64,000 bases of DNA. It comes from Anaerolineae bacterium. Its GTDB lineage: Bacteria; Chloroflexota; Anaerolineae; UBA1429. The position numbers and the translations under genes were made by a program. The stretch covers positions 512,001 through 576,000 of the forward strand of contig OY776562.1 in NCBI GenBank assembly GCA_963675785.1, read 5' to 3'. Each line of letters starts with the position of its first letter. Position 1 is the first letter of the stretch. Positions 1-64,000 of the stretch are shown piece after piece. The notes under the pieces were generated by a model. That model was not told where the DNA came from. It searched no databases and saw nothing but the letters and a program-made list of their open reading frames with translations.

Positions 1-851
1 AGGCTGCTACCTTCGGCTAACGCTGCTGCGGCACGCGTATGGCCTCCACCTCCCAGGGTGGTGAGAATGCTGCCTACGTCGATCTCGTCTACGATGCTGC
101 GGGCGATGATCTGCACATCACCTTCGAATTCGCAGAGCATAAAGCAGGCCTGCACATCAAAAGTATCCAGCAGCTGGTTTACCAGTGAGGAAAGCTCATC
201 GACATATTCGTCAAGATGGATAGATGCCACGAGCACCAGATGCCCGTTGATATCCACCGTGCGAGAAGAATTCAAAAGTTGCTGATAGACCTCGCGCTGT
301 GCTGCAGAGAGGGCGTGGTGCATGAATTCTTGGACGATTTGCAGCGCAGCGTGCTCTTCCATGAGCCAGGCGGCGGCGCGGACATCGCGGGCCGTCGTGG
401 TGAGATAAGAGAGCGATCCCGTGTCCTCATAAATACCCAGCAGCATTAGGGTGGCGCTGATGGAGGAAATATCCAAGCCTCGCTCGCGAATTTGCTCGAT
501 GAGCAGCGTGGTATTGGCCCCCACAGCATCGCCTTCAATGATCGTGCGCTTGTCCGCTTTGCGCGTATGCTGGTGGTGGTCGATGATATGGTAGCGGGTT
601 TCGGCGTTCATACGTTTGATGGGGGCGATGGCCTGGGTATCCACTAAGAGCACATCGCTGATTGGCTCCAGCGTCACTGCCTGTCGATTGGTCAGGCCCA
701 GGGCTTCGCCGTAAAGCACGGCAAAACGGGCCACGTTGCGGTTTAGCTTGGCGGGTAAAAGCGCAACATAGTCCGGATAGAGCAGAGACGCGGCATGAAT
801 TGAAGCCAGGGCGTCCATATCAGTGCGTTCGTGACTTGTGATGATTTTCAT
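1..851 (-). CDS. DHH/DHHA1 phosphoesterase-domain protein, 3' end beyond window (probably the DHH-CBS-tRNA nucleotidyltransferase type)
   Basis: Not in the ORF track because it runs off the edge. Reverse-strand reading from ATG at 851 gives MKIITSHERTDMDALAS..., then IIDHH and LGGGGHTRAAAA (DHH and DHHA1 motifs). Confidence 0.8.
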   Translation of the reverse strand, partial: MKIITSHERTDMDALASIHAASLLYPDYVALLPAKLNRNVARFAVLYGEALGLTNRQAVTLEPISDVLLVDTQAIAPIKRMNAETRYHIIDHHQHTRKADKRTIIEGDAVGANTTLLIEQIRERGLDISSISATLMLLGIYEDTGSLSYLTTTARDVRAAAWLMEEHAALQIVQEFMHHALSAAQREVYQQLLNSSRTVDINGHLVLVASIHLDEYVDELSSLVNQLLDTFDVQACFMLCEFEGDVQIIARSIVDEIDVGSILTTLGGGGHTRAAAALAEGSS

Positions 852-1039
852 AAAGGTCGCTCCAATTTCATCATCATACATCCTAGAGGGCGTTGCTGTC
901 CAGACTGGAGGACTCGCTTGTCGTCAGGCTGCGAGTGTGCGATACTAGGGAGCGTTGCGGGTTTGGTTCCTCACAGATGGCCGAGTGATTCCAGAGTGGT
1001 CGAGGCATCGACTGCGATCAAAATAAGGTGAGGTGGAGT

Positions 1040-2851
1040 GTGGTAGAGCTAAAAAGGCGAGAAGAAATCTCTGAACAGTTCAAGTGGGACACCTACAGCG
1101 TGTTTCCCTCAAACGAGGTCTGGGAAGAGGCTGTCCTCCAACTCAAGGCTGAGATCGGTTCAATTGCTGCTTATAGCGGCCGCCTATCGCAGGGTGCTCA
1201 GGTTCTTTCGGAGGCACTCGAAGCGGTGATGAACCTTTACCGCAATATGGGCAAGATCATCATCTATGCCAGTAACTTTCACAATGTGGATACGGCCGAC
1301 GGTGAGGCAGCGGGCCGGGATTCGCGATCTATGGCTTTGTACGCTCAGGTCGCCGCGGCAACGGCCTTTCTGGAGCCCGAACTTATTGCCATAGGCTTTG
1401 ACACCTTGCGCCAGTGGCTAGATGAGGAACCAGGATTGGCAGTTTACAGCCACTTTGTGGATGATTTGGAGCGCAAACAGGCCCATGTACGCACGCCAGA
1501 GATTGAAGAACTGTTGGGCCTGGTGCGCGAGCCTTTCGAGACCGCCTCGTCAATTCACGGCATTTTGGCCGACGCTGACCTGGTTTTTGAACCAGCAATT
1601 GATAGCACAGGCAAGAGCCACGAAGTAGCCCAGGGCACCATTGACGCCCTGCTCATGAGTGAAGATCGCGAGCTGCGCCGCACGGCCTGGCAGAGCTATT
1701 CCGATGCGCACTTGGCGCATCAGCACAGCATGGCGGCTTGCCTTAGCGGCGGTGTCAAACAGGATGTGTTCATGGCTCGGGCTCGTCTCTTTGATTCGGC
1801 CGTAGAGGCTGCTTTGGACGCTAACAACATCCCCGTCGCCGTCTATTACAATGTGGTAGATACCTTCAAAGCTAATCTGCCGTTGTGGCACCGCTACTGG
1901 CGGCTGCTGCGTAAGGCCCTGGGGTATGAAAAGCTCCACGTTTATGACATCAAGGCGCCACTTTCGGCGGATAAACCAGTGGTCAGTTTTGATCAGGCCG
2001 CAACATGGGTCTCTGCAGCACTAGCTCCCCTCGGTGAGAATTATGTTGGCACACTACGCAAAGGCTTGTTGGAGCAGCGCTGGGTCGATGTGATGCCCAA
2101 CAAGAACAAGCGCGCTGGTGCCTATTCCTACGGTATGCCTGGCACATTTCCCTTTGTGCTGATGAGCTTTACCGATGATCTAGAGAGCGTAAGCACGCTA
2201 GCCCATGAACTGGGCCATTCCATGCATTCCTATCACACTTGGGAGACTCAGCCGCAGGTCTATAGTGACTATTCTATCTTTGTGGCCGAAGTGCCTTCTA
2301 ACTTTAACCAGGCTGTGGTGCGCGACTATCTGTTTGAGCATCACCCCGAGCGCGATTTCCAGATCGCCCTCATTGAAGAGGCTATGTCCAATTTCCACCG
2401 CTATTTCTTCCTCATGCCCACCCTGGCACGTTTTGAGCTAGAGATTCATGAGCGAGTAGAGCGCGGTGAGGCCCTGACAGCCGATTCAATGAACGACCTG
2501 CTAGCCAGTCTCTTTGCCGAGGGTTATGGTGACGAGGTAGAGATGGATCACGACCGTATTGGCGTAACCTGGGCCGAATTCCCCACGCATCTTTACTCTA
2601 ATTTCTATGTCTATCAGTACACTACGGGCATTGCTGGCGCCCACGCTTTGGCCAACCGTGTGCTGGATGGCGGTGCGGCTGAGCTACAGGATTATATCGA
2701 CTTTATTTCTGCGGGCAGTGCCATGTATCCGCTGGATGCTCTTAAACATGCCGGCGTTGATATGACCTCGCCAGCTCCGATTCAAGCGGCTTTTGATTAT
2801 CTAGGCGGCTTGATCGATCGTTTGGAAGAGCTTATCGAGCGGGGCGACTAG
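1040..2851 (+). CDS. pepF: Oligoendopeptidase F (peptidase M3B)
   Basis: HELGHSMH zinc motif, KRAGAYS, AEVPS, YVYQY; ~600 aa. GTG start at 1040 follows a GAGGTGGAG SD (track start 1028). Confidence 0.93.
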   Translation: MVELKRREEISEQFKWDTYSVFPSNEVWEEAVLQLKAEIGSIAAYSGRLSQGAQVLSEALEAVMNLYRNMGKIIIYASNFHNVDTADGEAAGRDSRSMALYAQVAAATAFLEPELIAIGFDTLRQWLDEEPGLAVYSHFVDDLERKQAHVRTPEIEELLGLVREPFETASSIHGILADADLVFEPAIDSTGKSHEVAQGTIDALLMSEDRELRRTAWQSYSDAHLAHQHSMAACLSGGVKQDVFMARARLFDSAVEAALDANNIPVAVYYNVVDTFKANLPLWHRYWRLLRKALGYEKLHVYDIKAPLSADKPVVSFDQAATWVSAALAPLGENYVGTLRKGLLEQRWVDVMPNKNKRAGAYSYGMPGTFPFVLMSFTDDLESVSTLAHELGHSMHSYHTWETQPQVYSDYSIFVAEVPSNFNQAVVRDYLFEHHPERDFQIALIEEAMSNFHRYFFLMPTLARFELEIHERVERGEALTADSMNDLLASLFAEGYGDEVEMDHDRIGVTWAEFPTHLYSNFYVYQYTTGIAGAHALANRVLDGGAAELQDYIDFISAGSAMYPLDALKHAGVDMTSPAPIQAAFDYLGGLIDRLEELIERGD

Positions 2852-2860
2852 AAAGAGCAG

Positions 2861-2886
2861 GAGGGGGCTTCGGCCCCCTCTTTTTT
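2861..2886. terminator. Intrinsic terminator between convergent genes
   Basis: GAGGGGGC-TTCG-GCCCCCTC followed by TTTTTT. Confidence 0.9.
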
Positions 2887-4018
2887 ATTGGGGAGAATCC
2901 AAGAGGGATTGGAAAAAGGTTGTGTCGAGACCGCGGAAGGTCTGCGACAGGGAACCGGCGGTTCCGGCAAAGCGCCCCGTGTTTACCGACTGGTCGAGCA
3001 TGGTCTGGCTGTAGAGATGGTGAATCAGCGCCTCAAGCGAGGCCGAAAGGGCATAACCCGTGTTGTGCAGCAGCACTTGTGCTTCGAACCTTCCGGGCCA
3101 GGGAGCTACGTTCTTCAGGATAGAGAGTTGACCGTCTTCATCTTCAGTGCCCAGCGCTTCTAGACTGACGATGCCGATCATAGGCTCTTGCGCCTCTAAC
3201 AGAGCCTGAACAACCTGGGCATCGCTGTATACCATAGAGGGGCTGTTGCCGAGGATAGCCGAAACCAGCATTTCACCGGCCTGGCTTGCATCCTCAAGGG
3301 CCTGACCTGCGTATAGTTCATAAGCCTGTGCTACTTGTTCAGGGGCAGCTTTTATGCGCTCGAACAGCTCGGCTGTCTCTTCGCTTACATCCGGATTAGC
3401 CAAAACCAGGCGACCGCTCCAATCGGCAGAGGTTAGTACCCACCAATTGTTGACAGCACTGGTTGCTGCGGGGACATTTGTTACCAGAACGCGTGCAGTC
3501 CATGTGTGGATCGATAAACCTGTCACTGTCTGCAAAAAGGCAGTGGGATCTGCAGGTGCGGCTGCTTCCAATTGACCATTATCGACTAGCCCGCGCACCA
3601 GTTCCAAATCATCGAGGAGGAAGAGTTCCGGAGCGTCCTCCTCAGCAAGCAGGGTGGCGGTATGTTCTGATTCCGAGTACTGCAAGTTGAGTTCGGTGAG
3701 GGATGAAGCCGATACGAGCCATTCGGCGGAACCGAGAAGACGGGCATTGGCTATCACCAAACCAATCGTGCCATCGTTGGGCAATGGTGTATTCGCCGGC
3801 GGTATGGACGTTTCGGCGGTAGTTGCCGATGCTTCTGGTATGGCCGAGACAGAATTTGCTGCAAAAGGAGTTGCACTTGCTATAGGCTGGATGGTTTCAG
3901 TAGATGTTTCAGCCGCCGTGTCTGCAGTCTCAATAGGCGCAGCGAGCTTGTAGGTGCCAGCACATCCCACAATTAAGACAGAAACTAGACCGATAGCAAT
4001 GATTGTTCTTTTGACCAA
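2885..4018 (-). CDS. Lipoprotein, divergent ABC-type solute-binding protein
   Basis: Signal peptide with lipobox IVGC, Thr/Ala/Pro-rich linker, and WWVLTSADWSGRLVLANP resembling Fe3+/polyamine-type SBPs. GAGGT SD before TTG. Confidence 0.6.
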   Translation of the reverse strand: MVKRTIIAIGLVSVLIVGCAGTYKLAAPIETADTAAETSTETIQPIASATPFAANSVSAIPEASATTAETSIPPANTPLPNDGTIGLVIANARLLGSAEWLVSASSLTELNLQYSESEHTATLLAEEDAPELFLLDDLELVRGLVDNGQLEAAAPADPTAFLQTVTGLSIHTWTARVLVTNVPAATSAVNNWWVLTSADWSGRLVLANPDVSEETAELFERIKAAPEQVAQAYELYAGQALEDASQAGEMLVSAILGNSPSMVYSDAQVVQALLEAQEPMIGIVSLEALGTEDEDGQLSILKNVAPWPGRFEAQVLLHNTGYALSASLEALIHHLYSQTMLDQSVNTGRFAGTAGSLSQTFRGLDTTFFQSLLDSPQ

Positions 4019-4144
4019 GGCATTTACCTCACTTTGACCTCTATTATGGCACAGGCATAGTGATCGCCAAACTGCCCTATCAAGGCTTGGCGCGGGGCGA
4101 TTTTCACAAGTATAATAAGTCGCATGTGAAACAAGGAGGATCAG

Positions 4145-5128
4145 ATGACACTACGGCTCGTTTTCGCCGGATCTACCGGACATGTGGGTTATGTGCTGCG
4201 AGAGCTCGCAGATTTTGACGTGCAGGCTGTGGGTTGTGCCCCGACCTTTGAGGGTGAGTCGATGGCTGTATTTGAACCGTTGGGTATTCCCCATTATAGC
4301 TGTTGGAAGTGCCTGCTGAAAGAGACTCAGCCCGACATCGTGGTGGTAGATGCCCGCTATGATCTCAATGCCCAGATTTCCATCGCAGCCATGAAACAGG
4401 GCGCGCATGTCATTAGCGAAAAGCCGGCAGCACTCGATCTAGAAGATCTGGCTGCTTTGAGGCAAACTATTGCTAAAACCGGACGCATCTATACACTCAT
4501 GCTAGCCATCCGTTACGAGCCAGCTTTTTGGACGGCGCACCGCCTGGTGAGCGAGGGCATGATTGGTGACCCTGTGCTGGTTTCTGGCCAAAAGTCTTAT
4601 CGCTGGGGTGCATCACGCCCCGAATGGTACGCCGATCCCTCCAAATACGGCAGCACGATGGCTTGGGTAGGCATTCACACCTTTGATTTTGCCCGCTGGA
4701 TTGCTGGTGTCGAGTTCACTGAGGTCTATGCCCATCATGCGAATCTGGTGCATATCGAGCGCCCTGGCTGCCAGGATGTGGCGACGGTCATTGCCAGTCT
4801 CTCGAATGGTGGCAGTGCGGTGTTCAATATCGATTATTTGCGCCCAGAGGCCGCCAAAACGCATGGTGATGATCGTGTGCGTGTTGTCGGTTCTCGCGGC
4901 ATCGTTGAAGTATGTGATGAGGGGCGGAGCCTTCACGTGATTACGCCCGATATGGATGAGTCTGATTATCCCTTGGATACCCCGGATAGGAGTTTCTTTG
5001 GAGATTTCGTTCATGCCGTCGAGGGAACGGGCGATCTGTTGATCACGGCAGATGAAGGGTTGTCTATCACCGAGTTTGCGCTCAAAGCTGCCCTGGCGGC
5101 GGATACGCATAAACCAGTTATACTCTAG
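4145..5128 (+). CDS. Gfo/Idh/MocA family oxidoreductase
   Basis: HVISEKP motif and GIHTFD; AGGAGG SD; TATAAT at 4111-4116 upstream. Confidence 0.88.
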   Translation: MTLRLVFAGSTGHVGYVLRELADFDVQAVGCAPTFEGESMAVFEPLGIPHYSCWKCLLKETQPDIVVVDARYDLNAQISIAAMKQGAHVISEKPAALDLEDLAALRQTIAKTGRIYTLMLAIRYEPAFWTAHRLVSEGMIGDPVLVSGQKSYRWGASRPEWYADPSKYGSTMAWVGIHTFDFARWIAGVEFTEVYAHHANLVHIERPGCQDVATVIASLSNGGSAVFNIDYLRPEAAKTHGDDRVRVVGSRGIVEVCDEGRSLHVITPDMDESDYPLDTPDRSFFGDFVHAVEGTGDLLITADEGLSITEFALKAALAADTHKPVIL

Positions 5129-5152
5129 GTACAGATTGAAAGGGAAGGGACA

Positions 5153-6079
5153 ATGAACAAGAACAAACCGTTTAGCGGCCGCACTATTCTAGTCGCTGTG
5201 GTCGTTGTTTTAGTTTTAATTATGTTGTTTTCTAGTTATACTATTGTAGAACCGGGAAATCGCGGTGTTGTTGTCTTTCTTGGTGATGTTGAAGAAGACA
5301 ATGTGCTACCAGAGGGTTTCCATCTTGTGCTGCCGCCTCTGGCCAGACAGGTGACGCAGGTCAATGTGCGCACTCAAAAGATAGAAATTGTGACCGAAGC
5401 GGCTTCAAAGGACCTGCAGGCTATGGTCATTACTGCGGTGCTCAACTATCATGTAGACCCCGCGGGCGCCGGGCTTTTGTTCCAGCAAGTTGGTCTGGAT
5501 TACGAAAACGTTATCATTGCGCCGGCCATTCAAGAGGCGCTCAAGGCGGTAACGGCCAGTTATCGTATTGAAGAAGTGTTGGTTAATCGAGCGATTATCA
5601 AGGACGAGATTGCTTCAATTCTCTCCGAGAGGCTGGGCACCAACCAGATCATCGTGGATCAATTCTCTTTGCAGAATGTTGAGTTCTCTGAAGAGTATAA
5701 CCAGGCCATCGAGCGCAAGCAGATTGCTGAGCAAGGAGCGCAGCAGAAGGAATACGAGCTACAAGCCGCCGAGATGGACATTCAAATTGCCATCGCCAAC
5801 GCAGAGGCTGAGAAAGAAGCCGCGATCAGGGCGGCAGAGGGCAGGGCTATTGCTCGCCAGATAGAGGCTGAAGCTGAGGCCCAGGCATTGGCACTAATCG
5901 CCGAACAGCTCAGGGATAACCCGGCCCTTATCCAATACGAGTGGGCCACGCGGTTATCTCCCAGCGTCAATACAATTTTGCTGCCGGCGGATCAGGAGAT
6001 CATTTTGGGCGGAGATAGTTTGATCACTTCGCCAACGGTTGAGAGTACAGAAACGATAACGACTACGACGGAAGAGTAA
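5153..6079 (+). CDS. SPFH/prohibitin (band 7) family membrane protein
   Basis: N-terminal TM, IVEPGNRGVVV, ASKDLQ, AIERKQIAEQ, and an Ala/Glu-rich coiled coil. Confidence 0.9.
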   Translation: MNKNKPFSGRTILVAVVVVLVLIMLFSSYTIVEPGNRGVVVFLGDVEEDNVLPEGFHLVLPPLARQVTQVNVRTQKIEIVTEAASKDLQAMVITAVLNYHVDPAGAGLLFQQVGLDYENVIIAPAIQEALKAVTASYRIEEVLVNRAIIKDEIASILSERLGTNQIIVDQFSLQNVEFSEEYNQAIERKQIAEQGAQQKEYELQAAEMDIQIAIANAEAEKEAAIRAAEGRAIARQIEAEAEAQALALIAEQLRDNPALIQYEWATRLSPSVNTILLPADQEIILGGDSLITSPTVESTETITTTTEE

Positions 6080-6097
6080 CCAGCAGATCATCGATGA

Positions 6098-6574
6098 GTG
6101 GACATAATGATTGACGAGGATAACAAAGCCGTGCATAATCAGGAAGAAAAGTTTCATCCTCTCATCCGTTATTGGTTGATGGGGCAAGGGGCCCAATACC
6201 CTGAACGAAACAAGGGTGCGGCTTTGGATCTCAAGGCCCGGCTGAAGGGCAAGCGCAGACTGGTATGGGGATGGGCCAAGATTCCTACTGGTGTAGCCCT
6301 TGCGATGCCTGATGATGTTGTGGTTCGCGTTACTGGGCGCAGCGGCAATTTTCTCCGTGGGCTGATTGTGCATGATGGTCTTGTGGAGTCCGAGTTCAAT
6401 GGCCAGGAACTCTGTGCGCTGATCTATTGTCCGTGGCCTCGTGTGATTCATCATGGTCAGCGTATTGCACAGATGTGGGCTATATCCATTGAGCGGAAAG
6501 CTTTTGAACAAGTAGTGCAAGAACCCACAGGTGTGTTTTCAACTAAAACAGGGTTTGGCTCAACGGGGGAATAG
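6098..6574 (+). CDS. Divergent trimeric dUTPase-like protein
   Basis: All five dUTPase motifs in order: GAALDL, IPTG..GRSG, GLVESEFNGQEL, GQRIAQ, GFGSTG. Motif 3 and motif 5 are non-canonical. Confidence 0.75.
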   Translation: MDIMIDEDNKAVHNQEEKFHPLIRYWLMGQGAQYPERNKGAALDLKARLKGKRRLVWGWAKIPTGVALAMPDDVVVRVTGRSGNFLRGLIVHDGLVESEFNGQELCALIYCPWPRVIHHGQRIAQMWAISIERKAFEQVVQEPTGVFSTKTGFGSTGE

Positions 6575-6616
6575 TTTTGTTCCTCGGTGAGCGAATAGAA
6601 ACCAGGTGGTACCGAG

Positions 6617-8269
6617 ATGCAGAACAAGAGATCGATGCCAAATACTATCGTCGTTTTGGTCGTTGTTTGGATTGTCTTGGTCGCGAATGCGCTGATTTTT
6701 GCGGTGATTGCACCATCGAACCAGGTGATAGGCCCTGTTGAGCTGTCAGGTTATCCATCTCCAGGGGTGACCGTGGAGATGGTTTTGCCACAGCGCTTGG
6801 AGACCTGGAATACGACGGACGCTGCACAGGTTTTGACGCTTTATGTGACGCCGCATCGCCCTGATGTTGAAGGGGTATCTCTGGTTTTTGCTCTTGGTGA
6901 TCGCTCTGTTGTTTTGACCGATGTCAATGGTCAGATACTATCTGGGCCAATCGAGGTATCCTTCCAATATCCTGCCGAAATGATATTGCCGCTCTATGTT
7001 GCTACAGCCGCGACCGGAGAGGGTTCGGGTCTGCTCTCCTCTCATACGGTTTCTCTCAATCTCTATACCCTGCGCGATGGTGTACAAACCCCTGTTGATG
7101 GGCTGGGCACGCAGATCGCCCTATCTAGCCGTCTTGGCAGCGCACTGCGCCGCGTCAATGATTTCTTGACTCGTATCGCTTTGCCGATCATGGCAATCTT
7201 GACTCCTTTTGTTTTGCTGGGCAACTGGTGGGCTAAACGTCGACAACGGCAGACAGATGCACAAAAAGCACTGGATGCGCGGTATGTGTTCATTCGCGAA
7301 CTTGTAGATGCAGGGCAGATTGTCAGGGCAAGGGAAGCTGCTGCTCTTCTTCGTCGCGAAGCGCCCAACTATGCTCGTATTGACCACCTCGACGAGTTTT
7401 TGTCCACTTTGGGGTCTGCGGAGTTGACCGCTTCAAGTGTTGTGTCATCCAATACTGAATCAACGTTAGATGAGGGCATCAAAGCATACAAGGCGCGGGA
7501 TTGGGAATTGGCTTGCGGATTGTTGCATACTGCACAAGCGACCGATGAATACAATCCGCATCTGCAGTTTCTGTATAGAACTTCATGTCTCTACCTAGCC
7601 CTATCGGGGAGGGATCGCAGTAAGCGTATCGCCGCTTTGCGTGAGTTGGGCGAGATCGGCGATTTGGTCGATCTGGTGCCCATCGTCGATGCACTGGACG
7701 ATGCTAATTCAACCGTTGCCAAGGCTGCTGAAGAAACTTTGCTTGCCATTGGCCCGGTTGCGTTTGATGCTTTGGCACGGGGACTCAAAAACCCCTCGCA
7801 AAGTATCAAACGCCGCTCTCGAAACGTACTTGCCAGTCTGGGCCAGGATATTCGTGAACAGCTTTTGTCTTTGTTGCATACTCGCGATGCCGAACTGGTG
7901 GCTATTGCTTCAGAACTTTTGATTGGTTTGGGTGCGCGCGAACAACTTGCAGATGCATTGCTGTGGGCGGATCCAACAGTTCTTGACGGCATCGTCAGTG
8001 CCTTGGTTTCAGATGAGATTGTCGCGCTTCAACCGCTGCTGGATGTGCTGTTGCGGGCGCCAAGCGAACGTCAGCCATATGTTTTGGCAGCTATCGGCGA
8101 ACTCAAAAAGCACGTCAATATTGACCGACGTATTGAGGATATGCAGCGCAGCGTGCGCGATGGAGAAAAGCGAAATCTTCTTGGGCGCGCTTTGCGGATG
8201 AATGCCCTTGATTATGATCAAGCCTTGGTCAAAAATCAGCAGGTATATCAGGCTGCGCAAGCTGATTGA
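6617..8269 (+). CDS. Membrane protein with external domain and cytoplasmic TPR + HEAT repeats
   Basis: Two hydrophobic segments, a TPR-like helix pair (EGIKAYKARDWELA), and HEAT/PBS-lyase-like repeats (RIAALRELGEIG, VAKAAEETLLAIG). Confidence 0.7.
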   Translation: MQNKRSMPNTIVVLVVVWIVLVANALIFAVIAPSNQVIGPVELSGYPSPGVTVEMVLPQRLETWNTTDAAQVLTLYVTPHRPDVEGVSLVFALGDRSVVLTDVNGQILSGPIEVSFQYPAEMILPLYVATAATGEGSGLLSSHTVSLNLYTLRDGVQTPVDGLGTQIALSSRLGSALRRVNDFLTRIALPIMAILTPFVLLGNWWAKRRQRQTDAQKALDARYVFIRELVDAGQIVRAREAAALLRREAPNYARIDHLDEFLSTLGSAELTASSVVSSNTESTLDEGIKAYKARDWELACGLLHTAQATDEYNPHLQFLYRTSCLYLALSGRDRSKRIAALRELGEIGDLVDLVPIVDALDDANSTVAKAAEETLLAIGPVAFDALARGLKNPSQSIKRRSRNVLASLGQDIREQLLSLLHTRDAELVAIASELLIGLGAREQLADALLWADPTVLDGIVSALVSDEIVALQPLLDVLLRAPSERQPYVLAAIGELKKHVNIDRRIEDMQRSVRDGEKRNLLGRALRMNALDYDQALVKNQQVYQAAQAD

Positions 8270-8311
8270 CAAGGTGGTTTTAGTTGCTATAATTGTTACA
8301 GTTTAGTAACA
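8266..8311 (+). promoter_or_regulatory. Sigma70 promoter with downstream operator-like repeat
   Basis: TTGACA (8266-8271), 16 nt, TG-n-TATAAT (8288-8293), immediately followed by TGTTAC-N6-GTAACA. Confidence 0.75.
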
Positions 8312-8326
8312 TAAACGAGGTGAACG

Positions 8327-9016
8327 GTGGCCAGATTTCTTGTTGCAGATGATGAAGAATTCATCGTGCAGGTAGTTGAACAATTGTTGGCAACTTCTGG
8401 ACATACCGTTGTCAAGGCATCGAATGGTGCCGATGCTCTGGCTTTGTTGCGCTCTGATCCGGTCGACATAGCTATTTTGGATGTGATGATGCCCAAAATG
8501 ACCGGTTTGGAAGTTTGTTCGCGCATGCGTCAGTCGCCGGAACTCAAGAATATCCCTGTTCTCTTTTTGACCGGACGTGAAGAGTTGAGCGACAAGGTGC
8601 AGGGATTTGAGGTTGGGGCAGATGACTATGTGACCAAACCATTCAATCTTCGTGAACTGGATGCACGTGTCAAGGCCCTGCTTCGCTTTGTGCGCCCCGT
8701 CTCGGATCCCAATGTCCTTTCTGTGGGTACTTTGGAAATGAATCGCGGCAGTAATTTGGTGTACGTCAACGGCGAATCGGTGAAACTAACACCTTCAGAA
8801 TTTGATGTTCTTTTTTTCCTTGCCTCCCATGCGGGGGAAATCATTTCCTCTCGGGATTTGCTCAAAGAATTGTGGGGATCTGCCGCAGCGACTGGCAGCA
8901 CTAGTTTGGTGCGCATGCACGTGCTCAATATCCGCCGCAAAATCGAGCAAGATCCTGACAATCCACGCTATATTCTGACGATTCCGCGCCATGGCTATGT
9001 TTTCAAGGTCGAATAA
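8327..9016 (+). CDS. OmpR/PhoB family response regulator
   Basis: REC (VADDE, LDVMMP, GADDYVTKPF) plus winged helix (LTPSEF, HVLNIRRKIE, TIPRHGY). Confidence 0.95.
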   Translation: MARFLVADDEEFIVQVVEQLLATSGHTVVKASNGADALALLRSDPVDIAILDVMMPKMTGLEVCSRMRQSPELKNIPVLFLTGREELSDKVQGFEVGADDYVTKPFNLRELDARVKALLRFVRPVSDPNVLSVGTLEMNRGSNLVYVNGESVKLTPSEFDVLFFLASHAGEIISSRDLLKELWGSAAATGSTSLVRMHVLNIRRKIEQDPDNPRYILTIPRHGYVFKVE

Positions 9017-9197
9017 AGCAGTTTTATCTTTACACTTTATGCGACATTCACGCTTAACCCCATTCATTATCCTATACTAAGGTTACTAAATACTAGCATT
9101 TGGGCATTGTTGCAAAGGCAATGCCTTGATGTGTTATCCGTATGATTATCTTTTATAGGCGTATCAGCACAGCTTTTGTAAGCTGCTTGAACCCAGT

Positions 9198-10850
9198 ATG
9201 GGGATTAGAATTGTGCAGACAGAGTCGATGAATCGGGAACTAGACAAGCGCGTTGTCGTCGTTGACGATGAAGAAGACGTGAGGCTTTTCTGTTCGTTGG
9301 TGATGGAGAGGCTTGGCTATGATGTCAATTCCTTTGCTTCTGGCGAACAAGCTCTTGCCTTTCTTGCGAGCGCTTCGACGGATTTGTTGATTACGGACGC
9401 TAAAATGCCCGGCATGAGCGGGATTGAGTTGATTGAGCGGGTCAAGGCCCTCGATCCGGCGATTGCGGCTTTAGTCATTACTGGCTATAGCACTATGGAG
9501 ATGGCGTTTGAGGCGATTCGCGCAGGAGCACAGGATTTTCTGCCGAAACCCTTTTCGGTTCAGGACCTGAATGCTGCTGCAAAACATGCTCTGGAGCAGG
9601 CGCGTCAGGCCCAAGAGTACGCTAGCATGCGTGCCATCATGCCGTTGATCGAGCTGTCGCAAGAACTTGTAGGGCAGCAGATGAATCTCGATGAAATGGC
9701 CCTTCAGATTACAGAAGTTGTCTGCCGCGTATGTAAGGCAGATGGCGCAGCAATTGTCCTGATCAACAGTCGAGGAGAGCAGAGAGTTCTGGGTCAGCGC
9801 GGCCCGTTTCCAGCTGTTTTTTCGTCCCGATGTCTGACGGGACAAAACAGTCTTGAGATATTCTCCTTGGATATGGTTGAAGAGGGCGATTTTCGTTTGG
9901 CCATGCAGCAAGCTGGCGTTGGCTATATGGCCAGCGCAGCTCTCGAGGCTCCCAGCGGCTATGTCGGTACAATTGCCCTGACTTCATTAGCGGACTTTTC
10001 TCAGTTTACGCGCGGTTCGCGGCATTTTCTGCAAGCCATGTCAGGTCAGGTCGCTGCAATTATCGAAAACGTTCGCATGATGGAAGAGCTGCAAGAATGG
10101 AACCGAGTGCTCGAAGTGCGGGTGGCTGAGCGAACAACCGAATTGCAGAATGCACAAGAGCAGCTTATTAACGCGCAGCGCCTGGCAACAATTGGCGAAC
10201 TTGGCGCAAGTATTGCCCACGAGATGCGCAATCCGCTGGGAGTCATCAGCAATTCCGAGTATTACTTGCGGATGCGCCTTGGAGACGATGATCCCAAGCT
10301 CACCAAACATCTTGATATCATCAAGCGTGAAATCGCAGCTTCCAATGCCATCATTACCGAACTGATGAGTTTTGTAAGAGCTACAAACCTACAACCTGCG
10401 CCACTCGACCCGGCAGAACTCTGCGAAAGATGCCTGAGTCGAATCGAAGCGCCTTCTTCTATTACCGTCGTTCGTGATTGGCCCGTCGATTTGCCACTCA
10501 TTGACGGTGATCAGGATAGGCTAGAGATGGTGTTGATGAATCTCTTGAATAACGCAGTGCAGGCGATGCCCGACGGCGGCGTGTTGACGCTCAAGGCAGA
10601 AGAATCTTCAGACGGGGTCGCTTTCTATGTTCAGGATACGGGGACAGGTATCTCGAAAGAAAACATGGAGCGCATATTCGAGCCGCTTTTCACAACAAAG
10701 ACGCGCGGCATTGGCTTGGGTTTGGCTATTGTACGTCGCCTCATTGACGCCCACGGCGGAACTATTCGCGTTGAGAGTGAGCTAGGCAAGGGAACGCGCT
10801 TTGAGGTGTTGATTCCTGTTTCCGAACGGGTAAGGGTGCCCGTGGCATGA
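9198..10850 (+). CDS. Cytoplasmic REC-GAF-HisKA-HATPase histidine kinase
   Basis: REC (VVDDE, TDAKMP, KPF), GAF-like segment, H-box AHEMRNPL, N-box NLLNNA, DTGTG, FTTK, GLGL. No TM segment. The start may be a few codons downstream. Confidence 0.93.
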   Translation: MGIRIVQTESMNRELDKRVVVVDDEEDVRLFCSLVMERLGYDVNSFASGEQALAFLASASTDLLITDAKMPGMSGIELIERVKALDPAIAALVITGYSTMEMAFEAIRAGAQDFLPKPFSVQDLNAAAKHALEQARQAQEYASMRAIMPLIELSQELVGQQMNLDEMALQITEVVCRVCKADGAAIVLINSRGEQRVLGQRGPFPAVFSSRCLTGQNSLEIFSLDMVEEGDFRLAMQQAGVGYMASAALEAPSGYVGTIALTSLADFSQFTRGSRHFLQAMSGQVAAIIENVRMMEELQEWNRVLEVRVAERTTELQNAQEQLINAQRLATIGELGASIAHEMRNPLGVISNSEYYLRMRLGDDDPKLTKHLDIIKREIAASNAIITELMSFVRATNLQPAPLDPAELCERCLSRIEAPSSITVVRDWPVDLPLIDGDQDRLEMVLMNLLNNAVQAMPDGGVLTLKAEESSDGVAFYVQDTGTGISKENMERIFEPLFTTKTRGIGLGLAIVRRLIDAHGGTIRVESELGKGTRFEVLIPVSERVRVPVA

Positions 10851-11227
10851 ATTCAGATCTGCACCTTCTCATTGTCGATGACGAGCCGAACATGCTGGCA
10901 ACTCTGCAAGATATTTTAGAAGAGTTTGGTTGGCATGTGGACTGTGCTACCTCGGGCAATGAGGCACTCGATTTACTGGCAAACCTTGATGTGGACTTTG
11001 TTCTGATGGATTTCAACATGCCCGGCCTTTCTGGCGTTGAAACAGCCGAAAAGATGATACTTGAGCGGCCTCACCTACCAGTTTTTCTTATGTCTGCTGA
11101 TGTGAGCGAATTGTGGAAAGCCAAGGCTGTGCAATGCGGCGTTCGGGCAGTGCTTTCCAAGCCGTTGGATATCCCCAGTGCAATGGCATTGCTGACTGAA
11201 CATCACAAGCAAGGGATTAGCATATGA
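10847..11227 (+). CDS. Single-domain response regulator (CheY-like)
   Basis: IVDDE, MDFNMP, MSA, SKP. ATGA overlap with the kinase stop. Confidence 0.92.
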   Translation: MNSDLHLLIVDDEPNMLATLQDILEEFGWHVDCATSGNEALDLLANLDVDFVLMDFNMPGLSGVETAEKMILERPHLPVFLMSADVSELWKAKAVQCGVRAVLSKPLDIPSAMALLTEHHKQGISI

Positions 11228-11871
11228 GCAAGTATGCAGCCGAGTATGCCAATTCAGATACAGAAACGGGACAGGCTGTCAGAGCTATCGGACATGACCT
11301 CCGAAATCAGCTTGCCGTTATGCGCAACTCTACCTATTACTTGCGTATGCGTGTGGGGAATGATGACCCCAAAATAGCCCGACACCTTGAAATTCTCGAT
11401 CAATCCATCGAACAGGCCAATCACAAGGTTCTGGACCTTATGGATTACGTTCTGCCGCGCACACCTGCTGTTGAACCCTGCTCTTTACTGGTATTGGCAT
11501 CGACTTTTTTGAATTATTGGCATACAGATGCAGAGATTGAGCAGGCATCCTTCGATGTAGGCTTGACGGTGTCTATCGACAAGACGCAGATAGATCGGGC
11601 TTTGCAGCTTTTGGCCGAGGCGCTGCATGAAAGGCAAGCTGCTTGTCTATCCTGCAAAATTGTCGCTGGTGGTGGCTATGGCATTGTTACCTGTGAACTG
11701 GATCAAGCTTTGAATCCACCTCTGTGTGTCAAGCGCCCGCCCCGAGTTATTCCAGCTTGTCTTTCTGAATACATGGCTGCGGGTCTCTTTGAACTAAATC
11801 ACAGTACCCTTGCCGCCTCTTTGGAGGCACAGGATAGGCACTTGCTGAATCTGGGATTTCCACTGGGGTAA
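11224..11871 (+). CDS. DHp-containing pseudo-histidine kinase / putative phosphotransferase
   Basis: H-box GHDLRNQL paralogous to the upstream kinase; C-terminal half lacks N-box Asn and DxGxG/GxGL. ATGA overlap with the previous gene. Confidence 0.75.
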   Translation: MSKYAAEYANSDTETGQAVRAIGHDLRNQLAVMRNSTYYLRMRVGNDDPKIARHLEILDQSIEQANHKVLDLMDYVLPRTPAVEPCSLLVLASTFLNYWHTDAEIEQASFDVGLTVSIDKTQIDRALQLLAEALHERQAACLSCKIVAGGGYGIVTCELDQALNPPLCVKRPPRVIPACLSEYMAAGLFELNHSTLAASLEAQDRHLLNLGFPLG

Positions 11872-11968
11872 AAGTCGGCTTTTTATGCAGTATTAACCTT
11901 TGGGCCACCCGCTCTCACGCATAATGAGATAAGTGGCCCTTTCTTGTATCTCTAAAACTCGGTGTGTT

Positions 11969-13876
11969 ATGTCTGAATCAGCTCAAGCGGTCAAAGAAAA
12001 ACAGCGTTCTATACTTGTCGTCGATGATGACCAGGCTATGTGTGAAACACTCGTCGATATTCTCGATGACAAGGGCTACAAGACTGCAAGTAGCAGTTCC
12101 GCCGTTGCGGCTATTGAGCTTTTGAAGAAAGAGCCCGTTGATCTTGTTCTGTTGGACATTATGATGCCCGAGATGAACGGCGTGGAAGCCCTTGATGCAG
12201 TCAAGCGTGCGGTGCCTCATGCAATCATCATTGTCATGACAGGTCATAGCAATCTTGAAGGTTATGTCTCAGAGGCTTTGGCCTCGGGGGTCGATGGTGT
12301 GCTTTACAAGCCTTTCGACATTGATGTAGTGCTCGATATCATTGAGCGTAGCGAGGCAGGACGAGAGAGATTCCCTCTTGTTGATCTAAGTCAGTACCCT
12401 GTGCAGGCCAATGCAATTCAGATGGTACCGCAAGAGCTGGCTCGCAAGCATTGTGTACTTCCGTTGAGGATAGAGAACAATATTCTCAATGTGGCGATGT
12501 GCGATCCGACCGATCTTATGGCGATTGAGGACTTGCGCGTACGCACCGGCCTTCGCATTAAAACGGTTCGTGCCCGGCGAGAGGACTTGGACAAGGCGAT
12601 CTCGGAGCAGTACGAGGATCTAGGTGCCATAGAACGGCAGGTCCAAAGATTTACTTTTAACACGCCTGAGGCGGCTGAGCAGCAGGCTGATCGCGTGGCG
12701 GCAGAAGCTGTTTCGCAGACGCCCGTAGTACGCGCGATAGACCTTATGCTTCAACAGGCTGTGCGAGATAGAGCTTCGGATATTCATATCGAACCCCAGG
12801 ATGACCATCTTCGCGTACGCTATCGTATCGACGGTGTGCTGCAAGATGCGATTCGTCTGCCAAAGAGGGTTCATCCGGCCATTATCTCTCGCATCAAAGT
12901 GCTCTCGGCACTCAATATTGCCGAGCGAAGAAGGCCGCAGGACGGACAATTTAACGCCATCATTGATGGTCGCTCGATTGATTTTCGTGTTGCTACGGCT
13001 AATACAGTCAATGGCGAGATGGCCGTGCTGCGCGTGTTGGATAAGCAGATCTCGGTCAAGAGCTTGCCCGATCTGGGATTTCTGCCCGATATGCTGGAGC
13101 GTTACAAAAAGGTAACGACAGCGCCTTGGGGGATCATTCTCATCGCCGGCCCAACGGGTTCTGGTAAAACGAGCACACTTTATGCAACGCTGCATCAGCT
13201 CGACAGTACAGAACTCAAGATTATTACGATTGAAGATCCCGTCGAGTACCGCTTCGAAGGTATTAGCCAGATGCAGGTGAACCATCGAGCGAATGTAACG
13301 TTTGCCTCTGGTATGCGTGCCGCCGTCCGTTTGGATCCCGACGTCATTCTGGTGGGAGAAATTAGAGACGAAGAGACGGCGACAACGGCTGTACAGGCTT
13401 CTCTCACGGGCCACTTGGTCTTCTCTACTATCCATGCCAATGATCCAGTAGGTGCGGTTTTACGACTGGCGGACTTGGGCGTAGAGCCTTTCCTGATCAC
13501 TTCATCGCTGCTGGGCGTGCTCAGTCAGCGTTTGGTGCGCAAAGTTTGTCCGCAGTGCAAGGTTCTTCAAGAAGTTCCGTTCAATGAACGGGCTGCTTAT
13601 CAAGAGATCTTGGGCGAGGATATGGAGCGTTTCTGGGTGGGTACGGGATGCAGTTATTGCGCTCAAACGGGTTATCGGGGTCGAGTGGCATTGTTTGATT
13701 TTATGGAGCTTGATGACAATTTGCGAAAGCTCATTCTACAAGGCGCAAGTTCAGCGGAATTACGTGAGCACGCCCACAAAGCGGGCAGTGGAGGAATGAT
13801 GGAGGACGGGATGCTCAAAGTAAAGCAGGGCATCACAACGCCGGGCGAAGTACTCAAGCGCGTCTTTGAGATGTGA
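11969..13876 (+). CDS. pilB: Type IV pilus/T2SS assembly ATPase (PilB/GspE family) with N-terminal receiver domain
   Basis: REC N-terminus; ASDIHIEP, AERRRPQDG, Walker A GPTGSGKT, TIEDPVE, DPDVILVGEIRD, TGHLVFSTIH, zinc CPQC..CSYC. ATG at 11969 preferred over GTG 11933. Confidence 0.93.
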   Translation: MSESAQAVKEKQRSILVVDDDQAMCETLVDILDDKGYKTASSSSAVAAIELLKKEPVDLVLLDIMMPEMNGVEALDAVKRAVPHAIIIVMTGHSNLEGYVSEALASGVDGVLYKPFDIDVVLDIIERSEAGRERFPLVDLSQYPVQANAIQMVPQELARKHCVLPLRIENNILNVAMCDPTDLMAIEDLRVRTGLRIKTVRARREDLDKAISEQYEDLGAIERQVQRFTFNTPEAAEQQADRVAAEAVSQTPVVRAIDLMLQQAVRDRASDIHIEPQDDHLRVRYRIDGVLQDAIRLPKRVHPAIISRIKVLSALNIAERRRPQDGQFNAIIDGRSIDFRVATANTVNGEMAVLRVLDKQISVKSLPDLGFLPDMLERYKKVTTAPWGIILIAGPTGSGKTSTLYATLHQLDSTELKIITIEDPVEYRFEGISQMQVNHRANVTFASGMRAAVRLDPDVILVGEIRDEETATTAVQASLTGHLVFSTIHANDPVGAVLRLADLGVEPFLITSSLLGVLSQRLVRKVCPQCKVLQEVPFNERAAYQEILGEDMERFWVGTGCSYCAQTGYRGRVALFDFMELDDNLRKLILQGASSAELREHAHKAGSGGMMEDGMLKVKQGITTPGEVLKRVFEM

Positions 13877-13877
13877 T

Positions 13878-15080
13878 ATGGAATTCGAATATGTAGCCTA
13901 TACAGGTTCTGGTGAACGCGTCAAAGGTTCTCTTGATGCTGCAGCAGAAACCGGCGCAGAAGAGATCCTCTGGAGTCTTGGTTATACCATTGTAACACTC
14001 CGAGAAAAACGCGGTTCAAGCCAGACTATTTTTGGCATTGGCATGCGCATCAAAGCGGACGATCTGGTCGTCTTCTCTCGGCAGTTGGCCACACTGATCG
14101 AATCCGGTATCTCTTTGACGCGTTCTCTAGAACTATTGGAGACGCAGATCGGTAACAAGCGCTTTCGTGGGATATTGATCGAGATTATTGCTGATCTTCA
14201 GCAGGGCCATTATTTCTCTGAGGCGATTGCCAAGCAGGGACAGGCTTTTCCCATGATGTATGCGCGGCTGGTCGAGGTTGGTGAGCGGACAGGAGGCCTA
14301 GAACAGTCCCTTTTGCAGTTGGCTGATTATATCGAAAAAGAGACTGCTCTGGTTCGCAAGATTCGTAGTGCCATGGCCTATCCGGCATTTGTTCTATTCA
14401 TGGCCGTCGCTGTTATCGTGCTTATGCTCACGGTCGCTTTGCCACCACTCATGGGATTATTCGAATCCTTTGGCGCAGAGTTGCCGATTTACACGCGCAT
14501 ACTCATGGCGCTCACCAACTTTGTTACGGATTATCGGCTGGAGATCATCGCTGTTGTTGTGGCTGTTGCTGCAACCTGTTTCTTTTATTTCCGTTCCGCG
14601 ACTGGTAAATATACCTGGGCCAGGATGATGGTGAAAATACCTATCATCAAAAGGGTAACCATCAACGGGGCTGTGGCCCGCATCTGCAATACGATGGCCA
14701 TTTTGCTCAAGTCAGGCTTGGCACTTCCCGAGATCATTGATCTCTGCATTCGTACCCAGGGCAACCTGATCATCAAGGGGGCGCTGGAATCAGTAAAAGA
14801 AGAATTGCTTCAGGGGAAAGGGCTTGCAGATCCTCTGGCAGAGCAAGAATTATTCCCCCAAATGCTCGTGCAGATGGTGCGAGTAGGCGAAGAGACGGGT
14901 GCACTCGATTCAAATATGGCTACACTGGCTGTGTTTTATGATCAAGACGTCGATCGTACTGTGAATGCCATGTCCGGTATGATTGAGCCAGCACTGACGA
15001 TTCTTGTGGGTGGTATGACAGGATTCATCGCTCTGTCTGTCATGGGCCCCATCTATTCGCTGATGAGCGTCATAAAGTAG
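13878..15080 (+). CDS. pilC: Type IV pilus platform protein (PilC/GspF)
   Basis: FSRQLATLIESG, VGERTG, AMAYP, VGEETG, MIEP; 3 TM segments. Confidence 0.93.
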   Translation: MEFEYVAYTGSGERVKGSLDAAAETGAEEILWSLGYTIVTLREKRGSSQTIFGIGMRIKADDLVVFSRQLATLIESGISLTRSLELLETQIGNKRFRGILIEIIADLQQGHYFSEAIAKQGQAFPMMYARLVEVGERTGGLEQSLLQLADYIEKETALVRKIRSAMAYPAFVLFMAVAVIVLMLTVALPPLMGLFESFGAELPIYTRILMALTNFVTDYRLEIIAVVVAVAATCFFYFRSATGKYTWARMMVKIPIIKRVTINGAVARICNTMAILLKSGLALPEIIDLCIRTQGNLIIKGALESVKEELLQGKGLADPLAEQELFPQMLVQMVRVGEETGALDSNMATLAVFYDQDVDRTVNAMSGMIEPALTILVGGMTGFIALSVMGPIYSLMSVIK

Positions 15081-15085
15081 GGTGG

Positions 15086-15487
15086 ATGGCTGTGACCAAG
15101 TCGGAACGCGGTAGCTTGTTGATTAGTGAGCTCATAGCGGTGGCAATCATTGCCCTGGCTCTCATTGTGCTCATCATTGCACTTGCTACGGGCAGCCAGG
15201 GGGCTCTTTCTGTTCGTCAACGGGCAGCAGCCGAATCCATGGCTATGGAGCAGATCGAGCTAATCAAATCTGTGCCATATAGCACAGATCCATCAGATTA
15301 TCCTCTTGTGGCTAATGAGGATCCTTATTCGGTAGATTTGACGGTCATGTTCTGGAATGGCTCAGATTTTCAAGCTACCACACCAACCGAGGATTTGGGG
15401 CTCCAAAAGGTCACTGTTGAAGTCTACTCGTCCCTTTTTGCCGGCAGCCCGGTTTTGATACTTGAGGATTATAAGGCGGATCACTGA
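15086..15487 (+). CDS. Minor pilin-like protein (PilV-like)
   Basis: Class III-type signal KSERG|SLLISE plus a hydrophobic helix. Glu is at +6 rather than +5. Confidence 0.7.
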   Translation: MAVTKSERGSLLISELIAVAIIALALIVLIIALATGSQGALSVRQRAAAESMAMEQIELIKSVPYSTDPSDYPLVANEDPYSVDLTVMFWNGSDFQATTPTEDLGLQKVTVEVYSSLFAGSPVLILEDYKADH

Positions 15488-15984
15488 TGGCTGGTCATGG
15501 AAGAGAAACAGAGAGCAAGGGCTTTACGCTCATCGAGCTCTTGATTGCACTAGCGATTTCGGCAATTGTCGGTACATTGGCGATTTCGGCGATCAGGCAA
15601 TTTGTGAGTATATCGGCAGCTGAGCAGGACACCATGGCAGTAAGCACCCAAATCAAAGTCTTGTCTTCAAAGCTGAGCCAGGATTTAGTATGTGCCAACT
15701 CGGGTGAAGTATTGGATGATGGACAAACCCTGGTACTCTATTTGTCTACATTCGAGTTTGGTGAGCTTATCGAGCCCGTCTCTTATAGCATCAACTACAG
15801 CCTTGTCGATAGCGTGATTATACGAACAACCAGTGATGGTTCTGTTACTGTGGCCAGGGGTGTACAGAGTGTCAGTTTTGGGCAGGATGGCGCCATTGGC
15901 GATGTTAGTACGATTGACGTGACGATTCGCATTGGTGATGTGGTAGACTCGACGACGATAACGCTTGATCGAAGACCCTCATAG
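15487..15984 (+). CDS. Minor pilin (PilW-like), prepilin cleavage/methylation motif
   Basis: ESKG|FTLIELLIALAI canonical motif. Confidence 0.88.
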   Translation: MAGHGRETESKGFTLIELLIALAISAIVGTLAISAIRQFVSISAAEQDTMAVSTQIKVLSSKLSQDLVCANSGEVLDDGQTLVLYLSTFEFGELIEPVSYSINYSLVDSVIIRTTSDGSVTVARGVQSVSFGQDGAIGDVSTIDVTIRIGDVVDSTTITLDRRPS

Positions 15985-16030
15985 CTAGCAGTACGACTAG
16001 CAGCTATGCCTCCAAAGGGGGTATGACAGG

Positions 16031-17212
16031 ATGGGTAGGAAGAAAATGATCAGCAAAGATGACAGAGGTAACGGACTGCTTTTGGCACTGTGCGTATTGG
16101 CGGTAGTTGCCATTCTGCTTTCTCCTCTCATGGCCAGTATGAGGGCGAGCGTAGCTACAACTGGTGAAACGGATAGCCTTCTGCGTGAGCATTATACGGC
16201 TGACGCTGCTGTAGAGTACGCCATCAACGAGTTGCAGAAAAACGCTGATTTGCGCTCTGAATTGATCACTAACCTCGGCCAGGCGCAGACACTGCCATTT
16301 GAACTCGAAATCAACGGCGTTGTGCCAGAGATTGAGATCGTGGCGCTGTCTGCTGATACAGGCAGTTTTACCGGTGGCATGCTCGAATATGCCCTGTGGG
16401 CGCACAGCACCACAGGTGGCGATGTCATCAACATATCAGGATCGGGGCATGCAATTTATGGTGCCGTGCATTCGAATGATCGCATCAGAATCAGCGGCGC
16501 CGGGAACTCGGTTAGCTCTGTCGCAGAGTATGTCGATCGGCTGCGCACGAGTGGCGCCGGGAACTCGAGCTGGGAGAGCTATGCACAGCAGGTTGAGGTT
16601 GCAGACGAGTACCCCATCTCCTGGGATCTCGACGAGTTTTCTGACCCCTCTGCTGAAGGTACCTATGCCTATCAAGCCGCTGAGGAGGGCAAATACCATT
16701 ACTATAGTAGCGATCTGCATTTGAGCGGCGCGGGTGAGGTGATGGATCCGGGGCTTTATTTTGTCGATGGTGATGTGAAGATCAGTGGGGCAGGTGTGCG
16801 GGGGGATGCTATCACAATTGTGGCCACCGGCCAGATTGATCTTTCTGGGGCGGGATTGAGTTTTTCTCCCTATGTCTCTGGGTTGAGCTTTTTCGCCAAC
16901 AGCTCTCAACTAAACGGCAGTGGTGCTGTGAACATTACCGGCTCTGGCAACGCGGGCGGTACAATCTTTGCGCCCAATGGCCTCATCAAGCTTTCTGGTG
17001 CGGGTGGGCAGATTACGGGAGCGTTTATCGGCCAGGAGATCGATATCTCGGGATCGGGCTGCCGTATCTATCTGGCAGAAATCCCTCTGACGCAGGCAAC
17101 GTATTGCGGCGTTTTTGACATCAAAGCAACGGCTGGCGATGAGGTTGTACAGGCCCGCGTCTCGGACTGTGGCGATAATGGCTTACAAATTCTGGCCTGG
17201 ATGGCAGACTAG
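16031..17212 (+). CDS. PilX/GspK-like tip pilin with repeat (beta-helix-like) domain, paralogue 1
   Basis: DDRG|NGLLLAL lacking E5, YTADAAVEYA, ~9 xxxSG[A/S]G repeats, C-terminal Cys pair. The start may be 16046. Confidence 0.75.
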   Translation: MGRKKMISKDDRGNGLLLALCVLAVVAILLSPLMASMRASVATTGETDSLLREHYTADAAVEYAINELQKNADLRSELITNLGQAQTLPFELEINGVVPEIEIVALSADTGSFTGGMLEYALWAHSTTGGDVINISGSGHAIYGAVHSNDRIRISGAGNSVSSVAEYVDRLRTSGAGNSSWESYAQQVEVADEYPISWDLDEFSDPSAEGTYAYQAAEEGKYHYYSSDLHLSGAGEVMDPGLYFVDGDVKISGAGVRGDAITIVATGQIDLSGAGLSFSPYVSGLSFFANSSQLNGSGAVNITGSGNAGGTIFAPNGLIKLSGAGGQITGAFIGQEIDISGSGCRIYLAEIPLTQATYCGVFDIKATAGDEVVQARVSDCGDNGLQILAWMAD

Positions 17213-17223
17213 GCAGTTCCTTC

Positions 17224-17259
17224 AAGCCGGATTCGGGTATCCCGAATCCGGCTTTTTTT
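17224..17259 (+). terminator. Intrinsic terminator ending the pil operon
   Basis: AAGCCGGATTCGGG-TAT-CCCGAATCCGGCTT (14-bp perfect stem) running into a T tract. Confidence 0.9.
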
Positions 17260-17332
17260 AATCTCATCCTTGCGCTACAAGCCCCAAAAGGTGACATAAT
17301 ACCTGTATGATAGAGCTTGGCAGAGGCAAAAG

Positions 17333-18496
17333 ATGAGTACTCATGAGCAAAAAGGTTATGGTTATGCGGGTGCCCTCGCTTTGTTGGCAATGGTTTCCTT
17401 GCTTACAGGCAGCATTCTCATGTCAATCAGTTCCAACGTCGCGGGTTCTACACGAACCACAACCAAGACCCAGGAGCGCTATGCGGCTGATGCGGGCATC
17501 GAATACGCCTTGAATCAGCTTTCTACCGATCAAGGACTGCGCGAGAGCATTCTTAGCCAGGTGGGCGTGCCGGTTGTGCTTTCATTGGATGAATCAGTCA
17601 ATGGCTATAACCTGGAAATTCGCATAGTAGCTTTGCAGCGAGAAGAAAAGGTTATCCCCCAAGGTGGCTTGCTCAAGTATGGGCTATGGGCCAGCGATCA
17701 AAGCTCAAACGATGCTATCTGGATATCGGGGGCAGACCATCAGATACTTTCCTCTGTGCACAGCAACGGTGGCTTGCTGATAGAGGGCAACGGACATGGT
17801 GTTACTGGGGATGTAGAGTACTGTACCAGCATACATACAGGCGGTGTTGGCCTATCTGACTGGGTAGAGAATGCCGTATTATCCTCAGTACAGAGCGAGC
17901 CGCCGGGCATTTGGACTGCGGATGATCTGGATCCTAGTGTACTGGGTAGCTATGCAGCGACTGCTGCTGAGGTCGGAGAGCTGTATCAGATTAGCGGCGA
18001 TTGGAGCTATTCAAATGCTTCTACGCCCATCCCTTCAGGTCTTTATCTGGTTGACGGGAATATATCCATCAGTTCTTCCGGCATTGGCGGAGAAAATGTG
18101 ACTTTTGTAGCGACGGGGCAAATTACCATTTCGTCGACGGGATTATCTTTCTCCCCCTATGTTCCAGGGCTTACTTTTATGACAACATTGGTTACGCCCA
18201 AGGACGGCTGCGCTTTCGCACTCAGTGGGGCAGGCAATGTGGGTGGTACTGTTTATGCACCTAATGGGCGCATTTCTATATCTGGTGCAGGAAACCAAGT
18301 GACGGGTGCTTTTATGGCGCGCTGGATCGATATCAGTGGATCTGGCTCGCGTATTTACTTGGCGCCGGTTCCCGTGCCGGTCTCTGAAGCCTGCGGCACC
18401 TATGACATTGAGGCGACTGCTGGAGATTCCACGGTCAAAGCGCGCATCACTGATTGTGGTGACAGCATCGAGATTTTGGCCTGGGAGATTGACTAG
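17333..18496 (+). CDS. PilX/GspK-like tip pilin with repeat domain, paralogue 2
   Basis: EQKG|YGYAGALAL, YAADAGIEYA. Colinear with 16031-17212 (VHSN, GLYLVDG, VATGQI, FSPYV, APNG, IDISGSG, C..DC, ILAW). Confidence 0.75.
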   Translation: MSTHEQKGYGYAGALALLAMVSLLTGSILMSISSNVAGSTRTTTKTQERYAADAGIEYALNQLSTDQGLRESILSQVGVPVVLSLDESVNGYNLEIRIVALQREEKVIPQGGLLKYGLWASDQSSNDAIWISGADHQILSSVHSNGGLLIEGNGHGVTGDVEYCTSIHTGGVGLSDWVENAVLSSVQSEPPGIWTADDLDPSVLGSYAATAAEVGELYQISGDWSYSNASTPIPSGLYLVDGNISISSSGIGGENVTFVATGQITISSTGLSFSPYVPGLTFMTTLVTPKDGCAFALSGAGNVGGTVYAPNGRISISGAGNQVTGAFMARWIDISGSGSRIYLAPVPVPVSEACGTYDIEATAGDSTVKARITDCGDSIEILAWEID

Positions 18497-18515
18497 GGCA
18501 GCTTTTCCTATAGTA

Positions 18516-18545
18516 AAAAGGGGCACTCGTAAGAGTGCCCCTTTT
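18516..18545. terminator. Bidirectional intrinsic terminator
   Basis: AAAAGGGGCACTC-GTAA-GAGTGCCCCTTTT between convergent genes. Confidence 0.9.
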
Positions 18546-18567
18546 GGGTTAGGTCCTCAAAAGTTGG

Positions 18568-19869
18568 TTACAATCCCTGAATGCCGATGATGCGGGCAGG
18601 GTTGTTCAACAACATGTCTTCGGCCATTTGCATGGCGTCATCGAGGCTGAAGGGCTCCATGTTCGGATGAATGAGGCTTCGCTCCATACGCTCAGCCAAA
18701 GCCGAGGCCAACTCGAACTTGTACATTCTGAACTTGGGCAGAATGAACTCGAGATAATAAGCATCCGAAAAATAGCCAATGTTCTTGCAGCCCGGGACGG
18801 CATTGATGCGGCGTCGGATTTCGCGGGCAATGTCGGTGGGCTGGTTTGAGTACCACCAGTGTCCCGAAGGATAGACATTATGGCGAATCCAGGCGGCGGT
18901 CATCAATTCCATGCCAGTTGTATCGGATAGAACAGCGGTCGGAAAGTCAACATCCCAATAGGTATTGAGCACATAATCGTATCCGCGCATCGAGTTGACC
19001 GAGTCAACCAGGTCAGTGCCGCGGGGCACGCCATGCTCATAGGTGTCGCGGTTCACGCCGATCATGAGATGGAAGGGCTTTTTGTATTTGCGGCAGTGAT
19101 CGCAGACGCGGTTCATGGCCCAGGCCGACCAGGTATTCATTTCACAGCAGTCCAGGGCGCCACCAGCGATCGCCTTGTCTAAAATACGCTGAGCATCCTC
19201 ATCTGCAACCTCAAAGGTTTGGAAGCCGGTGGGGATGGACATAGCGGCATAGCCCATGCCATGCTTGACAAAGCGTGCAAAGGTCTTGTCCATAGCTTCG
19301 ACCACGTCGCTGGTTACTTTGACGGGGCGGCCGATGACTTGAGCAAAGCCATCACGAATCGCTGGACGGTCAATCCAAATGATAAAGCTTTCTGTGCGCA
19401 GGCAGGGCGCATAGAATGAGCTATCCATGCCTTCAAAGTCATCATCGAATTCATTGGTCAAAAAGACCTTGATGATGTTAGATTGCTTGATCATCTCATC
19501 TCGCCATTCGGGGCGGCCCATCACATCAACCGAACGGTCGTAGATGCGCTCCCAATTTTCTGGTTTCCAGTCGGCAGCGGGAATGCCGAGATAGTCCCGA
19601 GAAATGGTCATGAGCCAATCGTACTGAACCGTGTTCTTGATGAGGCTCAGTTTGGGTAGAATCTCTCTGGTTAGTGCTTTGGGGTCCTCAAAGGGGAACT
19701 TGCCACCCTGAAACTCGGCCGAGTTGGTCAGTTCAGTGTAATAGTGGTAGCTCAGGATGTCGCCGATGCTTTGGGCTGTCCCCGTTTTCCACTCGACATG
19801 TGTGTGGATATCGAGGATTGGCAGATCGTTGATGCGGCGGTATAGATCCGCGATCAGTGCGCTATTCAT
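18568..19869 (-). CDS. uxaC: Uronate (glucuronate) isomerase, amidohydrolase fold
   Basis: PILDIHTH, LSYHYY, HLMIG, GHWWY, YFSDAY. ATG at 19869 after GAAAGGAAGG (track extends to 20025). Confidence 0.78.
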   Translation of the reverse strand: MNSALIADLYRRINDLPILDIHTHVEWKTGTAQSIGDILSYHYYTELTNSAEFQGGKFPFEDPKALTREILPKLSLIKNTVQYDWLMTISRDYLGIPAADWKPENWERIYDRSVDVMGRPEWRDEMIKQSNIIKVFLTNEFDDDFEGMDSSFYAPCLRTESFIIWIDRPAIRDGFAQVIGRPVKVTSDVVEAMDKTFARFVKHGMGYAAMSIPTGFQTFEVADEDAQRILDKAIAGGALDCCEMNTWSAWAMNRVCDHCRKYKKPFHLMIGVNRDTYEHGVPRGTDLVDSVNSMRGYDYVLNTYWDVDFPTAVLSDTTGMELMTAAWIRHNVYPSGHWWYSNQPTDIAREIRRRINAVPGCKNIGYFSDAYYLEFILPKFRMYKFELASALAERMERSLIHPNMEPFSLDDAMQMAEDMLLNNPARIIGIQGL

Positions 19870-19990
19870 CTTCTGCAGCCTTCCTTTCAAAATCGTATGA
19901 CAGCGAGCGTTTAGGCTCGCGCTAAAACCTATGAGCCTATTATGCGCTGTTGATGGCATGTGTGCAAGCGCACGAGGCCAAAGCGTTGTA

Positions 19991-20018
19991 TTGACACTAA
20001 CTCTATCCAACGTAGAAT
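19991..20018 (+). promoter_or_regulatory. Sigma70 promoter of crtB
   Basis: TTGACA, 16 nt, TAGAAT. Confidence 0.65.
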
Positions 20019-20058
20019 AAGACACATTGTTGGATTATTGTTCTGATTGGGTAGGTTG

Positions 20059-21030
20059 ATGGGTAGTGAGACACAAGCTTGGGAAGAAAAGCTGCTGCAG
20101 ATGGCGACAGAGGCGCTTGACGTAGTTAGCAGCTTTACCGGGTTCAAACTGACGCCAGAGCGTCTTGAGGACGCTTATGCGGGTGCTTCGAGGATTATCC
20201 GAGAGCACAGTCGCACTTTCCATATGGCTTCTGCTTTGTTGCCTCTGGAAAAGAGACGTGGCATTCAGGCACTTTATGCGTTTTGTCGCATTAGCGATGA
20301 CATTGTCGATGGCAGTGGTGCCGACGATCGGTTGGAACGTCTGGAGGCTTGGCGGGAACGTTCTACAACCGATAATCCCCGACCAGATGACAGCATCGCC
20401 GTGGCCTGGGCTGGTGCACGGGCTCAGTTTGGCATCCCCAAAGGCCTGGCTAACCAGCTGGTAGATGGCGTGGCGATGGATATTACCCAGAGCCGCTATG
20501 CGACTTTTGATGACCTCGCCATCTATTGCTATGGCGTAGCCTCCACAGTGGGGCTTATGTCTATGCATATCACCGGGTTTGCTGGCCGCTGTGCCGTGCC
20601 CTATGCTGTCAAGTTAGGGGTGGCTTTGCAACTTACCAATATTCTACGTGACGTGGCCGAGGACTGGCGGGCGGGAAGGCTCTATCTGCCACAAGACGAG
20701 CTAGCTGCTTTTGACCTTGCCGATGTGGACATTGCCCAGGGTAGTGTAAGCAGTCGCTGGCGTGCGTTCATGAAGTTCCAAATCGAGCGAACTCGGGCTC
20801 TTTACGAAGAGTCGATTCCGGGTATAGCCCTTTTGGATAAAGATGGCCGCTTTGCAGTGGCAGCGGCGGCAGAGCTATACGAGAGCATTCTCGATGACAT
20901 TGTTGAGCACGATTATGATGTATTCAGTCGTCGGGCACACGCAACTCAGTGGGAAAAACTGCGCATGCTGCCTGGCATTTGGCGCAAAAGTCGGCGAATG
21001 TCGGTTGCCAATTTGGTAATGACCGAATAA
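20059..21030 (+). CDS. crtB: Phytoene synthase (squalene/phytoene synthase family)
   Basis: HSRTFHMAS, LYAFCRISDDIVD, YCYGVASTVG, LGVALQLTNILRDVAED..GRLYLP, DVFSRRA. Confidence 0.88.
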   Translation: MGSETQAWEEKLLQMATEALDVVSSFTGFKLTPERLEDAYAGASRIIREHSRTFHMASALLPLEKRRGIQALYAFCRISDDIVDGSGADDRLERLEAWRERSTTDNPRPDDSIAVAWAGARAQFGIPKGLANQLVDGVAMDITQSRYATFDDLAIYCYGVASTVGLMSMHITGFAGRCAVPYAVKLGVALQLTNILRDVAEDWRAGRLYLPQDELAAFDLADVDIAQGSVSSRWRAFMKFQIERTRALYEESIPGIALLDKDGRFAVAAAAELYESILDDIVEHDYDVFSRRAHATQWEKLRMLPGIWRKSRRMSVANLVMTE

Positions 21031-21038
21031 GCCTGGCG

Positions 21039-21067
21039 TTGACACTGTAAAATGCTCGTGCTAGAAT
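21039..21067 (+). promoter_or_regulatory. Strong sigma70 promoter of the DUF1015-serA operon
   Basis: TTGACA (21039-44), 17 nt, TG-n-TAGAAT (21062-67). Confidence 0.85.
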
Positions 21068-21074
21068 GCACGAG

Positions 21075-21143
21075 ATGCTGGCAATGGTAGCCGGTAATGG
21101 CCGTGGGGGGCTTGCGCGTTATGCTTGCTGTTGCCCGGCCTGA
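21075..21143 (+). CDS. Putative leaderless leader peptide MLAMVAGNGRGGLARYACCCPA (Cys3 attenuator peptide)
   Basis: ATG lies 7 nt after the -10 box. TGC-TGT-TGC near the 3' end, followed by antiterminator/terminator hairpins. Confidence 0.6.
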   Translation: MLAMVAGNGRGGLARYACCCPA

Positions 21144-21155
21144 TTATGAGATGGT

Positions 21156-21196
21156 TCGCCGTCTCCCCAACAGCAAGGGGGGCGGCGATTTTGTTT
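21156..21196 (+). terminator. Attenuator terminator in the 5' leader
   Basis: TCGCCGTCTCCC / GGGGGGCGGCGA stem followed by TTTTGTTT, located between promoter and first gene. Confidence 0.8.
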
Positions 21197-21223
21197 GTGC
21201 CATAATGTACGAGGTGATGCGAT

Positions 21224-22495
21224 ATGGTAGAGCTTTTACCCTTTAGAGGAATCCATTATGCAGATCAATATGCTGGCCCAGCGGTGTTGAGTCCACCGTA
21301 TGATGTGATTGGCGAAGAGGGCCGTCAGGAACTCTTGGCGCTAGAGCCGCATAATGCCATTCGTTTGACATTAGGGCCTGTTGTGGATCGTCAGGCATGG
21401 TATCAAGAGGCTGCTTTAACTCTTGGCGCCTGGCTGGATGAAGGGGTTCTTGTTAGGGATGCCAAGCCGCGCCTTTATGGATACCGTCAGGCATTCACAG
21501 GCCCAGGAGGCGAGTTCTTGGTGCGTAGCGGCTTTTTTGCACGAGTTCGGCTTCAACCATGGGGACAGGGCATTTATCGCCACGAGCATACCCGTGTTGG
21601 GCCGCGTCAGGATCGATTGAATCTGTTCAGGGCTGTGCGTACCAACATGAGTCCCGTTTTTGGCATGTATAGTGATGCTGCCCACGAACTTGATGCATGC
21701 TTGGAGCCCCCCGATGATCCGTTTATCGATTGTGGTATAGCGGGTGTACGAGAGACCTTTTGGCCCATTGAAGGGCAAGCTGCACAGGCTCTTTTAGACG
21801 GGGTGGGCAAACGCGACGTGTTCATCGCTGATGGGCATCATCGTTATGAGACGGCTCTTGCTTATGCCCAGGAACGCCGTGAACAAGACGGAAACCCCGA
21901 TCAGGTTCAACCTTACGATTATGTGATGATGTACTTGACGCCTGTAGAAGCCGACGGCCTGGTTGTATTACCCACGCATCGTGTGGTTAAGGCAGAAGGG
22001 ATATCTGCAGGGGAGCTGCTAACGAATTTGCGTAAAGATTTTGAGGTGCAGCGCACTTGCTGCTGCAAGCAATTGACTGAGCAAATTGGCGTTTCATACG
22101 TCGGTGAGATCAAAATCGGCATGATTCTGGCGGATGCAGAGTATGTGTTGACCCTTCTCGATCCCGCTCGTGCCGTGGCTGCGGCTCGGAATGGCGAGAG
22201 TGATGTCATTGCTCGCCTCGATGTGAGTGTACTGCAGAACCTTATCTTGGAGCCCCATCTGGGTATTACGCGTGATGTGCTCGCCAATGGCGAGAATGTC
22301 TCTTATACGATCGATGAACAAGAAGCGCGCAAGCTTGTTCGCAAGGGCGATGCCGCCGCTGCCTTTATCCTCAATCCAACCAGCGTACAGCAGATCCTTG
22401 ATGCTGCGCATCAGGATCAAACCATGCCCCAAAAGAGCACTTATTTCTATCCCAAACTTCTTACAGGACTGGTCTTTAACCCACTTGATGACTAG
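21224..22495 (+). CDS. DUF1015 family protein
   Basis: PFRGIHY, SPPYDVI, RHEHT, IADGHHRYETA, MPQKSTYFYPK. The family is commonly linked to serA/serC. Confidence 0.9.
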   Translation: MVELLPFRGIHYADQYAGPAVLSPPYDVIGEEGRQELLALEPHNAIRLTLGPVVDRQAWYQEAALTLGAWLDEGVLVRDAKPRLYGYRQAFTGPGGEFLVRSGFFARVRLQPWGQGIYRHEHTRVGPRQDRLNLFRAVRTNMSPVFGMYSDAAHELDACLEPPDDPFIDCGIAGVRETFWPIEGQAAQALLDGVGKRDVFIADGHHRYETALAYAQERREQDGNPDQVQPYDYVMMYLTPVEADGLVVLPTHRVVKAEGISAGELLTNLRKDFEVQRTCCCKQLTEQIGVSYVGEIKIGMILADAEYVLTLLDPARAVAAARNGESDVIARLDVSVLQNLILEPHLGITRDVLANGENVSYTIDEQEARKLVRKGDAAAAFILNPTSVQQILDAAHQDQTMPQKSTYFYPKLLTGLVFNPLDD

Positions 22496-22510
22496 ATGCG
22501 GAGGGACTCG

Positions 22511-24106
22511 ATGCGAATCCTTGTAACAGAGAAACTCAATGCCAGCGGCCTTGATGTGCTTGCAGGTTTTGCCGATGTGGATGTCAAGTCGGGGCTTTCT
22601 TCCGAAGAGTTGGCCTCCGTTGTCGATGGATATGATGCACTGGTTATTCGCAGTCGTACCAATGTGGATGCCTCCATTATTCAGGCTGGCAAATCGCTCA
22701 AGGTCATTGGCCGGGCTGGCGTTGGCGTAGACAACATTGATGTCGAAGCGGCAACGCTTCGCGGCATCACCGTGGTCAACGCTCCTACTGGCAATAGCAA
22801 TGCTGTGGCCGAGCAGACACTGGCTCTTATGTTGGCTTTGGCCAGGAATATCTGCCCAGCAGTGACCTCGCTCAAGGCCGGGCGCTGGGAGAAAAGTAGC
22901 CTCGAAGGGACCGAGGTCAAAGGCAAGACTCTGGGTCTGGTTGGTCTGGGGCGCATCGCTCGTTTGGTAGCGGCCAAAGCCCGTGCGTTGGAGATGAAAG
23001 TCATCGCCTTTGATCCGTTTGTCGCGCCGGAAAAAGCCGAATCGATGAACGTACGTATGATGGATTTGAACGAACTGATGCAGGAAGCGGACTATATCAG
23101 CGTCCATACACCCCTTACGCCAGATACAGAGGGCATGATTTCGACTGCTGAATTGGCTCTGATGAAGCCTACCGCCTATATCGTCAATTGCGCTCGCGGT
23201 GGCATTATCGATGAAAAGGCACTGTATGAGGCCTTGAGCAATCATGTCATTGCTGGCGCGGCACTCGATGTCTATGAAAAAGAGCCCGCAGTGGGCAATC
23301 CCTTGATTGATCTTCCAAACGTGTTGTGCACACCGCATCTCGCGGCTTCTACGGCTGAAGCTCAGGAGAATGTGGCTCGCGATGTGGCCCAGGCTGTGGT
23401 GGACGTGCTCGCTGGTCGGATTCCCGAGAGTCCCGTTAACATGCCCTACCTGCCGCCCGGCGTCATGGAGCAGCTTGTGCCCTATATCGATTTGGCCGAG
23501 CGCCTGGGAGCATTTTTCATGCAGTGGCGCGGAGATCTACTCAACAGGCTAGAGCTCACCTTTACAGGTAAATTGGCTGATTACGATACCCGCATTCTCA
23601 CCTCGGCTTTTCTGGTTGGTTTGCTGCGCAACGTTTCTGCTGATGACATCAATCTGATCAATGCTATGGTTATCGCCCGCGAGCGAGGCCTGAGCATCTC
23701 TCAGGTGCGCGGCGGAGATTTTGAACCCTTTGGTACTTGCATTCGCGCCCAATTCCCCGAAGCCAGCGAGATTTCCAATATCAGTGGTGCCATGATGAGT
23801 GGGGAACCACATCTGATCGAGCTGGATGGCCAGCGGCTCAACTGCCTGGCTCAGGGGCAGATGCTGGTTGACCTGCACTATGATCGCCCCGGCATCGTCG
23901 GGCGGATGGGCCAGATTCTTGGCCAGGCCAACGTCAACATCTCGTTTGCGCAGATGAGCCGCTCTCAAAAAGGTGGCGGCGCTATTATGATCCTGGGATT
24001 GGATGAGCGCGTTCCGGATGGTCTCTTGCCCGAATTTCTTCAGGTACCCAATGTTCAACGCGTGCGTGCTGTTACCCTGCCTGCTTATGAAGGTTATATG
24101 CTCTAG
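22511..24106 (+). CDS. serA: D-3-phosphoglycerate dehydrogenase (long form with ASB and ACT domains)
   Basis: GRAGVGVDNID, GLGRI, NCARGG, ALDVYEKEP, TPHLAAST, C-terminal DRPGIVG ACT domain. Confidence 0.95.
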   Translation: MRILVTEKLNASGLDVLAGFADVDVKSGLSSEELASVVDGYDALVIRSRTNVDASIIQAGKSLKVIGRAGVGVDNIDVEAATLRGITVVNAPTGNSNAVAEQTLALMLALARNICPAVTSLKAGRWEKSSLEGTEVKGKTLGLVGLGRIARLVAAKARALEMKVIAFDPFVAPEKAESMNVRMMDLNELMQEADYISVHTPLTPDTEGMISTAELALMKPTAYIVNCARGGIIDEKALYEALSNHVIAGAALDVYEKEPAVGNPLIDLPNVLCTPHLAASTAEAQENVARDVAQAVVDVLAGRIPESPVNMPYLPPGVMEQLVPYIDLAERLGAFFMQWRGDLLNRLELTFTGKLADYDTRILTSAFLVGLLRNVSADDINLINAMVIARERGLSISQVRGGDFEPFGTCIRAQFPEASEISNISGAMMSGEPHLIELDGQRLNCLAQGQMLVDLHYDRPGIVGRMGQILGQANVNISFAQMSRSQKGGGAIMILGLDERVPDGLLPEFLQVPNVQRVRAVTLPAYEGYML

Positions 24107-24232
24107 CACCTTTTGCCGCTTGCAGACTGTGCACTGTTGCATATAATGCTTATGAGGCAGTTGAACGTTGGCGACTGTCTCCACTGAGCCATTTAAGGGC
24201 ATCGAGGCCCTCGGCAAACACAGGAGGTTACA

Positions 24233-25231
24233 ATGCGTAAGTCGATCTATTTGGTTGTTGCTGTATTGACAGTAATAGCCACGCTTGTCGGCGGCTGCGG
24301 TCAAACCGCAAACGACGATTTTAAGGTAGGTCTGGTAACAGACGTTGGTCGTGTGAACGACCGAAGCTTTAACCAGTCGGCGTGGGAAGGTGTACAGCAG
24401 GTAGGCGAAGAACTCGGAGCCGAAGTCAAGTATATTGAGACGACGGACGCCAAGGACTATGCCGACAACATCGCCCAGTTCGTTGATGAAGGCTATGACG
24501 TCGTTGTAACCGTCGGTTATGCCCTCGGTGATGCTACCATGGCGGCAGCCCTTGCCAACCCCGATATCGATTTCATCGGCGTTGACCAGACTATAACTGA
24601 CGGCCCTGATAACTATGTCGGTCTGATCTTTAATGAGGATCAGGCAGGTTATCTAGCTGGCGTGGTTGCTGCTAGCTTGAGCACAACTGGTACTATTGCT
24701 GGCGTGTTCGGTACAGACCTCATCCCGGCTGTCTACAAGTTCAAAGAGGGTTACGAGGCTGGTGCCCTTTCCGTGAATCCTGACATCAACATCATCTCGA
24801 CTTACCATCCCGGCGAGATTAGCCAGGCCTTTACTGATCCCGAGTGGGGCGCCGCAACGGCTGCTCAAGCTGTCGATCAGGGTGCTGATGTTGTGTTTGC
24901 TGCTGGTGGTATGACCGGTAACGGCGCGCTTGAAGAAGTTGCGACCCATCCCGGCCTCTACTGCATCGGTGTCGACTCTGATCAGTGGGAGACGGTTGAG
25001 GGTGCTCAGCCGTGTCTGGTCTGCAGTGCCATGAAGATGATTACTCCAGGCGTGGTGGATCTGGTTACAGCTGCCAAGGAAGGCAACATGCCTTCTGGCA
25101 ATTATGTCGGCGAAGCTGGCCTTTCCTCCTTCCATGACTTTGACAGTCAGATTTCTGATGAACTCAAAGCCACGCTAGAAGAGATTTCCACTGGCTTTGC
25201 TAATGGCACACTTACCACTGGTGTGGAATAA
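24233..25231 (+). CDS. BMP family (nucleoside/purine) ABC substrate-binding lipoprotein
   Basis: Lipobox VGGC, DRSFNQSAWEG, GADVVFAAGG, IGVDSDQ; AGGAGG SD. Confidence 0.92.
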   Translation: MRKSIYLVVAVLTVIATLVGGCGQTANDDFKVGLVTDVGRVNDRSFNQSAWEGVQQVGEELGAEVKYIETTDAKDYADNIAQFVDEGYDVVVTVGYALGDATMAAALANPDIDFIGVDQTITDGPDNYVGLIFNEDQAGYLAGVVAASLSTTGTIAGVFGTDLIPAVYKFKEGYEAGALSVNPDINIISTYHPGEISQAFTDPEWGAATAAQAVDQGADVVFAAGGMTGNGALEEVATHPGLYCIGVDSDQWETVEGAQPCLVCSAMKMITPGVVDLVTAAKEGNMPSGNYVGEAGLSSFHDFDSQISDELKATLEEISTGFANGTLTTGVE

Positions 25232-25242
25232 GCTTGATCGAA

Positions 25243-25268
25243 AAGGGGAGGCCAACTGGCCTCCCCTT
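25243..25268 (+). terminator. Hairpin after SBP gene (partial terminator or mRNA stabiliser)
   Basis: AAGGGGAGGCCA-AC-TGGCCTCCCCTT with weak U-tract. Confidence 0.7.
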
Positions 25269-25334
25269 GCCTCTACTTGCTGATATAGGTTCCACTGATT
25301 TCTTTGTGTCGAACATCTCAAACTAGGAGCCTCT

Positions 25335-26498
25335 ATGTCCGAGACTTCTCAGGTGACGCAGCGGCACTCCTCCTTTTGGGCCTTTATCTCGAAACCGCTT
25401 GTCGTCCCTGCTCTTGCCCTTTTTTCCGCGTTTCTCGTTGGTGCAATCCTCATGCTCCTCTCGGGTGATAACCCTCTGCAGGCTTATTGGGGACTGCTGC
25501 GAGGGGCCTTTGGTGATCTGGGTGCCGTCTCACGAACATTGCGCAGGGCCACACCTTTTATTCTGACCGGCCTTGCCGTTGCTATTGGTTTCAAGGCAGG
25601 CCTGTTCAACATCGGCGCTTCGGGCCAATATCTTATGGGCACCATTTGCTCCGTATGGGTAGGGCTCAATTTTGAGGGACTCCCCGCCTTTTTGCATGTG
25701 TTTTTGGCTTTACTTGCCGGCATGTTGGGTGGTGCTGTGTGGGCGGCTATCGCCGGTTTTTTGCGAGCATGGAGGGGGGCGAGCGAAGTCATTACCACCA
25801 TTATGCTCAACTATGTCGCCTCTCTATTTGCCGGCTGGACCGTCTATGCAGGCTCGACGACAGGACAGCAGCTTTCCGGTCCTCTGTCCTCGCCTTCTGC
25901 CGCCGCTCTTGGCATTTCGCAGAGTGAAGAGATTTTTGCGAGTGCGCGTCTTCCTGAATTACTTCCAAACCTACTCGACCGCGTTCACTGGGGGCTCATC
26001 ATTGCTCTGGGCATGGCCTTGTTGGTTTGGTGGATTATGAAAAAGACCAACTTGGGTTTCGAGATCCGAACCGTAGGCGCTAGCCCCGATGCGGCACGCT
26101 ATGCGGGCATTCATTCTGCACGTACTATCGTGTTGGTCATGGCTATGTCTGGCGCCTTGGCCGGTTTGGCCGGTGCCGTGGAAACGCTGGGGCTCAATTT
26201 CAAATATTCCCCAGAATTTACGGGTGGCGTAGGTTTTGAAGGCATCACCATCGCCTTACTAGGAGGGAACAGCCCATTTGGCATTATTCTCTCGGCTCTT
26301 TTGATGGGCGGCCTCGACGCTGGTGCGGCTAAAATGCAATTCGATTCAGGTGTTGCCAGCGAACTCATCCAGGTTGTACAGTCCCTGGTTCTTGTCTTTG
26401 TGGCCGCACCAGAGATTATCCGCACCATCTATCGACTGCACAAGCCCTCAGTTGAAGAACAGCTTGCGGAGACGGGAAGAGGAGGTAGAGAAGCATGA
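25335..26498 (+). CDS. Nucleoside/sugar ABC permease (NupB-like)
   Basis: GLFNIGASGQ, SEVITTIMLNY, GFEIRTVG..PDAARYAGI. Confidence 0.92.
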   Translation: MSETSQVTQRHSSFWAFISKPLVVPALALFSAFLVGAILMLLSGDNPLQAYWGLLRGAFGDLGAVSRTLRRATPFILTGLAVAIGFKAGLFNIGASGQYLMGTICSVWVGLNFEGLPAFLHVFLALLAGMLGGAVWAAIAGFLRAWRGASEVITTIMLNYVASLFAGWTVYAGSTTGQQLSGPLSSPSAAALGISQSEEIFASARLPELLPNLLDRVHWGLIIALGMALLVWWIMKKTNLGFEIRTVGASPDAARYAGIHSARTIVLVMAMSGALAGLAGAVETLGLNFKYSPEFTGGVGFEGITIALLGGNSPFGIILSALLMGGLDAGAAKMQFDSGVASELIQVVQSLVLVFVAAPEIIRTIYRLHKPSVEEQLAETGRGGREA

Positions 26499-27556
26499 GC
26501 TTGCATGAACAGGCGAGCACGACACTGCTCAAGATTGCCCGCTTTACCTCCAAAGGCTCGGTTATTGCCGTCATTCTGATGCTGGTCGCTATTGTGGTCG
26601 TCAACACCACAAGTCTCAGTGAAGGCTGGATGAGCCTTTTTCTAGATACCAGTGTACTCAATTTTGCATTGCGAGCTGCCGTTCCCTTGGCGCTGGGTGC
26701 AATGTGTGGCATTCTTTGCGAACGCTCGGGCATTATTAACATCGGTATCGAGGGGATGATATTAGCCGGTGCGTTTGGCGCCTTTGTTGTCAAAATTAGC
26801 ACGGCCAGTTTGCCTCTGTGGATGAGTCTGATTCTGGCGACTGTGGCGGGCCTGGCTTCGGGAGCTTTGTTAGGCTTGCTCCATGCGCTGCTCTGTATTC
26901 GCTTTAAAGTGAATCAGATTATCAGCGGTACTGCGATTGTTACCCTGGCTACAGGGCTTACGACCTTTTTGTTTAATCCGTCCTGGTCAAGCAGCGGCAA
27001 GTTTTCGCAATTTGCGATCCCACTATTGTCAAAAATTCCGGCTCTTGGAGAAGTGATTTTTACCAATGGCCCCATCACCTTTATTACACTTGCTCTGGTG
27101 ATCTTTTTGCAGGTCATGCTTTTCAGAAGCAAGTGGGGCTTGCGGACGCGCGCCATCGGTGAGCATCCTCGTGCTGCAGATACTGTGGGTATCAATGTCA
27201 ACAAGCGGCGCTACATCAACACGACTTTGGGTGGGGCCGTGGCCGGCCTGGCCGGCGCTTTTCTGGTTCTTGAGGCCGTTGGTCAATTCACCGAGGGTAT
27301 GAGCTCTGGTCGTGGCTATATTGCTCTGGCTGTAATGATCTTTGGTAACTGGTCTCCCATTGGTGCTTTTGGTGCAGCGCTGCTCTTTGGCTATATGCAG
27401 GGTTTGCTCAATAGCCTTTTGCTGGCGGGTGTGACTACCTTCCCACGACAGTTTTTGAGCATGTTGCCATACGTGGTGACCATTGCTGTGTTGGCTGGTT
27501 TTGTGGGCAAGACCAGGGCGCCTGCGGCCGAAGGCGAGGTCTATGAGACGGAGTGA
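26495..27556 (+). CDS. Nucleoside/sugar ABC permease (NupC-like)
   Basis: ERSGIINIGIEG, GLRTRAIGEHP, GRGYIALA, LPYV. Confidence 0.92.
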   Translation: MSLHEQASTTLLKIARFTSKGSVIAVILMLVAIVVVNTTSLSEGWMSLFLDTSVLNFALRAAVPLALGAMCGILCERSGIINIGIEGMILAGAFGAFVVKISTASLPLWMSLILATVAGLASGALLGLLHALLCIRFKVNQIISGTAIVTLATGLTTFLFNPSWSSSGKFSQFAIPLLSKIPALGEVIFTNGPITFITLALVIFLQVMLFRSKWGLRTRAIGEHPRAADTVGINVNKRRYINTTLGGAVAGLAGAFLVLEAVGQFTEGMSSGRGYIALAVMIFGNWSPIGAFGAALLFGYMQGLLNSLLLAGVTTFPRQFLSMLPYVVTIAVLAGFVGKTRAPAAEGEVYETE

Positions 27557-27560
27557 TGCC

Positions 27561-29087
27561 ATGACAGAGGTGGTTTTGGAGGCCAGAGGTATCACCAAAC
27601 GTTTCCCGGGTGTTCTGGCAAACGATAACGTTTCTCTCTCGTTGCATAAAGGTGAAATCCTTGCTCTGCTGGGTGAAAACGGGGCCGGGAAAAGTACGCT
27701 GATGAACGTGGTCTATGGTCTCTATCACCCCGATGAAGGCGAGGTCTATGTTCGCGGTGAGGCGATTCAGCTAAATAGCCCCCGAGACGCTATCGATGCT
27801 GGCATTGGCATGGTGCACCAGCATTTTCAACTTGTTCAGCCCATGACAGTATGTGAAAATATCATTCTGGGCGCTGAGATCGTTGGGCGAAATGGGTTGA
27901 TTGACATTGATAAGGCCCGCCGGCGGGTGATTGACCTCTCGGAGCGTTATGGCCTGGAAGTCGATCCCGATGCTATCATCGAGGAATTGCCTGTAGGTGT
28001 GCAGCAGAGAGTCGAGATTCTCAAGGCACTCTATCGTAATGCCGAGATCCTCATTTTGGACGAGCCCACAGCTGTGCTGACGCCTCAGGAAATTAACGAT
28101 CTTTTTCGAGTGATGAATGGACTGACTGAACGCGGCCACTCGATCATCTTTATCTCACACAAGCTCAAAGAGGTACTAGAGATCTCTCACCGCATTGTGG
28201 TGATGCGTTCTGGCCATAAGGTGGGTGAAACAGTGCCTGCTGAGGCCACTGAAGAATCTTTGGCTGAGATGATGGTGGGACGTGAGGTAATCCTTCAGGT
28301 GCCCAAAGGCAAAGCAGAGCCGGGCAAGGTGGTGCTCTCTGTCGAATCCCTGAGTGCCCGCGATGATGCCCACAGCCTGGCTGTTCAGGATGTTTCTCTT
28401 CAGGTGCGTGCTGGTGAGATTTTAGGAGTTGCCGGTGTACAGGGCAATGGGCAGACCGAATTCGTCGAAGTGTTAACCGGCCTGCGAAAGGTCGAATCAG
28501 GTTCGTTCAGCCTGAATGGCAAAGATGTTACACATGCCAGTGTTCGACACCTTGTTGAAGGCGGGTTGGCCCACATTCCTGAAAATCGTCACCGCTACGG
28601 CATGATTGATTCCTTCCCATTATCCGAGAACTTGGTGCTAAACACTTATCAGCATGAGCCTTTTTCTCGTCACGGCATCCGTGACTATGAGGCCATTGCC
28701 GAGAATGCTAATCAGCTTGTTCAAGAGTTTGATGTGCGCACACCGGGCATCAGCACTCTGGCCGGTACGCTATCTGGGGGTAACCAGCAAAAGCTGGTGG
28801 TAGCGCGAGAACTGGGGCGCGAGATTCACTTGTTGATTGCTGCTCAACCCACGCGTGGCGTTGATGTGGGTTCAATCGAGTTCATTCACTCTCAGATCGT
28901 TGCTCAGCGCGACAGGGGAGTGGCGGTTCTGTTGGTTTCGGCTGAATTGGACGAGATCATGTCGCTGTCGGATCGCATTGCCGTCATGTACGAGGGGCGC
29001 ATTATCGATACACTGGACGCCACGCGAGCAACGCGCGAGCAGATCGGTTTGCTGATGGCCGGTGTTAAGAATGGCGCAACCAGATAG
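27561..29087 (+). CDS. Nucleoside/sugar ABC ATPase with two NBDs (NupA-like)
   Basis: GENGAGKST, MVHQHF, LDEPT, LSGGNQQK, QPTRGVD. ATG at 27561. Confidence 0.93.
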   Translation: MTEVVLEARGITKRFPGVLANDNVSLSLHKGEILALLGENGAGKSTLMNVVYGLYHPDEGEVYVRGEAIQLNSPRDAIDAGIGMVHQHFQLVQPMTVCENIILGAEIVGRNGLIDIDKARRRVIDLSERYGLEVDPDAIIEELPVGVQQRVEILKALYRNAEILILDEPTAVLTPQEINDLFRVMNGLTERGHSIIFISHKLKEVLEISHRIVVMRSGHKVGETVPAEATEESLAEMMVGREVILQVPKGKAEPGKVVLSVESLSARDDAHSLAVQDVSLQVRAGEILGVAGVQGNGQTEFVEVLTGLRKVESGSFSLNGKDVTHASVRHLVEGGLAHIPENRHRYGMIDSFPLSENLVLNTYQHEPFSRHGIRDYEAIAENANQLVQEFDVRTPGISTLAGTLSGGNQQKLVVARELGREIHLLIAAQPTRGVDVGSIEFIHSQIVAQRDRGVAVLLVSAELDEIMSLSDRIAVMYEGRIIDTLDATRATREQIGLLMAGVKNGATR

Positions 29088-29100
29088 ATTTGGATTGAGG

Positions 29101-29136
29101 ACGGGGGTATCCACATTGTGGATACCCCCGTTTTTC
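29101..29136. terminator. Intrinsic terminator between convergent genes
   Basis: ACGGGGGTATCCAC-ATT-GTGGATACCCCCGT followed by TTTT. Confidence 0.88.
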
Positions 29137-31353
29137 TTAGGTTGTTCCAGTAATGAGGGTACGTTCTTGCGATGTTTCCAGATGGACGGTGATGATCAAA
29201 TCATCGCTAAAGGTGGGCAGATGGATGTGGGTCATGTTGCCCAGCCCTTTGGAAACCACATCCGCCACTTTTATCGTTTCCAGATCAGAGGGCCGCTGGA
29301 AGATGACCGTGTAGGTGCCATTGGGCAGCCGGAGTGTGGCACTGCTTTTGTCAACAGTGGTGCCGGATGCCTTTGTGCAGCAATAGATGATGCATTGGTT
29401 ATGCGAAGGAGTTACGAGTGCAGCATGAACGAGTCTCTCGTCAGCCGTGCCAAAGGTCGTCAGAGATGGGCTCATCTTCCAAAAGGGTTGACTTTGGAAA
29501 AAGTGGGCCATAGGTTCGGTGAATTCCTGCCCCGGTGCATAGTATGTTTGTTCATCAATGCCTTCACAGCCATCCCAACTGTGCCAGGTCCAAAAGGCGC
29601 CAGCCGCACACCACAGCCAACCCTGTTTACGGCGATGAACGCCGTCATCATTGCGATGGCGTTTCTCTCTCCCCGATTCGTTACACCAGGCTGGTTTGCC
29701 GTGAGATCGCGTGTTTCGTGCCAGAGCAAGGTACCAATCTTCAAGGCTGTGCTGCTCGGTGGATGACGTGCACGAATGATTGATTGCCAGGTCCACCCAC
29801 ACCTTATCTGGCCAAACGGCATCATCAGTGGTGCCATCCGAGGTGCATACTGGGTGGCGACGCACATCGTGCTGGTGTATGTAGGTGCCTGCTGCATCTT
29901 GAAAGATCTCGTTAGCTATGTATTCGTTGGCAATCTCCCAAGTTAGCACGTTGGCGTAACGACTCAGACGTTCCAGCGTGTATTGCCAGTAGGGGCGCTG
30001 TTGCACAATATCCTCTTTTGTGGGATGCAGCGTAAAGTAGAGCACGATATCCAACCCCAAACCGTGTTCTCCGGCCAGTCGGATACGCTCTTCCACGCGA
30101 TCCCAGTAATTTTTATTGAAACAACACCATTTCGGGTCCGCGCGAGTGCCACCCCAAGGCCACATATCCATGCCCAACTGTTCGTAATAGGGAGCACCCT
30201 CCAGAGCAACGCGCAGCACATTGACACCCTGCCTTTTTGCTCGTTCGATCACATCAAGAGGGTTCTCACAAGCGAAATAGGCCCAGGCTGTCTTGTTGAG
30301 AATGAATAGATGGTCCCCCTCGTCGTTGACGAGTTGGTGTGGATAATCCGAGTCGACACGGTAAGGCGACGTCCAAGGAGGTGCAAAAGAAACCATCTCT
30401 TGGTGATATAGGATGGGGTCAGTAGCATCGTACCGGCCGGAGAAGCGCAGCAGTAGCTCTTCTCTGGTTTGGGGCGAACCGTCTTCTGCCAAGAACACAT
30501 CGGTCCATGCGGGTCGTGTCGCCGGGTCAGTCAGTGCGGCGTACGCTTTGGGGTTACGCAGATTGAGCGTGCCCAGGCGTGGGATCCACAGGCCGCCATA
30601 TTTGGCGTGGGTACGCACCTGAAAAGGTTTCAGGTCGAACATTCGGAATGTCGGGGTTGCAGCAGGTAGCTTGTCCAACAACTCTCCTTGAGCATCAACG
30701 GCATAGCTGCCCCCGTTAAAGATAGCCATGACGATGGGGATTTCACTGTCATAGGCGCGGGCGGGCACGAGATGCTGCATATCGTCAGCAATGGACTGAT
30801 GCAAGATGATGTCGGCACCCAACAGCGCTTCGCAACGCACTGTCTCTGGAAACCACATATCGGCACAGATGCTAATGCCGTATTTCACGCCGTGTAATTC
30901 GATGGGAGAAAAACTATCACCTTGCGACCAGCCCCACCAGGTTTGTTCGCCCAGATTAGCCTGGACTTTGCGATATTTGCCCACAAACTGCCCCAGCTCA
31001 TCGAGCAGAACAGCGGTACTGTAGAGGTTTTCACCCTCAGTCTCGACCATCCAGCCAAGGATCGGTGTTCCAATCTCGATGGCTAGTTTTACATAACGCA
31101 TATACCAAAATCCGTCACCCGGTATAGTCTCGGCAATGCCGTTGATCTCGTTTTCGGCGGGATAGGGCCACCCTGTAATGGCATATTCTGGAAAGACGAT
31201 GATATCCGGGTTTTGTTTTGTGGCATCGCGTGCCAGGTCGCTGAATAGGGCCCAGTTGGCCTCCATGCCAGGGTTGCCATTTTCGCTGTGTTGCATACCT
31301 GCTTGTAATACAGCTATAGCAACAGTTCGGGCCTGTTCTTGGGGGTTATGCAT
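29137..31353 (-). CDS. Fusion: nitrilase/C-N hydrolase + DUF4038 (apiosidase-like) glycoside hydrolase domain
   Basis: N-half has the triad FPEY, YRKV, ICAD. C-half has TAW, GVNVLR, YWDRVEERI, WEIANE, NESG plus a beta-rich tail. ATG at 31353 after AAGGAG. Confidence 0.78.
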   Translation of the reverse strand: MHNPQEQARTVAIAVLQAGMQHSENGNPGMEANWALFSDLARDATKQNPDIIVFPEYAITGWPYPAENEINGIAETIPGDGFWYMRYVKLAIEIGTPILGWMVETEGENLYSTAVLLDELGQFVGKYRKVQANLGEQTWWGWSQGDSFSPIELHGVKYGISICADMWFPETVRCEALLGADIILHQSIADDMQHLVPARAYDSEIPIVMAIFNGGSYAVDAQGELLDKLPAATPTFRMFDLKPFQVRTHAKYGGLWIPRLGTLNLRNPKAYAALTDPATRPAWTDVFLAEDGSPQTREELLLRFSGRYDATDPILYHQEMVSFAPPWTSPYRVDSDYPHQLVNDEGDHLFILNKTAWAYFACENPLDVIERAKRQGVNVLRVALEGAPYYEQLGMDMWPWGGTRADPKWCCFNKNYWDRVEERIRLAGEHGLGLDIVLYFTLHPTKEDIVQQRPYWQYTLERLSRYANVLTWEIANEYIANEIFQDAAGTYIHQHDVRRHPVCTSDGTTDDAVWPDKVWVDLAINHSCTSSTEQHSLEDWYLALARNTRSHGKPAWCNESGREKRHRNDDGVHRRKQGWLWCAAGAFWTWHSWDGCEGIDEQTYYAPGQEFTEPMAHFFQSQPFWKMSPSLTTFGTADERLVHAALVTPSHNQCIIYCCTKASGTTVDKSSATLRLPNGTYTVIFQRPSDLETIKVADVVSKGLGNMTHIHLPTFSDDLIITVHLETSQERTLITGTT

Positions 31354-32359
31354 TGAGAGATTCTCCTTTGGGAGCGGCACTGGTGCAAAAGACCCATAAT
31401 TGCGCGAGGTATTCGCGGTATTCGGCCAGTGACACACCTGGAGGTGTTTGGTGATCGACACCGGGAAGAAAGCCGCCAGAGCGAGCTAAAGGCAACAATC
31501 GCTCAAATTCAGCACCGATCGCTTTAGCTCCCTTGTTCATTACCATCTTGTCATAATGTCCGACCATGCACCAATGCGAGTGAATTGTACGCAGGGCATT
31601 GCCATCTACACCTGCCTGACGTTCAAGCGGTAGCACACCATCAATGCCGCAGTGTGTCAGCCAGGGGATCATTTTCGAGATATCGCCGTCACTATCGACA
31701 ATCACCAAGGTGCCCATATCATGAAGCAAGGGCACAAGCACATCATAATAAGGCGCGATAAAGGTGTTATAGAGTGATTCGGAAAGCATGGGGCCGTTGT
31801 TGTAGGACATGTCTTCGGCAAAGGTCATGAATACCGGCGGACAAATGCGCTTGACCTCTTCCAATAAGCGTACATAGTATTCGGTCAAGTCCTCATTCAT
31901 GCGCTTGAGCAGATCGGGCTGGTCGTAAAAGGAATAGAGGTGTTGCTCAATACCAAACAGGGTACGCGGATACCAGAAAAAGCCCTCCAGGGTTAGCCAG
32001 ATGACGGCTTCTCCTCTGGATTGCTCTTCACCCCAGCGAGCCAGATTTTCCAGCGCCTGGGTTGATGGCGGATAGAGATGGGGCAGCATTGCGCAATAGT
32101 CCTCTTTGTCTTTGATGAGGCCAGCGCCGTGATAGGCTGGTTGGGGCAGGGTGGCAGCGCGGGGTGAATGGCGCACTTGGTAGTAGACATCGAGACCAAA
32201 GTAACGGACAATGTCATAACGGTCGGTTAATTCTCGCGGCAGCCCCTCAGCATGCCAGCGTTCGATTGTTTTATCCCACCATGAGGCCCACTCGATAAAG
32301 GGCAGGCGATCGACGGGTTGAAAGTGCATCAATGCGCGAAATCGTTCGACGTGATCCAT
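31346..32359 (-). CDS. Uroporphyrinogen decarboxylase-fold (UroD/MtaA-CmuA-like) protein
   Basis: PVDRLP, AEDMSYNNGPMLS, DSDG, GGFLPGVDH. ATG at 32359. Confidence 0.85.
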   Translation of the reverse strand: MDHVERFRALMHFQPVDRLPFIEWASWWDKTIERWHAEGLPRELTDRYDIVRYFGLDVYYQVRHSPRAATLPQPAYHGAGLIKDKEDYCAMLPHLYPPSTQALENLARWGEEQSRGEAVIWLTLEGFFWYPRTLFGIEQHLYSFYDQPDLLKRMNEDLTEYYVRLLEEVKRICPPVFMTFAEDMSYNNGPMLSESLYNTFIAPYYDVLVPLLHDMGTLVIVDSDGDISKMIPWLTHCGIDGVLPLERQAGVDGNALRTIHSHWCMVGHYDKMVMNKGAKAIGAEFERLLPLARSGGFLPGVDHQTPPGVSLAEYREYLAQLWVFCTSAAPKGESLNA

Positions 32360-32497
32360 TAGTCCCCGATCTTGATGAAATGGTTTGATGCAGCCCAGTC
32401 TAGCAAAGGCTTTGGTTGACGACAAGCATCTGGAACCTGGAATCATCCATTTGCGTCTCAGCTGGGGACGGTGTAGGTCAATACAAGGTTGGTAGAG

Positions 32498-34120
32498 ATG
32501 AACTTTTTTCGCCACAACCACAAAACGATTCACTTGGTGTCGGCGCTTTTGGTGACCCTCAGTTTATTGTTATCGTCATGCTCTTCTGATCCGACGGCAA
32601 CCCCGGTTACATCGTCGACGCTTTCACCCACCACTACCCTCGAACCGACCAGCACACCCGAAATTATTTCTGGCATTGCTCAAGTGGATACGGTAACTGT
32701 ACAACTACTCGAATCGTGGCCTGTTCAGGCCAATGTGGTTGTCAAGGGGATGCTCGAGGATGGCTGCACGACGATCGATGAAATTAGCACCGAGGCCACG
32801 GGGGATGGATTTACGATTTCGATTACTACGGTTCGCCCGGCTGATATGATCTGCACACAGGCTTTGGTGCCCTTTGAAGAAGTTATCCCCCTCGATATTT
32901 TGGGACTAACCGCCGGCAGCTATACGGTGAACGTGAACGGTGTTAAAGAGGTCTTTTCTCTTGACGCTGACAATGTGCAGGTTGGTCAGAATGATGTTGA
33001 GTTGAGCCGCTATGAAACATCTGCTGGCATCAGCCTCTTAGCCCCCGTTACCTGGGAGCAAGCGCTCGAAGATACATGGGTATCTTCTGATGGTTTGACG
33101 TTATCGGTCGAACTGTTGGATGTAGAGACGCTGGAAGATGCTGAAGAGCTTGTCACAGAGGGAAAAGAAGTTCTCTCACGCCTATCGACTAAAATTACAT
33201 GGGGAACCGGGATTTTGCTGGCGACCAGGGATACTGAAGACGAATTCAGGCAGTATCAGATGCTGGGCACCTTGAACGATCAGTTTATTCTGCTTTCGCT
33301 CTCGGCTTTGGATCGGGCTCTGCTGGAAGAGAATTCGGATCTCTTTGAACAAATCTATAGCAGCGTCAAGGCTATGGAAGCTGGAGCAGAATATGAAACG
33401 AGTCTGGCACCCGTCGAGACGGTAACCATCGAGATGACAGATTCGGTTCCGGTAGAGGCCACCGCGATTATTGAGGGATACCTGCCCGATGGCTGTACAG
33501 AGATCGATGCGGTGGATACGACTTATGATGCGCTCACTCGCACATTCCACGTTGCTGTCGAGACCCTCCGCCCGACTGATACTGGCTGCACGGAGGCGAT
33601 TGAACCGTTTGAGCAGCGAGTCCCGTTGCAGGTATACGGTTTGGCCGCAGGCGAATATACTGTCGAGGTGAACGGTGTCAAGGCTGTGTTTGAGCTGGAG
33701 CGCGACAATCGCAGCTATGCCTCGGCGGTGTCTCAGGAGGGTGTGGTTACAGTTCAATTGCCCCAATATGCGCTGCTTGTGGCGGTGCCTGAAGAATGGG
33801 AGCAGACGACCACAGGGTGGCTGGCTGAGGACGGTACGGTGATTGGCGTAGATGTGTACGAGCTGGCAGATGGCGAGACACTGCTCGATGTGTTACCTTC
33901 TGGTGGTTGTATCACAGGTTGCTCAACGCCCAGTTTGGAATGGTCTGGTGCTCTGCGCTGTCTTGTGACACTGGACGGGCAGTTTGAGGATCATGTGCTG
34001 GTGGTGCTTGAAAATGGCTCTGTGTTGGATTTGTACCGTCGAGCTGAGACAGAGGAATTGCTTGAAGACACGGACGAGTCATTCTTGCAAATGTGCCAGA
34101 GTGTAGAGCTGGAGAGTTAG
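32498..34120 (+). CDS. Acidic lipoprotein with internal duplication
   Basis: Lipobox LSSC, Thr/Pro linker, two copies of ES.PV.A..GxLxDGCT...CT.A..PFE..PL...GL.AG.YTV.VNGV. Confidence 0.75.
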   Translation: MNFFRHNHKTIHLVSALLVTLSLLLSSCSSDPTATPVTSSTLSPTTTLEPTSTPEIISGIAQVDTVTVQLLESWPVQANVVVKGMLEDGCTTIDEISTEATGDGFTISITTVRPADMICTQALVPFEEVIPLDILGLTAGSYTVNVNGVKEVFSLDADNVQVGQNDVELSRYETSAGISLLAPVTWEQALEDTWVSSDGLTLSVELLDVETLEDAEELVTEGKEVLSRLSTKITWGTGILLATRDTEDEFRQYQMLGTLNDQFILLSLSALDRALLEENSDLFEQIYSSVKAMEAGAEYETSLAPVETVTIEMTDSVPVEATAIIEGYLPDGCTEIDAVDTTYDALTRTFHVAVETLRPTDTGCTEAIEPFEQRVPLQVYGLAAGEYTVEVNGVKAVFELERDNRSYASAVSQEGVVTVQLPQYALLVAVPEEWEQTTTGWLAEDGTVIGVDVYELADGETLLDVLPSGGCITGCSTPSLEWSGALRCLVTLDGQFEDHVLVVLENGSVLDLYRRAETEELLEDTDESFLQMCQSVELES

Positions 34121-34136
34121 CATTCGGGCCAAAAGC

Positions 34137-34171
34137 AAAAACGGGGCGATGAATTCAATCGCCCCGTTTTT
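34137..34171. terminator. Bidirectional intrinsic terminator
   Basis: AAAAACGGGGCGAT-GAATTCA-ATCGCCCCGTTTTT. Confidence 0.9.
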
Positions 34172-34178
34172 AATTTCT

Positions 34179-36083
34179 CTAGATATCGAGATTTTCGACT
34201 TCTTTGGCATGAGTTAGGATAAATTTGCGTCGGGGCGGTACATCGCTGCCCATGAGCATGTCGAATGTGTGATCACATACGGCGGGGTCATCAATGCTGA
34301 CTTGGAGCAAGTTTCGTGTCTCTGGATTCATGGTCGTGGTCCAAAGCTGCTCAGCATTCATTTCGCCCAGACCCTTGTACCTCTGAACATCCACGCTTCT
34401 GGCGCGAGAGGAGGCCATATAGGCTTCTCTTTCCTCTTCGCTGTATACATATACCGCGGAACGAGAGGTTGTTAGTTTGTAGAGCGGCGGCTGGGCCAGG
34501 TAGAGATACCCGTCGGTAATAAGTTTTTCCATGTAGCGGTAAAAGAAGGTGAGCAACAGAGTGCTGATATGGGCGCCGTCCACATCGGCATCGGTCATGA
34601 TAATGACCTTGTGATAGCGCAGTCCGCTGATATCGAACTGGTTGCCGATGCCAGTGCCCAGGGTCTGTATCATGGCACGAATGGGGATACTCTTGAGTGC
34701 CCGCTCTACTCTTTCCTTTTCAACATTGAGCACTTTGCCGCGCAACGGCAGTACAGCCTGAAAACGTCGATCGCGCCCCTGCTTGGCTGAGCCGCCGGCC
34801 GAATCGCCTTCGACGATAAATATCTCTGACTTGGCGGGGGCGCGTTCTGAGCAATCGGAAAAGTTACCCGGCAGTGTACTGGATTCCAGCACTGATTTGC
34901 GCACCACGAGCTCGCGTGCCTGGCGCGCCGCTGCTCTGGCTCGTGCAGCAGTATGAGCCTTGCGCACAATGGCTGTAGCCTCTTTTGAGTTGTTCTCCAA
35001 CCAGGCACTCAGTGCTTCCGAGATGACGCTGGCTACTTGCCCGGCCAGTTCAGCATTGCCCAATTTGGCTTTGGTCTGGCTCTCGAACTGAGGATCTGAT
35101 AGTTTAACACTGAGAACGGCTGTCAGTCCTTCACGGACGTCTTCGCCGGAAAGGTTCGTATCTTTGTCTTTGAGGATGGCCTTGCGGCGGGCAAAATCGT
35201 TCAACGACCGCGTTAGCGCACTGCGAAAACCGGTGACGTGGGTACCGCCGTCTACTGTGTTAATGTTGTTGGCAAAGCTAAAGGCGCTCTCGGCGTAGCC
35301 ATCGGTGTATTGTATGGCCGCTTCGATAGTAGTGCCCTCGATCTCTTGTGATACAAAAAACGGTTCGTGCAGGCAGTGCCGGTTACGGTTAAGGTAACGT
35401 ACAAATGAATTAGCACCGCCTTCAAAATGAAAGGTGCGTTCATCATCAGTCCGCTCATCGGCGAAATGAATGGTGAGGCCGCTGGTGAGAAAAGCCATCT
35501 CTCGAAAGCGCTGGCAAAGTGTTTTAAAGCGGTAATCCAGCGTCCGCATGATTTCTTCGTCTGGCATGAAACGTGTGGTGGTGCCGTGGTCTTTGACTTT
35601 GCTGTGCTGTGTCACTTCGGTAACGGGAACACCACGCTCATAGCGCTGACGATATTCATAACCTTGATAGTGTACCGTGACTTGGAGCCATTTAGAGAGG
35701 GCATTGACAGCCGAAACGCCCACACCGTGCAGGCCGCTGGCTACTTTGTAACCACCGCCACCAAATTTACTGCCTGCATGCAGCACCGTGTGTACTACCT
35801 CAAGGGTGTTCTTGCCCGTTGTGGGTTCAATGCCTACGGGGATGCCGTTGCCATTATCGACAACGCTCACTGAGCCATCCTTATGTAGGACGATATCAAT
35901 GTGGTCACAGCGGCCTGCCAGGGCTTCGTCAATCGAGTTATCGACGACTTCGTAGACCAGATGATGAAGGCCACGAATATCTGTGCTGCCAATGTACATA
36001 CCTGGCCTGCGGCGAACCGCTTCGAGACCTTCGAGAACCTGGATGTCTGCAGCAGTATACAGTGGTGTCTGATTGTCAGGCAT
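34179..36083 (-). CDS. gyrB: Type IIA topoisomerase subunit B (GyrB/ParE family)
   Basis: [59 protein letters not shown] at 36083. GyrB versus ParE role cannot be settled by eye. Confidence 0.85.
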
Positions 36084-37065
36084 TACGGATCTCGCTCCCT
36101 TCCGACATGCGTTCGCGAATGGCACTTAACTGGTCTCTGTAGAATACAAAGACGGCGGCGATCAGGCCTGTGCCAACAAAGGCGTTGCCTACAATGGCCG
36201 CAATTGTGCCTAGGAGAGAAGTGTTCAATATAGTCCAAAGATAGGACATCCCCATGCGGATGAGTGCTGTTAACAAAATAATGCCCAGCGAGGGCCAAAA
36301 GTTGATGCGAACGATCATCATACTGGCACGGATAGCCTCACGGGTGTGGGCGTGCGTTAGGGCTATTGCTTGCGGCACAAAGTACATGTAAGCAAATGCC
36401 CAAAAGGCCAACGTGGCAATAAAGAGTTCTGCCAAAAGAATGATGACCTGAGCGATGGCACCGAGCCCCGTCATCAGAAGGACAGCCGCCAGCAGGTATA
36501 TCAGAAAGAACACCCCGAGGACGCCAATGATTAACACAATCAAAACGCCAATAAATTTAACGAGTTGTACCCAATAGCTCGGCGCCGACTTGAGGGCGGC
36601 TAACAGACCCTCCTGGTGACCGCGAATGTCTTCGGCGATAAAGCTCCAGTAGATGCAGCCGATGAATAGCCCTAACAAGAGTGCACCAACGACTGCCCCA
36701 AGAGATTGGATATCTGTAGGCAGGTAGAGGACATTGTCATTTGCAAGATCAATGGGCACCAATGCAGAGACGCTTGGAATGACAATGTTGCTTACTGGAA
36801 TCAACGCAAGAATGTTGAATTCACTCCAGGCCGTTGCCAGTGCATCATATTCTGCTACAACCAATGCCGTATCGTCGACGCCCAACAGGTCCGATGTTTC
36901 CTGCAGATTGTCGATCATCAGATCGTATACCTGATTTACGGTTGGCTGCATGGAGACCTTGGGGCCAAAGAGCAGAACCAGGTCCAAAATGATGGGAATG
37001 ATAAAGAGATAGGGTTTCTTGCTGATCAGGCTAAACCCACTTGTGAGCGTATCGATAACTTTCAA
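36076..37065 (-). CDS. Hypothetical multi-pass membrane protein
   Basis: ~6 hydrophobic segments; AGGAGG SD before TTG; overlaps the start of the topoisomerase gene. Confidence 0.75.
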
Positions 37066-37142
37066 TTGGTTTATTACCTCCTGATTGTGTACATTCTACC
37101 ACAAGGCAGGCCGGTCTCGAAAGCCAAGCATAAGGAAACGAA

Positions 37143-37925
37143 ATGGCAGGAATTATCACACTCATCACAGATTTTGGCACAGTTGACGGCTATGTGGGGG
37201 CACTAAAAGGTGCCATCGTTGCCGTCAACCCTCAGGTGAATCTGGTGGATATTACCCACGATATCCCAGCACAGGATATTGCTGGCGGTGCTTTTGCGCT
37301 GGGGAACTGCTGGCATGTCTTTCCAGAAGGTACGGTGCACGTGGTCGTGGTTGATCCAGGTGTGGGGACTGATCGCCGCCCTTTGGTTGTTTCAGCGGGC
37401 GGCCAATTCTTTGTTGCCCCCGATAATGGAGTTCTTACCCATGTTTTGCGCCAAGTGCGTGCGTTTGATGCCTACCAGATTGCAGATGAACGCTACTGGC
37501 GGCACCCGCTCAGCAACACCTTCCACGGACGTGATATCTTTTGCCCTGTGGCGGCACACCTGGTTTCGGGTCTGCCGCCCTGGCGCGTTGGCCCTGCCAT
37601 AGAGGACCTTGTCGAGTTGGCCTGGCCTACAGTCGTCCAGAATGCCAAAAAGATTGAGGGCCACGTGCAACACATTGATCGCTTTGGGAATATCATCAGT
37701 GATATTCCGGCGAATCGTTGTCCCGTCTCAAAGGCGAAATATGCTTCGGTTGGCGATCTGGATCAAGTCACTTTTGGCCTCACGTATGGAGAGACCGCGC
37801 CGGGCACCCCAATAGCGCTGGTTGGGAGCCACGGCTATATCGAAATCGGCATCTCATCAGCGAGCGCTGCACAAAGGACATGCACTAGAGTGGGCATGCC
37901 CTTTGTTGTCTACCTGGAGACGTAA
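37143..37925 (+). CDS. SAM hydroxide adenosyltransferase (DUF62, chlorinase/fluorinase family)
   Basis: LITDFG, VVDPGVGTDR, APDNG, TFHGRDIF, IDRFGN. Confidence 0.92.
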   Translation: MAGIITLITDFGTVDGYVGALKGAIVAVNPQVNLVDITHDIPAQDIAGGAFALGNCWHVFPEGTVHVVVVDPGVGTDRRPLVVSAGGQFFVAPDNGVLTHVLRQVRAFDAYQIADERYWRHPLSNTFHGRDIFCPVAAHLVSGLPPWRVGPAIEDLVELAWPTVVQNAKKIEGHVQHIDRFGNIISDIPANRCPVSKAKYASVGDLDQVTFGLTYGETAPGTPIALVGSHGYIEIGISSASAAQRTCTRVGMPFVVYLET

Positions 37926-37931
37926 AGGGCG

Positions 37932-38912
37932 CTACTGATTTAGATCACCAATCAAGTCGCCCAGTGACTCAAAGAAGGCGTTGTACTGCTCAATGCGTGC
38001 TTGCGTCTCGTCAACAAAGGCCTGCATTTCTTGCAGGGCTGCTGTAGTCTCGTCCAACTGCCCACTCAGGTCATCAATGGAGGCAGTGAGTTCTTCACGG
38101 GTATCGCTGAGGTCGCTTTGCAGGTTGCTCACCGTGATGCTCATGCTATCCAGCTCTGAACGGGCCGTGGTAACCATATCGGCGATCTGCCCCGTACGTT
38201 CATCAAGGGCGCTGACTCTATCCCAGCTCAATTCCGCATTAGTTTGCATGGTATTAAGGTTGTTGCTGAGGGCATTGAACTCGTCACGGCTTACTGGTTC
38301 GAGGCTTCCAAACCAAATTGACATGGCAACGAGCGAGAGAACCAGCCCAAATAACCCACCCAGTCCCACCAAGAGAATGTCGTGTCCCCAACTGCGGCGG
38401 GTAGGCGTCTCGGGTTGGGAAGTTTCTTTATTCTCTGCGGACGGTTCATTCGCCGCAGCCGTATCGGTGGTTTGGGGCTCTGTTTCGAGCTTGACTGCCT
38501 CATCAGGAATGGGGGCGGTCTCTATAGCGGCTGCTACCTCAGAGGGTGTTGTTTCTTCTGAGGCGGCATCTGGGTCGAGTTCAGCGATCACATCCTCGGG
38601 CACAAAGGTTTGCGAAACATCTGTGTCGCCACTGGAGCCAATGGTGACAGGTTCCAGTGCCCGGTCGTCATACTTTTCCGCATTGTCGGTGGTGAACATC
38701 GAATCCAGTTCGGCCTTGAATTCTATGATCTGATTGGGCCCAATGCCTTGAATCTCTTCTAGTTCATCCATGCTGGCGAACGGGCCGTTTTCAGTGCGAT
38801 AGTTGATAATGCGTCTTGCAAGAACAGGGCCGATTCCTGAGATATCGACCAGTTCTTCGAATGAAGCCTCGTTAAAGAAATCTGTATCGAACTCTAGTTT
38901 GCGTGTGCTCAT
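37932..38912 (-). CDS. ComEA-type helix-hairpin-helix protein with central TM and C-terminal coiled coil
   Basis: NEASFEELVDISGIGPVLARRIINYR..GPF.S..EL..IQGIGP, acidic linker, single TM, heptad tail; AAGGAGG SD. Confidence 0.8.
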   Translation of the reverse strand: MSTRKLEFDTDFFNEASFEELVDISGIGPVLARRIINYRTENGPFASMDELEEIQGIGPNQIIEFKAELDSMFTTDNAEKYDDRALEPVTIGSSGDTDVSQTFVPEDVIAELDPDAASEETTPSEVAAAIETAPIPDEAVKLETEPQTTDTAAANEPSAENKETSQPETPTRRSWGHDILLVGLGGLFGLVLSLVAMSIWFGSLEPVSRDEFNALSNNLNTMQTNAELSWDRVSALDERTGQIADMVTTARSELDSMSITVSNLQSDLSDTREELTASIDDLSGQLDETTAALQEMQAFVDETQARIEQYNAFFESLGDLIGDLNQ

Positions 38913-39130
38913 TCGCTCAACCTCCTTTGTATTTCTGCGCTTGGCCTGCTATTTTGCACGGATAAGCGCTTTCTCCTTTGATTATATCACAGGAACTCTA
39001 CACCCCAAGCGCTCTAACGTTGTTTCTCATAATACGTTTTACATTCGATCATGCTTCGTGTATGGTGTGGCATGCTTGCCAAATGAACATGTCCATTTGG
39101 CCTATACAAGTCGGGCTCGTAAAGGAGAAT

Positions 39131-40474
39131 ATGGTTGCAAGAATTCGACCAGCGCGTGATCTCACCAAGGAGTCCGTCTCCAGGCTGCTGTTATCGCTTT
39201 CTATTCCGACGACGATACAGTGGGTGCTTTCTACGGGCAGCGGGCTCGTTCTAGCCTGGTGGCTGGGGCAGCTTGGCCGTACAGCACTTGCCTCATCTGC
39301 GGCTGCAACGGCGCTGCAATTGGTCATCATCAGCCCGATGATGGGTCTCTCTTCGGGAGGGCAAGCTATCGCCGGGCGGTTCCTTGGCGCGGGCGAAACG
39401 GAACAGGCTGATCGAACTGTTGCGCAGTGTATGCTGCTTTTGCTGGTTATGGTCAGCATTTGCTCCGTGATTGGCCTGTTGGGAGCTGAGACATTTCTTG
39501 GTTGGATGGGCTATGAGGGCGCAGTGTTGGAAGAGGCCATTATCTATAGCAAAGTTGTCTTTTCTGGCTTGTTGGTTCTGGAGATGCTGCCTTCAATGAA
39601 TGGCGTGATCCTTGCTGCCGGCCGACCACTGTACACAATGCTCATGTATGGCATTCAACTTGGTGCTACAGCTGCCCTTATGCCCTTACTGGTGCCCGCG
39701 CGAGGCATCCAAGGGGCGGCGCTTGCTGTTGTATTGGGCAGCGCTGCCGCGGTCATTGCCCAGCTCGTCATTCTGTTTGGTGGTTTTGCCGGCATGAAAT
39801 TGCGTCTGCGAGACATGGCGCCTGATTGGCTCCTCATGAGGCGCATTCTGGGTATTGCCATTCCCACTTCGGCCCAGCGTTTTGTCCCCAACATTCGAGA
39901 GGCCGTACTGGTTGCCCTTGTTACAGCCCTTGGGGATATTCCTCTAGCAGCGTTCGGCCTGCTTTGGCGCATTATGAGTTTTACCCTGGCACCGGCTTAT
40001 GGTCTTTCGGGGCCTGCCGCTTCGTTGGTGGGGCAGAATATTGGTGCCTGTTATCCCAATCGGGCCGCCAAGGCTGCCAATCTATCCACGATTCTGGCTA
40101 TTATTGCTACGGCGTTGCTTCAGCTCTTGCTCATCTTGTTCCCTGAGGCCATTTTGGGTTACTTTACCTCTGAAACAGTGACGATCGAGGCAGCCCGTGC
40201 TGTTCTGCCGTTCAGTCTGTTGATTGCCGTTGGACACGGTTGGAACAGGGTGATGGCCACTGTGCTTTCAGCTGCTGCTGATGCGACGGCTAATCTCGTA
40301 CTGACGACGATAAGTGTCGTCGGGCTCCAACTGGGCTTGGCCTGGCTCTTTTCGCAGCCACTGGGCTGGGGAGTACAGGGATTGTGGTTGGGCGCAGCCA
40401 TTGGGGCAATTGCCAGCGGTGTTTTTCTTAGTCTTCGTTTTGCCCAGGACAAGTGGCGAGACTGTTTTATCTGA
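39131..40474 (+). CDS. MATE family efflux transporter
   Basis: DLT..S..RLLLSLSIP, RFLGAG, GIQGAALA, VGQNIGA; ~12 TM. ATG at 39131 after AAGGAG. Confidence 0.88.
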   Translation: MVARIRPARDLTKESVSRLLLSLSIPTTIQWVLSTGSGLVLAWWLGQLGRTALASSAAATALQLVIISPMMGLSSGGQAIAGRFLGAGETEQADRTVAQCMLLLLVMVSICSVIGLLGAETFLGWMGYEGAVLEEAIIYSKVVFSGLLVLEMLPSMNGVILAAGRPLYTMLMYGIQLGATAALMPLLVPARGIQGAALAVVLGSAAAVIAQLVILFGGFAGMKLRLRDMAPDWLLMRRILGIAIPTSAQRFVPNIREAVLVALVTALGDIPLAAFGLLWRIMSFTLAPAYGLSGPAASLVGQNIGACYPNRAAKAANLSTILAIIATALLQLLLILFPEAILGYFTSETVTIEAARAVLPFSLLIAVGHGWNRVMATVLSAAADATANLVLTTISVVGLQLGLAWLFSQPLGWGVQGLWLGAAIGAIASGVFLSLRFAQDKWRDCFI

Positions 40475-41354
40475 GTTCTTTGGTAAACGTCCAGTAAGCG
40501 CGATGTAGTTTGGCCCCCAGCGCTCGGGCGTAATAGGCAACAGGCCCCACCCAGACGATTTCGCAGGCTGTATCTCCACGGGTAGCCATATCCTGCATGC
40601 ACATGCGCATGAGTGTGCTGCCCAGTCCTTGTCCCCTCATGTCAGGGTGCGTCCCCGTCGGGCCAAATCTGCGCGGCCCGGTCACATCGTAGACTGCAAA
40701 AGAGACAATCGCCGAGTCTTTGATTGCCAGAAACAGGGGAATTACCTCCCGATCAAAGGCAGATCCGGATTCCTGCACCCAATCCTTGCCAAAGTGGGCC
40801 CCCACAAATTCTTTGAGCGCTTTTCGATCTTGTGGCAGCGCACGACGAATCTCAAATTTTCGCTCTTTTAGCGCGTCTAGCGAAACAATAGTATTCGCCG
40901 ATTGGGTCAGGTCGACAAGCATGTCAACGCGGGCGACCCGCTCAGTTTTGTAGCCGCGCTGCATCAGCAGGGTGATGGCAGGTGTGCGCGTGAGTTCAAC
41001 GCCGGGGAACAACCAGCCCGGAGCGATGCCATCGACGGCAAGGCGTGTAGCACCCTCGTCAGCCAACCTCTTTTCTAGCTCGTCCAGCAGAGCCGAGGCA
41101 ATGCCTTTTCTCCTATACTCGGTTTTGACGCCAAACAGCCTCAAAATGCCCAATTCATCACGTCGTGCGCCAAAACCAAAGCCCACCAGTTCGTCGTGCT
41201 CATGAGCCACCAGACACAGAGAGGCGTGTGAGTCAAAGGCATCGAGGGTGGCGTGGGCGAGCGACGGCTCGTTATCGATTGGCTGCATCTGCATATCACG
41301 GGTAAGGGCTGTAATAGCGGCAAGATCGGCACGTGTCAGTTCCGATATCTTCAT
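40467..41354 (-). CDS. Tandem GNAT family acetyltransferase
   Basis: Two acetyl-CoA motifs: YRRKGIA and MRGQGLG (FGPTGT). Confidence 0.87.
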   Translation of the reverse strand: MKISELTRADLAAITALTRDMQMQPIDNEPSLAHATLDAFDSHASLCLVAHEHDELVGFGFGARRDELGILRLFGVKTEYRRKGIASALLDELEKRLADEGATRLAVDGIAPGWLFPGVELTRTPAITLLMQRGYKTERVARVDMLVDLTQSANTIVSLDALKERKFEIRRALPQDRKALKEFVGAHFGKDWVQESGSAFDREVIPLFLAIKDSAIVSFAVYDVTGPRRFGPTGTHPDMRGQGLGSTLMRMCMQDMATRGDTACEIVWVGPVAYYARALGAKLHRAYWTFTKELR

Positions 41355-41370
41355 GGCGAACTCCTATGCG

Positions 41371-41400
41371 ATTCGAGCTGCCCTATTGGGCAGCTCGAAT
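41371..41400. repeat. Perfect 13-bp inverted repeat, intergenic
   Basis: ATTCGAGCTGCCC-TATT-GGGCAGCTCGAAT. No U-tract immediately after it in the direction of transcription. Confidence 0.75.
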
Positions 41401-41421
41401 AAACATATTAGCAAGTACAAA

Positions 41422-44199
41422 TCAGGCAGCCTCTTGCGCCGGTTCAACTCTTTTTCGATTCTTGAAGAACTTGAACGTCTCAACTGAGATAAAGATGATG
41501 AGGCTGAGCGCAAGAGAAACGCCAAATTGCTCCAGCGTGAGGGCTGTTGTGTGAAAGAGGTTCTGCAGGAATGGGACATAGATGACGGCTAGCTGGACAA
41601 GAAAGCCAGAGATGACGGCCAGAACCATGGAGGGATTGCTAAAGAGTCCAAGCTGCCCCAGCGTCTTGGTTTCTGAGCGAACGGCTAGTGCGTTACCAAG
41701 CTGGGAGAGGCAAAGCGTGGTGAACACCATGGTCTGTGCTATAGCGTGGTTTTGATCGCTCAAGACGTTATAGCCCAAGTGTAGGGCCAACATGCATACC
41801 GAACCCAACAGGAGGCCGATGACAATAATATACGTGCCGAGCCCGCGCGCCATCACACTTTCATCCGGCTTGTGGGGTGGGCGATCCATAACGTCGGCTG
41901 ATGTAGGTTCAACGCCCAAAGCCAGGGCAGGCAAGCCGTCGGTGATTAGGTTGATCCACAATAGCTGCAGAGCCGTAAGGGGTATACCAAAGCCTAGCAG
42001 CGGCGCCATCATCATGATAAATATTTCGCCAACGTTAGAGGAAATGATATAGCGCACAAAGCGGCGGATGTTCTCATAGATGGTGCGGCCTTCTTCGATG
42101 GCATTGACGATGGTAGCAAAGTTGTCGTCCAGCAAAACCATATCGGCAGCTTCTTTGCTCACATCGGTGCCGGTGATGCCCATGGCAATGCCAATATCAG
42201 CACGCTTGAGGGCGGGTGCATCATTCACGCCGTCGCCCGTCATCGCCACAAAGTGGCCCTTGTCTTTCAATGCTTCGACAAGTTTGACCTTGTGTTCGGG
42301 GCTGACGCGTGCGTACACAGAAACATGCTCAACAATGGATTCGAGTTCTTCAACGCTCATCTCAGAGAGTTGTACGCCGGTAATGACTTGCTGTGTGTCA
42401 TCTCCCGAGAGGATGCCGAGCTGTTTGGCAATATGCAGCGCCGTAAAGGGATGGTCGCCGGTGATCATTACCGGTCGAATGCCGGCTCTCTTGCATTCAA
42501 CTACAGCTTCTTTTACCTCGGGGCGCGGCGGATCGATCATGCCGGTCATGCCGACAAAGATCAGATTGCGTTCTAGTGTTTCTTCGCTTTGTTCCTTGGG
42601 GAGTTCATCGAGGGGCGCAAAGGCCGCACCAAGGACGCGCATACCATCTTTGGCCAGATTGTCGTTGGCCACTTCAATGCGCCATCCCCATTCTTTTGTC
42701 AGTGGTTCGATGGAGCCGTTAGCCCAAACGCGATCACACACGGACAAAAGTTCAGTAACAGATCCCTTGGCAAAGGCGACATAGGGCGCCCGCGGAAAAA
42801 GCTCAACCAGGCCTGCGGCTGCGCCGTCGCTGTTTTCAGCGGGGGGCAGCTTGTGCACCGTGGTCATGCGTTTGCGTTCAGAGGTAAAAGGCACTTCGGC
42901 TACGCGCGGCATTTGCTTTTCAATGCCAGTTTTATCAAGACCGATAGATGCTGCGGCTACAACAAGCGCTCCCTCGGTTGGGTCGCCGATGGCGATATAT
43001 CTATCGCCATCTCCATTCTCATCCAGTTCTAGGCGGGCATCGTTGCAGAGTGAAGCTGCGCCCAGCAAGAGTGCGAAATCAGATTCGGCGATGATTTTGC
43101 CGATGCCGTTGACCCGAATGGATGGCTGTGACTTTTTCAGAAGCTGATCAAAGGAGATCGAATCACCAGCGATATCCAGTGCGGTCACGGTCATGCGGTT
43201 CTGGGTAAGCGTGCCGGTTTTGTCAGAACAGATAGTGGTGACGGACCCCAGTGTCTCAACGGCTGGCAGTTTGCGGATGAGCGCCTGTCGGCGAACCATG
43301 CGCTGAGCGCCGAGCGCCAGGGCAATGGTAACCACTGCGGGGAGACCCTCGGGCACTGCGGCAACAGCCAGGCTAATAGCTGTGAGTAGCATTTCTTCGA
43401 CGGGATTGCCTTGTAAAAGGCCCTCGAGGAAGACAAGCGCACAAATGGCTAATGCGCCAATGGCCAGCCATTTGCCGAGTTCGGCCATACGTTTTTGCAG
43501 GGGAGTACGCTCTCCGGTAACCTCTTGGAGCATGGTGGCAATGTTGCCCAGCTCTGTGCTCATGCCCGTTTCGACGATCACCGCCTGCCCGCGCCCGTAG
43601 ACGATGGTAGTTCCAGCATAGACGAGATTAGTGCGATCGCCCAGAGCGGCACCTTCATCTTCGACTTTGGCGATGCTCTTATCTACCGGTACAGACTCGC
43701 CGGTAAGGGCTGCCTCTTCGGCGCGAAGGTTGGCAGATTCGATCAGACGTGCATCAGCGGGAACGCGCAGCCCGGCTTCCAGGATGACGATATCGCCGGG
43801 GACCAAAGAGATGGACTCTATTTCTTGCAGTTTACCGTCGCGAAAGGCGTGAACGCGAGGCACAGCCAAACGCTGCAGCGCCTCCATGGCCCGTTCAGCG
43901 CGATATTCTTGTGTGAATCCCAGTATTGCGTTGAGGATGACAATGATGAGAATCATAATAGCATCGGCCATTTCGCCCACGGCGAACGAAATTGCTGCTG
44001 CTATCAACAGCACAATGACCATGATCTCGGTGAATTGGGAAAGGAAGATGAGAACAGGACTCTTGCCCTTTTTGCGTTCGAGTTCGTTGGGGCCAAACTT
44101 GGCGAGCCGTTCAATCGCTTGCTGTGTGGAGAGTCCTACAGGGCTCGTATCTAGCTCTCTTAGGGTTGCCTCTACAGACTTGGTGTGCCACGTAGACAT
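41422..44199 (-). CDS. Cation-translocating P-type ATPase (P2A, Ca2+-type)
   Basis: [38 protein letters not shown]. Confidence 0.95.
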
Positions 44200-44351
44200 C
44201 AGTCAAACCTGCGCTTTCATTGGGGGCGATAGGGAGCAACTATTGCCAGCTTGCTATAGATAATAAAAACATACAATACGACGGCCTTGTGTGCAAATCA
44301 TAAATCAACCAGTAATTTTCCACATGCAGGTTCGTATCAAGCAAGTAGTTT

Positions 44352-44379
44352 AGAGTCGCTTGTTCATACAAGCGACTCT
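44352..44379. terminator. 12-bp hairpin after the methyltransferase gene
   Basis: AGAGTCGCTTGT-TCAT-ACAAGCGACTCT, 17 nt after the stop. No U-tract. Confidence 0.55.
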
Positions 44380-44396
44380 GATGGCACAGCGAATGG

Positions 44397-45236
44397 TTAT
44401 TTATGGGCAAGGGTACAGATGGCAAGGTTGTCGTCGCTATAGCTCTGGCCCGCGATATTTCCCCAAAAGCTCGGGTTCTTAAAACCAGCACGTTCGAGGT
44501 CGGCTTGGAGTTCCTGAGTAGTAAAGCCATGATTCCAGATGTTATAGCACCTGACAGACTCTGCTTCGACGATTACATACTGTTGAACAATGGTTTCACT
44601 GCCAGTATATCTGTAGAACGAATAGAGGCAGGCATGAGGATTGGGACTCCAATAGCCGCCATTGCTATAGCTCCAGTTTGAGATTTCAGCATAGTCCTCG
44701 AATTGTTTGGGAGTGCAGACGTCAAAGATGAGTACCCCATTTGGTTTGAGGGCCTTGTGGATTTTACCAAGCAGGTTTTCTCTGTCCTGCTCGCTCAATA
44801 CCCCGAAATCACAATAGATTAGTGTGACCACATCGAATTCCTGGTCATAATCCATGTCGAGATAGTTTTGGCAAAGGTAGGTGATGGGCAACTCTTTTTC
44901 TTGAGCACTCTGTTTGGCGTAATCAATCGAACGTAGTGACATATCTATGCCAGTTACATCAAAGCCCTCCTCAGCAAAAAACTCTGCATAAATGCCGGGG
45001 CCACAACCTAGATCAAGCAGCCTGGGGCGCTGAATGGGGTTTGCCATGCTGGCGATCCAGCTGGCAGATTCATGGACAAAGGCCAGTTTTCTTGTGGCAG
45101 ATTCTAGATTGGGATCCAAGTGTGCTTTCAGCATCCCTTTGGAGATGTGCTCGTCATCCCAGAACTTGGCACTGCTTGGTGCATAGAGTTCTGGCTTTTG
45201 GCTCAAGAACTGCAAGAGTTTTCGGTTCGTCATCAT
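44397..45236 (-). CDS. Class I SAM-dependent methyltransferase
   Basis: FWDDEHISKGMLKAHL, LLDLGCGPG, TGID, LKPNGVLIFD. ATG at 45236/45233; the track's extension runs through leader hairpins. Confidence 0.9.
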   Translation of the reverse strand: MMTNRKLLQFLSQKPELYAPSSAKFWDDEHISKGMLKAHLDPNLESATRKLAFVHESASWIASMANPIQRPRLLDLGCGPGIYAEFFAEEGFDVTGIDMSLRSIDYAKQSAQEKELPITYLCQNYLDMDYDQEFDVVTLIYCDFGVLSEQDRENLLGKIHKALKPNGVLIFDVCTPKQFEDYAEISNWSYSNGGYWSPNPHACLYSFYRYTGSETIVQQYVIVEAESVRCYNIWNHGFTTQELQADLERAGFKNPSFWGNIAGQSYSDDNLAICTLAHK

Positions 45237-45277
45237 TTGTTTTTCCTGTCTCTGTATTGCCTTGGCACCAAGGCAAT

Positions 45278-45305
45278 AAAAAAGCTGTGGAATATTCCAC
45301 AGCTT
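45278..45305 (-). terminator. Leader terminator upstream of methyltransferase
   Basis: Perfect 24-bp palindrome AAGCTGTGGAATATTCCACAGCTT running into a T tract on the minus strand. Confidence 0.7.
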
Positions 45306-45493
45306 GATCGCTGGAGCGCGAAAAGTGCGGAATGTGACCAAAAAACACAATTGCACGAAAAGACCGCCAAGCGACGGCTGGACTTTGCGTTGAATTATGT
45401 TTTCTAATCAGTTCCACAGCACACGCACATTACTGATTGTGTAATGTCAAGTGAGTCGGATTGCGTTACTCCTCATTGCTAACAATATAGGCG

Positions 45494-45522
45494 ACTATAG
45501 AGATAGCGCTCGCTTTTGTCAA
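45494..45522 (-). promoter_or_regulatory. Sigma70 promoter of methyltransferase (long leader)
   Basis: Minus strand TTGACA, 17 nt, TATAGT. Confidence 0.75.
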
Positions 45523-45597
45523 TAGCCCAAGCGGCAACAGGCGCAGTAGTAGGTTATTTGTAGTGCGAGCATGGCTTTTTACCGAGAGGAGCAGGTC

Positions 45598-45626
45598 TTG
45601 ACGATGTGCTATGCGAGACCTAGAAT
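45598..45626 (+). promoter_or_regulatory. Sigma70 promoter of pfkA
   Basis: TTGACG, 17 nt, TAGAAT. Confidence 0.7.
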
Positions 45627-45681
45627 GATGACCATTGTGTGGTTACATACCCAGCGATGTGATACTGGAGGACATAGTTTC

Positions 45682-46653
45682 ATGAAGCGTATAGCAGTGT
45701 TAACCAGCGGCGGCGATGCCCCCGGAATGAACGCAGCCATTCGTGCTGTGGTTCGAACGGGCCTGGATCAGGGTTATGAGGTTTATGGCGTGAGCCACGG
45801 TTACCAAGGATTGATCGACGATGATATGAATTTTCTCTCACGTCGGGATGTGGGCGGCATTATGCAGTTGGGAGGTACAGTGCTCGGTAGTGCCCGCTGC
45901 CTGGAATTTGAGACTGTTGAGGGACGCAAAAAGGCCATCGCTAATCTTGAAGCGCGCGGCATTGAGGCGTTGGTGGTGATTGGCGGCAACGGTAGTCAGA
46001 CGGGTTCGCACGCACTGTATACTACGGGTTTCCCCGTCGTAGGTGTGGCCTCGACGATTGATAATGACCTCGAAGGCACCGATGTTACCATTGGTGTGGA
46101 TACAGCTATCAACGTTGCTCTGGAAGCCATTGACCGGCTCAAGGTAACAGCTGCCTCACACCGCCGGGCCTTTTTGATCGAGGTGATGGGCCGCCGTTGT
46201 GGTTACGTAGCGCTCAAGGCGGGTATTGCTGGTGGGGCCGAAGTTGTCGTCATTCCCGAACGCGAGATTTCGCCGGAAGAAGTGGCACGTCAGCTTCGCG
46301 ATGCTTATGATCGAGGCAAGACCCATGCCATGGTGGTGGTAGCAGAGGGTGCAGTGAACAATGCCCAGGCCCTGATAGACCATTTCGAGAAAAATCAAGA
46401 GGCAACGGGCTTTCGCCTTCGAGCAACGATCCTGGGACACGTGCAGCGCGGCGCAGCTCCTACGGCCGCTGACAGAATGTTGGGCACGAGGCTGGGCGAG
46501 GGAGCTGTGCTCGCTTTGACCCGCGGTGAAGAAGACGTGTTGACAGGTTTGCGCGGCAATGAGGTTGTGACAACGCCGCTGATTGAAGTGGCCGGCAAGC
46601 AAAAGCCAATTGATTTGGAATTGTTTGAGCTCGCGCGAATTATGGCTCAATAA
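45682..46653 (+). CDS. pfkA: ATP-dependent 6-phosphofructokinase
   Basis: MKRIAVLTSGGDAPGMNAA, GGTVLGSAR, GGNGS, TIDND, EVMGR, LGHVQRG; GGAGG SD. Confidence 0.95.
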   Translation: MKRIAVLTSGGDAPGMNAAIRAVVRTGLDQGYEVYGVSHGYQGLIDDDMNFLSRRDVGGIMQLGGTVLGSARCLEFETVEGRKKAIANLEARGIEALVVIGGNGSQTGSHALYTTGFPVVGVASTIDNDLEGTDVTIGVDTAINVALEAIDRLKVTAASHRRAFLIEVMGRRCGYVALKAGIAGGAEVVVIPEREISPEEVARQLRDAYDRGKTHAMVVVAEGAVNNAQALIDHFEKNQEATGFRLRATILGHVQRGAAPTAADRMLGTRLGEGAVLALTRGEEDVLTGLRGNEVVTTPLIEVAGKQKPIDLELFELARIMAQ

Positions 46654-46705
46654 TCTGTTTGCGAGACGGGGCTTGTTCCGCGGGATGAGTCTTATGACGC
46701 GTATG

Positions 46706-46736
46706 ATCCCCGGCCGTAGGGTCGGGGATTTTCTTT
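46706..46736 (+). terminator. Intrinsic terminator after pfkA
   Basis: ATCCCCGGCC-GTAG-GGTCGGGGAT followed by TTTCTTT. Confidence 0.75.
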
Positions 46737-46748
46737 AGAAAGGTTACT

Positions 46749-47702
46749 ATGCGCATTGGGAATCGACCCCATGTGGTGGTCTATACGGATGGCGGCTGTG
46801 ATCCTAACCCTGGTCCTGGCGGTTGGGGTGCTGTATTGGTCTACAAACTCAAGACTCATGAATTGAGTGGAGCCGAGAGGGTTACAACAAACAACCGTAT
46901 GGAGCTGACAGCTGCCATCAAGGCACTTGAAACGCTGACCAAATCGTGCGATGTGCTGCTGATGACCGACTCGCAATATTTGCGGCGCGGCATTACCGAG
47001 TGGCTGAATGACTGGGTGGCCCACGGTTGGCGGAAAAAGGATGGACAGCCAGTTGAGAATATCGACTTGTGGAAGATGCTCGTCAAAGAGGCCTCTCGCC
47101 ACACTGTCGAATGGCGCTGGGTCAAGGGGCATCGTGGGGATGTGCTCAACGAACGGGCGGATCAACTGGCCACGGCCGCACGACAGAATCTGCTATCTGG
47201 CCAGGCATCTACGGTCATTCCGGCGGAAAGGAAACCCACCGAATCGTCAAGGCTAAAAGGGATGCCCCAGATTACTCTCGTTGCTCGTGGATGTGCTCTC
47301 GGAGTGCCGGGACCTGCTGGCTATGCCTGTGTGGTCAAAGAGGGCAAAAAACAAGAGTTGATGGCAGGCCATTGGCCTACTGCCTCGTCCAATCTGATGG
47401 AACTGTGGGCTGTTATCAAGGGACTTCAATCACTGCAAGCGATTTCTCAGGTGACGATCTACTCTGGGTCCAAATACGTATTAAATGGCGCACAGAAATG
47501 GCTCAGTGGCTGGGAGAGCAACGGCTGGCGCACAAGCAGCGGCAAACCAGTCAGCAACAAAGAAACTTGGCTAGAGCTCATTCGTGCTATGGGCGATCAT
47601 GACATTACTTGGCGCCAACTCGATGACACCATACTCGATCTGTCGCGCGAGGCTGCAAGTCGCGCTCGGCAAGAAGCTGAGAGCGCACGAGACCAAACTT
47701 AG
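46749..47702 (+). CDS. rnhA: Ribonuclease HI with a second, degenerate RNase H domain
   Basis: [35 protein letters not shown]; the C-terminal half repeats the fold. Confidence 0.9.
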
Positions 47703-50311
47703 AGCTTGTCGAGAGCTTGACGGCCGCTGCGCAAGTGGCGAAGCGCATCCTCTGAAAACGGTGTGCCCAGAGCAGTGTCCATCGAACGTTGGGCACTGTT
47801 AATGAGTGCTTGAATACGCGCTGCTTCGTCGAGGCGTTGCTCGGTTCGGGCGGTGGCTTCCTGCCGATGGGCGTGGGCCATCATTTTCTCCAGTGCTAGG
47901 CGCTCGGTGTTGAGTCGGCGAAGAGCACTCTGCAGATGCTGCACAACAGTCGCAAAGGACTGTTCGGCGCGTCGGGCGGCGCTGTTAGCGCGCTGCAAAT
48001 ACTCGCGGGCTTCGGTAAGGGTGCTCGCTCCCGCGCTCTGAGATTCCAACTGCTGTGCGTCTCCCCAGGTATCTCGCGCCAGAGTATCATCGGCTTCTTG
48101 CAAATGCCAGGCGGACTCTGCGGTGAGTGAGACAATTGTCTCTTGATGGGCCTCTATAGCGCTTTTCAGGCTTAGATATTCCCTCGATAGTGTGTCAAGC
48201 GTTTTGCGATCTTGCTCAATCTGGTCGACAGCACGTTCTAGCCGCCGATATAGCGCCTCAGCCTGAATGCTCACTAATTCGCGGAGCTCTCGCGGGCTAT
48301 CCTCGTTAGAATCAACCGCTGTGCGCCAAATACTCAGGTCCATTTCTAGCTGGCCCAAATCTTCCTCGGGATCGGGAGTTTTCCCCGGTTCGAGCCGCTG
48401 TAGCTTTGCCCAGAGCTTGTCAATTCGGCGAATTGCCTCACGCTGTGCCTGGCGATAGCGTTTGACAGAGTCCTGGTGGTCGTGCAGCAGGGCTTGCGCC
48501 TGCTCTTTGACCGCGGGCAACCACTCGGTGAGTGCCTGCTCGAATTGGATTTGCCCCGTATCGCGGTATGACTGGGCTTCGCTCTCGTAATTGGCGACAA
48601 ACAGATCAAAGCGCTGCCGCAATTCAGGCAGCATGGTGTCGGCGGCTTGCCTGAGGGTCGGGATGGTATCTTGATCGAGTTTGACGAGGGCCGTCGATAG
48701 TTCGCGTTCTTGTTTTTTGACGGTTGTAGCGGTCTCGGCCAGCTCGGAGATGATCGCGTCTCCCTGATCTTTGGAGGCGACTGCCTGCTCAAGGGTGGTG
48801 AGAGCCTCATCCAACTCTTCTTGCGTAAAGCGTAGCCCCGTCTGTTCCTCATCGGGTATGTTGCCGACGAGTTTGCGTGCCGTATCCAGTTTTAGCATGG
48901 CCTCACGTGCTTCTCCGGCAACCTGGCTCCAATACTGTGGGTAATTCTGCAATTCCCCCGCCAACGTCTCCAAACGCTCCCGCGAGGTGGAGTAACTCTC
49001 CTCGGAAAGCTGCTCCAGGGCTTGGCGCGCCCGTTTTATCCGGGTGACATCAACTTGAAGGCCGCGATTGGCTTCATCGATCAATTGCTGGCTTTGGTTG
49101 CCAACTTTTAGCGCTTCTTCTAGTGCTTCTCGAGTTCCTCGCAGGCGCAACTCTACAGCCTGTTTGTACAATTCGCGGGCCTGCTGCACGGTTTCGGTTG
49201 TTTTAGTAGCTACAAGGCCATTTTGCGCCTGAGCTGAAACGCGCAGGGCGTCCAGCGCTTCGATTTCGGGAACCAGATTATCAATGGTGGACTGCGAGGC
49301 GCGCATCAAATGCCCATAGCCATCGAGCTGGGTCATCAACGAATCAATGCGGCTATCCAAGCCAATGGCCTCGGCAGTTTGAGTTCTAAGGACCGAGAGT
49401 GTGACTTGGCCAGTTTGAGCGAGCTCATCGATCTGTGGCTTGAGGTCATGGAGTTGTCGATCGATATCACTATCGGTGGCGCCGCGTTCTTTGAGGGTCG
49501 CCCATCTTTCGACAGCCAGCGTGTAGGATGATTGTACCCGGCGCGCCGTACCGCGAGCTTTTTGCTGCGCCTCGGAAGCTTCTGAGACAGCTTTATCAAC
49601 CTGCACAAGGGCTTGGCGTGTATCGGCGATGGTGATGTCGACATCCTGGCTGAGCTCTGGTGTTAGGTTTTTGTTTGCCAGTTTGTCGAGTGCTTTTTCG
49701 ATTGAATCCTGCAGCGCATCGAGTTTCGCACTCGTCTCTTCAAGCCCTTGAATGCCTTCGGCCTGCATTTCTTCGGTAAGCACGCCCAGCCGGCGAATCT
49801 CGGCACGCAGGTCGTTGAGTTCATTGCGAAGCTGCTCGGGGATATGCAGCAGGGCTTGTTCACTAGTGCGGAGCGTTTCGGCAGCAGCTTGAGCGGCCTC
49901 AATGCAGCCCCAGTTCTCGTTGAGCGTACGCTGCGAGCGCAGTACGTCGACCAATGCACGTGGCCCGCGAAGCAGTGTGGCATCGATGGGGCTCAGCACG
50001 ATTGGCTGACCATCGTCGTTGAGTTCGGCAAGATTCGATGCCGTGCCTAACGCATCTCGCAGGGCATCCAGTGAATGAATGGCCTGTTTATCGGGAACAG
50101 CAAAACGTCCGATACGAGGCTCTGATGGCCAGAGGCGGTTGTGCCGGTCGAGGAGTGTGAATAGAACTTGCTTTTGAGTGCGCAGGTTGTCGTACGAACG
50201 GTTTGAAGACTCGGTGCGCCATTGCAAAAAGGAGAGCAAAAACCACGAGCCGAACGCCGTCAACAGGTAGATGCTGACGAACCCTACGATTAATCTGGGA
50301 ATCCAGCTCAC
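47699..50311 (-). CDS. Membrane-anchored long coiled-coil protein
   Basis: Single N-terminal TM then ~830 aa rich in A/E/Q/L/R. GTG start after AAGGAGG. Confidence 0.75.
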
Positions 50312-50378
50312 GAGTTCCTCCTTGCCATAACATGTCCTTATCGAGTCTACGCGTTGTTGAGGCCCTGTGTCAAGACAA

Positions 50379-50407
50379 GAACGCCGGAGCAAAAGCTACC
50401 GGCGTTC
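50379..50407 (-). terminator. Hairpin after ANTAR regulator
   Basis: GAACGCCGG..CCGGCGTTC stem; short T-rich tail on the minus strand. Confidence 0.55.
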
Positions 50408-50429
50408 AGAAGACAAACAAAAAGAGGAA

Positions 50430-51011
50430 CTAGGCGCCCACTTCGTGAGTCAGGATGATCGCCTGAGCGATCTCTTTCATCGATTTACGGGTATTCATGG
50501 ACATCTTCTGGATGCGTCGGAAAGCCTCAGACTCTGAGAGCGACTGGGTATCCATGAGGATTCCCTTGGCCCGGTCAACAAGTTTGCGTGTTTCTAGCTG
50601 CTCGGCAAGGTCGTCCACTTCCTTTTCGAGTTCGCGGAACTCGGCAAAGCGAGATAGTGCGATTTCGATGGCGGGTGCGAGATCGGCTTCTTGTACAGGT
50701 TTGACCAAATAACCTACAACGCCGGCCTCTTTGGCGCGGTCGATGAGTTCTCTCTGGCTAAAGGCTGTCAGCAAAACCACAGGTGCGATGCGCTCCTCGG
50801 TGAGGATTCGTGCGGCTTCAATGCCATCCATATCAGGCATACGCACATCCATGATGACAACCTCGGGGCGCAGCTCTCTAGCGAGGTTGACGGCGCTTTT
50901 CCCATCTCCTGCTTCGCCGACAACCAGGTAACCCAGGTTGTTCAGCATTTCTCGCAGATCCATGCAAATGACAGATTCATCATCTGCGATGACGATTCGA
51001 ATGCGTTCCAT
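50430..51011 (-). CDS. REC-ANTAR response regulator (PdtaR/EutV-like)
   Basis: IADDE, MDVRMP, KP; ANTAR signature RKLVDRAKGILM..SESEAFRRIQKMSM. Confidence 0.93.
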   Translation of the reverse strand: MERIRIVIADDESVICMDLREMLNNLGYLVVGEAGDGKSAVNLARELRPEVVIMDVRMPDMDGIEAARILTEERIAPVVLLTAFSQRELIDRAKEAGVVGYLVKPVQEADLAPAIEIALSRFAEFRELEKEVDDLAEQLETRKLVDRAKGILMDTQSLSESEAFRRIQKMSMNTRKSMKEIAQAIILTHEVGA

Positions 51012-51014
51012 GTT

Positions 51015-52505
51015 CTATTCACCTCCCCAAAGGGCTTTATCGAAACTGACCACAACGCGTGTACCTTCCATCGACAAGAGCTGTAACCTGCCCCTAAGAT
51101 CTCTCTCGACCATGCTCTTGACGATTCTCAGTCCGAGATGGGCGTCAGTATCGAGGTTAAAACCCTCTGGTAAACCTTGTCCATCATCTTGAACTACTAT
51201 ACTTACAGAATCGCCGTGGTCAACTAGAGAAACTTCTACCAAGCCACCCTTGCTATTATCAATGCCGTGTTCTATGGCATTCTGAACCAATTCATTCACA
51301 ACCAAAGAACATCTTGTAGCTTGCTCGGCAGGAAGCCAGATACTTTCTCCTTGGACGGAAAGCCTGATGCTGCTAGAAGGGTCGAGCAGACTTTGCCGAA
51401 TCTGGTGCACAATTCGCGTTGCGATTTCCTTCAAATCAATGGTGCCTGTGGCGCCTTGTGATAGAAATTCATGCACTACCGCTACGCTCTGAATTCTGCT
51501 GACGCTTTCCTCCAGAGCGCTACGGGCCTCTTGGGATTCTACACGTCGGGCCTGCATTTGCAGCAGCGAAGCGATCACTTGTAGGTTATTCTTGACCCGA
51601 TGGTGAACCTCTCGAAGCATGGCGGTCTTACTCTCAAGCTCGCGCTGTGCTTCAAGGGCTTCGGTGGCATCGTGGAGCAGAATAAAGACACCATAGGGTA
51701 CTATACGCCCTCGTATGGGGCGTTTCAACGATCGACGTAGGCGGTTTCTCAGATTGAGTGCCGGTGCATTGATGGGCAGAGATTTGCGTATCCAGGTGAG
51801 GCCGTATTGTTCGTCCTGGCGTTCGTATCCGATAGATTGCCCCAGCGTATGTTCGACCATTTCGGTATCGACAGTAGCCAGTTGGTCTATCGATACGCCC
51901 ACAAGGCTATCTCGAAATCCCAAACGTCGATACATGCTTTGGGCAATACCGCTCATGTATTGGATTCGACGATCCGCGCCTACAAGTAAAAGTCCATCAT
52001 GCTCACCAAAAGGTGTAAGGCTCTCGCGCGGATAAAGTTCGCCACGCAGAACCATGCGCACAAACTCGTTCAAGCCTTGCTGAAATGCCAAACTGCGCCG
52101 TCGATGTCGCTCGTAGGCCAACCAGTATGAATCAGAAGCGAGGACCGCGATAATCTGGCCAGTGTGGTCGCGGACCCGGTAAACTTCTCGTGCTACGGTG
52201 GCGCCCCTTACCGTAACGGTATAAACGATACCTTCTTTGCCGTGGCCTTCAAGCGCATCTAGAATATCCTGGTGTCCACGTGTACCTACATAGACACCCA
52301 CACGGCTCGTCTTGTAGAGGGGGGATACAGAATGCGGCATGGATTGGGCAATCGTGAGCGCCCGGCCGTCCGGACTTTTGGCATAGAGAAGCAAGTCGGC
52401 GCGACACACGTCGGCAAGGATGGACATATTGGCGCACAGCGCCTTCAATCGATTGAACTGAGCTTGATTCAGATCAAGCTTATCAAGCGTATCTTCCCCC
52501 ATCAT
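51015..52505 (-). CDS. Soluble sensor histidine kinase, HisKA_2 type (PdtaS/EutW-like)
   Basis: LADVCRADLLLY N-domain, EVHHRVKNNLQ, NELVQNAIEH, DDGQG, LGL. Confidence 0.92.
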   Translation of the reverse strand: MMGEDTLDKLDLNQAQFNRLKALCANMSILADVCRADLLLYAKSPDGRALTIAQSMPHSVSPLYKTSRVGVYVGTRGHQDILDALEGHGKEGIVYTVTVRGATVAREVYRVRDHTGQIIAVLASDSYWLAYERHRRRSLAFQQGLNEFVRMVLRGELYPRESLTPFGEHDGLLLVGADRRIQYMSGIAQSMYRRLGFRDSLVGVSIDQLATVDTEMVEHTLGQSIGYERQDEQYGLTWIRKSLPINAPALNLRNRLRRSLKRPIRGRIVPYGVFILLHDATEALEAQRELESKTAMLREVHHRVKNNLQVIASLLQMQARRVESQEARSALEESVSRIQSVAVVHEFLSQGATGTIDLKEIATRIVHQIRQSLLDPSSSIRLSVQGESIWLPAEQATRCSLVVNELVQNAIEHGIDNSKGGLVEVSLVDHGDSVSIVVQDDGQGLPEGFNLDTDAHLGLRIVKSMVERDLRGRLQLLSMEGTRVVVSFDKALWGGE

Positions 52506-52632
52506 GGAACGATTATATCACAAGCGGCATTCATCTTGAAACAAGGGGCGGGCAATATTAGTTTAGATTGTTAGTTGGTAGCACTGTCTGGCACTGGTAT
52601 AATCTGAGCATCTTTTTAGCAGGAGCGTGTAG

Positions 52633-53508
52633 ATGGAGAGTCAACCCCGTCGTTCATTTGGTTATTACCTGGGGCTCGTGTTCAAAGGCATGGGCTATGG
52701 CATGACGCATATTGTTCCAGGCATCGGTGGCGGCATAGTTCTTGTGGTCATGGGCATCTATGAGGATTTTGTCGAGGCCATTGGCAACTTTTTTGTGCGT
52801 CGCGATCGTTGGCGTATCTACATACCGTTCATACTTTGCCTTGGCTTGGGTATGGTCATCGCCATGCTGGCACTCTCTCGGGTTATCACTGATGTGACGG
52901 ACGCTTACCCCGTAGCGACGGCCTTTTTCTTTATGGGCTTGCTGGTGGGCACGATCCCCAGCGTATTCGCGCTACATGATGATATGCGTTTTACACCAAA
53001 ACGAGGCCTGGCCCTTGTCATTGGGTTGGCCATTGTAGTGGGCTTTCGTATTTTGCAGGATCGTGTAGGTGTGCGAGATGCCGGATCTCTTACGGGCGTT
53101 GGCGGGCTCAGCTACAACGCACTAACCAGTTTTGTGGCCGGTGGGGCTAGCGTTACACCCGGGTTGGATGGCACTTATATCTGGTTGCTGGCGGGCAGTT
53201 ATGATGTGATCATTGGGGCCATTAAACAAATCACCGAGCTCAATTTTCAGTGGGGCTTGCTTATTTCAGCCGGTGTTGGTGCGGTGGCTGGCATCCTGGT
53301 GTTCTCTAAAGTCATCGACTCCTTTTTCAAAAAGAGTCCCTCGATAGCGTATTACGCCGTTTTGGGTATGCTGACGGGTTCTGTCTATGGCTTGTGGCCC
53401 ACAGAACAGCGTTCGGAGAACTTGTTCGTGGTCATTGCCTGCTTTGTCGTTGGCACAGCGATCGCTTATTTTATGGGGCGCAAAGAAAGCCAACTGGATA
53501 TCGACTAG
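52633..53508 (+). CDS. DUF368 family membrane protein (undecaprenyl-phosphate translocase family)
   Basis: KGMGYG..IVPGIGGG..GIYE, FFMGLLVGT, PGLDG..LAGSY, G..GS...LWP. Confidence 0.85.
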   Translation: MESQPRRSFGYYLGLVFKGMGYGMTHIVPGIGGGIVLVVMGIYEDFVEAIGNFFVRRDRWRIYIPFILCLGLGMVIAMLALSRVITDVTDAYPVATAFFFMGLLVGTIPSVFALHDDMRFTPKRGLALVIGLAIVVGFRILQDRVGVRDAGSLTGVGGLSYNALTSFVAGGASVTPGLDGTYIWLLAGSYDVIIGAIKQITELNFQWGLLISAGVGAVAGILVFSKVIDSFFKKSPSIAYYAVLGMLTGSVYGLWPTEQRSENLFVVIACFVVGTAIAYFMGRKESQLDID

Positions 53509-53519
53509 CTGCTACACAA

Positions 53520-53558
53520 AAAAAGACGGGGTCTGAAACATTCAAACCCCGTCTTTTT
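53520..53558. terminator. Bidirectional intrinsic terminator
   Basis: AAAAAGACGGGGT ... ACCCCGTCTTTTT between convergent genes. Confidence 0.88.
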
Positions 53559-53563
53559 CTTTG

Positions 53564-54412
53564 TTAGTCGTACCATTCCCAGGTAATCACTTGTGACAGC
53601 TCCGCAGTGGCAAAGCTTTCTGGTGCATCGACTTGCAACGACCAGGTGGATTCTTCTCCGGGCTGAATGACGACCGCATCCGCATAGGTGCCGGCTGTGG
53701 CCAAAAAGCCACCGTCGGCATTGAGCAACAAGATGTTGATGCGCACATAGGCCATAGCCTGAGAGGCCTCGTTAGCGACTGCGCCGCTGACTTGGACTTG
53801 GCCGTCTACCAGTTCCCACGTCCAGTCGGTCACCACAGCCTGGGTTACAGCAGCTGTAGCTGTGGCCGTGGCAGCGGTACTATTGCTTGCTGTAGGGGTA
53901 GCCGTAGCAGCGCTTCCTCCTGGCACATAGGGAACGCTAGGGGCGACAGTCCAGGTGGGGGCCGCAATAGGATCGTTCTGGATAGTGGCCGGGGGCTCGA
54001 CTGTCACTTGGTAGGGTGCTGTGGGCTGGGCAGTGCGGATTGAGGCTGGCGTCAGCGTTGCTGAGATAAAGACAGTGGCTGCGGGGCCAGCTAGCCAACT
54101 AAAAGTCGGTGTTGGAGAAAGAGTGAGCGTCGGCGTCGCGAGTGCCCCGATAGTCTCCGCGACGTTAGGCGTTGCTGGCATCATTTTGGGCGTAGGTGAG
54201 GGCATGGCGGATGCTGTGGCAGCTTGGGCAACCTGCCCGGCGGCAATAGTTTGCCCCAATTGCTGCACGCTTTCTAGCGAAGATTCTTCTTTGGGACGCA
54301 TATAGCTATAGCTACAACCAGCCAGAATCAGCACCATCACCAAAAGGGCTGTCATAATCAGCCTTATTGGTCTGTTAATGCTTGTTGTGCTAGAGCGGTT
54401 TCCGCTTGACAT
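53564..54412 (-). CDS. Lipoprotein with Pro/Thr/Ala linker and FxLYD-like C-terminal domain
   Basis: Lipobox LAGC; VSGAVAN...YVRINILLLNADG...IQPGE. Confidence 0.75.
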   Translation of the reverse strand: MSSGNRSSTTSINRPIRLIMTALLVMVLILAGCSYSYMRPKEESSLESVQQLGQTIAAGQVAQAATASAMPSPTPKMMPATPNVAETIGALATPTLTLSPTPTFSWLAGPAATVFISATLTPASIRTAQPTAPYQVTVEPPATIQNDPIAAPTWTVAPSVPYVPGGSAATATPTASNSTAATATATAAVTQAVVTDWTWELVDGQVQVSGAVANEASQAMAYVRINILLLNADGGFLATAGTYADAVVIQPGEESTWSLQVDAPESFATAELSQVITWEWYD

Positions 54413-54480
54413 GCTTACCTCGTTCGTGCATAGTCACACCCAGTTCATACTGTTACAAGTTTAACCACAAGGAGCTCAAC

Positions 54481-55257
54481 ATGGCAAGAACAATTCCCAT
54501 CGGGATGTGCCTCTCCCCCGACAGTGTTCCGGCACTGGCACCTGGCTACGATTATCTCGAGTTTGGCGTTTCCTCGACACTATCGCCATTGACGAGTGAT
54601 GCCGACTTTGCACCAGAAATGGCCAAGATCAAGGCCCTCAAGCCCGTCGTGGGTGCATTCAACCTGTTTGTCCCCGGCGATATTCGTGTAACGGGCCCCG
54701 AGATCGATCAGTGCAAGGTCGAACGCTATGTCGAGAGCGCCATCAAACGCGTTCAAGATGTGGGTGCGGATATCATCGTCTTTGGCAGCGGCGGCGCTCG
54801 TAAGGTGGCCGAGGGCTACAATCGCATCAAGGCCTGGGACGAACTGATCGCTTTCTGCAACCTCGTGGCTGACAAGGCTGCAGGCACAGGCGTGACGGTG
54901 GTCATCGAGCCGCTCAACATGAAAGAGTGCAACATCCTTACCAGCTATGCCGAGGGCGTCGAACTGGCCAAAGAGGTCAAGCGAGACGAGATCAAGGTGC
55001 TGGCCGACATTTTCCACTTTATGATGGACGGTGAGCCGCTCGAAGATATCGTCAAGGGTGCCGACTGGCTCTACCACGTGCACCTTGCCGATACCGGCCG
55101 TCTTTACCCCGGCAGTGGCAGCTATCCCAACAAGGAACTGTTTGATATTCTCCACGATATCGACTACAAGGGCAAGGCATCCGTCGAATGTCGCTGGGGC
55201 GATGACTTTACCGCTGAGAGCGCCAAGGCACTGGCTTTTTTGCGCGAACTCGCCTGA
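54481..55257 (+). CDS. Sugar-phosphate isomerase/epimerase (xylose isomerase-like TIM barrel)
   Basis: VFGSGGAR, IEPLN..E, ADIFH, HVHLAD, SVE; AAGGAG SD before ATG 54481. Confidence 0.88.
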   Translation: MARTIPIGMCLSPDSVPALAPGYDYLEFGVSSTLSPLTSDADFAPEMAKIKALKPVVGAFNLFVPGDIRVTGPEIDQCKVERYVESAIKRVQDVGADIIVFGSGGARKVAEGYNRIKAWDELIAFCNLVADKAAGTGVTVVIEPLNMKECNILTSYAEGVELAKEVKRDEIKVLADIFHFMMDGEPLEDIVKGADWLYHVHLADTGRLYPGSGSYPNKELFDILHDIDYKGKASVECRWGDDFTAESAKALAFLRELA

Positions 55258-55268
55258 TCACAACGTTC

Positions 55269-55307
55269 AAACGGCGGACAGATTCAATCTGTCCGCCGTT
55301 TTTGTTT
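55269..55307. terminator. Intrinsic terminator
   Basis: AAACGGCGGACAGAT-TCA-ATCTGTCCGCCGTTT followed by a T-rich tail. Confidence 0.88.
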
Positions 55308-55325
55308 ATAGGAGAAAGGTGTGAC

Positions 55326-55754
55326 TCACGCCCAGGGATCGATAGGCTCGTCGTGAGACCCCAGGGTTTCCGTATCGGTCTCGGTGCTAGATGAGGGTTT
55401 GCTCTTGGGGGTAAAGAGCTCATCGATAAAGCTGCGCACTTTTTCATCGACGGACTGTCCGATGTCTTTCCAATCTGCATCGGGCTGTTCGCCTACCACG
55501 CGCGCCGTACCGCTACGAGCCTCTTGTTCGATCCTTTCCCCGATCGTCTTCCATTCGGCTGATTCGTCCAGTCCGGCAGAGCGAGCAGTGCTCTTGCGAA
55601 CGGCGTCACTATAGCCTTTGCCTATGGTATCCCAATCGGCGTCGTCATCTACTTTGGCCAGGCGAGCGGCTTCACGGCGCACCTGCTGCCCGATTTCGCG
55701 AAGGATGTCGCCCCATTCCTGGGCGCCCGTTCTCTTGTCTTCATTCCCCGTCAT
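55326..55754 (-). CDS. Hypothetical protein with ~27-aa helical repeats
   Basis: AGGAGG SD before ATG 55754; repeating A[D/E]WxxIG...[V/A]R...AR. Confidence 0.75.
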   Translation of the reverse strand: MTGNEDKRTGAQEWGDILREIGQQVRREAARLAKVDDDADWDTIGKGYSDAVRKSTARSAGLDESAEWKTIGERIEQEARSGTARVVGEQPDADWKDIGQSVDEKVRSFIDELFTPKSKPSSSTETDTETLGSHDEPIDPWA

Positions 55755-55904
55755 TCGTGCCCTCCTGCGGCTTGTGCCGCAATGTGTTCCAGTTCTAACT
55801 TCTATACGCAAAAATTTGGTCTGGGTTGTAAGTAGTAGACGTGATGAACAGCAATGGCTAGAATGGGCGAGCTAATAAAGAGTCTGTATGTTGAGGAGGC
55901 AATT

Positions 55905-56963
55905 GTGGAGAGTGCGCGCCCGCTTCACATCATCAATAGCGTAGCACCGATTCGCGTGTGTGACAATGGCGGTTGGACCGATACCTGGTTCGCCCAGCAC
56001 GGGCGCATCTTTAATATCGGCGTTTATCCCTATGTCGAAGTGCAGATTGCGGTGTACAATCGCGAAGAACGCGATGAGCGCTGTATTCTGCACGCCGAAA
56101 ACTTTGGCCAGCGTTATGCCCTGCACCCCGAGAACGACCGTAAGGAGTGGCTCCATCATCCTCTGCTGGAGGCTGCCATTGATTACATGGGTGTGCCCGA
56201 GGATCTGGCCGTGCAAATCTCGATTTATTCTGAGGCACCCGCGGGCTGCTCCACCGGAACCTCGGCAGCGGTGAGCGTAGCTCTTATAGGTGCGTTGGAT
56301 CAACTCACGCCCGGGCGCATCACTCCCTTGGAGGTGGCCTATACGGCCCATCGCATCGAGACCGACATTCTCGGGCAGCAGTCGGGCATTCAGGATCAAC
56401 TTTGCTCGGCCTTTGGCGGTATCAACTATATCGAGATGTTCGATTACCCTTACGCCGCCGTATCCTCCATCAATGTGTCCAACAGCATTTGGTGGGAATT
56501 GGAGCGGCGTCTTTGCCTGATCTTTTTGGGGAGGTCACATTCTTCCTCGGCGGTGCACGAGATGGTCATTACCGGCTTGCAGGATGCCGGCCCGGATAGC
56601 CCCAAGCTGGAGGCGTTACGGCAAACGGCTGTCGCCTCGCGCAATGCCATGTATGCTGGTGATTTTGCCGCCCTGGGTGCGGCTATGGCCTGTAACACCG
56701 AGGGCCAACGCAACTTACATCCCCAACTCATCAGCAGCGAGGCCCAGCAGGTTATCGATATCGCCCGCGAGTATGGCGCTCTGGGTTGGAAGGTCAACGG
56801 TGCCGGCGGCGAGGGTGGCTCGATCACGCTGCTCTCTGGCCCTTCTATGAGCCAAAAACGGGCTATGGTGCGTGCCATTGAAGAGACTGATCCGCTGTTC
56901 CAGAACATCCCGCTCTATCTCAGTCGCTACGGATTGCGTGTCTGGACGGCGGAAGGGGAGTAA
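55905..56963 (+). CDS. GHMP kinase (HddA/heptose-7-phosphate kinase-like)
   Basis: APIRVCDNGGWTD, PAGCSTGTSAA, GIQDQ..AFGG, KVNGAGGEGG. GTG at 55905 after GAGGAGG. Confidence 0.85.
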   Translation: MESARPLHIINSVAPIRVCDNGGWTDTWFAQHGRIFNIGVYPYVEVQIAVYNREERDERCILHAENFGQRYALHPENDRKEWLHHPLLEAAIDYMGVPEDLAVQISIYSEAPAGCSTGTSAAVSVALIGALDQLTPGRITPLEVAYTAHRIETDILGQQSGIQDQLCSAFGGINYIEMFDYPYAAVSSINVSNSIWWELERRLCLIFLGRSHSSSAVHEMVITGLQDAGPDSPKLEALRQTAVASRNAMYAGDFAALGAAMACNTEGQRNLHPQLISSEAQQVIDIAREYGALGWKVNGAGGEGGSITLLSGPSMSQKRAMVRAIEETDPLFQNIPLYLSRYGLRVWTAEGE

Positions 56964-56985
56964 GCTGGAGCTGGGATTTAAACGT

Positions 56986-57019
56986 AAAAAGGGGTATCGC
57001 CTAAGCGATACCCCTTTTT
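56986..57019. terminator. Bidirectional intrinsic terminator
   Basis: AAAAAGGGGTATCGC-CTAA-GCGATACCCCTTTTT. Confidence 0.9.
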
Positions 57020-57034
57020 GCGTTTGGTGTGGTT

Positions 57035-58171
57035 CTAGTGGTGTACGTCATCGGTGATGCGTTTGTCTTCCACATCCTTTTTGACGCTGTTGGCGCGCAG
57101 ATTAGCCAAAAGCGCATCATAGCGGGCGCGGTCGACGGGTACGTTTACGGGCTCGCCAGTGTGTCCCGAAAGGATCATGCCATTGATCATCTCTACGGCG
57201 TTGATACCCTCGATGCCCGGCGAGATGAGCGGTTCGCTATAGAGGATGTGCCGGGCAAAGTTTCGCAGAATAGCTTTGTGTCCGGTCTCGTGCTCTTCCA
57301 GGTCGATGAGCACCTCGTTGCTCTCTGGGCCTCCCCACATCTTGTCGGTGGTGTTGGAGGTGTGGTGTACACCTTCGGGAATCTCCCAAAAGCGCAGGTC
57401 ATCGCCGATGATCTGTAGTTTTCCCTTTTCGCCAGCGAATTCCATAATGTCGCTCTTGGGCCATTCGTTGGTACAGCAATAGGCATAGCCTACGCCGCCG
57501 TTGGGATACTCTAGCAGGGCACAGGCCACATCTTCCACTTCGATCTTGTGATCGCGGGTTTTGGTGATGGCGGTAATGCGTGAGGGTAATCCACCCAGCC
57601 AGGTAAAGCGATCGAGGGCATGGGGCGACTGATTGATCAGCACGCCGCCGCCTTCGCCATCCCAGGTCGCTCGCCAACCGGCTGAATCGTAATAGGCCTG
57701 GCTGCGGTAATCGGCATACACCAGCATGGTGCGGTAAATTTCGCCCAGCCTGCCCTCAGAGATAATTTTGTGGGCTGCCTGCCACACTGGGCCGCAGCGC
57801 GTTTGATGCATCACGCCAAAGGGCACACCGATGCGCTTGGCTGTGGCGATCATGGCGTCTGCCTGAGAGACCGTCACGGCGATAGGCTTTTCCGAAAGGG
57901 CCGGTATTCCCTTTTCCATGGCATAAATGGCGATCTCTGGGTGAAAATAATGCGGCGTGGCGATCATTACCGCATCCACCAGGCCGCTGTCGATGAGGTC
58001 GTGGTAATCGGTGAAATAGGGGATATTGTATTCCTCTCCTACCGCCTCGGCTACCTCGGGTACAATGTCACAGATGGCGGTGAGGGCTACCTCCTCGATA
58101 TCCTGCATGGTTTTGGCATGGCCAGAGCCCATGCCGCCCGTACCGATGATGCCATAGCGCAACTTTTCCAT
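57035..58171 (-). CDS. Gfo/Idh/MocA family oxidoreductase
   Basis: GIIGTGGMG, ATPHYFH, SEKP, GGGVLINQSPHALD. Confidence 0.92.
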   Translation of the reverse strand: MEKLRYGIIGTGGMGSGHAKTMQDIEEVALTAICDIVPEVAEAVGEEYNIPYFTDYHDLIDSGLVDAVMIATPHYFHPEIAIYAMEKGIPALSEKPIAVTVSQADAMIATAKRIGVPFGVMHQTRCGPVWQAAHKIISEGRLGEIYRTMLVYADYRSQAYYDSAGWRATWDGEGGGVLINQSPHALDRFTWLGGLPSRITAITKTRDHKIEVEDVACALLEYPNGGVGYAYCCTNEWPKSDIMEFAGEKGKLQIIGDDLRFWEIPEGVHHTSNTTDKMWGGPESNEVLIDLEEHETGHKAILRNFARHILYSEPLISPGIEGINAVEMINGMILSGHTGEPVNVPVDRARYDALLANLRANSVKKDVEDKRITDDVHH

Positions 58172-58186
58172 GGTTCCCTCCGTGTT

Positions 58187-59314
58187 CTAGAGCCAACCTT
58201 CGTATTGAGCCAGCAGGCGGGTGTATTCGACGAAATTAGGCCAAGAGATGTCGGGCGGTACGCCGTGGTCGCAACTGGGAATAAAACCGCCATCTTTGAA
58301 CAGAGGGGGGATGATGCGCTCCAACTCGTCGCGTAGCGGTTGGCCCCCTACGGCGATGAGGCGCTTGTCTACACCGCCGCTATAGGCCATGCGTTGGCCA
58401 AATTGCTGCCTAAAGGTCACGATATCATTCTCGGCGGCTACTTCGATAGGGTCGCAGAGGTTAAAGCCCGATTCGATCCAAATGGGGATCAGTTCCTCGA
58501 TATTGCCATCGGAGTCCATGTCGTACACGGCGCAGTTATGCTTGTCCAGTAGTTCACGCCAGGCGATATAGGTGGGCTGCAGGAAGCGACGGGCCATCTT
58601 GGGAGAGATCATGCTGTGTGCCTTGTAGGCCATATCCTCGGACATACGCAGGATGTCGACATCGGTACGGGCTACCACGCGCTCGAATAGGCCCAGGGTG
58701 AACTCTAGCCAGAAATCGGCCATGTCCTGTACAAAGGCTGGATCGGTGACCATGAGCATGCACAGGTTCTCCATGCCCACCCATTCACGCATCTGCCAAA
58801 AAGGACCGTTTACATACATGGAGGTAGGGCGGCCTTCGGCTTTGGCCAGGCGGACGACATCATCCAGGCTGCCGCCGAGGCGTTCGGGTGTGGCCGAATC
58901 AAAACGCACTTTCATGGCTTCCCATTCGTCGCGGGTTTGTACGGGAAAGCGATGCCATTTACGGGTGACGAAATCCTTGGCCTGACGGATGTAGGTATAA
59001 TCGAACTCGTCCGAGATTTCGGTGATGGCACCCATCCAGTCGCGCACGATATAGTGGCCGTCGCGGTGCTCTAGCACCTCTTCTTCGAACTGGGGGATCA
59101 TTTTTGTTTCTACGGGCAGGTTGACGGCGCCTTGAAAGGCCTCTTCAGGGATGCCGAGCAACTCGATCAGTGCTGCCTTGTAGGGTACATTGGCATCCAG
59201 GCCTTGCTTGTGCCATGCTTCCAGGGTCGATTCGCGCGGCCCGCCTGGGCTAAGGGGAACGTGGTCGGGATGCCCAAAGAGCACGGTTTCCAGGTAGCGC
59301 TGCTTGCAGTTCAT
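58187..59314 (-). CDS. Uroporphyrinogen decarboxylase-fold (UroD/MtaA-CmuA-like) protein
   Basis: PDHVP, DWMG, SEDMAYK..MISP, DSDG, GGFIPSCDH. Confidence 0.85.
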   Translation of the reverse strand: MNCKQRYLETVLFGHPDHVPLSPGGPRESTLEAWHKQGLDANVPYKAALIELLGIPEEAFQGAVNLPVETKMIPQFEEEVLEHRDGHYIVRDWMGAITEISDEFDYTYIRQAKDFVTRKWHRFPVQTRDEWEAMKVRFDSATPERLGGSLDDVVRLAKAEGRPTSMYVNGPFWQMREWVGMENLCMLMVTDPAFVQDMADFWLEFTLGLFERVVARTDVDILRMSEDMAYKAHSMISPKMARRFLQPTYIAWRELLDKHNCAVYDMDSDGNIEELIPIWIESGFNLCDPIEVAAENDIVTFRQQFGQRMAYSGGVDKRLIAVGGQPLRDELERIIPPLFKDGGFIPSCDHGVPPDISWPNFVEYTRLLAQYEGWL

Positions 59315-60405
59315 TCTTGTTCTCGCTCCTCAACGATATCTTCAGTGGTCCAATCGGCGGCCATCAGGCGGCGGCGCAGGCTTTCAGGTACTTTGCCTGT
59401 CTGACTCAGCACGTGGATGGCCTGATCGGGGTTTTCAAAGGTGAGAGGTTCTATGCCGGGCAGTGCATCAAAAGCGTTTTCGTCTATTTCGGCAGGAGGT
59501 TCATAGCCCAGCAGTCCATTGATGATTTCGCAGCCACTGTCGGCTTCATCGAATAGACTAATGGGCGCGTCTTTCCAGGCGGCTTGGGTGGCGTCAGAAG
59601 AGCCGCTCCAGAGCAACACGGCGCGCCCCAGGCTTTCTTCGGTAGACCAGGGCCACATCGCGATTGGGCTGGCTTCTGGCTCATACAACACCAGCGCTTC
59701 AGCTAGGGCTGTTATAATGAGCAGGCGTGCTGTTGCCGCAGCATCGACCAACTCGGCATCAGGCGGATAGGGGCTGAGTACCAACACCTGCCCTTGATCG
59801 ATCGCTGGTTCCAGTGACTTGAGGAATGGCGCGAACTGGCGAACACCCACGGGTAGTATCAGGATGATAGAGCCGTTGGCTTGCCGGGCAGTTTGTAGTG
59901 CACTGCGATCGATCCCTTTGCCGTATCCGCCCACCAAGGCATATCCTGAAGCGGCTAGTGCCTTAACCATATCGTTGCTGCTGGCCAGCAATTCGCCATC
60001 GGGCTGGCTGCTGCCCATAATAGCCACGGCTGGCTTGGCCAGAATCGACAAATTGCCCCGATACCAGATATAGTACGGCAAGCGCTCTTCGGGCATGCGT
60101 TCGATGAGGTTTTCGGGATAGGCGATATCACTGCGAGTAAGAATGCCAATGTCCTGATGGGCCAGGGCCGCCAGCAGGTCAGCCTGAGCGCTGACATCCT
60201 GCTCGGTGGCCAAAACGACCTGTGCTTCACCCTCTGAGAGCAACAAGGTTTCCGCCAACTGGAGGGCAGACAGGTCATATAGGGCAGCAAGAGGGTTGGC
60301 CTGGTTGAGGCACCACTCGCGAATGATTCTCTTGGCGGTGGCCTTGTGCAGCTTGGGAGCGTTTAGCAGGGCCAACCAATAAGGGGCATCAGGAGACTGT
60401 CTCAT
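59311..60405 (-). CDS. dprA: DNA-processing protein DprA/Smf-like (divergent)
   Basis: YWLALL, AYPENL, WYRGNL, VAIMGS, VGGYGKGID. Confidence 0.75.
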   Translation of the reverse strand: MRQSPDAPYWLALLNAPKLHKATAKRIIREWCLNQANPLAALYDLSALQLAETLLLSEGEAQVVLATEQDVSAQADLLAALAHQDIGILTRSDIAYPENLIERMPEERLPYYIWYRGNLSILAKPAVAIMGSSQPDGELLASSNDMVKALAASGYALVGGYGKGIDRSALQTARQANGSIILILPVGVRQFAPFLKSLEPAIDQGQVLVLSPYPPDAELVDAAATARLLIITALAEALVLYEPEASPIAMWPWSTEESLGRAVLLWSGSSDATQAAWKDAPISLFDEADSGCEIINGLLGYEPPAEIDENAFDALPGIEPLTFENPDQAIHVLSQTGKVPESLRRRLMAADWTTEDIVEEREQE

Positions 60406-60490
60406 AGTTCCTCTCTCGTAAGATTCGGCGCCATTATAACAGGGTGATGCAGTCCGTCAATAGATGGGGATGGCGGCAAGAGGAGTGGGT

Positions 60491-61894
60491 ATGGTTCATC
60501 TGGGTATCGATATTGGCACAACTTCATTGGCTGTAGCTGTCATTGCTGACGAGCCACCCCTGGTTCTGGCTGCACGTTCTGAACCGCATGGCGCTGGCTC
60601 GCAAACGCTTGTGACAGATGGATTCGAATGCCGGCTTGACCTAGCAATCGTGCAAGCCCGTCTTGCAGGATTGGTCGCAGGCGTTTTGGCGCAGCTTGGC
60701 CATCCTGCTATCGACTCTATCGGTATCACTGGGCAGATGCACGGCTTTGCGTTCGTCGATGATCAGGGCAGCGCGGTGGCATCAGCCTGGACATGGCAGG
60801 ATACCACCGTCATGGGGAATGCCTTTAATGGCCATACCTGGTTGGAAGCCTATGTGTCTGCTTGTGGTGGCCTTGCGGCTTTTGCTCATACAGGAACACA
60901 TCCTTCTGCTGGCTATGCTGGACCAATGGTCTTTCGGTTGTTACAAAAGGGACTAATGCCAGCGGACGCCCGAGTTTTACCTATTCCCGATGCTTTGGGC
61001 GCCTGGCTAATAGGGACTATTCCGGCCGTTGGGCGTTCAACGGCGGCCTCTTTTGGCTTGCTCGATCTGGAGATCGGTGATTGGGATGCACACCTCCTTC
61101 AAGATGCGGACCTGGAGGGATTGCTACCGCCTGTGGCCGAGTGCACACTTGTAGGGCGTGTTCAGCAAGAGCGCCTGCCAGAGTTGGCAGGTGTTCCTGT
61201 GATTTGCGCCCTGGGCGATAATCAGGCCAGTTTTCTGGGTAGCGTTGCCGATGTCGGTGGCACGGTTCTGGTGAATGTGGGCACGGGAGCGCAACTTTCT
61301 TGCGCAATGCGTGGTGCCGATTTTACTGTGCACGAGTTGCGGCCTTATTGGGGAAACTATTTCCTCCAGGTGCAGGCCAGCCTGAGTGGGGGTACTTCTT
61401 TTGAGGTGTTGCGTCGCTTTTACGCCGATATCTTGACTAACTTTGGATTCGCCCCACCGGAGGACATGCTAGAACAGATGTGGCAACTTGCTGAAAAAGT
61501 ACCGAATGATGCTAACGGCCTCGAGATGGAGCCCCTTTTTGCCGGTGAGCGAGAGGTCCCCAGTTTGCGGGGCCAACTTACGGGCATCTCTTCTATCAAT
61601 CTGACGGCGGCTAATCTGTCCCGTGCACTGGTCGAGGGTTTGGCCCAGCATCTAGCCGACATGCTGCAAACACTGCGATCGCGCTCTCAGAAGAGTCTGG
61701 TGGGGGCGGGTAATGCCCTGGCGCGTAACGCTTTGCTGCGTGAGTCTCTGGCACGTTGCACCAGACTGCCCTTGACGATGGCACCTTTTGATGAGGCAGC
61801 AGCCGTGGGTGCTGCATTGTATGGCTTGGCTACTACTAGAGCGTGGGATTTGCTACAAACTGCACATTGGCTGGAGGCTGCAAAGTGCAGATAG
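60491..61894 (+). CDS. FGGY carbohydrate kinase (sedoheptulokinase-like)
   Basis: GIDIGTTS, IGITGQMHG, TWQD, ALGDNQAS, VNVGTGAQ, PLFAGER; GAGGAG SD. Confidence 0.85.
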   Translation: MVHLGIDIGTTSLAVAVIADEPPLVLAARSEPHGAGSQTLVTDGFECRLDLAIVQARLAGLVAGVLAQLGHPAIDSIGITGQMHGFAFVDDQGSAVASAWTWQDTTVMGNAFNGHTWLEAYVSACGGLAAFAHTGTHPSAGYAGPMVFRLLQKGLMPADARVLPIPDALGAWLIGTIPAVGRSTAASFGLLDLEIGDWDAHLLQDADLEGLLPPVAECTLVGRVQQERLPELAGVPVICALGDNQASFLGSVADVGGTVLVNVGTGAQLSCAMRGADFTVHELRPYWGNYFLQVQASLSGGTSFEVLRRFYADILTNFGFAPPEDMLEQMWQLAEKVPNDANGLEMEPLFAGEREVPSLRGQLTGISSINLTAANLSRALVEGLAQHLADMLQTLRSRSQKSLVGAGNALARNALLRESLARCTRLPLTMAPFDEAAAVGAALYGLATTRAWDLLQTAHWLEAAKCR

Positions 61895-61899
61895 GGTTC

Positions 61900-61928
61900 T
61901 TGACAACCTCTAGTGCCTATGCTATTAT
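61900..61928 (+). promoter_or_regulatory. Sigma70 promoter of groESL
   Basis: TTGACA, 17 nt, TG-n-TATTAT. Confidence 0.85.
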
Positions 61929-61929
61929 T

Positions 61930-61956
61930 CTAGCACTCTGAGCCTTCGAGTGCTAG
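61930..61956 (+). promoter_or_regulatory. CIRCE element (HrcA operator)
   Basis: CTAGCACTC-N9-GAGTGCTAG directly after the -10 box upstream of groES. Confidence 0.95.
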
Positions 61957-62015
61957 AATCGTAATCGAAGCTCTATGGGGTCGTGATTCATATCAAGTAT
62001 TTGGAGGTCGTGTAA

Positions 62016-63976
<1,961 letters not shown>

Positions 63977-64000
63977 GTTTCGCAGCCTACAGAGATATCA

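Follow-up and report, generated by a model that had tools for sequence, protein, structure and literature searches.

A phosphorylation receiver in place of the c-di-GMP sensor of a filament ATPase

The Anaerolineae locus described here encodes REC-PilB, a GspE/PilB-class assembly ATPase fused at its N-terminus to a receiver (REC) domain. REC-PilB is probably a response regulator with a type IV filament ATPase as its output, switched by phosphorylation and likely driven by the histidine kinase encoded upstream. The receiver sits in a presumed pilus motor at the position that a c-di-GMP sensor occupies in related motors, in a type of fusion that is common in sequence databases; if this reading is correct, filament assembly would be under direct, post-translational phosphorylation control of the motor itself.

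The REC-PilB gene occupies positions 11969–13876 of the window (the whole 64,000-nt stretch of DNA analysed), on the + strand like all features below, and encodes 635 residues. We took the ATG at 11969 as its start because it falls in the same alignment column as the start of 22 homologues; residue numbers count from this ATG, and Pfam domain ranges from a GTG at 11933. Pfam places Response_reg at 27–137 (E = 3.3e-26), MshEN at 148–229 (E = 4.1e-19, profile positions 4–86 of 90) and T2SSE at 259–641 (E = 3.6e-124). By AF2 fold and conservation the receiver spans residues 14–129 (nt 12008–12355) with phospho-acceptor D63; the Pfam profile and alignment to solved PilBs place the C-terminal α/β subdomain of MshEN at residues 136–217 (nt 12374–12619), and the T2SSE ATPase core (N2 and CTD) is encoded at 12707–13855. 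The AF2 model, which rests on a 23-row alignment, has a (βα)5 receiver at 14–129, a low-confidence linker at 130–134 (nt 12356–12370) and an α/β domain at 137–214. The preliminary description had recognised a receiver at the PilB N-terminus, and the Response_reg match together with D19/D20/D21, D63, T91 and K114-P115 bears this out. The ATPase core contains the Walker A Lys, the catalytic Glu, the His box and the four-Cys zinc motif, and the PilF and PilB cores are its nearest solved structures (Foldseek TM-scores 0.85–0.89). The receiver is matched best in NCBIfam by NosR, followed by AtoC, NtrC and ZraR.

In alignments with residues 135–630 of REC-PilB, the match begins at residue 59 in M. 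xanthus PilB and at residues 76 and 82 in Geobacter PilBs; the first ~58–81 residues of the solved PilBs are the stretch that the receiver replaces. The helical c-di-GMP-binding MshEN_N subdomain of ordinary PilB is exchanged for REC at the same place, as had been proposed, and an RLG-type c-di-GMP motif, strict or loose, occurs in 0 of 23 family members. Among four ordinary PilB controls, RLGE is present in L043 (residue 6) and L032 (residue 9), and no RLG is found in L001 and L068. According to Wang et al. 2016 (PMC5013675), MshE/PilB ATPases use their MshEN domain to bind c-di-GMP. These proteins share with REC-PilB the ATPase class, the C-terminal MshEN subdomain and a regulatory sensor right at the N-terminal end, but theirs is a helical subdomain with two 24-residue RLG motifs whereas that of REC-PilB is a receiver. 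The same source also describes MshEN together with REC, e.g., in the regulator Bd2402, where MshEN is the ligand sensor. The exchange probably arose in a Chloroflexota lineage, possibly from a single origin.

The fusion is conserved in an orthologous family

All three Pfam domains are found in 23 further protein clusters, labelled Anaerolineae wherever the label names a taxon. Since an orthologous family shares this architecture, the chimeric assembly that the preliminary description had considered for the junction (about 12340–12380, a range that includes the linker) is ruled out. Among 23 members, D19 is kept in 22, D20 in 23, D63 in 22, and T91 and K114 in all 23; the ATPase and zinc residues K400, E422, E464, H489, C527, C530, C561 and C564 are each present in 23/23. 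Conservation of the phospho-acceptor residues across the family argues for a working receiver. Two observations count against phospho-switching: in one member, P0007, the phospho-Asp is replaced by Tyr, and the residue three before K114, the usual aromatic switch site, is Val in REC-PilB.

In trees, the proteins with an N-terminal REC come together in a clade with support (FastTree 0.998; SH-aLRT 99), and Actinomycetota PilBs are its nearest group. L001, a Dehalococcoidia PilB without REC, groups with the family, so the receiver is dispensable for that ATPase lineage, a further point against our reading. Beyond the family, Atlas clusters of Response_reg + T2SSE (+ MshEN) fusions hold 3005, 224, 123, 81, 80, 66 and 55 members, most commonly from Gemmatimonadota, Thermodesulfobacteriota and Elusimicrobiota. 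Such fusions occur in three topologies, with REC N-terminal, C-terminal or internal. They resemble REC-PilB in uniting these domains within one protein but, where checked, differ in REC position, which is C-terminal in P0094, P0105 and P0107 and internal in L046; P0107 retains both c-di-GMP motifs. The C-terminal-REC fusions form a clade apart from the N-terminal REC group, and REC domains share only 22–35% identity across topologies. Our literature search found no characterised REC-PilB fusion; the novelty first claimed for the arrangement was nevertheless overstated, given the large Atlas clusters, and is reduced further by published stand-alone REC proteins (EmvR, DrdR and PixG) that act directly on PilB.

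Signalling genes upstream of REC-PilB

A sigma-70-like promoter site (TTGACA-16 nt-TATAAT with TG) at 8266–8293, a consensus match only, is a possible start of the transcription unit. It matches at 12/12 positions and is the best of 13 such sites, a number not above that in shuffles (mean 10.3). An OmpR-family response regulator gene, absent from the preliminary description, begins 34 nt 3′ of it (8327–9016; 229 aa; Response_reg E = 1.4e-30, Trans_reg_C E = 1.7e-21), its best NCBIfam matches being RpaB and MtrA, under their cut-offs. After 181 nt, which include a weak hairpin, follows the gene of a soluble 550-residue REC-GAF-HisKA-HATPase_c histidine kinase (9198–10850), in which no TM-like window is found. 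Its GAF match of 20.2 bits is below the Pfam cut-off of 22.4, but GAF families are precomputed on most kinase orthologues. Invariant in 24 sequences are REC D24, D67, T95 and K117, H-box H341, N-box N452 and both G-boxes; relatives with the same length and architecture form 47 clusters at 36–46% identity. The best NCBIfam matches of the kinase core are AtoS, CckA and ZraS.

The start of a lone 126-residue receiver gene (10847–11227; Response_reg E = 9.5e-24) overlaps the kinase stop in an ATGA, and a second ATGA joins it to the gene of a 215-residue kinase paralogue with only a DHp domain (11224–11871). The lone receiver has the Asp pair, the Asp of a DFNMP segment, the Ser and the Lys and, like the receiver of REC-PilB, has its best matches among receivers of the NtrC family, for example AtoC and NtrC. 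By class, the AtoS/CckA/ZraS-like kinase core goes with these two NtrC-family-like receivers, the OmpR-type regulator being RpaB/MtrA-like.

The DHp-only protein matches HisKA at 23 bits (cut-off 26.9), with H-box His24 and an H-D-x-x-N motif, the latter typical of phosphatase-competent HisKA proteins; no HATPase_c is detected by Pfam. It is 42% identical to the DHp of the kinase (BLASTP 31/73, E = 3e-18), and hhalign aligns the two (probability 99.1) over 71 columns, all of them DHp. In its C-terminal ~130 residues, hhalign and a PDB search find no recognised family and nothing significantly similar to a CA domain; a weak PDB match, 7ltq (E = 0.0046), extends to residue 138. Both the three components and the two ATGA overlaps agree with the preliminary description. 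The cassette does lie directly upstream of pilB as stated there, but pilB stands separate from it, with 97 nt between 11871 and the ATG at 11969. No terminator-like site is found between these positions, the only strong one being at 17224.

Possible linkage of kinase and motor

We propose that phosphorylation of Asp63 would alter the signalling surface of the receiver, and that the short linker would relay this change to the N1 α/β domain, with an effect on the assembly of hexamers and the turnover of ATP or, alternatively, on docking to the PilC platform, whereby filament assembly would be switched post-translationally. The likeliest phosphodonor would be the soluble REC-GAF histidine kinase just upstream, acting on REC-PilB directly or via the lone receiver and the DHp-only protein. 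Of 10 non-self contigs that are 19 kb or longer, 4 are shared by kinase and REC-PilB orthologues, contigs being paired by equal size in nt, so that adjacency is not implied; for the other 6 long REC-PilB contigs no matching kinase contig is found, which counts against the proposal. For comparison, among 80 generic pilB loci only 4 have a kinase core no more than 3 kb from pilB, 4 have a REC within 1 kb, 1 has both within 5 kb, and in 3 a stand-alone REC gene adjoins pilB. Gene packing, the contig matches and this 4/80 base rate partly support the earlier suggestion of a co-encoded kinase feeding REC-PilB.

The kinase gene adjoins that of the OmpR-type regulator, the textbook partner position, a point against our reading; the regulator could be the kinase's default partner. 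It is conceivable, though we lean against it, that the system branches, the kinase phosphorylating the regulator (transcription) and REC-PilB (motor) in parallel, with the lone receiver as a phosphate sink or EmvR-like trans modulator and the DHp-only protein as a kinase-dead phosphatase or heterodimerising inhibitor. A branched system would suit the adjacency of the regulator and kinase genes, the H-D-x-x-N motif and the 42% DHp identity, which makes kinase/DHp-only heterodimers conceivable, as well as the receiver genes adjoining pilB in 3/80 generic loci; one report (PMC11973254) presents a "one-to-two" model of this kind, with ColS, ColR and EmvR acting on PilB. However, the 181-nt gap and weak hairpin separate regulator from kinase and, as a weak argument, the partners of AtoS/ZraS-like kinases are NtrC-type rather than OmpR-type receivers.

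In that report (PMC11973254), EmvR of Xanthomonas oryzae pv. oryzicola binds PilB and lowers its ATPase Vmax, an effect that needs the phospho-acceptor residues, and one kinase serves a DNA-binding regulator and this motor-directed receiver. The REC-PilB locus as proposed would resemble this system in both respects, a receiver changing PilB ATPase and a kinase with two such partners, but EmvR acts in trans, on a proteobacterial PilB that retains its N-terminus. DrdR of Xanthomonas campestris (PMC13507683) interacts with both PilB and PilT and increases the ATPase activity of each. In Synechocystis, PixG binds PilB1 only when phosphorylated (PMC11181946), and the contact maps to the N-terminal half of PilB1; in PixE it is the PATAN domain, not the REC, that makes it (PMC11181946; bioRxiv 10.1101/2021.06.11.447907). 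DrdR and PixG/PixE are response regulators in direct contact with the extension motor, yet separate proteins from it. The precedents are opposite in sign, EmvR inhibiting and DrdR activating, which we also count against our reading.

Downstream genes and the nature of the filament

REC-PilB is followed by a PilC/GspF-type platform protein with two T2SSF repeats and TM segments (13878–15080; T2SSF E = 9.9e-56, two stretches), a 133-residue pilin-like protein that has a single hydrophobic helix, at its N-terminus (15086–15487; TM-like window 7–44), and for which no family match is found, and a prepilin bearing the class III signal G/FTLIE (15487–15984; N_methyl E = 3.9e-08; TIGR02532). Next is a DUF7305 protein that begins with a TM helix (16031–17212; 23.2 bits, cut-off 27) and has a weak NCBIfam match to the GspK N-terminus, possibly a minor pilin or tip protein. 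A terminator-like hairpin of 14 pairs, 9 of them G-C, followed by a T-run (17224–17254; terminator-site scan) likely marks the end of the transcription unit, and beyond it lies another DUF7305 paralogue, likewise with a TM helix at the N-terminus (17333–18496; Pfam, TM-window scan).

That the machine is another type IV filament, a T2SS-like pseudopilus or DNA-uptake filament in which the phospho-signal would gate secretion or uptake instead of pilus extension, seems rather unlikely. GspE outscores PilB for the ATPase (559 against 510 bits) and GspF outscores PilC for the platform protein (307 against 289), all below cut-offs; no pilT, pilM or prepilin peptidase gene is found among scanned window ORFs of at least 150 aa. 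These points, which count against a pilus, are joined by the GspK-like N-terminus of the first DUF7305 protein and are offset by the operon, where no secretin or GspL/GspM-type genes are found, by the PilF and PilB cores as nearest structures and by the Actinomycetota PilBs as nearest tree neighbours.

A possible phosphorelay and other receivers

In the Spo0F-Spo0B-Spo0A and CckA-ChpT-CtrA phosphorelays, a kinase and a single-domain receiver go together with a DHp protein that lacks an ATP-binding domain and with a receiver-output protein at the end. The REC-PilB locus has the same kinds of components, but the terminal output is a transcription factor there and a motor here. We doubt that they form a strict four-step His-Asp-His-Asp phosphorelay, in which the kinase would pass phosphate to the lone receiver (the Spo0F role), then to the DHp-only protein as a Spo0B/ChpT-like phosphotransferase and finally to REC-PilB as terminal acceptor. 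Gene order and translational coupling would fit, and the DHp-only protein keeps the H-box His without a recognisable ATP-binding domain, the layout of Spo0B and ChpT. Its sole detectable homologue, P0122, is 74% identical, and conservation between the two covers the entire H-box as well as both helices. However, this single homologue means that the full cassette is not detectably conserved and, with 4/10 contig co-occurrence, leaves the relay claimed in the preliminary description unproven. The 215-residue protein has no sequence or fold match to Spo0B or ChpT, neither appearing among PDB hits with E up to 1; by hhalign its C-terminal 130 residues resemble no CA domain, its single-sequence AF2 model, consulted for the C-terminal fold, has a pLDDT of 43, and it retains the phosphatase-type motif. 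The kinase also lacks a receiver at its C-terminus, and a relay is therefore not required.

It is improbable that the cassette is a mere neighbour, with REC-PilB receiving phosphate from an unlinked kinase or using its receiver as a phosphorylation-independent dimerisation or docking module: the 6/10 contigs without a kinase match, the Tyr of P0007, the Val at the switch site and the known phosphorylation-independent receivers near pilus motors (FimX, whose REC lacks the Asp, PMC11656802; the pseudo-receiver first REC of DrdR, PMC13507683) would agree with this, but retention of Asp in 22/23 and of Thr, Lys and the second acidic residue in 23/23 is unexpected for pseudo-receivers, and 4/10 contig matches far exceeds random placement in a multi-megabase genome.

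A phospho-switched REC-PilB would also have a formal parallel. NtrC-family enhancer-binding proteins carry REC N-terminal to an AAA+ ring ATPase, and phosphorylation controls ring assembly. Both are receivers fused N-terminally to an oligomeric ATPase, and the REC of REC-PilB matches AtoC, NtrC and ZraR; the NtrC family differs in its ATPase superfamily, its transcriptional output and its coiled-coil linker, against a linker of 5 residues in REC-PilB.

A receiver domain takes the place of the N-terminal sensor region of PilB

The pilB gene of the window (11969-13876, + strand) encodes a 635-residue protein, hereafter REC-PilB, in which Pfam recognizes a receiver domain (PF00072, E 3.3e-26), an MshEN domain (profile positions 4-86 of 90) and a T2SSE ATPase domain (PF00437, E 3.6e-124) within one polypeptide, confirming the receiver–motor fusion proposed in the preliminary description. 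The MshEN match covers the C-terminal subdomain only. Residue numbers are counted from the ATG at 11969, since the alignment column of this ATG is also the start of 22 homologues. Against solved structures, residues 135-630 align to Myxococcus xanthus PilB from its residue 59 and to Geobacter PilBs from residues 76 and 82, and residues 13-127 separately match the single receivers FleR, Spo0F, CheY and NtrC1; no PDB chain spanning both the receiver and the ATPase parts was found by PDB profile search and Foldseek comparison. Given where these alignments start, the receiver replaces the first ~58-81 residues of PilB. In MshE, the equivalent part is reported to be a four-helix subdomain with two RLG motifs, the MshEN c-di-GMP receptor being defined by two tandem 24-residue RLGxx(L/V/I)(L/V/I)xxG... 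motifs in this N-terminal helical subdomain (PMC5013675). As the preliminary description had noted for the window protein, no RLG-type motif is present: neither a strict nor a loose search detected one in any of 23 REC-PilB family members, and two of four ordinary PilBs run as controls contain it. Structure alignments and motif searches together support its further reading, namely that a c-di-GMP sensor has been swapped for a receiver. The N-terminal sensor position of PilB would then be modular, accepting either c-di-GMP or phosphate.

An AlphaFold2 model built from a 23-row alignment (pLDDT 75.8, pTM 0.54) is organized accordingly along the chain. A predicted (beta-alpha)5 receiver with five strand–helix pairs occupies residues 14-129 (pLDDT mostly 73-82 over the first 90 residues and lower beyond) and is followed by a low-confidence 5-residue linker and an alpha/beta N1 domain (137-214). 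Residues 217-250 are modelled as disordered, with the N2 and C-terminal ATPase domains beyond them.

When the first 260 residues served as query, one near-copy (99% identity) and 23 other clusters (42-53% identity) were recovered. All carry PF00072, PF05157 and PF00437 and, where named, are assigned to Anaerolineae or Anaerolineales. The family alignment comprises the window protein and 22 clusters (n = 23), leaving out the 99% identical copy P0001 and the 396-residue fragment P0009. Of the receiver residues, D20, T91 and K114 are kept in 23/23 sequences and D19 and D63 in 22/23, a residue pattern that argues for a working phospho-receiver. One cluster, P0007, has a Tyr at the D63 position, perhaps because it is a derived pseudo-receiver, perhaps through a sequencing error. 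In the ATPase, K400 (Walker A Lys), the catalytic Glu residues E422 and E464, and H489 (His box) are each kept in 23/23, as are the zinc-motif residues C527, C530, C561 and C564. Because the junction between receiver and motor is conserved across independent assemblies, a chimeric assembly, which the preliminary description had singled out for checking, is excluded.

The fusion lies in a compact type IV filament locus

REC-PilB belongs to a tight run of + strand genes spanning 8327-18496. By Pfam, the run encodes an OmpR-type regulator (8327-9016), a 550-residue REC-GAF-HisKA-HATPase_c kinase (9198-10850), a lone 126-residue receiver (10847-11227), a 215-residue protein with a HisKA-like segment only (11224-11871), REC-PilB itself, PilC (13878-15080), and then two pilin-like and two DUF7305 proteins. 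Both ATGA overlaps described earlier from the sequence were found, and 97 nt separate the 215-residue protein gene from the pilB start. A perfect -35/-10 consensus is located at 8266-8293 and the sole strong terminator-like hairpin at 17224-17254; both are matches to a consensus and do not establish that the run is a single transcript. Scanning 6000-19000 with Rfam gave no RNA family, riboswitches included.

Several minor features accompany this run. The promoter consensus overlaps the stop codon of a 550-residue protein that starts at 6617 and ends at 8269, with a weak match to HEAT repeats and TM-like windows at residues 4-38 and 182-205. The two DUF7305 paralogues (16031-17212 and 17333-18496, ~390 residues each) lie downstream of the pilins, are separated by the hairpin, and are both rich in SGAG/SGSG repeats, with a TM helix at the N-terminus of each. 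A 271-residue antisense ORF (12620-13435, - strand) wholly within the pilB coding region is most likely spurious.

REC-PilB has the Walker A motif, catalytic Glu, His box, four-Cys zinc motif and N2+CTD fold of a GspE/PilB-class ATPase, with Foldseek TM-scores of 0.85-0.89 to PilF/PilB cores. PilB, PilC and a prepilin with a G/FTLIE signal occur together in the locus, as in a type IVa pilus machine, and what the locus shows is type IV filament assembly. On NCBIfam models, the ATPase scores 509.9 bits for PilB (TIGR02538, cut-off 675.65) and 559.1 bits for GspE (TIGR02533, cut-off 630.25), in each case below the cut-off, and PilC reaches neither the GspF nor the PilC cut-off; no PilT, PilM/N/O, secretin or prepilin peptidase was detected among the 53 window ORFs scanned with Pfam (17 + 36). 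In view of these sub-threshold scores and the lack of pilT, pilM and peptidase genes among the scanned ORFs, pilus extension as the specific output is a step that we infer.

The co-encoded kinase is a plausible partner of REC-PilB

The kinase belongs to a family of 47 clusters of the same size and domain set at 36-46% identity. In an alignment of the window protein with 23 of these clusters (n = 24), H341 of the H-box, N452 of the N-box, D480/G482/G484 and G504/G506/G508 of the G1 and G2 boxes, and likewise the receiver residues, are invariant in 24/24; the HATPase_c match is strong (E 2.2e-28), and no TM-like window was found in the protein. REC-PilB and kinase orthologues occur on contigs of identical size, which denotes the same contig and not adjacency, in 4 of 10 non-self contigs of at least 19 kb (66169, 71021, 55143 and 27245 nt). 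No kinase match was obtained on the others of this size class (211324, 19704, 22004, 109790, 152241 and 27164 nt), nor on any of 13 shorter REC-PilB contigs. The base rate was taken from 80 generic pilB loci of species-representative genomes, kept from at least 635 stretches matching two conserved patterns, both of them generic ATPase motifs; none of the 80 is an N-terminal REC orthologue. In 4/80 loci a kinase core of similar type is found no more than 3 kb from pilB, and in 1/80 both a kinase and a receiver are found within 5 kb. These figures are to be read with the limits that only 51/80 loci extend 5 kb in both directions and that our own kinase profile may miss distant kinases.

The best NCBIfam matches are AtoS, CckA and ZraS for the kinase core, NtrC-family receivers such as AtoC and NtrC for both the PilB receiver and the lone receiver, and RpaB and MtrA for the OmpR-type regulator, all far below the equivalog cut-offs. 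These class matches weakly favour a kinase that would serve the two NtrC-like receivers. Taken as a whole, it is plausible that the co-encoded kinase is cognate to REC-PilB.

The 215-residue protein is, by sequence comparison, a DHp paralogue of the kinase: BLASTP aligns it to the kinase DHp at 42% identity over 73 residues (E 3e-18), and hhalign of the DHp-only pair against the kinase family gives a probability of 99.1 over 71 columns, confined to the DHp. It retains the H-box His24. Pfam gave no HATPase_c match, hhalign against the kinase family gave no likeness to a CA domain, and the last ~130 residues have no convincing match by Pfam, hhalign or PDB profile, the PDB profile match to the histidine kinase 7ltq (E 0.0046) reaching only residue 138. 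A single-sequence AlphaFold2 model was unusable (pLDDT 43.4). One homologue is detectable (74% identity), and look-alikes in the ESM Atlas are hypothetical proteins of 208-245 residues, with HisKA on 19% of the members of one cluster. Phosphotransfer, phosphatase activity and kinase inhibition are all conceivable roles for the 215-residue protein. A bolder scheme makes REC-PilB the terminal acceptor of a four-step phosphorelay, with the DHp-only protein as a newly born Spo0B/ChpT-like phosphotransferase duplicated from the kinase DHp; we consider this scheme improbable. If true, it would wire a multi-input checkpoint, as in sporulation or the cell cycle, onto a filament motor, and the motor would be controlled with neither a transcription step nor a second messenger.

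Receiver–motor fusions occur in three topologies

In a library of 1.84 billion representatives searched with the N-terminal 260 residues, where multi-receiver proteins dominate the matches, six of the best 150 matches listed span REC and MshEN in one stretch, and Pfam confirms 6/6; some are fragments and one has 968 residues. A second topology is seen in the proteins P0094, P0105 and P0107, which carry the receiver at the C-terminus of a PilB-class ATPase. P0107 (742 residues) retains both N-terminal c-di-GMP motifs and may read c-di-GMP and phosphorylation jointly. P0094 and P0105 also have a double zinc ribbon. A third topology is represented by L046:1727-5002 from a Rubrobacter MAG, a 1091-residue PilF-like ATPase with three MshEN repeats and an internal receiver (380-492) between repeats. 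ESM Atlas clusters combining T2SSE with Response_reg (and MshEN) have 3005, 224, 123, 81, 80, 66 and 55 members, most commonly from Gemmatimonadota, Thermodesulfobacteriota and Elusimicrobiota.

Our own REC profile detected a receiver in pilB itself or at most 1 kb away in 4/80 generic loci, L046 being one of them. The other three, in which the tblastn match seemingly ran over a receiver, were rejected as fusions, their receiver genes being separate and beside pilB. L043:9469-12105 (Omnitrophota) has two stand-alone receiver genes upstream of pilB, in L068:9947-12060 a single such gene separates pilB from a pilT-like gene, and L032:6573-9289 has a 286-residue REC protein downstream of pilB.

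A FastTree phylogeny of 102 ATPase cores places 19 N-terminal REC proteins together with L001 in one clade (support 0.998) and the C-terminal forms (n = 3) in a separate clade (0.994). L001:271-1998, from Dehalococcoidia, is a PilB that lacks a receiver and has an ordinary N-terminus. Its position was initially weighed as a disproof of a single fusion origin, a reading then dropped because monophyly of the 19 N-terminal REC proteins is not rejected by the AU test (p 0.551) on a 40-row IQ-TREE subset of our choosing. L001 may descend from a fusion whose receiver disappeared or was replaced, or it may be a sister lineage; the AU test is compatible with both. Across lineages, PilB-linked receivers are 22-35% identical to the receiver of REC-PilB and so no more alike than unrelated receivers within the window (27-35%), so that a common origin of the receiver–PilB association across lineages is not supported. 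We read these findings as receivers having been recruited to this motor class repeatedly and independently.

REC-PilB extends a known theme of receivers acting on the extension motor

The on/off control of type IV filament extension motors is under active study. Papers of 2024-2026 report that receiver proteins, acting in trans, bind PilB and modulate its ATPase activity. EmvR is described as binding PilB and lowering Vmax with Km unchanged, an effect lost in the D15A, D59A and T87A variants (PMC11973254), and DrdR as binding PilB and PilT and raising the ATPase activity of both (PMC13507683). PilB1 is reportedly bound by PixG only when PixG is phosphorylated (PMC11181946), and the PATAN domain of PixE is reported to bind PilB1 in its N-terminal half, and also the N-domain of PilC (bioRxiv 10.1101/2021.06.11.447907). 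According to Wang et al. 2016, MshEN also occurs with REC (PMC5013675).

Our literature search found no description of a receiver fused to a PilB/GspE ATPase, though the supplementary tables of PMC5013675, which lay outside it, may list one; in a term search of a 2024 review of PilB control (PMC11656802), the words "receiver" and "fused" did not occur. The preliminary description put the novelty too high: in sequence databases such fusions are numerous, as the Atlas clusters illustrate. REC-PilB introduces no new principle; it is an uncharacterized form of a documented theme, the direct action of receivers on the extension motor. A natural in-cis fusion, found in three topologies and several phyla, provides independent support of the gene-fusion type for a real and recurrent receiver–motor contact. 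It also offers a system of one polypeptide, which allows ATPase rate and oligomeric state to be measured alongside phosphorylation.

Other features of the window

Three long ORFs gave no match to Pfam at an E-value of 1e-5 or below: 47699-50392 (- strand, 897 residues), 32489-34120 (+ strand, 543 residues) and 2885-4018 (- strand, 377 residues). A 317-residue protein (46749-47702) contains two tandem RNase H stretches. A second two-component pair, of the PdtaS/PdtaR type, is encoded at 50430-52505 (- strand), with GAF_PdtaS, HisKA_2 and HATPase_c in one protein followed by REC and ANTAR.
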